Origin: Raillietiella orientalis
Lineage: Eukaryota
Direction of reading: 5' to 3'
Assembly (NCBI GenBank): GCA_036172245.1
Contig: JAYWIR010000007.1
Coordinates: forward strand, 3,968,001 to 4,032,000
Length of the DNA: 64,000 bases
Part shown: piece by piece, positions 1-64,000 of the stretch
Layout of the letters: each line of letters opens with the position of its first letter
Numbering within the stretch: position 1 is the first letter of the stretch
The notes under the pieces: model-generated
What the model was told of the DNA's origin: nothing
The model's database searches: none
What the model saw: the letters and a program-made list of their open reading frames with translations, nothing else
Program-made: the position numbers and the translations under genes

Positions 1-194
1 TTCCAATTAGTCCTTTCACAGTACTTTGCCAAACATAACTAATTATTATTATTATCTTGATTTCATTGCATTTTTCATAAAAAAAAAAGAATGTGAAGAA
101 AAAAACAAACATTCTGAGCCAATTATTAATCGAACAAATAATTCAAATGCTGATACAATAGTTCCTATTAGGTGCGCCTTGTTCCGTATTTTAA

Positions 195-1231
<1,037 letters not shown>

Positions 1232-1274
1232 TATCTAATACAACAAATAAAATTATGATAAAGCACAAAAGTTT

Positions 1275-1684
1275 TTATTTTGTTCCTGAACTAGCTAAAG
1301 GATTACGGAGTACAAGAATGACTGAGTCACCTCTCAAAAACATTTTTGAAATATAGCGATCCTTATTAACGGGCTTGGCCTTCTTTCGGCCTCTACCTGT
1401 GCGAGGTAGTTCTGTCCACATCTCCTTAACATTCTCCAGTACCATATTACAGTGTCTATCAAATGCTTTTACTCTTCCCAGTAACTTTTTGTTGTTGCGA
1501 CTGTTGATGAGTACTTGCGTATTATTTTTGACTGATTGCGTGAGGACGGATAACGGACCAGTGCTAAACTCTTCTTCTTCCCTTTTCGAAAGTTCTTCCT
1601 GAGACATTTCGGATTTGGGTTTGTTGGTCAGTGAAGCCCTATGAAAGTCATATACATAATGAAAATCTAGACATACACTTACAT
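1275..1684 (-). CDS. SNRPD2: Small nuclear ribonucleoprotein Sm D2; exons 1683-1684 (AT of the start codon) and 1275-1638
   Basis: Translation (M)[76 protein letters not shown]...[22 protein letters not shown] is near-identical to SmD2. The start codon is split AT|G by a 44-nt GTAAGT...CATAG intron (1639-1682). The ORF-track N-terminal extension from 1742 is read-through of UTR and intron. Confidence 0.96.
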
Positions 1685-4600
1685 AATAATTTAGAAATCC
1701 TCTAATTTCCAAATTCTCTTTTAAAGTTTGTCTCTGAAACATTCAAAAACATTAAGCTGAAAAAGCTACTAACAAATCGCGCAAGTCGTTTGTTGATTCA
1801 CTGATATACTGTATTTTAAATAAATACGAAGTAGAGAATTCCTTTAGTATAACCGCACTAAAATTACCGCATTTAAGTAAATTATTAAAAGCTTTGCCAA
1901 GGACACAACATTGCATTCAATTTCTCATCATAACATTGCATTCCGGATACACTCACGCTCACATGCACAGCGTCACACTTACCTCTCACTGATGAAGCTT
2001 ATTACAATGAGGAAATACCACGTCCTTCTGCAATTTAAACTCTTTCTTGAAAAGAAAAATGGAAAGATTTTGAAGTGCAAATTTTCTCACCAATTATTTA
2101 CTACCATAATTTCAATTTTATTGATTATTGTTTGAATTCATTTTCATGCTTTTATAATTACAAAATAGCTTTGATTTTCAAACAATGCAAATAAAAACGG
2201 TATTTTCACAAAAAGAACATACTAACGATACATTTGGCAAATCTTAAAAAAGAGATTTTTTTGTACACTATGTTCACCATAAACCAAAATCCAATCTTTA
2301 ATTCTTTTTTAAGAACTTCTCCTTTGATAGCAGTAATTATTTTTTTAGATATAATCGTAAATAAGGTTAAAAGCTTATGATTTACTTGTTTGATTCTCAT
2401 TAAGTGTAAATAATAAAGCCTATGTTTTGCAAAATCAAAAAAACTTTCAAGTCAATGCAGTTGTTTCAAGTCTCTCAACATAAAAAAAATATCAAACACA
2501 ATAATTATCATGGATTAAGATAGTTTTTATGAGTAAGTTACGAATTCATCATCAAATGTTTGCAAATAAAACGACCGATATAGTTGCTTGTGTGTGACGT
2601 ATCTTGCAATTCTCCTTATTTTTGTACATATCAGGAAACAACGGACTGTTTGATTTTCTACTTTTTTTCGCTGTTAATAATTGTCAAAGTTACAAGGTTC
2701 TGGAATTTTTTCAATCTGACTATATGAAAATTAAGCCAAAATAAAGTTCTAAGCTTACTTCGCATTATATCTTATTGTATTCTTAATAAATCAGAAAAAC
2801 TGATCTGCTAAACAAAGGGCATTTTCATTGCGAAAATAGAATTCGTAATTAAGATGCAGCTTTTGGAGTATGGTTTTATGATTATCCCCCATGATTGGTC
2901 ATAGAAAGTTGAGTGATTAAAAGCAAACATTTGATAATTCCTGGGTAAGAAAAAAATAATCAAATAAAGCTGAATGCGAAATAACTCTAGAAACTAAATG
3001 AAAACACATGTGTGCTCATCCTGAGTGATTATTCAGTACTTATTAACATGTAAGCATTGAATTGCTTAGTGTACATTTAATGAATCGTTTCTTGCTATCC
3101 CATGTCATAAAAATTATATTACTCGTATTTGTTTTTCATTTAGCTAACTAAATTTCAGAGAACTGGTCTCTTTTATTTAATTACTGTTTATTATTTTCTT
3201 AATTATTTGGATAAACAAATGTTAAAAAGGGAAAAGGGAATGTTTTTACCACCTGAGATAGACAAAGATGGTTAAATATCCCTATTCATTTGTTTATATC
3301 CTTTTGTAACATTTGTTTATCTACTGAAATTGAGGTATTAAAATTTGACTAAGAAACAAAGGTCAAGGACTCTTCGAATCTTCTTGAGATCAAGAATATT
3401 TGTAGTTTTTGGGTGCTTTTGCAATATACAACAGTTTCTTTTAATCTTATTTCGGGATCGGACGTGAATAGCAAAATATTCGTTGCTGAATATAACTCTC
3501 GCGTTTTCTCATTTATTACTGTATGTTTTCCTTTCAAGGGTTTTGTTTTCTCTAGTAGCTTAACTTAATACATTAAATGCTTTGTTTGTCTCAAATTGAA
3601 GATTTCTAACTCTTTGAAGAATGAGAAATATGAGATTTTCCAAAATGAAATCAGAGAATCTAGAATCCTGAATGATCTAAGAATCTAAGATCTAAGAATA
3701 TTTCGAGGCATAAACTATTGCAACTTTATAATTAGGTAAGGCTGCAGGCTGCTGGCACATTTATTTGATGTTCAGTAAAATTGAGTTCTTTTTATTGAGT
3801 GAAAAATGCATAAAAACTAGTCTCAAGTTTCTCTTAAGAAAATATTAGTTATGTGGCAATATCAATTAAGGATTACGGAAGAGCTTACCAACTTCATGAT
3901 TGCCTGTATCTTCAGGATTTAATTTCACAAAAGGACCTAACGAGTATATTTAGGAATATGGAATAGATAACAAAAGAGAACTCTGATTGATCCATATGTC
4001 TTGGACGAAAAAAAGGTACAATTAGTTCTTGCATCGTCTGTGGAGGATCAATAATTTATATTTAAGAAAAAGTAGCCCATAGGCTGAAAAAAAATTGAAT
4101 TTGTTGCAAGGGATTATGATAGCTCTTCAGAACTTTTCAGCATATAAAATCCTAAAATTTTTTGTAACGAATTCTATTCATTAATGTTTGTTGTTCCTCT
4201 CGAGAAAGTCCTTGGCTCACAACCAAAATCTGACTTCACTGTATGATGCATGTTCTACCAGCTGAGAATATGGTATTTCATTAAGTGAGTTGCAGATAAA
4301 TTTTCTTCCAGTGTGTCTCCATAGTGTCTCCAGAATATCTACGTCCAAACACGAGAAAGTGGAGAAAAACCTATTGAAGTATTGCTACAATTTAATGTTG
4401 ACTATGTTGTTATATATTGAAAGCATATGTTTTGTTTTTAAAATCATTTTTAGAAAAGTCTCTGAAGCCTTAAATGCATTTGAAATGAAAGTCATTAGAA
4501 CAAGATATGCATAATCTGACAACCACAGTGATTATTCTATCCTAAATATGCCAAAATAAACGGAACGAAACCGAATATGATAGAGAAGAACAAGGACATT

Positions 4601-7600
4601 GGTATTACTAATGACATTTTGCTCTGTTCGAGACGTCTGAAAGTTCAATTGCTTAGATACTTCGTTCGCAGGGAAATGTTTTGGTCTATTGATATTAATG
4701 TAAATAGTCTATCTTTCCATTTTTATCGTGAAATCAGCTCGTTTTCCATTTTCGCTTGTAAACAAGACTTTTTTTTTTATTCACAATCTTATGCTGATAT
4801 AAATCCATTCTGACTACTTTTGAACGATATGGAAATGTACGTGCTAGGGGTTACGGCAATTTGTGACCCCCTGTTTTTCGCACTTTTCATTTAAAAGGGA
4901 TGGATACTTATGAATGAGATTTCCTCTATTTATTGTTATTGTGTGTAATTTGTTATTGTGTTTCTTCGTTTGCTTTAAATGCACAAGGAAAAGTTTTATG
5001 AACCACTTTTCTAGAATTGTATTTCTTTTAAAGTCACTGATTTGTAGACTCACAAGAGTGATTCTTAAAGAATATATGTGACATGCTAGTTCTATTAATT
5101 CAGTTGAACAGTTTCGGATGATATAGGAACGGTTAAGGTAAGAAAAAAAAGTTACCTTTAACACGTACAATAAAAAAAAAAAGAAAAGAAAAAAGAAAAA
5201 AAAAAAAAAAACGTTGCCAATATGGAGGATTCTAAAGAATTCAAGCATCACTCGTACATTATAATACAATGAGTATCAATTTTTGGATGTATATGGATGT
5301 ACCTCTGTAGCGCACTTTAGAGGGCCTAAATTCTGCTAAACCTAAAGTTTAAAAATGATTTATGTTGCATAAATAGCTGCAGTAAATCTGTTTTTACGGC
5401 GCATAGTTTTCGCATGAGGTACGTAAACGGAGGCTGGATAGTATTAGAAAGTTCACGTGTCTTTTATTTCGTTTTTTTTTGATTATGGGTTAAGAAGTTC
5501 CAAATATTCATCATGATGTAAAATGAAAAGCTTAAAATAATTATCGAAAGATAATAAAAAGTAGGGTTCAGTTATACCAAACCATTATTTAGAATACATT
5601 AGTGCCTAAGGGATTTCAGCCATGTTAAAATAGCAGAAAACATGTCAACTTAATCGCGAAAGATGAGTTTCCTCTGTGTACGAAAAGTTTAGTAGTGAAG
5701 TGTTAAAATGACCAAATGAGCTGCTTCAATATTCACCTCCGTGGGACTACCGAAATGTTTGTGAAACCGTTTTTAGCGCAAGTTACATAAAGTTGAAAGA
5801 TTCGAATCTCGGTTTTCACTATTGAGTGATGAGATACCGGTTTGTGACCAAAAGAACTGTCTGTAATGCTTGTTTGTCAAGTAAGAATCATTTTTCATTA
5901 CAGTGTAATGTAAATGTGATGGTACTAGCCTTGTTTAATATAGTTAAGGGGAATTTAGGTGGATCACACTTGTAGGCTCATTTCCATACATTGGAATATT
6001 TTACATAGATTTGCCAATGCTGAAAGGATCCATAAGAAAATTAGTTATTGGATTCTTTCATTCATTAAACGTTGAACATAATTTCCCAATAATCCGAATA
6101 GTTGTAATTGAGTTTTCAAATTATGAAGAGCTTGCACTTTTTTTTTTTACCGTTGACACTACATTTGTGTGTTTTATACGAAGGTATTTCTTTGTATTCT
6201 GATGAAGTATTTTGAAATTAAATATATCTGAGGCACTTTAATCATGCGTTCTGAAGTTTTGTTGTTCGTTATTGAAAGGGGCAGAATGTCTAGAATGCAT
6301 GTAACTGAAAGTGTGAAGAAAGTTTCACCAAAGTGTGAAGTCTTTGGATTTTTTTTTAATTTCAAATGCTTCATCATTGACAAGAATCTTATGTGGTTAG
6401 ACTGTTTCAAAAAAATCCAAACAATTTAGAAATACATGTGGCGGCCATGCTACTTAAATATAATGTATGTCATTTTTAAAATAATTTATCATGGTTTTTT
6501 GAAACCAATTTCTTGAATTTTAATAATCTGATACTAGTTGCAATACACTGGTGTGTTCAGGTGTGGCCAATAAAAATATGTAAGTAAGTTGTGGGTTCTG
6601 TGTTTTTTTCTTAACTGTTCTCATTGTTTTTTGTTAGGTATTCAATTTTGGATATTGTTTCCTTAAGAAATCATACTTCATCAGGATCTTTGATAGAGTG
6701 TGATTCTCACGAAACTCCTCCTAGTTTCAGTACTTGTCATCACTACTTATTTTTATGTATTCTTTGCATTCTTTGTTTTTGGGATACTTGGTTGTATGTT
6801 ATTCATCTAGTTATCTAGTTATAGTTTAATGTTATTTAGTGTGGTATTTTGCTTAAAGAACAAAGTTTCTAACATGTGCTTTTTTCCTACAAGCTCTCCA
6901 GGAATTGTTTTTGGTATACCTAACATTTCAAATATTTAACACTAAATTTGGATGGAGTTTATTGGGACTTTCACTAAAGTATTTCTTTATGAATATGATA
7001 TGAAGGGAAAGTATTTGTTTAAATCTATAGACTTAGTATTCTAGTGCAATCCAGTTGATTAGTTAAGTAATCATTTTATTGTTCTTAATGAACAGTGTAG
7101 TGTGTGTTTACGAATTTTCCTTATCAAACTTTCCTGATTTTAAAAAAGGAAGTTTGTATTTTTAGCATCAAGGGCTAGTACTGTCTGCAAAATATCAGTA
7201 TGATCATTGTTGTCTTTCACTGTTTTTGAAGTACAATCAGTTGTGTGTGTTGTAGTACCAGTGATTTCTGCTTCAAGAATTGGTCTCAATTCTTCCCATA
7301 ATTTTTTTGCATTCCAGAATTAACATGGGTATCACTCTGGTAAAAATAGGTATTAAAATTAAAGATAAAAAATTGGTTTCCAATATTAGCTGTAAAATCA
7401 AATGTAACTTTGAATTATGGTTTCAGATTAAGATTTCATTAATGGATGAGTAGATTCCATGACACAGTACAAAAAGATTTCCGGATTATGTATGTTACAT
7501 CAAAGATGTGAATTCCTAATTAATACTAGAAATCGCTTCAAAGGTCATTTTATAGTTTAAAGGAAAATTACGATTTCTTTGATTGCCAGAAAATGAGAAG

Positions 7601-10600
7601 AATCAACTGTTGGCATAACTAGAAAAAGGAAAAATAGACATTTGATTTTACTGGAAGGTGGTACCAAATGAGAAGTGTTTTTGTACCAGAATAAAAAGTT
7701 GTTCAACAGCGTTAGGTTACATCCGAAATTTGTGATGAAATATTTCTTATTCCATTCACTGCAGTGATCAGAAAGAGTGTTTCATTTTTCAGTGAAAGCA
7801 GAGAATGCAGCAAGTAGTAGGGAGAAACAGAACAATTTCATTGCATAAATTGAATTCAGTCTATCCAGGGAATGATTTTGTGAAGTAGCAAACTCATAGT
7901 AGTACTCAAAATTGTTTAAAAATTCAAATGAGAATCGGATGACAAAAACTGTGCATGATTTCTACAGGAATGTTTCCAGGAAATGGGATCCTGATTGCCA
8001 CTCATCAAGAAATTGGAAAATGGAGAAGTTGTATTGTAAAATGTATTGGATTAGCGAATGTTAATTTTTAAAATAAACCACGTTGCCATAATTAAGAACT
8101 CGTATACTGAAACACTATGAGTCTGGAGTGTTTTGAAGTGAGAATTTACATCCAGCATTGCATGCATTGTGAAATGAAAGATTAAGCGTAGTTCCCTAAA
8201 TTGAATCAGCTGCTTGTGTTTGCTGTGAATTTAAAATAATTTCCGTGTTTGTTGTTAAATTCTCGTTCCTGAACGTGTATTGAAGATGAATTACAGTTTT
8301 CTCATCCGATAGACCAATGGACCAAAAGTCGTCGTGACCTAATTGGGTTTTGTAAATGTTGCTCGCTCCCCGTTCATTGCTTTGCTTCCTGTTAAAGTCG
8401 GAAGACGTAACCATCAGAAAATCCGAGTCGTTACCATGTTCTTAGAGATTCTTTTGTTTTGTCTTGTGTTTTAATTTATTGACTGTTACGATTGTATATT
8501 CGATCCATTAAGCATACCATACTTGGATGCATTTATTCCTATCCGGCATTTCTTAATTGATGTTCATCTGTACCAAGGGATGCTTGCAAGTTCTTTTGGC
8601 AATGTGTTAATAAAATCCATTTTAGGTTGTTTAGCTTTAGGAATTTCAAGATCGTTTTCAGGGTTCTTTGCAGCCAGCATTTCGAATCTTTAAATAGCTA
8701 CTGTTTAAAGGGTGATCTTCGTTCACACATTTATTTGGTCCTTTCTAAAAGTTACAAAAACATTGTGTAGGAGTTTCTTTATCATTTGAGCTTTGTCTGT
8801 TTATTCCAAATTCGATGTAAAAGTCTCGATTGCTTGGGAAAAAATGCTTTGCTTTTTCTTTTCTTTTTTTTAAAGTGTTTGTAGTTATTTATTTTGTGTG
8901 TGTGTGTGTATTAGCCTTGTGCTGTCGGTGTTTGGTTCTCTCTCTGGGATTATGTTCGAATCAAAGCATGTTATTGAGTAACCCGGCCTTGTGCCCTTTA
9001 AGCGGGAGATGCAGTTATGAGAATCATTTCTGTTCCTTGCTTTCCAGAGAATCATGGAGATTCCTAAAACACGGAATGAATACAGGAATTTTAATACTCC
9101 ACAAACAGTGCAGATAGTAATGGTCGTGCGTAGCAGCAGCGTTGAGTTCTTTCCGGTTTTCGTAGTAAAAGGCTTTTCGTTTTTTTGCCTCTAAAATTGC
9201 CTTGTCCCTTTAGCCAAAGATACTTTCATATTGAAGTTTCCGGAAGGAAAAGAAAAGAAAAAAAAAGTTGTTTTGAAAACTTGATAATATGTATTGAATT
9301 TTTTTTTTTTTTTTTCGTGCGTGTGCAAAAACTAATGTGAGATTCCAGGAATTATTGGTGTTTTTCTCCGACTTCTTGTGATGGGTTGCAAATTTGCGTT
9401 CACGCGTTCAGATGACTTCTTTATTACACCAAATGTAATGGACGAGCAAATTCGTGATCCAGGGAGGACCTGAAGCCAGTAATTAGTGTATGTAATGTAT
9501 TATCTCTGCGCAATTGGTGGATAGAACAACAGAGGAATAGGGAAAGAATTCCCAGTCAGTTTTCATCTGCACGGTCCTTTTTGTCGCAAGCATTTTGAAT
9601 CAATTTAAATGTTTAACCTTTTCCTTCATATCTCATTTTTTATTCATTGAGCGAGCATTCATTCACCGTTTTGCTCCTTTTAAAATACTCCTTTTATTAT
9701 TTGCTCATGTTTTTGCTTTTTTTTTCAAAAAAAAAAAAGTCTAGAAGCTGAGTGGATGGTTTATGAAGGCTCTAGAAGGGAAGTTTTCACTTTGAAGGAA
9801 AAAACTTAGATGATCTTTCGTCAGCATCGAATCGATGGTGCAAAAGGAAAATTAAATTTTTGTGGAATTAAGAGACTCTTCGTTTTTCTTCTTCTTGAAT
9901 TCTTCTGGGGGGGGGGGCTATTATGACTCATAAATCACCAACGAAAAGTGAAACTTTTAAGGGGAAAGCCAGCTGTTGGGCTGTTCGATGACGGACGGCA
10001 TTAACTGTTTGTTCTCATCATTTGAATGTAATTTTTTATCGTTTTCCTTAAATTTCAAATGCTTTGTCAGTCCGTGTCATAATTCAGTACTGAGAATGTG
10101 GAACCAAGTTCTGAACTTCATCTTGTTTTCGTTTATTTCTCAAGAAATGCGTATACTTTCAGCTTTCTTAATTTTTTCTGTGAGATGGAATGAGAACATC
10201 TTATTTGTTTGTTTACTTTTTTGCAGCTCAGTTTTGATTCTGGACGCAAAACTCGTTATTAAGCATGTGATCTAAGTGATACGCCAGCCACCACTGGTGC
10301 TGTTCAAAAGAATCGGTTAAGAATTTGTGGCGTGGAGCGTAAAAGGTTTTTTTTTTTCTTCTTTAATGTATAGCAAGTATTTGTAGATATGAAAGAAGAA
10401 AATGGGATTTTTGTGTTTGATATTTGTATGTTATTTCTTGAATGAGATTTAATTGCAGCATTCTTTATCGAATGAGTGTAGACGGGAATCCCATTGGGCC
10501 TGAACAACAGCAGTTTCCCAAGTTTCGATTCATGATTATGCAACGCCTACGGGCGGAATGGGTCCGTCAGAGCCTATTTCATTTGTGGTGATATAGCAGA

Positions 10601-11156
10601 TCACTCCAGATATACTCTGACTATTAGCGAATATCCCTCCCCCCCTCCCTTCCCCCCAAAAAAAGGGGGGGGGGAGGGAGGGAGAGAAACATGGAACGCG
10701 GAACAGCTCAGTGATGTGTAAATTAAATTACAGTGTATCACAGAGTATAGCCTTACAGTTTGGTGGAATTCTAAGTTTTTCGCGACTTCGTTATCATGCA
10801 ACATGAGACACGGTTTCCAATTATTTTGTAGTGTTTGCGACAGCAATCTACAGTTATTTGTACATTTAAGTAAAATTTCATGTACAGTGTGCCAGAGAGA
10901 AAGATAAATTTGAAGGAGAAGATGCTTGTGAGGTGTTCGGTGTGCATCTTATCAGGATTCTGAACGGTGAATATGGAATTTAAGCTGACATTCTTCGACG
11001 ATAGCGTTTATGAAGAGATTATGAAAATTCATAGGACAGAACAATAGCGACTGTGGATAGAGCTATTCAGAACAACTACAGGCAGACAATAAAAAAAAAA
11101 AAGTAGCAGCAAGTATAATCTTTTCTGGAAACCTAATCCAAAAAAGGTTATAATTG

Positions 11157-11165
11157 TTTTTTTTT

Positions 11166-11201
<36 letters not shown>
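11157..11201. repeat. Poly-T tract
   Basis: About 45 nt of T interrupted by a single G. Confidence 0.95.
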
Positions 11202-11204
<3 letters not shown>

Positions 11205-14200
11205 GGCTGCTTTTAGTTGCTCCCAATAAATCTACCCACAGTCGTTGTGTTTCACGAATTTGGTTTCCAGAAATTGAAAGAGAGAGATTTTTAAGAAAAT
11301 GGTCTGAAAATCTACCGGTGGCATGTCAGAATGGTCTCCAAACGATTTTGAAAGGAGAGGAAATCTTCAGCGAAATACGACCTCCCTGAAGAATTGTTCG
11401 AACGGATAAGTGATCAGTGATTTCAGTAATTTGCTGATAGGTTCGTATGAAATGTTCTATATGAATCGTTAAACAGGAAAACAAGAAATGGAGTTTTGGT
11501 TGGTTTTCAACCTATTTTCAAGAATAAAAAAAAAAAAAAAACCATCTTTATGTTGGATGCAACAACAACAGTAATAATATGATGATGAATAAAGGTACAA
11601 AACAGGAGACTCTGAGTGTATTCACAGCACTGTATGTGATTGAAAGGAGAGCCAAATTTACGAAGTAGTTCTTGACGGGATATAAGTAAATCTCAAGATG
11701 AGCACGCTGATCACATAAAGAAATCTTGACAAGACAAATGGTGCTTTAGGATGTTGTAAGGACGAGTTTTTGCTTATTTGGGTATGAGGTCGATTGGCAT
11801 TTCTGCTGTCGTGACTATTTTTACTTCCGTTCAGGAATTTAGTGTTTAAATGCCTCTCTTATGTAGTTTAGCAATTAAGCGTTTACACATTATGCTTGCA
11901 TTCTATTTATTGTTCAGTGTTTTCAAGTGAGGACAAGAAAGGTTTACTTCTTGCAAATATGTATGTAGTAAAGTTCGTCAACTCCGCTTTTCTCGAATGC
12001 GCAAGCATGTATTCAGGAAAGGGGGATCACAAGATGTAAAATAGTAAGGATCACGATGATTCCTTGAATGCGTAGTCATAAAGATGAAATCTAAAGATGC
12101 GAATGAAATACGAAATCAATTCGTTCTTTTCATCGAATTGTCTGTCAGCTACTAGCGGTTTATTTGCATCCAAGAAATGATGTAATAACTTCCTTTTAAA
12201 GTAACTGCAGCTGTCGTAGTTTAGAAGGCAACAGTTTCAGTGTATGTTTATTTGTGTTAAAGAAATGGAATGCCCAGTGATGTATAAGCATTTTTAAGCG
12301 GTCTCTAGAATTCTGTTAGTGATAGTATTTCAGGTCGCAATAGTTACTACGCTTTACTAATGCCTTATGCATTCGTCAGGTGGTTAGAGCATCCTCCTGT
12401 ATTTGCAGAAGCTTATCGTTGCTTGTAATCCAGAGGGAAGAAAAATGAGTGGATGGCTGAATCTGCCTTGCTGTAAAGGCTTTCCAAGGAAAGGGTGCCT
12501 CAGTTTTGAGTGCACAAGTTTTGTGCTTGTACACCATTACGCAGAATGAAAATCTGATTGTGCTGCGAACGTGGTATTAATTTCAGTTAGCGTTTCGAGT
12601 CATTAGCATACTTTTAGTGAATCTTTTTTAGGTGTTCTGTAGATAGAAGAATTGTCCTGCTTGCATATATGTAACGATCTGTAATCCAAAACCCTACATT
12701 GACTTGATCTCTGATTGCAGGTTTTCAGGGAACGTATAAGTTTTTAGAGGAAACGTATTTGTTGATCACTAACACGTTTGGGTAATATCCAGAAAGGCTC
12801 TTCGAAAGCCTCTGGGGGTGTATAGACGACAGAAAGTAGCTTTATGTTGACACATAAATAATAGTGGTTTTTAAATTCAAAATTGAATATTCATCTGGAT
12901 CAATAATCAATAATTCACCTTAAGTGTTACGGAAATTTCGTCTTGCTTTCCATTTACGAACCTGTGATTCAAGCTCGCAAAACAGTGGTTGTAGAAGGAT
13001 TACATGGAGTTGGCTTGGTTATGACGCGGATGTCGAGCTTCTGTGTGCTTCTTAGATGGACCCATTGCGAGAGAGAGGCGCAAATTGCAGACAGTCTGTA
13101 AGGATTGCCTTAATTACGCGATCAGGAAGTTTCTCGAGCCCCCCCCCCCCTCCCCCAAAGAAACATCGATATGTGAAGCAGCAGCGAAAATTTTTCAAAA
13201 TTTCAAATAAAAAGTATTTTTTTTACTTTTTCGAAACTGGGAAAAGGATGTGGATGATGATTTTGTTTCAAAGGAATTTGATGATGAAAGAAAATTTGTG
13301 GTGTCCGATTGAAAAGCACAAATTTAATTCCCATGCGTATGAGGCAGGGACTCGAATGGTGGGAACCTTCTGGAATTTACCTATTAAAAAATTTCCAGCT
13401 CTTCGGATTTCGGATAGATTCAGGGAGTGTTTGCCCATAGGGCACTTAACGTAGGTTCTCTAGAAGAAGGATCGATTTCACTAGAAATGGCAAAATAATT
13501 AATGGTTGTATGGCAGAGTCGCATACTTAGCTTAAACAGAATAATTTCTTTATGAATCGAAAACCGCCTCAGCCGCATAACTTGTGAATAGTAGACGCAG
13601 GTAGTAATTATTAGCTCTTACTTTAGTCAAAGGAAAGCTCGATTGTGCCAAAGACATTTATGAGTGGGAAGAAGTATTCTGTGTGTATGTGTGTGTGTGT
13701 GTGTTTTATGAAATTCTGTTTCCCGAAACTCGGTATTTTACTTTTACTTAAGTATTCGTCATTAAGGTTGCTCTGTTCTTTGCATCGAAGAGAATCAAGA
13801 AGAATTTCGGAACTAGGATTTCCTAATTAGTTTCGAACCTTCAAGAACTGCAATGCAAGAAGGTTTCATTCATTGATGGATGCTGTGTTGCCCCGTTGAT
13901 GGTTGGCCGTTGGTCCATGTAGGCCAGCTGAAAGAGCATCCTACAGCAGAAGTTTCGGAGAAAACTGAAACGTTTTTGCCAAAAAAAAAAAAACATTTAA
14001 AATCGCCTTTTCATTTTGCATACGACAGTTGTGCCATCATTACAAATGAAGCATTTTGTATTAACTTGAGTATGTTGTGCTGCTGGTTCGCGTGATGTTC
14101 ACTTGGGATACTTTTTAAGTTGTCATTGAAATTTGTAACACATTTGTAGCTTTTTTTTTTTTTGGAACCATTCTTTGTTTATGTATTAAGATTAAGAATA

Positions 14201-15214
14201 TGGTTGAGTTATTGCAGTGGTAGAATTTAGGATTTACAAATGTTCACGTCAATCTCCTTGTAAAATGATGAAGTGCTTTCGCGAATGCATATTATATGTC
14301 ATTTCTTTCGGATAACGAGTATTTCTTACAAAAATTGCCTTCCATGTATATAAGCGGCATTTTCACTTGTAAGGAAAAAATGTGTGTGTGTCCGGTTACC
14401 ATTTGCAGAGAATTCTGCAAATGCAGGGAACGTGGAATATTGTTTTAACACTTAAGTGAAATTTGGCATTTACCAATCTTCGTTATCCTCTTTAGTTGTT
14501 ATCATTCATTGATCATCCATGCAAGTGCCTGTGTAAAATTTAATTTGAATTTCAAGATCCTGTAATTAATGCCGTGCTTAGTATCTGTTCACTGTTTTTC
14601 CAAAGTGCAATATACATTCATAATGTGTGTGAACGATTATGTTAAATTACCTTGTGTTTTTGTTTAATAGCTACCTGTATTAGCAGTAATAGTGTTGAAC
14701 CGTAAATTATTGTCAAATATTTTTGAATACTTTCAGATTGTAACGTTGGGAATTGTACTTTCCCCATTATTTCTTGAGTGTTCGATAAAAACGCGTTGAC
14801 GTAAACATCCTCAAATCAGCACGTTTTTAAATTAAATATATTTCAAGATATCATTTGAAATAGAAGTGTGCATTTAATGCAGATATTTGTGGAAACTATT
14901 GAACATGTCTCTTTCCCCACATTTCCCGCATATTTTCTCAGACAGAATGATAGCTAAACATCTAATTTTAGCCATCAAATATACCATTCAGTTCCAGGAT
15001 TTAAAGGAATGTGTGTAGAGTGCAGTATTAGTATGTTCACCTGGATTTGTCGTCTCTGACTCAGTTCGAAGCGTGCGTTTTACTCCAGGATTATTGTGGT
15101 AGTGTTATGTGTTTGTGCAATCATTCATAAAAAAAAAAAAGAAAGAAAAAAAATATGTGATCTATTAGCACTTCTGTATGATTATAGTGAAGTGCTGACA
15201 GTGGTACACATTTG

Positions 15215-27063
<11,849 letters not shown>

Positions 27064-27619
27064 AGAGGACAAGCTGTGATGCAAAACCAAAGTTGTGAAC
27101 ACAATGAAACAAGATAGAGAAATATTTCGTCTGTGATGGAATCTCGGTTTGACCGAAAATTGTACAAAAGATGTTTATTTCGAAAATATTTTCAATACTG
27201 GTACAAAAGTATTTATAGTGATTGTTTTCAGAAAAGAAGATGTTTATGAAATAATAGTCATATTTGCTGTAAATCACTTTGTAGCAATAATAATGCTCGT
27301 GATCCTTCCAGTCTCTTTACTATCAAATACTCAGAGTGCTTTAACAGGTGAATAATAGGTTTTATATCTATATATTATTAGTCTTCTCATCTTCCCTCCT
27401 CTTTCCGATTTTAGGGAACTGCGTAGTTTGCGTGGTTCAAAAATTTGGAAAATTCGTGGCCATGTAAAACCAATCTCGTGTAGGCTCTGCATTTTTTGCT
27501 TCTGAGTATTATATTGGATATCAATTACTGTCGCCAAAAAGGGAAACAGAAGAATGTCCAAAGGCCGAAAAACTGTAGTCACCAAAAATGTGGTTTCAAG
27601 CGCCCAAAAAATTGCACCG

Positions 27620-27651
<32 letters not shown>
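27620..27651. repeat. Poly-A tract downstream of wts
   Basis: About 32 consecutive A. It produces the spurious poly-Lys and poly-Phe ORFs in the track. Confidence 0.95.
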
Positions 27652-27653
<2 letters not shown>

Positions 27654-30600
27654 AAGAAAGATACCAGGAGAAGAAATCCAGTTGCCACGGTGTCGTTTTT
27701 CGGAATTTCATGCATGGATTTTACGAAGTGTTATAATTTTTGGAGTTTGCAACATCAACTTTTAGCCTCAGGTAGTGTCAGGCTATGTGCTGGCGACAAA
27801 TATCCTCGTGTTTACATTGTCCATTCTACAAAATAGAATTGATAGTGATTATCTGCTGAGCAGATTTCCCCGATCCTGTTCTTAGAGTATGTATGAGTGA
27901 GTGGTCAGTTTTCGATCGGCATGGAAAATTCTGCTGCAAACAAATTCCACGTTGCTTTACCCCCCATGCTGATTCGGTAGGCCATCCGTGAGAGTGAAAG
28001 GTGCAGTTGCACTTTCTGATACGCGAAAAATATTCCCTGTATTTCGTCTTGAATTCATCATAACGACCTTATGCTTGTAGAATGGTGTGGAAGCAGTGAA
28101 TGGACCAGGTAGAGCTACTCTGGAGAAAGCTTGTTTCAATCTCAAAAAGGCGCGATAAAAAGTTTGCAAAGAAAATCACATGGCATTCTTTTCTGGCGTC
28201 TTTGGAAATCCTTTTTAGGTTCAGAGTACAAACAGAAATTGCTTCCAAATGAATCGAACAAAGGTGGCTTAATGACGTACTTGGATACTACTTGACCATT
28301 TGTATCTAATATTCCTTCAAAATGATGCCATCTGATCGTGACGAGGTGATGTGGTAAAGGCAGCATTCAGTAGAGGAAACAGAATCGTTATTTTTTGTGA
28401 CTTTAGGTCAATATTCGCAACCCTAACTTTGAGGCTTGTTTTGATTTCTGAGAATGTGCAAGTTAACAACAGTTTCACAGTTCGTTGTTCACAATGTATT
28501 TCCTTTATGATATGGAAAATAAAGCGTCTGTCGAAAGTCAAATGCTTTTTTAAGTCGCAAGACTCCCATGTTTTAAGCTGTGGAAATCCCGTTTGCCCCT
28601 GAGTTTGTAAAATAAAAAACCATGTACATTAGAGTACATCATGTGAGTCAAACTTATTCGTGTAGACGCTTCCGTGTATAAACTGCTGCTGGCTAATATT
28701 TGAGTGCTGTCCTTTGGATCGTAACGAGTCTATACGCCCGATTTCATTCTCCATGGTGTCTTCTCAACATAAGGAGTGTTTATCTTCTTGACAAGTAACC
28801 TCCAATTTTTTCCCATATTCTCACTCGGTTGTGTAAAGTATCCTTTTTCACCAAAAGCAAAATGGAAACTTCGAATTTTAAGCGGTTTTTTTGTCCCCAT
28901 GATTTCATTTCAACAACTGGAAAAAGGCTGTTTCTTGTCAAACCCATCCTAATAGTATCTATCAAGTCAAGTGAACTATCATATGTGTTATTTATAACGA
29001 TTTGGGTTTTGTCATTTTTCCGGTACAAACCTTCCTGACCAACTGTAGTCCCTTGAGGAGATAATGAATGTGGTTGGAAATTTAGATGCCCTTATAATCA
29101 TGTTGCTTAAGGGCAGTCAAGGAGATATCAGACGACAAGTATTTTTAATGTAGTGTGGAATCTTAGTGGTTAGTGTTCAAACGAAGGTCAGGAAAGATTC
29201 CATCGGTTCAGAATAGAAAAACAGTACCAAGAGGACGAATAACATTCTTTTGCGTAGAAAGAATTTTTTTCAATATGAACTTCAGAAAATTAGGACTGGC
29301 ACTCCAAAATCCAATTCAAAATTGTGAAGAGTAACCTTGCTAGACACTAAAACAAATAAGATGCTCTTAATCATTTTTAATCTCTAATTCAATCAAAACC
29401 TTCAGTCAGGATTTCTCTTCATATTTCTCAAATAAGTATCCCACAATCTGCGCTGGCTTCTGAGAGTACGACATCAATTTCGAGTGCAATGTACTTGGTA
29501 AACATGGTGATCCACTCGGTCCCTCCATACTCTCCACTATTTTGGTTTGTGCTTCTAGGTTTTCCTACTTTCTCACTCTCATGACTTGGTTCCATTTGAA
29601 TCATCCCACGTCATTTATACGAAGTCCATGCTACTCGGTCTACTTTGAAACGTTCAAAAAGTATATTGGTTTCCCGATTAATTGAATTCAATACAAAGTA
29701 CTTACATACTTTGAAGTGTCTGTACGTTTTGGAGTTTCCCTCAACTTTATACATGAAATTTGGCCAGACATCGACACTTTGTTCGACATAACATCATTTC
29801 CATTTACGTGGATAAGCGTGAGCTCTTAGCTCATTTGAAAACTCTGTGAGGGTGTTTGATTGAGGAGCTCATACTCATTTGCATTATCTTTCACTCTATC
29901 CTTGAATTCAACCTAAACACGTAACTCTTCACTTCTGTACCTTGGTTTTCAGCCTTTTTCAAGTGCTTTCTGAATTTAATTTAACGTAATAACACCTCTT
30001 CATGTGGACCTACGAAGTTCCAACATCGTCATCTAAATCATGAATGCGTATTATTCAATGTTTTTCTTTTTCATTCCATTCTTTTGTAGCGATCGTAAGA
30101 TGATTTCTAAACGTAAAAGGAATTTTTGATAGGCAAGCTTTGTGCTCAAGAGTTATATACATCCATTTACCATGGCCTGATTGGTCTACATTTTAGTTAA
30201 ATGACAGGAGACTTATACAGGAAGCTCCACCTTACTCTATGAAGTCTTAAAATATTATTTCTGTTATTCTATGAATAATGCAAAATCTAATGGAATGCAT
30301 CTTTGCGAAACTGTAGTTGCATCATCTCGTTTAGTTTTTCTAAGACAATTGATCACAAGACAGATGAAGATATTGTTCTCACTTCTCAATTCAAAGCGAC
30401 AGAGTCTTCGAATGCAGAAGAACAGTAGCTAACATTTAGGAGACCATCCATTCCACCGCAGGAAAACATGTCATCCATGGCGCTCAACAGAAAAAAAAAA
30501 AAAATTGCTTTGAAAATCTACCCAAAACTATCATAACAGTGTAAACAAGTTAGAACTGCGAATATTTTTGGTGTATCAACACATTCATTTTGGAAAATCC

Positions 30601-31979
30601 CAACACTAAGGATTCGAGTATTCCTGAACAGAATAAGTAAAAGGTCTGTCTTATCAGAAGAAAAGAATGCAAAAAATGAAATTCTTTAAAAAAATAATTT
30701 CTAGTTTTACACTTCCTTTGTTTTTTTTTTTTTAAAAAACTTTTGTAAAATGCATGTATCCTTGTTTTGGTACCTCTTTTGTACTATTGCAGTACTACTA
30801 TTGTAGGCTGTAAACAGTTCTGAAATCAGAATCTGTATTGGCAAGAAAAAAAAGAAATATACTTTAAATTAAAATGTTATGTCTTTATCGTATGGTAAAC
30901 TATACTGATATTCTAAATGGCAATTAAGTATCGAGTTGGTAATTAATATTGAAGTGTGATGAAAATCCTGAAACTTCATGAGTAAATACATCACATTTAA
31001 GCGTTTGTCTTGTGGTATTTTTCCGATTTCTCGTTTTTTTTTTGTGTGTGCGGGCAACAACAGACCTGCATCAATATGATTGAATACTTATATAAATAGA
31101 GATGTTAATTGCATTATCACGTAAAAGTGCTAAGTTCTTTCAACATTTCCAAGTGTTCTGAAGGCATTTAGACACAACAAGTTGGGACTTTTACAAATCG
31201 TTGCAGAACTGCATGAATCAACATTATGTTCCATTTGCTGGATCAATCCAGTTAATCGAGATGAAATCGAACCGAATGTTACATAATGTATCAAGGAATG
31301 CGGAATATGTATTTGGCATCGAAAGATCCTCAAGAAAATTTGTCTTTGCTTTTGTTTTATCTATGCTTTTAGCATTGAATAAAAGTCTGTAAGCATCCTA
31401 TCATTTTCATATATTTATACTATGAACATCCATGAAATGTCCATTTCAGGTAGCTGGATAAACTGTTATTAATAACGAACCTCACAGTGAGATGTAAATA
31501 AGAATTTGTCTGTTTCTCAACTACTGTAGTCTTTTCTGTTCAATAAAAGTGGTTGATCTGTAAAACTGTGTTTCATTTTATCAGGTTCCAGAGAAACAGT
31601 TATAGTCTGCTTGTAATTAGTGAGCAGTGATCTTCCATTCAGGGATTGCTGTTATAAGTAAAAAAGATTAGTTGTATTTATGGATAAAAATTATTTAGTG
31701 ATTAATTGAAAAGTGGAACTGGTACTATTTGAAGCGCCATCTGAAATTGGTTTCGGGGATTTCAAACGTGCCTACGTACAGCGGAGACAATGGAATGATA
31801 AGGTATGGGAGTGAGTTTGAATTTGGTTAGTGATTCTTGTGTGTGAATTCCTTTCTGTGAATGGAAGAAACGAATTTTGGATTAAGGCAGCAGGGTCATG
31901 CACACGTTAAAAAATCGCTGATTCTTGAAGCCTCATTGAAGTTGTGGAACCTGAATGTACGAACTGTGCGTTCGTAAAT

Positions 31980-34900
31980 ATGGATGGAGTGCAGTATTTT
32001 CTGCCGTGTGATATATCAAGATTAATTCTGGGTATGTTTCTTTTGTGCCTGTATTTCAGAAATGCATAAATTCATTACTTGAGTGGTGGTAAGCACAGTG
32101 GATTGGAACCGTGAAAATGGGTGCTTTAGTAACTTACTTTGAGAAATGTTTGTGTCATCAATTGAAATGATGTAAACTGGATTGTACGTAGCGCTAAGTT
32201 ATGTTTCATACATTTATCGGAGTATTTGTTGAAGATTTAGTAATGTAACTGGTTTTTACCGTGTACGAACGATTAATTGTTTGAAAATCCCCCAATCTTT
32301 GAGAAAGAAAACCATATATCCAAGTTACTGAGATAGTCCTGATATTTGAAAATGTGTCACGACGAAGGCTTTCAAAAAAAAAGTTTACAGCAATGTAAAT
32401 TTTTTAGGTTGTCTTCAGGACCATGAATGTTATCAGACTTACGAAACTTATTTGAAGGAAAATTTACATTTGCAAGAATATAACAATCTTTTGCTCAGAG
32501 GGAAAAAAATTTCCACGTGTGTCAGTGGATTGAGCCTTAGTGATATATTGGAAGAATATGGAGAACTTAGGGCGTTAAGTATGCTGCCTTCTCTCAAAGG
32601 TTTTATCAATAGATTAAGTGTTTATCATCACTTAAGTAGAGCTTTGTTTTTTAAAAATTCCACCAATATTATTTTGTACTACGTTTTATTTAAGAATAAA
32701 AGATTTTTGGGAATTAAAAGAATGGTAGCTTTTCGTATGTGTTTGGTAACAATAATTTTGCTTGGGGTGCAGTGTGGATTTTGCATTTTTTGGACGAAAA
32801 TTATTTACTGGTTACTTACTAATGTATAAATAAGACTTCTAAAACTTATATTCTATTGGTCTCATGTTAATTTGTTCCATTTTTTGTTATGCTGACACTA
32901 AATTTTTTCCAACATAAAATTTTGAATATGTAAAGCTCAGATGATACTGCAGGAAGTGAAATGCCTTAATAAAAACTTAATTTTTCGCACTATGGTAGAT
33001 GTCTTGTTTTTTTAGTAAGAAAAGAAAGTGAACAAATGCCTTGGATGAACATTCGAAAAACTGATAGTGTAGTGACTGCAGTAACAGAGATGTTTAAAAT
33101 CCTAAAACAAAAGCATGTCTTGGAAACTTCGTATAAAGTTCGTTATTCTAGTATTTGATGCACAATAAAATTCAGCAAATTCTTTCAGTTGGTACCAAGT
33201 GTTATACCATTACAAAGGTTATTACCACCTGCCAGTTCAGCATCATGGCAACGTTCTTCCATGAACAGAGCAAAAAATATGCGGAAAAAGAAATTTCGTA
33301 TAACCTCTTCTTCGAGTGTGAAAGAACAAAATTCAAAACTTCACTACAAGGCATTTGCAATAGGAGAATCAGATTCTGAAGATATGAATTCCCAATTGGA
33401 GCATTCTGTTGTTCCACGTAAAAGCAGTATTGTTATTTCTTTAAAGCTTGCTTTTAAATACAGATGAAACATCTGAGGAAAGAGCTTCTGTGTTGAGAAG
33501 TCCAGATTCTTACGAAACCACTTCTTTATGTAAGCAACAAAGCATTTCACAGTCAACACCGTCAGTTTTCAAGGAAGCTAATTGTTCAGATACAGGTTAG
33601 TGGTTGTAGTTTGGTCAAGATTTGCTTTAGATTTAATTTTTAGTAAAAGAATTAACCTCAAACAAAAAAGCTAATGTGTATTCTCTGAAATCTCCAGTTG
33701 GTGAGCATGAAATGCAAAGTTCTCTACATGCTAATGGTGCAACTAATAACATAGAGGATAGCAACAGGGATATGTCAGTAAGTCGTGTTCAAATAAATCT
33801 AGAACAAATGCAATTTATAAGTTTGCACATCCCAGCATATTGTGTTGATTTTTAAATTGAAATTTAAGTTATTGAATATTTTTGAAAGTCCAGTGTGCAT
33901 TGCTCATTTATTTTTGATTTTTTCAATCATGCAATTGCTGCAGTTTGGTTTTGTTTTTTGTTTTTTTTAGACAAAAAAAAAAGAGATTTTACTCCCGTGT
34001 TAATGTATTTTTTAAGTAGTTAGAAAGTAACTATGGTATTAGCATTTGTGGAGAATATCAAAACCTAACTTTTCAAACCATTTTCAAATATTTCATTCAT
34101 GTATAGATTTGGCTTTTTTTATGAACCATCATTTTTAGGGGAAAAAAATATTATGCATCATATCTGTTGGTTCTATTCATTGTGATTATACTACAATATG
34201 CTCCAGTTTTATAACTAGCGTTTTGCCAGCATGTACTAGATTCTAAGTGTACAACAGTCATCCACATTCAGCAATAAAAGCAAATACATTTTTCAAGCAT
34301 CACATAAAAATAGAGCTAAATAGGTTTTCTTTTGTGATGTATTTTTCTTTTCAATAATCTTGCTGGAAAATGCAGTGACGATTTTTTGCACCAAACAAAT
34401 AAAAATCTAGTTAATGTTATATGGTCTGAAATTGTTTGATTGCAGTTATATGTGTAGAAAGTAGTTATTCATTGATAGGTATTGATGGAGTTGGGAATGT
34501 ACAAATTTTTGGTTGAAAGCCAAAAATGCCATGAGAAAATTGCTGAAAATATCAATAAAGCTAGAGAGCAGAACTTGGATAATACATGTCGAAGCACAGA
34601 TCTCTTAGTCAAGGAATCAATGGTTGAAACATTACCAGAATTGGATTTCTTCATTAAAAAGGCTGCTGAAGAAATAGCTGACCCATTATATGATGCATTC
34701 TTGGAAGACTTACTTGGTACTTTATATTTTATAATTAAGGAATCACATTGATTTTTAATTAATTTTTAGGATGCTCTTTGAATCCTGCAAAAGAGAAAAC
34801 TGTCAATTCCTCTCCCAATTTAGAATCTGCTACTTCTCAGTCCAGTGGAGAGACTCTTTGTTCTCCTAGTTTTCTTGATGGTTTAAAACAAAAAGCACCA

Positions 34901-37900
34901 GGACATTCAGACTCTGAATACTGTGCCAGCGATAATCACAGTAAGCTGTAAACTGAATTCATTTTCATAGTTTGTCCTATGAAAATGAAATTCAGTTGTA
35001 AGATTCAGATATGTCATTTCCTAATGATGTGTAGGCTTCCATTATCAGTGGAACCAAACGATTTTCCGTTTCAGAGTCGGCTCAACAGACAGTTGACTCA
35101 CAAGATATTGACTCACAGCTCATTTTAAGTGGTTCCCTCAAAGCTTCATGTGCCCCAATTAATATGGCTTCTGTGCAGTCCTCTGTCACCTCTTCCACTA
35201 TAAGGAGAGACAAAGTGGTTAATCGTTCTAGTCGCCATCCGTCTGTAACGAGTTTACCTGTTGCATCAACAGAGACTTGTGCAGCAGCCAAGACATTTGT
35301 TTTGGAATCTGATACCCCCAAAGTGGATATTAAGAAAAATTCCAATTGTTCAGTTCATTCAGAAACTACCTTGAGTATGGATCCACATGAATCCCTTGTT
35401 CAACAGAAAAGTACTGTGTCTGATGTACCTAGCCCCAGTTCCAGATGCAGAGTTACTGAAGTGTTTGATGCAAATAATTTGTCATCTGCATGTCCACAAA
35501 ATTCCACAATCTCTTTTCAGTCAAATGAAGTTCGTTGTCCCCTTAGTTGTTTACCAAACATTCTTAGCAAAAAGACCTCATCCAGTGAGTAACTCTCATC
35601 AGCCGAATTCATATTTCCTGTTGTTCCAGATGAAGTGATTCCTAATGCGGAACGCAGCACATTCATTTGTTATGACCATCAATCTCCAGTTGCAGTTCTG
35701 CAGACAGGCACATGCATTCCCAAGGAAAATATTTTAGAAGAAAGTCTTAAAAGTTTAGATGTTGCTTCCGAGAACAAGTCCTCTGCTCCTGTACTTTGTT
35801 CTCCATTCTTGTTATCAGCAAAATCACCTCTGATTATTAGCTTACCGTCTCCGAATTTTTTAACTGATACCTCCAAAGCTGTTATGACAATTAGTTGAGT
35901 AAAACTAACTAAGACGAAAACCAGTTAATGGAAACTTCTTAGGTGGATCTCAATCCAAATGTATGTCTCAATGTGGTTCACTAGAATTTCCTAAGCAGTC
36001 ATCAACTTTGAGGAGACCATTAAGAATCCAACCAGGTGAATGCTTATTTCCTCGAATGTAAATTCATAAGTAATAATGTTTGTCTAGCCAAATCTTCCAT
36101 CGCCAAATCCTTATACATATTGCCTAACAGTCAACATACTGCTCAAATCATCACTGAAATTCCCTTGAAAAACACTAACTTTGCCCAAGGACGTCCCATG
36201 CGTACTGCATATCAGTACATCTTGCCCAAAAAAAGTGAAGATATGTCTTTCCAGTCCAAGAAGCCAGTTGAAAGTTCTACATGTGATCAGCAACTCGCAT
36301 TGGATTCCTCTGCTAATGAGTCATCAGACACTTTCTTCAGTATTGTTGAGTCTCTGGCTTTGCAAATGCAGGGTCATGTAGAAGGAAATAAGGCATCATG
36401 TACACCTAAACTAAATGCACTGATTGAAGCATCTCAGTCCGAAAAGCAAGAGATGCAGTCTTCAACTGTGACTCCATTCCAGTGTGTTACAAGGAAAAGT
36501 TTCAGCACTCCGAGAAAACGCCATTCCCATGTGCGAGCACTTGCATTTGACTCGCCCAAGAGAACAGAGGTTCTCAGAGAAATGCCCAAATCAACAGGTT
36601 GCAAATATCCATCACAAAAGATCTTAATGGGTCATGGAGCAGGAAGGGAAAACACTGTCAAATCAAAGTTAGACTTTGATAAGTTTCCTGCAGCCTTGGA
36701 AGAAGAATTGCGTGGAAGTCCAAAATTGCATGCAGCAAATAAAATTTGGGATAGTCTAGGTGTAGATCTCATATTTGAAAATGAAAGTAATCCACAAATT
36801 TTAAAATGTGGCGAAAATCATGGAAATAGTATTTTAAATGAGCTGAGCTTAAAAGGAATTCGAGTAAAGCCACCAGGACATTATCTTAACAAAGAAAAGG
36901 AAATTGGCAGACTGGAAGAAAATGAGATTTCCAACGACATTCTATTTGATCCAGTGGTAGAGACATCCAGTTTGGTTACACCACAGAAACCTTTTGATGC
37001 TGATGATGATTTAGTTTTGTATTCAAGGATCCCCAAAACACCCAGTGTTTCCAATCTCGTAACACCTGCAAAATGGTCTTCTGCAGAACAAAAGACTGAG
37101 ATATTCCCATCATTAAATACACCATTGGTAAAGAATGGATTGCCTCTGACCCCAAATCCTGGATTAGAATATATGGATTCCTTTTCCAGTCATTTAATAA
37201 ATGAAATTACACCAAGAAAAACGGATGCCGACCTTGAAGCTGATCTTATATCAGAATGTAGTCGCTTGATAGATGACACCAGCAGCACATCTAAGCAGAA
37301 AGTAAGTTAAATTTTGCATGATGTTGAAATGTACTGTTGTGTGAATCACTTCAAGGATGGGGAACGGATCTCTCCAAATGAATCTGGCTGTTGTCGCCTT
37401 ATAGACTATATCCATAGTAAGCAGTTTGTAATGAAAGAGACAGGAGGTTTAGCAAAGTCTCATATTTCAACTCCAGAACACTGCTGCATCTCTAAAAGTA
37501 GCAGCTCTGGAAGTTTAGTCGATGTTGTAAATCTGCCCTGTCAGTCTTCTGAGGATGATTCCTCTACCGTATCATATATTTCTCCAAACTTTATAGGAAA
37601 AGATTCTATAAAAGAAGATACTGCTTCCCCACTCTCTGCCACTTCGGAAGTGATCATTTTAGATGATGTGATGAGTCCAGAATTGAAAGAGAGTGAGTCC
37701 AAAACAGAAGAAGAAATTTTTGAACATATTGTCAAGAAAAGTGTTGAAATGGGTCAACTGAACGAGGGAATTCGTTTGACTCGAAGTAGACTTAGAGATT
37801 CTGTTTGCAATTCTCCCAAGAAATCCAGTCATAAGGATACTCAGATCACTCCCCTTCCATCTACATTGGTGGAGTCACCGTCTGAAAAAGATAGCAAAAT

Positions 37901-39533
37901 AAATACTGGTTCCGTAATCAAAAAGAAAGCGAAATCAATCGTGCATGCACCCGAAAAAGATGGAACAAACGCTAAAGCTACAGAAGTTTCCAGAAAAATG
38001 GAAAATAAGAGTAAAACAAAACAGAAAAAAGAAGCCTACAACCATAACATACAGGACTGCTCAATTGTGTTAGAAAAAAGTGTGTCCACAGAGGAGAAAA
38101 AACATGCTAATGCAAAGTGTACACCTGACAATGGTATGACAGCTTGTTTTGTCAAGGAGTCGCAGCATGCTGCATGTGAAAACGCAAATCTATCTGATCT
38201 TTGTAAAGAAACACCAGTCAAGCACACAGGTAATGCAGATGTGCGTAACTCTTCAGAATCTTCTATATCCAAAATTGCTAGCCTGATAACAACTGATGCA
38301 AAAGACATTTTCTCCAGCGCAGCCAACGATTTTCTGGATAATTACACATGCTTGTTTGCTACACAGAATGGCAAAGTCGTGTACTTACACTTCTCCAAAC
38401 TGCATTCTTTGTTCAGTCAAATCAGCAGTGTTCCATGTGACATTCATGATTCTTGCAATAATCCCAAAGTAGCTTCTCATAAAATGTTTGTTTCAAAAAC
38501 TTCTGTTCAGCAGCAAAACACGAGTTCTTTAATTGAGAAAGCCGTAAAAAGAAAGTCGTCATCCGGAAATGGCATGTGCATGAATGATTCAAAAAGGCCA
38601 AGGCCAAAAGAATCGGAGACGTATGCCTCCAACAAGAAGTTGCTTAACAGTCGTAGAACACCTAGAAAGCATTCGGCAAATGACAAACAGGATCGAAAAG
38701 TGAAAGGGTTTATGTCTTCAAGATCGCAAACAGAGATGGATAAACAGAGAGTGGAATCTAGATGGTACCATTCAAGAAGGCACAGTTCAGCAAGTGATCA
38801 CAAAGGTCATTTTGTGAAATCGGTAATGCATAAGAGAATGGAAAGCCTGCACGACAGGAGTGTGAATTCCTGTGGCCATGAAGCACCATACAAAGCTCGC
38901 ACAATTTGTAAAACTGAGAAGAAAGAAAACAGGAAGCATTCGGATTCTGCAATGGAGGAAACTCAGTTTATCAAGTTTTCAAGCAGAAGTAGTTTGCCTT
39001 CAAATTTTTGTTGTCCAAAGAGGAATAGATCTAATCATTACTCTGCTATTTCACCAAGTGCCTCTCATGTAAAAGCAGTCATTCCTACAGTTGAAAGATA
39101 TGCCCAAGCTGATACTGGGACTCAACTTTCAGCTGATAAATTTTCTGAAGGTTTAGAAGAAGGTGAGATAGACGATTACCATGGTATGTATCACTGCTTG
39201 CATTAGTCCTATAAAGTGCATTTTAGAATGCCAAGCAAGACAACACAACAGGAGTCCCACACACAATAATAGAAAAGATCAAATTCAGGTAACAGAAGAT
39301 CTTAATAGATTCCTGATTACAATATGACCCAGGTATGTAGCAAAGCTGCTGTGTCTGTGCTTCCTTTACCACCCAAGAAAAGAAAGTGTCTTTCTGATGA
39401 TTCTGATGGCTGCAAAGAAACACTGCCAGGATTAGCTTCTAATCACACCATGCAAGCACACAATCTCAATCACACTGATAATTTACTGCAGAACCTTGAT
39501 ATCGAAAAATTCTTAACTTCTATTCATAGATGA
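31980..39533 (+). CDS. NPAT: NPAT / multi sex combs (Mxc)-like histone locus body scaffold protein; multi-exon, large Ser-rich disordered middle
   Basis: Exon 1 (31980-32031) plus exon 2 (from 32409) give MDGVQYFLPCDISRLILG|CLQDHECYQTYETYLKENLHLQEY...LSDILEEY, the NPAT LisH/N-terminal domain (cf. MLLPSDVARLVLGYL). Also RKRHSHVRALAF, many CDK S/T-P-x-K/R sites (TPRK, SPKR, SPKK, TPVK), a PPKKRK NLS, and C-terminal LDIEKFLTSIHR* matching the NPAT MDVDKFLLSLH tail. Long ORFs 35164-39206 join via short GT-AG introns. Some internal boundaries at 33.0-35.0 kb are approximate. Confidence 0.85.
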
Positions 39534-39590
39534 TTATTTATTACCAATAATGGGTAAATATTATAAGACTTGATAAAATAACTGATCGTA

Positions 39591-40887
39591 CTATGTCAGC
39601 ATAAATTCCTTTGGCCTTCTTTTAAGCCAAAGCTTGAAAATCCACAAATCATCTGCCATGACCACCAACAAAAATCCAAAAATGACGACCACTATTATCA
39701 GATAGCTCATGCAATATGAGGATGTATTCTGAAAAGGTGGATAAAACACTTGCATTTTGGGGCAATTGGATTGCTTGATGCAGTTCACAAGCTGAAAATC
39801 TGTATTCAAACATATCTTGATCTGTGATATATAATTCTTGTCCTGGAAAATATAATTTTCGATTTTATTTACCTTCAGAGTGATACACTCACATTTGCTG
39901 AGAGCTTGTCACAGTTGATCTGAGCTTTTACTTGTAATTTTTTTATTAAAGCATCCTCAATTGTTTCAAGCATGTAACCGTCATTCTCAGAGGGTACTAT
40001 ACGCTCTTCAGAAAGAAGCTTTAATAAATCGAATTTACTTTGATAGTCCAAAGCTCTCCTAAAGTACTTCAGTTCAGTATCAAGTTCTGGGTTCCGGATA
40101 GCACATGTGCCATGTTCCTCCCACTCGTGCTTCCAGAAATTTAATGGATTATCAAAAAAGGATGGCCAAAGCTTATACAGTGATGACCAGATGGGCTGTA
40201 ATGTTTCAAAATTAAATTTTAATGTGGAGTTACACCAGACAATGCTACGACTATCATAATTTGGCCTTATAATTGAACAAGAATAAAAGCAGCTCCAAAA
40301 TTATGTTTTCACTTACCAAAGCCCATGGATCGTCCAAGACGTTATATTGCTTGCAAGTGTTACTGGGCGCTTTAGGGAGGCCAGAATCTGCATCGTTGGA
40401 GGCCACTGTTGGCTAAAGACCAGAAGATTCCATGGTGTCGGTCGTCTGAAAATAAAAACACCAGCTCTTACGTGCACAAAGCCAACGATTGTGCAACAAC
40501 AGTTCGATCACTTTGACATCCGTAAACAGGGGAGTGCACAACCAACCTTTTGGCTGAACCTTGGGCATTGGATAATACAAAGCTGGTCGTTCGGTTGTAC
40601 TTTGGCTTGGGTCGAGGTCAAGCTCGAGACGAGACGCATGAAAGTATTATGAGCATAATGAGTCGGGCATGTGGCGACTAAAACGATTTATGAGCTCGGA
40701 CTGAATGCTACGGTTTCAAGTTCGGCTATGGCGGGGGGGGGGGGGGATCACAATGCCATACAAACCTGACACGTCTCGAAAATTCACGCGGAGTGGCAAA
40801 TGAACAGATTACTCACTTCGGCGTGGCGAAAGCGCCGGGTGGCGAAACACCAGCCAACAGCACGAAGCTCCATCCCAGCATTAACAT
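39591..40887 (-). CDS. RNASET2: Ribonuclease T2 family protein with signal peptide and predicted C-terminal transmembrane anchor; exons 40817-40887, 40317-40445, 39893-40265, 39591-39842
   Basis: Spliced translation: MLMLGWSFVLLAGVSPPGAFATPK|RPTPWNLLVFSQQWPPT...SWTIHGLW|PNYDS...WPSFFDNPLNFWKHEWEEHGTCA...QIKICLNTDFQLVNC...CPKMQVFYPPF...YLIIVVVIFGFLLVVMADDLWIFKLWLKRRPKEFMLT*. Both RNase T2 active-site segments are present (CAS I WTIHGLWP, CAS II FWxHEWxxHGTC). Donors are GTGAGT/GTAAGT and all joins are in frame. Confidence 0.92.
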
Positions 40888-41356
40888 GCTACCACGATTT
40901 GTTCCGTCCCCATCCAACTTCTCGCTTCCCGAAAGCGAACGACGTCAATAAATTGCCAAATCTTTAAACCGGGCAACGGCGCATCGAGATGAACCAAAGT
41001 CGAGGCGAGGCTGCAACTTCTAAACGCCGAACGAGAGCGGGGAGGGGGAATTCCAGATTTCCAGCTTTCTTCCAGACGAGTCGCGTTGTCCCCGTGCGAA
41101 GACCCGGGGACCTCCTCCGCGCTCCCCGGAGGCTAGCCGCCTCTCCGGGTCGAACTGGGCGGCCGGGGGTGTCAAAGGCAGCAGTTCCCATCGAATCCTC
41201 GCTCCCGGGGGGAAACGCATCCCATGCTTGAGGCACGCGATCTGCAATCCGGATGCCTTCATCTTCGTTCCCCAACTGACGTTTTTAAAGAGAACCCCTT
41301 GTTTACAAAATTCTTGACATATGCTTTCAAGCGCCCATTGGGATTGTGATGCTCCC

Positions 41357-41358
<2 letters not shown>

Positions 41359-41389
<31 letters not shown>
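41359..41389. repeat. (TG)n microsatellite
   Basis: About 15 uninterrupted TG units visible directly. Confidence 0.95.
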
Positions 41390-41393
<4 letters not shown>

Positions 41394-42959
41394 CCTTTCT
41401 TTCTTCATTTCCCTCGTCATCACCATCACTGCCACAGCACCTATCCGCGGTTCATTTGTGTCCCGGAGAAAACGTGCGGTATTTCGTTAGGAATAGGAAG
41501 ATTCGCAGCTTCTTATTTTGGGATTTGCCAGCCGTCGATCGAGCAGAACTTTCGGAGGTCCCCACGTATCTTACTACTTTACTCCAAGACCAAAAGAATC
41601 CAAAAGAAGCTGCCATCAAGAGGATCGAATCCGCGACTCAGATCCGCTAAAGCTTTTGCGAACGCGGATGCTGCGTCAGCGCGAACCCATGGGTATTCCT
41701 TCAAATAGGGATGTTCTTCCCAGCTTGTGAGTAATTCAACCCATTTATCGAAAAGTCGTTCGCATCCCTCACCGGAATAACCACGCATTTATTTCAAACG
41801 GAGTTCTGAATAAACTGATCACATATTGCCGTTAAAAAAGATGCTCAGTAGTAAACCAGAATTTTAATAAGGAGCAGTTATCTCCAGTGAGGCTCTTTGT
41901 TCACTTCTTCTTCTAGGGAAATGTACAGCGGAAACGATTCACTTGATAATGGCATGAGTATTTCATTTGAATTGCTTGAATTTAAATCAAATTCGGATTC
42001 AAGGAGGGAAAATTACTGAATGAATTCATTCCTAGCGGTGGAAACTCTTCAATTTTGCGGAACAAAAACGGTGGAGCAAATGAGAGCGGGAAGTCAACTT
42101 ATGCAATTCCCCCCCCCCCCCGCAAAAAAAAGGTCTTCGCTTTTCGCGCCAATTGTTTTGGCGCCAACGAAAGTTGCCGAGTTGAGCCTTGGAAGAGAGG
42201 AATTCCAACCTTCCGGCCACTTTGGAAGACGAGCCACCTTTCTACCGTACAGGCGGTCAGTAACATTTCTTTAGACTTGAAGGTCAGTGACATATTTCGA
42301 TAGAGTAACGGTACACACAAAGAAATGTAAATGCTGACTGCATGATTGCACTGCACGGAATGCCCGTGGGGAGCTCGCGGCGGAGGATGGCAGTCGGAGA
42401 TCGACGACGGTGGACCGTTAGGAAAAAATCTTGTTGTACACAGGGAAACGAAAGAGTACGCTCTCCGAAACAAGATTGGAGTTTTCTATATCACAGACTG
42501 TGAATACAGATGTGTAGTATTTTCATACAAATGAATTTTCATTTTAACCACAAGTATATCGTAGCATACGTTTATTCATCAGAATCAGAAGATTCTCATT
42601 TATGTTTGAAGGCAGGAATTTTCGTTTTTTGAATAACAGGAAATGCAACATGCAATACGCATGATATATCATATTTATTAGTTTGAGAGCTTATTACTTT
42701 CACGTCCTAGGTTTTTTTCACGCTACTTAGTTGTTACCGACTCCCACGGCTGTTCCCATTTCTTGCTTTTGGCCGTTACCGATTTCCCAGTTTTTCATTT
42801 CACTTTCGTTCTGCTTTCCTTTTGGGCACTTCTTAATTCTGCAGCGCAAAGTGGGCGTCGCGCATAGAAACCAGAAAATAAAATACGAATTGAAAATTTG
42901 AATTGGAACCCAGTTAGCCATTGCAGGGATCCTTTTGGGTTCTTCTCTGTCTTCGCTGT

Positions 42960-43862
42960 TTTTTTCCCTTCCAGCATCTTTTTTTTCAGTTTTTTCAGGT
43001 TTTCTTTTTTTTGGTCCGCTAAGTACCTCACGAGCCTGTCGCGTGCCTCGCGGCGCACGTGGCACTTCAACACTGTTCCACGCCACCCGCGGAAGGTGCG
43101 TGCTGTTCCTCAAGATAGGGGGGCACCCCGGAAGGGGGTCCGCCCTGTGAATCCAGAAAGGCTCGGAGCCCGTTCCTCTCACGTTTGGGGAGGAAGGACC
43201 GCACCTCCTACCCTGGTTGTCCCCGAAGGAGAACCCAGAAGGGAATCTCCTTCCTCATTCTCTCCGGAGGGACACCCCCTTCTAATGGGGAAGGACTGTC
43301 CTCTCCATTTCAACTTCTCCGAAGGGAACCCGGGAAGAATCCGCCAGTAGGAATTTCTTCTCCGGCGGGGACCCGCAAGGGAACCGCTCCTGTTCACTCC
43401 TCTGAAGAGAACCCGAAGGGACGCTTCCGAAACTCAGATGGGGCACTGCAGCTTCCCGCAGGGAATCGCTCTCGCTTGCTTCCTTGTGCACTCTGTGAAG
43501 AGGCGACGACTCGGAGGGTACCCCCCGCAACGGGGAGGATCCGCTCCTTTGAACAACTGGAGAGGTGCCCGTGAGGACTCCCCGGTGTGGGGGGTCCGCC
43601 GTTGTACGACCGGAGGGGGAACTCCCCACTCCTTGATTCCTGGAAGGACCCGAAGGTCGACTCCCATTGTTCCGGCCTTCATCGAGGGCCTCCGGCTTAA
43701 TCCACCGCCGATGCCACGCCCGAATGTCTCGACCAACCAGCGCCATTGCAGGAGAAACTCGGAACCCAACGACGCAGTGGCATCAGAGTTTCTGCCGAAG
43801 TATTCGAACCCACGACGCACGGTGCCACACGCGGAAGCCTTAACCACAAGGCCTCCGACCGG
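42960..43862 (-). mobile_element. Candidate tRNA-derived SINE (tRNA-like head, Deu/Nin-like central domain, A-rich tail)
   Basis: The minus strand begins GGTCGGAGGCCTTGTGGTTAAGGCTTCCGCGTGTGGCACCGTGCGTCGTGGGTTCGAATAC (Pol III A-box-like and B-box GGTTCGAAT). A GC-rich body follows in otherwise AT-rich DNA, then an A-rich stretch (AAAAAAAGAAAACCTGAAAAAACTGAAAAAAAA) at about 42980-43013. No target-site duplication identified and the 3' boundary is approximate. Confidence 0.55.
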
Positions 43863-46641
43863 GCAGGATTTCAATCACAGGATTTCCATCTCCATACGTT
43901 TACAGATACTTGAATTTCATCCCTGATCGATTGACGCAGGGTGAGGCGCTTTATTCGGGGATTTGAAATCATGAAAGTGGACCATTCTCCTATTCTCACT
44001 CGCACATCTGTTGATATACGTCAACAGTTATCTCGCTAATCTTTACTTATCCAAAATTTGTTTTGCGTGACTCAGTTATCCCTGGAGTTTCCGATTTTCA
44101 ATTTTTGAGATCCAGGTGAACATCTAAAGAAAGCCAATTCATTTTTCTTGGCAGGATGAAAAAGAAATGCGCGCTTTCATGGATTCTGGACACTGGGAAC
44201 TCCGTGATAGACAGATCACATTCCTTCTGCTTGCATTCCTCTTTTGAGGTATCCTGTTTCCAATTCCATGCATATATTCCAAATTAAAAAATGCTATGCC
44301 TCGAATAAGATGGCCTTTCCACTAAGATCTGCAACTGAACTCGAATACACTTAATTCGACACCATTCCAGCACATTTATCCTACTTCTTAGTGGTTCTCT
44401 TAGTTTAAACACAATGAATGTATTGAAGCCAAGATGACTTAACTTTGACCTACTACAGGAAAAACAAATCATTTCAGAATTTAACAGGAAACACATGAAC
44501 TTTGAAACTGCATCACCTATATAGCAAGTGCAATATGTGCATGCGAACTGATTGCTGATTACGATTTTGTTATTAAAATAAAAAACTGCAAGTTAGAAGA
44601 GGCACGAATTCCCTACATACCTCGTGCTTAACTTTTATATTATCGCTATCCAAAGATATCGTAAAACTTTAGCGCCAACTTCCCCTTATCACATCTGCTA
44701 TTCTTTACTTTTGTGCTATTTTTTAATTTGATTAAGTTGCTTCCTCGTGCTTTTGCGATACGGTGAAATGAAACTCGAAAAAGCTTTGTGAACGCCTCAA
44801 ACGAAGACTTTGCGATGATTACATTGCCTCATGGAACTCATCAATCAGAATGCAATTCGAACGCAGATGACAGCTGAATGAGCCCCGTGAAGTCCACATT
44901 CCAATCTGTCGGCTAATTGAGACTTTAGTTGCCCTGAAGAGATGAACGCTGCTCATGCTATGGTTCGTTCTCTTCAGAGAATACGAGAAGATGAAGAAAA
45001 AGTAGTAGCGCATTGGCTTTTAATAAACACTTCGCTTTAATAGTGCACTCCGGAAGAGGATTCCACTAGGAAGCAGTTACATAACTTGAACAAGTAACGA
45101 AAAGACAATAGGAGAAACGAAACAAGAGCTATATCACTGAACGGAGTAAGAACATTATCCTGCGGAGAAGAGAGACAAGGAAAATCCCCTTTTAGGGAGA
45201 TTGATCTAGGTTGGTCCACATATTCTCAGAGCTAAGAGAGGAACGCATTCATAAGAACTCTTTTCCACAGACAGATAAGGATCAGTTCAGCCACCGTATT
45301 CAGAATCTGTCTATGGCCTACCATCAGCGACAGGAAGGTCAGAGGTCAGAGGCAATCCACGTACGTCTGCTATGCGGCTTCTATGATGTTCGCAGCGGGT
45401 TTAGGACAGACAAAATGGGAATGATTTAAAAAATCCCAAGAAAAAAATTTTCAGTTGAAAATTCCTTGAAAGGAAGGGACGAAAAAAAAAGGGCAAAAAG
45501 AAACCGAAAAACTGAATACTTCACTTATGAAGAGTAATTTAATAGAATCGGACAATGGATTGCTCACTCTCGTGTTCAATTCAAAATGTTGCCCAGGAGA
45601 CATACTTCGACTCCAAAGTTTCCACCACAAAGTGTATAAAGAGTGCACAGCAGCACACAATTTACACATAACGATGAAAGCGTTATCAAATTGGTCTAGT
45701 CCGAATAACTCACGGTCTCTCAATTCAGGTATATGTCGGGAAGTGAGGTTTTTCTGTGAGCAAGCAGTATTTTCCTTTGCACTCGAGCCTAAGGGAATGA
45801 ATGGAGTGAGGATGCAACCAACTGCCTCGTTAAATTGCAGCTTTCATGTAATTTTGCTTGCATTTTGCACGTGTGGTCTGCATCGGCAGCTGGAAAGATA
45901 CGAAACGTTTGTATTCATTTTGCAAATCTTTTGCTTTCAGCTGTTTGATGTTTGCAAAATGTTTGCCTAGACGCGAATGGAAGCGTTGCATGCAATAGAT
46001 AAAGTCTTTATTTGACCTGCATAGAAAATTATGAAGTCATAATATCATGGCATGTACGACTCTTAACCCCCCCCCCCCTCCCCAAAGGAAGGGAAACTAG
46101 CTTACTTCCAGAAGAAAATTACTGCACCTAGTAAGTTAGTTTCTTTAAGGACAGTATGTTTCAAATCGTCTAAATTTGAATTTACGCCATATAGCTGTGA
46201 GTGCTCAGGCAACTGTCTAAATAAGTACGCGCATATTACTGTTATTTCTGCATGTAACAAATTCCCATAAATTACGAAGACCGTGGCAGTACTGTAATGA
46301 CCGGTATCTGCACAGCAATAAAGTATATAGATGCTTGCATTTCAACGGTGGAATAATGTTTCCATTATAATTAATGCTTGCTAATGAGTCTGCAGATTTT
46401 CCAGCACATCTCAAAACTTTTTTAAATTTAGTACACTTAACCGATGCATTCTAATACCTACGCTTTTGTTATAGTCCACAATGCGAGGAATGCATTGCAC
46501 TTTTGTCAACACAATCCATACGTCCGAAAAACTATATCATTTTCTAGAAACAGTTTTTTGAAATAGTGAAAACCTTCATCCTGAGAATTTTATGGGGCAA
46601 TTGATTACTATAAACCAATATATTGGTTTCATTCATTCATG

Positions 46642-49039
46642 CTAACATGATTGCTTTGGACCCAGCATTTCTTCTGGCCTAACCCATTGATCAAACTGTT
46701 CAGCAGTTAAGTAGCCAGACAAAAGTGCAGCTTCTTTAAGGGAAGTACCATCTTTGTGTGCCTTCTTAGCAATCTGGGCAGCTTTATCATAACCAATGTG
46801 TGTATTCAGTGCAGTAATCAGCATTAGTGAGTTGTTTAGTAGCTGTGTAATACATTCCTTATTTGCTGTGATGTTCACAACACAATGCTCTGCAAAGGAA
46901 GTACATGCATCTGCCAGAAGACGTATTGATCTAAAAGATACAGTGAGATCTCAGTATAATCACAATTACCAAATGACCTTAAAACATTAGCCACTATCAA
47001 TGGCTTAAACACATTCAATTCAAAATGACCATTGCTACCACCCACTGTCACAGCTGTATGATTGCCAATAACTTGGGCTGCTACCATAGTGAGAGCTTCA
47101 CACTGAGTTGGGTTTACTTTGCCTGTATGTTAAAGATACATGCATATGCCTAAGTGGCTGTCTCTTTCTACCTGGCATAATGCTGCTTCCAGGTTCATTT
47201 TCTGGAAGGGAAATTTCCCCAAATCCACAACGTGGACCTGAGGCTAGAAAGCGAATGTCATTGGCAATCTTCATGAGGCTGCATGAGATGACATTAAGGG
47301 CACCTGACACTTCAACCATGGTATCATGGCATGCTAGTGCCTCAAATTTATTAGGAGCTGTTTGAAAGGAAAGGCCTGTCAGCTTGGAAATTTGTTGTGC
47401 TATTTTAACATCAAATCCATATGGTGCATTTAGCCCAGTCCCAACAGCAGTGCCACCTTGAACACATCAATATGAACAAGACACTTGAGCCCAAGTGAGC
47501 TGTTTGCTACACTACCTGCTGCTAGAAATAGAACCCGTGGCATGACTGCTTGGACACGATCCAGATCTAATGCAAGCTGTTGCACATACCCACTGAATTC
47601 TTGACCTAAAGTTAATGGGGTTGCATCCTGCAGGTGAGTTCTTCCAATTTTTATAATAGATCCAAATTCAAGTGCCTTCATCTGCAGAGCATCCCTGAGT
47701 TTCTGCAGGGATGGAATGAGCACATTTTGCAATTCTAGTGCTGTAGCTACATGCATAGCAGTAGGGAAGATACAGTTAGAACTCTGCAATTATAGAAATC
47801 TAAAATAACAATTTTTGTTGAGATAATAGTCATGTATGTAAACATCATCCAATCACTTCAATAAGTACATCATACAAATATGTCACTTGAGTTAGTTAAA
47901 AATTCCAGTAACATAGGGCTTTGTTATAATTAGAAATTTGCTACATAAACTGAGATACTGCACCTGACTCATATTCACATGATCATTGGGATGAACTGGT
48001 GTCTTGCTTCCTAGTTGACCTCCCAACAACTCAATTGCTCTGTTACTAATGACTTCATTGACATTCATGTTAGTTTGAGTTCCAGAACCAGTCTGCCAAA
48101 TCACAAGGGGAAAATGACCTTTTTCATACAAGGAACCATCTATGACCTAGGTAATTGTAAAATAGGAAATTCTGCTTTAGGTTACCTCATCAGCAGCTTT
48201 ACAAATGGCATCAACAATTTCTGGTATGAGACCATATTCCTTATTAACAAGAGCAGCAGCTTTTTTGACATAGCCCAGTGCTTTAATCACAGAGATCTGA
48301 AACCAAGATATAATGCATCATGTTACACTGCTGAAAAGAGAAATAGCAAGCATTAGAGGTTCCACCACTGAACCAATGAACAAGAAATAAGTGAGATAAC
48401 ATGGCAACGAAGACAGGTAATAACACTCCTTAAAACTAAAGTTCATTCATGGAACAGTATGTTCCGATGCCAAAACACGAAATAACAAAATAAAAAGTAC
48501 AACACATCTTACTGGCATTCTTTCGGATTCTCCACCGATTGAAAAGTTCATTCTGGATCTCATCGTTTGAGCACCATAGTATCGATTGTTTGGGACCTTC
48601 AATTCACCAAATGTATCCGATTCAATTCTGTAGTCTCCCTACAGGATGTGAAAAGGGGTCAAATGACATTCAAAATGGGCGATTCGGTTGTTATTTTACT
48701 AAAATTGTAATACTACTGAAATTCAAGGAATGCAATCTGAATTAAACACATGTAATTTCAAGTTTAAGTTCTTCAGCAAAAGACTGAATATTCTGGCATA
48801 AAAATATTGTACTTTTGCAAATACCGTACACCTGTGCCAACTGTACCGAAATATTTTTACAGAAATGTAAAGCTGAAAACTGAAAAGCCAACTGTTCCAC
48901 CTGGGAATTGTCTTACCATTTTGCGGATACTAACTGCTCTGATGACCTTACAATTCTTGTGTAGGCATTGCAAATTAATTCTGAGTATTTTCAAAAACGG
49001 AACCATTGAATTCTCTTTTAGCACAACATTTACAAGCAT
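46642..49039 (-). CDS. FH: Fumarate hydratase class II, mitochondrial precursor; exon 1 48917-49039 (presequence), exon 2 48513-48638, exon 3 48186-48296, exon 4 47964-48146, then four further exons from 47783 to 46642
   Basis: [77 protein letters not shown]; fumarate-lyase signature GSSIMPGKVNP (split by an intron); [21 protein letters not shown]; ends [13 protein letters not shown]. Start ATG is 49039 or 49006. Confidence 0.96.
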
Positions 49040-49858
49040 TCACAAACCACATAGGGATTGCGAGTGGCTGATCCGGCACACCAATGTTTACCAAATCCTT
49101 CCTTAAAATGCAAAATTTCATGGACCTTAATCAAGAGTTGGTAATAAGTCTAATAGAGAAAAAAGAATACGATTCCACAATTGCTACGTAAACCCTTGAA
49201 CTATTGAAATGAAAGTGGAACAGATGTTCCTTGAAGGACAGAAATAAGATCTAACGGCATCTAGGACCTCCGTGCGTAGAATGTAAGTAGGAAGAGCGAA
49301 AAAACTTCCAAAATTTAAAGATTCTAAAATGTAGCATTGAGGATGTTCTGCAGAAAAAATTTCGAACTCTGCTTTCCTTTACTGCAACGAAAGTTGAAAA
49401 CATTTCCACAACACAGGAAACCCCATAAAAAGTAGACATCTCAAACAATGTTTGTGGAAGAGAGGAAACCTTTAATTCACAGAGTGCACTTTATAACAAA
49501 AAAGAAATATGATTTTGTTTCGAACTCCAGTAGTAGCAATGATTTTAACGAAGTAGGTGCAATTCGTAGGCACTTCAGATAATGGAGTATGGCAATGAAA
49601 CACGACAAAGATTTGGAATTTCCTGACGTTGGATAGCTACGAATGCAAGTTGTCCTAAGATTTTGTGAAGATTTCTATTCGTTGAGCCTTCTATATATGA
49701 AGGATGAAAATCCAAAAAATAATAACCTCTCTTTGGCAGTTGTTCATGTGAGAATGCTAAGTTAAATGCATGCTTGGATAATAAATAGATGCATTCTTCT
49801 ATACTCAAAGTGTCTCAAATAAAAAGGGAAGGGAAGTCTCTATAAACTGCAGAACGAA

Positions 49859-49916
49859 ATATATATATATATAACAATCGATGCTGATATATATATATAT
49901 ATATATATCTGCATCG
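49859..49916. repeat. Two (AT)n microsatellites, the second enclosed in an inverted repeat
   Basis: ATATATATATATA at about 49859-49873, then CGATGC-T-G(AT)nC-T-GCATCG at 49879-49916. Confidence 0.9.
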
Positions 49917-52900
49917 GTTCTGATTGCAAAAGTTTTCATGAACAGCCGCATTTCTGTGTTTTCGATGAGCGTCTCGGTGTTTCACATCAGTGAGGAACTA
50001 AAGAAATCACTTATATGTTTCTTGGGTGGCATGAGAGAGATGAGGAAATCACAGGATGTTTAACGAGGCATTCTTTTGTGTATTTCTCCATATCAGAAAA
50101 CAAGCTCTAAAGTGAAAATTGGTCCTACACGAACTGATCTCGACCACAGATATCTTGCATCAAGATATCCTCCGTCAAACGTCGCTCATTAAATCATGGA
50201 ACCATTAAAAAAAGTAATTTTTGAACACTTTGTGGACAGGAGAGCAGCCGTAGCGAACGACCCATACTGCACTCCTCTTGCGAGTCATCTGATGTCAACA
50301 CTTCTGAACGAACAGGCGTTGAGGTCTGTCATGGAAATGTGAATCTGTCGCGCATTAACTACCGTCTTATTATAGAAACGTGCACTAGATGTTCCTTGAT
50401 ATTCCACCTCAATTTCCATATGCACCAGGCTGATATCCAAGTAATTTTCACATTTCGGATTACAGAGAAAGTCTCTCAGAGCGCTTCATTTCCTGCCACA
50501 TGAATTGGTTAAAATAGAAGCAAGGACTGAGAGCACGGAATTCCTCTAGCTCTGGAGAAGATGGTGCACAACACGAAGACTAAGTCGAAGACTGGAACAT
50601 GCACTCCGTTTATGTGGCTGACTTGGGACGGTTGTCAGCAAGGTTGTTTCATCAAAAGCCTTCTATTAAAAGGAATCAACATTCCCATGATTTCACTGCA
50701 GCTCTACGCTTCATCTCATACTTTCATGAATGCAACTGAATTTTCAATCATCAAGTTCAGCACTTTTCCTTTAAGCGAAATCACTGTGCATTCAAAGCAG
50801 ATGAATTTATTATTGTGAACTGCCTTATAATGCATTAGATTATCTTTAATATATTGTTTCCATTCATACAGCAATTGAAATTACAAAGTGAAAGATGAGT
50901 TGCGATGCGGAAAATTGTTGTCTTCTACGCAAAATGGGAGCTGAACGAGAAGTAAAGCCGCATTAGGCTTTCATTCTCTTCCAGTTCTCTGCCGAACCAA
51001 TATATACGCCTATATGTACGCCAGTCCATGTCATTGTGCTAAGCCTCACCAGGGAAATGTGAATAGATGATCCGGAATTTTTTGTTTTGCAATCGAAATC
51101 GAACAAGGACTAGGAACCGCGGCAAGGAATGACAACGAAGCGTTCAATTTGCGGCAAGAAACGCTTCCATTTCACGGCTACCAGATTTGCGAAGATTTGT
51201 GCTGTGCACGCAGAAATCGAAAATCCAATTCCAGTCGAAAGATGAGTATGAGTGGATAAATGCTTAGAAATAACATCCTACAAATGAAGAAAAAACTAGG
51301 GCACAGTGAGAGTTGCCAAAGTTGAATATTGTTGCTTCCAGCTGACAAACTTTAATCCAGTCACGTCGATGTTGCTTGCGATCGGTAAGGAAAATTACTG
51401 CGGATCCTTGATGATTTAGAGCAAGAATCCAAAACTGCGGTACTAAGGGAAGAAAAAGAGTTTCCATGAACTGGATTAATTGTGAAGTAGGAGGAAGATG
51501 GATGAAGTTATTCTGTCGTTTCGCATTGATGCAAACCAGGAGCGGAGTCCAACTTCGCATGCATACATGACAGTAGAAATGGAATGTTGAGTTTTTCAAG
51601 GGAAAATAAAACACTTGAAGGATGGAGAGGTGTTGGACCACAAATTCTGGGGAGGAAAACAGTCTTCCGACATGGATCCGCAGTTGAGAGTCATCAGGAC
51701 TTTCGTAGCGTGAATTATTGATTTCCTTTGCACAGCACGAGATGTTTGTGTATCGCTTCTTTGCAAATATTTGAGTTTCAAGGATATGTTCTATTTACGA
51801 TAAGATCGCTGTGCCTGAGAATTCCCTGTGTCTGTACTCGCAGGAGAGTTGCATGACGTAGTCGGGAACGGATGCGTGTCTTTCGTACGCTTTCCCAAAC
51901 ACCTGAATCAAATTAAGAGGGAAACAAGTATGAATGATTGAAAAATTCTTTTATAACTCACATTGGATGAGGGGCAGGGAAACACGATCCCATCTAGCCG
52001 CTCTTCTGCCCTTCACGGATCAAGCAGAGCGAAAAATGAAAAAGGAAGATCGAGGGGGGAGTTGAGCGGAGGAGGAGGAAAAGAATTTCGCAGGAATTCA
52101 TCTCAGTAGCGGCAGACACCACTGGACCCGGCTGCATCGAAGTGCGCCTAGGTTCATCTTCAAAGGGTCAACTCCTAATCGTGGAATGGCGCTACCGCCC
52201 CCTTTTGGATCAAAGGACATTCTACATTTCCACCGTGCGCCTTCCGTCGGAGATGACTTTCTCGCACCAGATGCCGCCCATCACTGTATCTGGTGGTGCT
52301 GCGCGACGGATCCGGAACAGGCTGTGGCAGCCATTTGCACCAGACCTGCGGTGCGCCCGTCTCGGCGTCCGCTCCCCGAGACGAAGATAGTCTTCTCCTC
52401 CTGGGAAAGAGTGGGAGAGGTTTGGCTTCGGGAGGCTGCATGCTGTGTCTGCCCATCGCTCGGTACCTCCACAGAGTGATCTCCGAGCTGAGCACGGGAA
52501 GACTTGGACGGTGATAACAACAGTCCCTACTGGGAGCTCCCTCGTCCTTTCTCCCTCTCCGTTCTCCTTCCCTACTTCTCCAACAGGGGACGATAGGCGT
52601 GAGACGGTAGAGGAATGAAGGAGAGGACGGCAGGTCCCGGGGCGGCGAGGGCGAGGTGGAAGGGAGTAGGGAGCCATCCGTTCCCAGGGACTTGCACTCT
52701 GGAAACGCTGCTCGCGTGGGGGATTGACTCCGGATCTCCTCGTCTTCAACTGCCTGTCTCAGAGCACCTCCCGTTCAACCCAGAGGTGGCTCAGCCGCAC
52801 CTTCCGCTGTCTCGAGGGGAAGGGGTGAGGTGCACGGAGTGGGTCCCAAATCCTTCTTCCTTTCCATTTCCACCCTTTTTCGACGCTCCTCAAAGGAAAG

Positions 52901-55900
52901 AATGCTTCCAGGTAACTCCTGAAATTTCACTGCGAAGAGGAGGTCCGACGCTGCTCAGGAGTGCCCGAGGAGATTCCCTTTGCAGCTCCCTTCCGCTGTC
53001 TTCGCCTCAAGGTAAATCTCCATGTGCTCGAATAGTCGTCGTTGTCGTGCCTCTAGTCAGGGACACCTCCAGGTCTCAGGAGCTGCTGATCCTCCTCTTC
53101 GCAGTATTGCCACACACATCCAGCGCCAGGTGAGCAGAGCGTGGTTGAATGTTGGTCTCCTTCCTGCTCCCATACCCGGCAAGTGCCCCGGAACGCCTGC
53201 CATGGCGGTCTACGCCTATGACCTTTTGCTCCTGTTGACCATGTCCACCTCTGAGGCAACATCACTCCAGGACTTCGTCAACTGGAGAAGTCGTGCGTGT
53301 GTCCTGTTGGCGCGGTGTGGGCCGAACAGCTGGACTGGATCCGCTTGTGGATCCCCGCAGTCGACTCCTTCAAGTACCCTGGAGTTCCCTTTGGGAACTT
53401 TTGCGTGGCAGCCCGCCCTCCTGGTCCGCCTGTCCCCAAAGGGCAGAGTGGGCTCTCGGTCCATTTCCTGGATGGCCCGTTGCTCTTGCTGGAGCGGACC
53501 TCTGAGTGGAACGCATTCGTGCCCCCCTCCCTCCATTGTTTTTTGTTTGCCCTGACCTTAGAGAAACGAAGAAGCGAGCCGAGGACCTCCTACAGAAGGT
53601 CCTCGGGAAGAAACAGGGTGGCCCCGAGCCAGGCTTGAGGGTTTGGAGGGCTCCTTGCCTGGATGAGGGGCCGGCCTTCCGGCGACGGGGCGAATGGAGA
53701 GGCGGCCCCCATTCAGAAGGCGGGTCTCCTGTTGGGTGCCGAGCACCGGACAGCGCGCTGGCACGTCCTTGCACATCCCCTCGCCGGGAGGGCTGCCGGC
53801 TTCGATGGATCGACATCTTTTCTCGTTCGCAGCCACCGAAACCCGGCCCGACGCGGGTACGCTCTTCGGCAGCTGGGTTGCCATGGTTAAGGGCTATCAC
53901 CTGGGTCTCCTGCCTCCCTGCGGACTGCAGTGCCTGGATCCAGGAAACCGTTCATAAGAGGGAGAAGAGAAGCAGCACTGCGGCTCTCGAACCATGCTCC
54001 TTCTTCGCTGGAGAGGATCAGGGAAGCCCCGGGAAGAGCGTGTGGGTGCAGGGCACCCCGCATGCATCCGCGCAGCCCTCCCTACGGGGAAACGACAGTG
54101 ACCAGCCGGTGGCAGGAGGAGAGGTCAGCTGCGAAGTCATAGGAAGAAGGAACTCATTGGGAAGCCCGCAGTCGACTTGCTGACTCTTCCACCCCCGCTG
54201 GGCCTACAGCAAAGGATTTCTCCGCTGGACCGACCTTCTTGGAAGCCCCTTGGAAAATGTGGACATCTGTGCTCTTCCCCTGAAGTGGTGGGACTCGGCA
54301 TTGCGAATGCTGCATTGAGAGGGACATACGCCGACGACGCCACCGGGGCAGGGAAAGTGGTGCCCCGGGCAGTACCAGGTGCAGTGAAAGGAAAACATTC
54401 CCGCCCCCGTTGATCGCGTGTGCTGCCCTCCGAGGTGTATGGGAGAGTTTCGCGATGGCCCCTCAATCCCCAAGGAACCACCCAGAGGACGTGGGCTATT
54501 CGCCGCCAGGGTGTCCCTGCACGGGTGGCGCCCTGGTGGCGCCCACAGTCCTGCACTGCCCCAGGCGGAGGCGAGAGAGGCCCCGGGCCAGCAGCGACGC
54601 CACCTCTATCACCTTCACCTTTCCGAGAACCACGACAAGAAGACCGTATTCCTTACGCCGCGAGGGGGACCTCTCCAGCATTCTGGGATGGATGAGGGGT
54701 GCCAGGGAAGTTGCTGAGGTTCCCTCCCTTGACCTCACCCTCTTCCCTCGTGCGGACTCCTCTGGACAACTACCTGAGAGCAGAAACGCTTCTTGGACTT
54801 GCATCGACGTAGTGGTATTCGTGACTCCACTGCGAAGGAATGCCCCCCAACCCTTTTTTTTGTTTCATGTACGTAAGATTTTAGAGTAAATGCCTTTGGG
54901 GCGATCTATGGAGAACTCCCCGGATGCATGGACTCTCTTTGGCGCCTTTCCCTTCTTCCGGGGCTTCCTCTGAACCACTTCGGAAGGACGGTGGCAGCCC
55001 CGGAGAGCAGAGAGACTTCCTCCTCGGGCCGCGGATGCGCTCATGCGCGGAGTCATCGCCTTCGTCTTCGGAGGGAAAGAGAAGGCGTAGAGGAGGTGAG
55101 AAAGGAGAGGGGGAAAAGCCAAGCGCCTGATCCGAGGGACAGGAACACGCATTCACTAGCAAGGGGTCACGCGGAACGCACCCCTACTCTTCTGCTCCCG
55201 CCGCTTCCTCTCTTTAGCTCGATCACCGGTGCTGAGATGTCGAGTCGTCTTCCTATCACGGAGCTATCGAGAGGCGTGGGAGAAGAGGGGAGGGATGCAG
55301 CGCGCGAAGAGGACTTCGGTGTGCAATTCCGGCAGGAAGGGAGGGGGGGGGGAGAGAAGGGGAAAGGAGTCGAGCAGATTTCCAAATATGTCGCCACCAT
55401 ATTTGGATTCGCGTCAGACTTCTCGTACCTGCACGAGGGTGCACCTGGAAATGGAAGAAGCCAGTAGACTACAGGAAGAGGGTCCCCAGGATCCGAGAAC
55501 TTCCCCAGACGCGGCAATGGGTCGTCACAAAGGAAAGCACCGGTGGATTGGGAAGGCCAAAAGTAGGTCAAGAGAAGGTAGTTGGTTTTCCCTCAGCCGG
55601 CGGCATGCTCGGCAAGGCACACACATCACCGTCGCCTCATGCCGTGGCAGGCCAATTGGCTACTGCGCCAACAATCCGATTGGCGGTGGCAGAGGGGAGA
55701 GCGCGCCTGCCCGAAACAGGGAGAGTCGGAGGAAGAAACGGAAGGGTGCAGAAAGGAGGAGGAGGAGGGGAGGAGACAAAGCGGCTGCTATCTGCAGCCG
55801 CCGCCGCTGCCTCCGAGCGTACCAGCAGCGTGCTGCTCACCTTCCACGCTCAGAGCGCTTTCCCGACGCTAGCTCGGCAGAGGGAGCTCTGCAAGGGGGA

Positions 55901-58900
55901 AAAGGGTCTCACTCCGGACAGGCTCACCGGTCGTTCCGAGCTGCTCCTCGGCCCACGCACGGGAGAGCGGCGGGAAGGACGTGGGTGGCCAAGTCCGCCG
56001 GACTTCTCACCTGCACGAGGACGGGGGAAGGGGCCGAAAGGCTCGCCTGTGGGCGGCGGGGAGGGGAGAGGGCAAGAAGCACCTGACGACTGGGCGTGCG
56101 TGGTAAGAGATCGGAGCTTGAGAAAGGCGACGACGAACTCCTTGGCGCTGCTTCACGGGCTGCAGGCTCCCAGCAGGAAAGCCCGCGATGGGAGCCAATC
56201 CGGGAGAGGAGGCGGGGAGTCCTCCCGGATGTCTCCCGAGCTGCCGGAGGGGCTCGCTTGAGGGCCTTCGGTGTCTGTCGACCCCGATTACGCCTCCCCT
56301 TCGTGGAGGGGGGAAGGAAAGGCGGGTGGGTTCCCTCGAGTGCAGAAGGACCGCGATCAGGTCAGGTCCCGCCCCCCTCTCCTTCCCTCCTGCCAGACGG
56401 CGTTTGCCGGGGAGAGGCTCTTCGGGGCACAGGAAGGGACAGACGAAAGGAGGAAGGGAAGGTTGCCAGGTCCCGGAACCCTGCGTCCCCGACTGGGTGA
56501 GCGAGTGCTCGCGGCAGCGGCGGCCCACTCCGCAGACGGCGGGAGGCGGTGCTACAGGCGGGCGGAAAACCCGCGGCGCGGTTACGCGAGCGAGAGTACG
56601 CACGAGCGGGTTTCGTGCGCGCTCGCGGAAACCAACGAAAGGGAAGGAGGCGGGGGCGGCTCCGCGCCCGCTGTTGCCGCCTCCGCCGAGCGCACCAGCA
56701 GCGTGCTGCGCACCTGCTGGCTCGCTCGGCGCGCTTCGCCGGCGCGGGGTCAGCCGCTGGGCGACGGGTCTCGGGACGAGAAACCTCCCTGCCCACGCGC
56801 AGCGGCACCCACTGGACCACCCTGCGCCTGGCCCCGAAACCGGCCTGAAGTGAGCGCCTTCCCGCTTCAGGCCGGTCGCTGAAGGGGGTGCGTCGGGCAC
56901 TCCGACTCGGTTGCCGCCTCCCCAAAGGGTCCTTTCTCTCCCCGCAGCCGCAGGACGACGGCGCCTGTGGCTTGCGTGGAGTAGACCGGAGGACCTGTCC
57001 CGGTTGCCGACGCGGAATGCCGATCGAGGGGGAGCGAAAGTGGCGCGAGGTCTGCCACCTTCGCTCTGCGCCCTTGGTGATGGACGCGGGCAGCGCCACG
57101 GTGGACGCCGTCGACCGCCGCCGTGTTTGACCGCGAGCGCGTTGCAGCTACCGCCACGAGGTGAGCGCACGAGAGGAAGAAGGGGGGGGGGCAAAGAGCG
57201 GAAGGAGCGGCCAAGGACGAGGACCCCTTCTCCCGGAACGAGGAAGGGAGCGCTCTGGGGCTCTGGCACCCTTGGAAGAGGCACGCCGCCCGCCCACGTG
57301 GAAGTTGCGGCGGCCGTCTCGTCCGGCTCGCTCGCGGTTGCCGGGTTCCCTTGCGCGTGGACGTCGAGGGACGGACGGAGGGAAGCTTCCCGGTGGGCAG
57401 GGAAGGGGACGAAGGGGCTCGGACATCTCCCTGGCAGGCGCCGCCGGAAGCGGGAGCGGACCGATCGCCTGGCGGCGGTCCGGGACGCGCAGCAGCAGTG
57501 CCGTCCGCCATCCTCCGAGTCTCCTGGAGTTCCTGCACTTCTCGGATAGCAGCGGGGGCAGACCCCTGCGCTCATGCAGGAAAGTCCGCATGACGTCTCC
57601 TGGGTTCGGATTCCGGCCAGGTCAGCGGTCTTCCTAGACGGTGGGAAGCGGATAGGGGAGGGGCTTTCCCTATCCGCTTCCTGCCCCTTCCGGGACTGCC
57701 GCCGTCCCCCTCCACTCTCTGCCCGTCACGGCAAAGGAAGGGGGAGAAAAGAAGGAGTGCTCTGTTTGCTCCGTCCCTCCGCCTCGTTCATTCACAACGA
57801 GCAATTGGCCGGACTCCCTCCAGGCTGGTGAAGCAGAGAGCCGGGGCCTTCCCGGCTTGTCCTCCCCCCTCCCTATGGAGAGGCGAAGGAGCTCCGAGGG
57901 AAGAGCACGAGCGAGTCAAGTGGAACGGGAGGGTGGGAGAAGCAGCGGCGATCCTGGCGCCAGGAAGGTCTTTCGCCCGAGAAGAACTCGTCAGCGGTCC
58001 CGTATGAATTCCCTTCGGACCAGTGGGAAGAGAGCGTTGGCGAAGCCGGCTGGGTCGCGCGAGCGCCAACTCTGGAAAGATGACGAGTGGAGTGCCTGTT
58101 TCCTCGTCCCTCTCTCCCCCCACTACCCTCTCTCGAACACGCATTCCCTCCATTTTTTCCCTTCTGGACATCCAGGTGCTGGCAGGCAGCCGCGCGAGCT
58201 GCGACAATCGTCGCGCCTACCCGCGTGAAGATAGGAAACTGCGCCAGCCGCACGAGAGCGCCGTCTGGAGGCTCCCGCGGTGGTTGACCCCAGTCCACAC
58301 CCTTTCGTGGAGGCGCCATGCGAAGCGCCCGGTGCCCCTTCCGTTACCGAGGGATGCCGATGCCGCCTGAGCCGGCGAGGGCCTCCCAGTCGCCCTCTTT
58401 TCGACCCGCCCTGTTCCCAAGCTTGTCCGCAAGCCAGTCGGGGAACGCCGGAGAAGGTGACGGAAACGGGAAATGCAAGGGGAGAAGGGACAGCGGATTT
58501 GGAGAAGCGAGAGTGGAAATGCGAGAAGAGCCCTTTGAGAGTGGGAAGGGTGGGGCTGCCAGGTGGAAACCCCCGCGCAGGACCAAGGACAATCGTCCAC
58601 TTTATCGTTCCGATTAGAGTGGGCGTCAAAGGGAACAAAGGGAGGAGGACTGGATCGCGAGCGGGATTCTCAGGGGGTTCTGCTCTCCTTCGGCTGCAGC
58701 CAGCCACCGGGTCGACCCTCGAAGACGAGGTGACGGGAATGCTGGGGAGGAAAAGGGGGCGAAGGAAGAGGAAGGGGGGGGTTTCGCTCTTGCGACGCCT
58801 TCGCGGGAGATGCAGGAGCCCCGCAGCTGGCAGTGAGGTGCTGAGGAAGAGGAATCCACCAGGAACGCTTTCCTCTGACCAGAGGAATGCAGGGAGAGTG

Positions 58901-59850
58901 GCTTCCAGATGTCGCGGGGACACCCCCAGTTCTCCTCGCTCCCTCAGCAGGAGGCTCCCTCGGGATGAGGACGGCGCGCGAGGAAAACGTACTGGCCCGA
59001 GAAGAGGGCTCAGCAGAGGCGTCCATTCCTGTATGGTGGCAGTGCTGGTCTTTTGGCAGGCGCTGCTGCTGGATGCACAGCGCTCTCTGCCGCCAGTGGT
59101 CCCAGAGGACTCGGATCCCCTTCCAGCCTATCTCACCTCCTTCCCCTCACACCAAAGAAGGAAGGGGGGGATAAAGGGAGACAGGAGAGGAGGGAGCGGG
59201 AGAGGTCCTGGATCAGGTACCAGATCGGGGTCCTGATCGGGGACTGCTCGCCGAGAAGACCCTGAGGGGAGCCGCAGGCTTGGCGGGACAGCCCCTGCCT
59301 GAGGATGCCCAGGGTGAAGGCAAGGAAGGAAGAGGTCTGGGGAACAGGGAGATGACGAAAAAAAAGAGGAAGGACCAGAAAGAGGTGGACGCGGGAGAGA
59401 AATGGTGGCGATGGTGGAGCCAGAGACAAACCATTCCCTGCTTTTTTCTTCCTGGGTGCTCCGGGACGAAGAGAAGCAGAAACAGCAGCAGAAGAAGAAG
59501 TAAAGAACACAGTTCATGTGGGGAAGGGAAAGGGGAGGAGGAGGAGGAGGAGAGAGAGACAGGAGAGAATCCAGGGAATTTTCTCTTGGTTGCTTCCTGG
59601 AAACGCGTTGTTGGCGCCCTCGTGGTCAGATGCACCTTTTTCCCTTGAGCACCGTGGAGGGAGAGGTGGTAAAGTAGGGGGCCCCGACTGCTGGATCGAC
59701 AGCCCTCCCCTCCTCCCTTCTTCTGCTTTACCGGGAATGGACGGTCTTCGTTTTTCCCGGAATTCCAGGGGGCGGCAGTGTGCGCGCACTCCCGGTCGGC
59801 TCTCGTCGCTGAAGAGATCGGACAAGAGGAGGAAAAAGAGGAGGAAGAGG

Positions 59851-59910
59851 AACGACGCGTCACGCGTGGAAGCCGAGACGTGACGTCAGAGACGTTCTAT
59901 TTATAGACCG
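59851..59910 (+). promoter_or_regulatory. CRE plus MEF2/TATA-like promoter cassette
   Basis: Half-CRE CGTCA at about 59858, full palindromic CRE TGACGTCA at 59881-59888, and CTATTTATAG at 59897-59906 (perfect MEF2 consensus CTA(A/T)4TAG, also TATA-like), standing out as an AT island in GC-rich DNA. Confidence 0.45.
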
Positions 59911-60028
59911 CCGCACGCAGGCCGAGTCGTGTTGCGGTTTGCTATTCCGCGCATGTGCCGTCTCCGCGTCCCTGAGGGATCGCGGGCGCACTTGACACGC
60001 GCTAACGAGGGAGAAGAGAGGAAGAGGG

Positions 60029-60425
60029 ATGGGAGAGGAAGAGGAGGATGAGGAACACGAATCTCCCTCCCCCGTTTTGTTGATCCCAACAGACCTCTCG
60101 ACGCGTTGTGTCGCTCAGGGGATAGGAGGAGGCGGAGGAGGAGGAAGGAAAAACCTGAGGGAGGAAGGGGGATGGCTGCGGCGGCGGAAACGCGCGCGGC
60201 GCGTGCGAACGTTCCCCGGCGTCGATCAATGGATAGCAGCGGAGCAAAACAAACAACGGGAACTCAGGGGGATGGGGAAGGGGAGTGATGCTCTCGGAAG
60301 AACGCGTTCCCCGGACGAAAGCGTCTTCCTCGGAGGGGGAGAGAGTGAAAGAGACTGTTCCCACGTAAACAGGGACGTTTCCTTTTTCTCCTCCCTCCCC
60401 TTCTCTTCGCCGCCCCCACCTTCAG
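60029..60425 (+). CDS. Candidate first coding exon of an unidentified gene (acidic N-terminus, PTDLS motif)
   Basis: ATG in good context (GGGATGG) about 120 nt downstream of the TATA-like element, open frame MGEEEEDEEHESPSPVLLIPTDLSTR..., ending at a consensus-like donor CAG|GTACGT (60425/60426). No downstream exon identified. Confidence 0.25.
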
Positions 60426-63400
60426 GTACGTCGCAGGAGGCGCGCGAACGAGGGGACGGGAGCGAGGGATTCCCGTCGGTGCAGCGGGGAGAATGACGAC
60501 GCATGCGAGCTCCGGAGGGAAAGCAGTCGGGGTTTGCAGGAGGATGCTTGCGAAAAAAGGGAAGGGGGAGCTATCATGAAAAGCGACCACGGGGGAGTAG
60601 GGAAGATTTCATCCCCCTCTTCCCTCCCTGGTCGAGAACCTCGTCCTGAAAGATAGTCGTTCCAGAAGCAAAGGACGGACTCACTGTCCTCTGTCCACTT
60701 TTGTCGCTGCCCCCTTCGTGTGCACTTCCGGAAAACGAATGATCTGGAAGGAAGGGCTGGGATGAGACGAGGAAGCCCTACGTGGATCGATGCCGCACGT
60801 ATCCACGAACGAGCCTGGCCGCGCGGCCGGTGCGGGTGGACATTGGAGGCAAGGCTGTTCTGCTTTACAATGGGGGAGGGGGAGGGTTAAGGAGGGAAGT
60901 GGAGGCGAAGGGTGAAGTTGGGGTGCGAGAGTGAAGGGGTCCCTCCTTCTCCGCCCTTCCTTTCCTCTACCCCCGAGGAGACTGGTTCCCCGTAATGACC
61001 CCGCTGGGAAGCGGTTCTGGAGTAGAGGAGGGAACTGCGAGTGGTCCTCAACGAATGAAAGAAAGGAAGCTGCCCAAACCCCAGCAGCAGGATGCAGTTT
61101 TCTGGAGTGCGGCCTTGGAGCAACGATCCAGCGGTGCCAGTAGCAAGCATCAGCAGCAGTAGAAGAAGAAGAAGAAGAAGCTGTGGACAACACAACTAAC
61201 GACTTTTTTTTTCTTTTCCCTTTCAGACAGAAAAAAAACAAAAAAAAAAAACAAAAACAAAGAGAAGAAGAGGAACGGAGAGATGCTCGACGAAATCACG
61301 AAGCAGGTCGGCGGCGGCGGCAGCGGCATATCCCTTGCGATGCCCGTCTGCTCCTTCCGCGGGATACAGCAGCGGCAGCTCCACGGGAGAAAGAGACGGT
61401 GGCGACGCCAGCGGAGGAGCCCGAACCAGTTCCTCTTCCAGCCGTCCCCGGTGCGGGGGAAGGGGGGATGCTTCGGGATGACCTTCGGGCGACTTCATCC
61501 ACCGGGATGCCTTCCACCACGTTCGAACGGCCGGCAGCAGCGGCGGCAGCAGCAGCAGCAGCAGCAGAGGGGACGTGGGCTTTTTTTTTTCTTTTTTTTT
61601 TTAGCTTTTTTTTTTTTTTTGTCTTTATCTTCTTTCTCGGGAGTCTCTCCTTGGACACCTCCGCTCGCGGAGGGAGCGGGCCAAGTTCAAGCGGGAGGGA
61701 AGGAACGCCTCCTGGCGGCCAGGGGAACGCGAGCACGGGATCATCGCAACTGACTGGATGCAACGGGTGGCGGTAGCGGCACCGCCGCCTCCCCCTGGAG
61801 GTTGCGGCGAGATCCGTCCGGCGGCTTCCAACGGCTCTTTACCGTCTGCCCCGCGTCCAGCGAAGGATGGCGTCCGCCAGCACGTCGATGTGGATCTTGG
61901 TCTGGAAGAAAGGAGGGAAAGGTGCGGAGAAGAAGCCACGGGCACAGCATCGCTCGGGGTCCCCGTTCCTCCCTTTTCTTCCCCCGTCTCCCCTCCTGAG
62001 CACACTCAAACCGAGGGGAGCCAACAAACGGCTCCCTATTCCTACGTCGCCGCCTCCGAGAGGCCCGCCGCGCGGCGGCCGCAACGACGACGACGAAACC
62101 CGCGGGTGGACTCGCGCGCGTTTTTCTGTTTGGGAAAGAGCAGGTGACGTCGTTGACGACATCCTCCCGGAGGCGTCCTACACACTCGAAGCGTGTGTGC
62201 CCTCTCAGGGAAAGGAGGAGGGGAGGGGAGGGAGGGGGAACGTTCCTATTGTGTCTTGGGGAATGCGAAAGGGGAACGCGTGATCGCGAAAGGCATGGGG
62301 AAGACAGGAGCGACGAAAGGAGAGAGCAGAGGAAGCAGCAGCAGCAGCAACAAGGGGCGCGCTGACACGGTCGCTCGGAGAGGTTCTGCTCTCGCCACCA
62401 AGGATCGCAATTTCGTTTTCGTTCGATCCTCCTTCCCCTCCTCCTCCTCTCTCCGCGAGTGAACGTGGCCGCTATCTTGGCAAAGAGAAGGAAAGGAAAG
62501 CGAGGAGGGGATGGACGCTCAAGTCTCCCTCCACCACACCCACACCCCTCCCTTTCTCTCGGGAAGGGCAGGCAGTCAGGACGCACGGGCAAACCACCAT
62601 CTTCGGGGTAGCGGGAGCGAGGGGGCCTCGCGACGAGTCTTCAGCGACACTGCGGCGCCTTCCGGTGGCGGGCAATTCCCGAAGAAACGCACGCCTCCCG
62701 GAAGTGTCACCTCGTAGGGTCAAGAGACAGTGCTGCTCTGTGTGCCACCCAAATCGAAGAGAACGGGAAAATTCCGAGATGGGATCGGCGCCGAGGAGCC
62801 GGATGGCTTTTCGCCCTCCCGAAAATGATCTCCCGGGAATATCCCGCCGTGTTCCAGAAAGTCGCGGAGAGGAATCATTTCTTAGGACGATCCAAGAGGC
62901 GCAGGGGAGAAGGAGCGGAGGGAAGATGGCTCTGTCGCCTTCCTTTTCCCTCTCTCCATCCCTCCCAAGGGGTCCCAAGAGGTCCTTCCTCGTTCCTTTT
63001 TTTTTCTTTCCCCCCCGTTGTTGTTTTTTTCCCTTCTTGACCCCTCTTACACGTCGTTCAAGAGCCATCCGACCTACGAGTGCACTCACGGCCTCCGCTG
63101 CCACCGATGCCGCGTCGGACAGGTCAGCGCGGCACCGCGTTATCTGGCGACCTCGAACGCACACTCTCTCGGAGGCGAGGAGAAGGAGGAGTGAGGGAGC
63201 GAGCAAGCCGGTGACGCACGTGACCTGAGCGACCCCGCGAAAGCTGATGTGGAGAGCCCAGGCGAGGGGCGCTCTCTGTAGTCCACTTCGCCGCCGCAGC
63301 AGCAGCAGCAGGCACGGCAAGGATTAAGGAAGGAGTCAGCGACGCAGCAGCGGACCGCACGGACCTTTCCATCCCTCCCCCTGCTTCCCGCGCAGCACGT

Positions 63401-64000
63401 GCGCGATTCATTCCCATCATCAAACCAACGGGATCGCGGATCGGCAGTCTCCGGGTGTTTCGTCTCTTCCCGCGATGGCATTGTGCCCGCAAGGCGCATC
63501 TTTCGTCGACCTGATTTAATGAAACGGGAAGCATAATCAATGGTCCGGTGAACGAAAGTTAGACGTCGGGTCTGCAGATTACGTCCCAGACGCCCGGACC
63601 ACCGTCCGCTGACGCGCTAAAAACAACTCGCAGCACTCGCTCATGTGCTCCCGCGAAACGCGAAGTGGGCTGCTTTCCCTCCTCCTCCTCAGCGGGGGAG
63701 GGTCATGCAAAAAGGTCTCGCGTTGGAAGACGGCAGTTTTCTAAGCACTCTTCTACTTCCGCCCGCCCCCCCTTCCGGGCCGAGGGAAGAGGAGAGGGGA
63801 GGAAAGGGAAGGGGGAGGAGGAGGCGATTCCTTCTCGAAAAGCGCGGGAGGAAGAGCCTTGCAAGGAAAAGGCGAGGGCCCCTCAGCAGTGGTGCGACCA
63901 CCGCAGACGGGCTTGCTAGCCGTCGGGTGCCGCTCCCGTTCGCCCGCACGCCGCCCAGTGAGTAGCGCGAGCTCTCCCTCCCACTGTCAAGATTTATTCC

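Follow-up and report, generated by a model that had tools for sequence, protein, structure and literature searches.

The closest described counterparts of the gene considered here are human RNASET2 (PDB 3t0o) and Drosophila RNase X25. Animal T2 enzymes are described as secreted or lumenal proteins (PMC4136927), their housekeeping role being in lysosomes (PMC4136927; PMC12684396), and for human RNase T2 the residues His65, His113, Glu114, Lys117 and His118 are given as catalytic, along with four disulfides (PMC3458558). Membrane-anchored lysosomal hydrolases include PLD3 (type II, cleaved to a soluble nuclease), ENPP4/5 (type I) and transmembrane ACP3 (PMC12684396). Similarly to the protein predicted below, these are lumenal hydrolases of nucleic acids or phosphates carried on a single anchor and sometimes released by proteolysis, but their folds are unrelated to T2, and the analogy is one of working only. 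Lysosomal acid phosphatase ACP2 is also a type I precursor. Pestivirus Erns associates with membranes through its C-terminus, the anchor being an in-plane amphipathic helix. Erns is a T2-family RNase (PMC11410658). It is viral and of probable bacterial origin, and, in contrast to the anchor predicted here, its anchor is not a membrane-spanning run with a cytosolic tail. The words “transmembrane,” “C-terminal” and “GPI” do not occur in the main text of the protostome survey (PMC4136927), nor “transmembrane” in that of the plant survey (PMC5598434), and supplements of both may list tailed sequences. Full-text literature searches on RNase T2 together with transmembrane, GPI, sorting or membrane yielded no paper on a transmembrane cellular T2 among the matches listed.

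A T2 gene has been identified on the minus strand (40887–39591) of the window, that is, the entire 64,000-nt stretch of Raillietiella orientalis DNA that was analyzed. The four exons of the gene model predicted from sequence (Table 1; the last one spans 39842–39591) give a frame of 825 nt whose only stop is the terminal one, encoding 274 aa; the three introns (371, 51, and 50 nt) are of the GT–AG type with GTRAGT donors. We propose, giving this reading about an even chance, that its product is a membrane-tethered, probably weakened RNase T2 on the inner face of endosomes or lysosomes, serving routine RNA recycling. It shares with human RNASET2 and RNase X25 the fold family, a signal peptide, the CAS I/II residues His64, His113, Glu114, and His118, and three of four disulfide pairs, and differs from them in the added hydrophobic run and tail, Glu in place of Lys117, and the absence of the first disulfide pair.

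TABLE 1. Elements of the T2 gene and its 3′ flank, in window positions.
Feature	Position	Strand	Basis
Exon 1: start codon and predicted signal peptide (residues 1–21 = 40887–40825)	40817..40887	-	First ATG of stop-to-stop frame; donor GTGAGT at 40816
Exon 2: first strand and CAS I (His64 = 40327–40325); without the Cys pair of human 48/55	40317..40445	-	Pfam PF00445 positions 1–41; pattern match; homolog segments
Exon 3: RNase T2 core and CAS II; His113, Glu114, His118 kept; Lys117 position = Glu (GAA, 40117–40115)	39893..40265	-	Pfam E 1.1e-30; human 3t0o
Exon 4, 5′ part: RNase domain end (Cys202, Cys212, Cys218, aromatic-Pro end motif)	39732..39842	-	Alignments A1, A2
Lumenal linker, 9 residues: N-glycosylation sequon N230, unpaired Cys235	39705..39731	-	Translation
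Predicted transmembrane segment, residues 238–254	39654..39704	-	Hydropathy 3.15, chance tests
Tail of 20 residues, predicted cytosolic (3 acidic, 5 basic; neither YxxΦ nor dileucine), and stop	39591..39653	-	Motif definitions as given in PMC5297682
AATAAA polyadenylation signal, 49 nt past stop	39537..39542	-	Sequence
Acceptor-like pyrimidine run ending CAG at 39729, within coding sequence	39729..39746	-	Sequence

Exons 2 and 3 match Pfam PF00445 with E-values of 4.8e-4 and 1.1e-30 (107.6 bits for the latter, the cut-off being 26), the PF00445 search of the genome gives 123.9 bits at this gene, and exon 3 aligns with human RNase T2 across CAS II at E 2.1e-16. Exon 4 by itself has no Pfam match and no usable match in ESM Atlas; it matches a profile of homologs at E 1.3e-13, this profile having included exon 4 itself, and Cys202, Cys212, and Cys218 are invariant in the 30-row alignment A2. 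A word-index search with exon 3 returned one match in 243 candidates, and the phage collection yielded no match.

The T2 gene faces a large convergent low-complexity gene on the plus strand (approximately 34430–39533, stop at 39531–39533), whose stop lies 57 nt from that of T2, and which has no Pfam match. Its last residues resemble the C-terminal motif of NPAT/Mxc. As no canonical AATAAA is present on the plus strand until 40023, the 3′ UTRs of the two genes may overlap in antisense. Elsewhere in the window are a proteasome subunit exon (523–1131, plus strand), Sm D2 (1278–1640, minus strand), with Ser at query position 46 where four aligned PDB chains differ, and nearer in PDB to the human chain than to that of a nematode, and a kinase (23896–27063, plus strand; Pfam Pkinase), presumably LATS/Warts-like. 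From 0.29–0.41 over most of the first 50 kb, GC content rises abruptly to 0.59–0.69 in the region 52000–64000, which is rich in simple repeats and for which the ORF list shows no obvious gene.

Family, protein, and motif-pattern searches of the 210-Mb assembly produced three T2 loci at most, the window gene and a tandem pair on contig C45, the counts being lower bounds, as these searches score best candidates only. The window gene is the only T2 found with both catalytic His. Four matches to CAS patterns at other loci (three to CAS II, one to CAS I) were rejected as chance, the best profile E-value being 0.61. The preliminary description had raised the question of a separate soluble paralog; no canonical soluble T2 was found by the family, protein, and pattern searches, which set a lower bound, and such a paralog may have been missed by best-candidate scoring. 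Paralog A (G000:C45:218695-216637, minus strand) has a signal-peptide exon and introns at the same three places and in the same phases as the window gene. Its tail is as long as that of the window gene (49 residues, counted from the end-of-domain Pro up to the stop) and has a hydrophobic run, whose 17-mer hydropathy is 3.06, then a basic cluster and the tyrosine motif YNSL. It has no catalytic His and is predicted to be catalytically dead. Paralog B (G000:C45:220939-219922, minus strand), whose first exon was not found, lacks both His, is also dead as judged from sequence, and has a polar 44-residue tail (hydropathy 0.95) with no hydrophobic run. Within C45:216637-220939 (L006:2637-6939, minus strand) a short stretch upstream of the second exon region of each paralog looks duplicated by eye (L006, approximately 4085–4130 and 5360–5405). 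No significant alignment was obtained between the last exons or tails of the window gene and paralog A; their layout suggests a common origin of these tails.

The window protein retains, in addition to the catalytic residues named above, the CAS I Trp residues. Both His of the T2 signature, in CAS I and CAS II, are present; out of the canonical catalytic features, the CAS II Lys and the full set of four disulfides are absent. Lys occupies the CAS II lysine position in 143 of 158 homolog motifs; the other 15 carry T, R, A, I, M, or S there, and Glu occurs in none. The change at codon 117 may be a single-base assembly error or an allele. Cysteines are found at positions 78, 121, 185, 202, 212, 218, and 235, and the first human pair, missing here, is also absent in very few homolog segments. 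Compensating frameshifts that could hide this pair in exon 2 were considered and rejected, as the in-frame residues ahead of CAS I match those of homologs. The lysine change, the lost pair, the two dead paralogs, and the lack of a detected canonical soluble T2 all go beyond the preliminary description.

The absence of Glu at this position from all 158 motifs, together with the loss of the first Cys pair, raises the possibility of a dead enzyme, which would then be a non-catalytic membrane protein binding RNA or a protein partner. The listing of Lys117 as catalytic in human RNase T2 (PMC3458558), the loss of both His from both paralogs, and the inactive T2 duplicates known in protostomes (PMC4136927) point the same way, and in the duplicates of Nasonia and flatworms attenuation or inactivation likewise combines duplication with active-site loss, although the changes there hit His, not lysine (PMC4136927). 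Still, we consider inactivation improbable: unlike the paralogs, the window protein keeps His64, His113, Glu114, His118, and the CAS I Trp, other non-Lys residues do occur in 15 of the 158 motifs, and, were the enzyme dead, no active T2 would have been detected in this animal. In RNase Rh mutants, loss of the CAS II lysine reportedly lowers cleavage and need not abolish it; a literature search for this lysine mutant found no paper. By the same logic, loss of the lysine here would lower RNA cleavage, not necessarily abolishing it, and the enzyme is probably weakened.

The reading frame continues past the usual end of the RNase T2 domain into the hydrophobic run YLIIVVVIFGFLLVVMA (residues 238–254), and the preliminary description was right in placing this run at 39704–39654; its mean Kyte-Doolittle value over a 17-mer (3.15) is the maximum of the protein. 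Twenty residues separate the run from the stop (39593–39591), with three acidic and five basic ones making eight charges, net +2. The tail had been called basic, and the five K/R are indeed present, but on this side of the run two Asp come first, adjoining it, while the basic cluster is 7–14 residues off. An amphipathic helix behind the anchor is not evident, the moment being weak (at most 0.41). At the N-terminus, the hydrophobic core and the A-F-A end at residue 21 agree by inspection with the signal peptide suggested earlier for exon 1. Hydropathy and inspection yield the layout of a type I protein, that is, a signal peptide, one spanning run, and a C-terminal tail, and we predict with high confidence that the signal peptide places the RNase domain in the lumen and residues 238–254 stop transfer.

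Similar tails were looked for among homologs. A HMMER scan with exon 3 retrieved 1,541 representatives at E ≤ 0.001, of which the best 150 were analyzed (identity to the window protein at most 45%); 43 of the 150 were dropped as short or C-terminally incomplete, leaving 107 complete sequences. A simple hydropathy rule assigned tails to the transmembrane type (a run followed by at least 10 residues) or to the GPI-like type (fewer than 10). Eight of the 107 carry a transmembrane-type tail and seven, a GPI-like end, one of the latter calls being doubtful. Transmembrane-type T2s include those of Strigamia (T1IQR3), Mesorhabditis (CAJ0578598.1), and the alga Edaphochlamys. GPI-like ends are found in Amblyomma (XP_077522877.1), Galendromus (XP_003746238.1), Varroa (XP_022667604.1), Octopus (XP_014790239.1), and Brassicogethes (CAH0555666.1), the representatives with GPI-signal-like C-termini (octopus, mites, tick, beetle) being P0009, P0028, P0078, P0112, P0131, and P0032. 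Some tailed homologs may be gene-model errors. Contrary to the uniqueness implied by the preliminary description, tailed T2s are recorded also in a copepod (see below), centipede, nematode, mites, tick, beetle, octopus, and green alga.

The alternative between a type I and a GPI anchor, left undecided earlier, turns mostly on the region behind the run. In a GPI-anchored protein the tail would be a GPI signal, cleaved and replaced by a glycolipid, with the hydrophobic run at the extreme C-terminus and no charged tail. The small residues Thr-Ser-Ser ahead of the run and the GPI-like ends in seven of 107 complete homologs are compatible with this, but the run is followed by 20 residues with eight charges, compared to fewer than ten residues in GPI-like homolog ends, and the spacer is only about five residues, making GPI anchoring extremely unlikely. 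The type I layout with a charged tail is shared by paralog A and by homologs.

The tail could also be incidental, due to a recent stop-loss, or not made because of splicing in exon 4, the product being an ordinary soluble enzyme. We regard this as very unlikely. Shuffling of local DNA produced an open read-through of 30 aa or more, containing a 17-mer with a hydropathy of 3.0 or higher, in two of 20,000 cases, and in none of 20,000 when at least three K/R were also required behind the run; in real DNA, 99,520 overlapping start points of window positions 1–50,000 (both strands, real genes included) yielded 164 such cases, and 46 with K/R. GC3 of the tail is coding-like at 0.50, whereas GC is 0.27–0.30 in both short introns and only 0.21 in the gap past the stop. 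A private stop-loss, which the preliminary description had named as the case against it, is unlikely, as paralog A, with a matching exon layout, has an equally long tail, and eight of 107 complete homologs are tailed likewise. Out of GT and GC sites inside exon 4, only the GC site at 39753 is donor-like (6/7 consensus matches) and could in principle remove the anchor, but splicing from it would delete the conserved last strand of the domain. Splicing to the acceptor-like site at 39729 would preserve the frame of the tail, and hence the anchor, while deleting 38 domain residues. No AATAAA is present between the RNase domain end and the stop, and the 57 nt to the stop of the convergent gene leave no room for another exon. 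On the other side stand the polar tail of paralog B, the lack of a close ortholog (identity at most 45% among the best 150 of 1,541), and a gene model predicted from sequence.

A second search, its profile seeded with tailed proteins, added a clade found on transcript-sized contigs, including the copepod Oithona nana (EP00093_P002336). Proteins of this copepod-type clade (P0249 from Oithona nana, P0171–P0183, and P0054) have kept the active site intact and carry both a transmembrane-type run and, at the very end, a YxxΦ motif (GYEEI, GYEAI, QYETL, GYETI), similar to LAMP1, which ends in GYQTI; motifs of the YxxΦ type are read by AP adaptors and drive endolysosomal sorting (PMC5297682). Judging from these features, the clade would be the best example of a lysosomal T2 with an anchor, and it appears to be undescribed. 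Two representatives (P0002, P0152) are tandem double-domain RNases T2 (592 aa) with a transmembrane-type run and the motif GYARI. In the pooled searches, 169 of 202 representatives are complete, the second search being biased toward tails; in this tail-biased set, a C-terminal YxxΦ is present in 14 of 25 tailed and five of 144 untailed representatives. A YxxΦ or dileucine motif anywhere past the run is found in 21 of the 25 tailed homologs, and also in paralog A.

The uncharacterized tailed T2s from databases share with the window protein the T2 domain and the hydrophobic C-terminal segment. They differ from it in that all 25 transmembrane-tailed representatives keep CAS II Lys-His and the copepod-type ones end in YxxΦ, whereas the window protein has neither this Lys nor, in its tail, (G)YxxΦ or [D/E]xxxL[L/I], the signals of LAMP-type cargo, and does not join them in the trees. 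In domain-only trees, tailed proteins are scattered, and in a quick tree of 128 rows the copepod-type proteins form a 15-row clade (SH-aLRT 99) with the window protein outside. Forcing the window protein together with this clade or with paralog A is not rejected in a quick search (AU p = 0.64 and 0.84, respectively), and unforced trees join it with neither. As trees neither join nor reject these groupings and the tail does not align with that of paralog A, the sorting motif of relatives is not confidently transferable to the window gene.

Three points favor the endolysosomal reading: no other T2 with both His was detected besides the window gene, the role of the family is lysosomal, and anchored lysosomal nucleases exist (PLD3, ENPP4/5). 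The tyrosine motifs of tailed homologs, carried by most of them, point inward, to endolysosomal compartments. What speaks against this reading is the window tail itself, with no YxxΦ or dileucine motif and two Asp adjoining the run. Lacking a sorting signal, a type I protein would tend to end up at the cell surface, which makes surface display the main rival: the protein would stay at the plasma membrane (gut, epidermis, or blood cells) and cut or hold extracellular RNA, in line with the proposal of the preliminary description. T2s of mites, a tick, a beetle, and an octopus have GPI-like ends, which suggests that some T2s are displayed at the surface, and the lumenal domain of the window protein has a pI of 8.15, but the only T2 found with both His would then be diverted from the conserved lysosomal job of the family, and 14 of 25 transmembrane-tailed homologs have a YxxΦ end. 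We consider a surface protein possible, if doubtful. A broader variant has the T2 family acting as membrane receptors, the window protein holding RNA at the surface with a crippled site and the dead YxxΦ paralog carrying RNA or RNA–protein cargo into endosomes, which would constitute a route of RNA uptake or sensing; this seems rather improbable.

Under the preferred endolysosomal reading, the window gene, as the sole detected T2 with both His, would carry the housekeeping role of the family, its product reaching acidic compartments via the cell surface or by lumenal signals. Cleavage within the short linker may free the RNase domain, as described for PLD3. We also considered the anchor as a stand-in for a missing mannose-6-phosphate route and found this unsupported, as the genome has a CI-MPR-like multi-repeat gene (G000:C27:1888208-1891500) and a Stealth/GNPTAB-like gene (G000:C3:368019-368362); the three sequons of the window protein (N57, N79, N230) could serve this route instead.

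Anchored T2 appears to be a variant that recurs beyond this genome and has apparently escaped description, an architectural one with precedents in other lysosomal hydrolases, rather than a new system. Given predicted anchors in the window gene, its dead sister gene, and many invertebrate relatives, it is likely that an enzyme known as soluble is tethered to lysosomal or cell-surface membranes in several lineages. The copepod-type clade, with its intact site, anchor, and terminal YxxΦ, is the cleanest test case, while this genome adds an odd state, one altered anchored enzyme and two dead paralogs. Should the anchors prove real, RNase T2 would be delivered or displayed as a membrane protein in several invertebrate lineages, in some of them with LAMP-like tyrosine motifs, and this would bear on the sorting of lysosomal RNases beyond the vertebrates and on the site at which arthropods destroy dietary or applied RNA.
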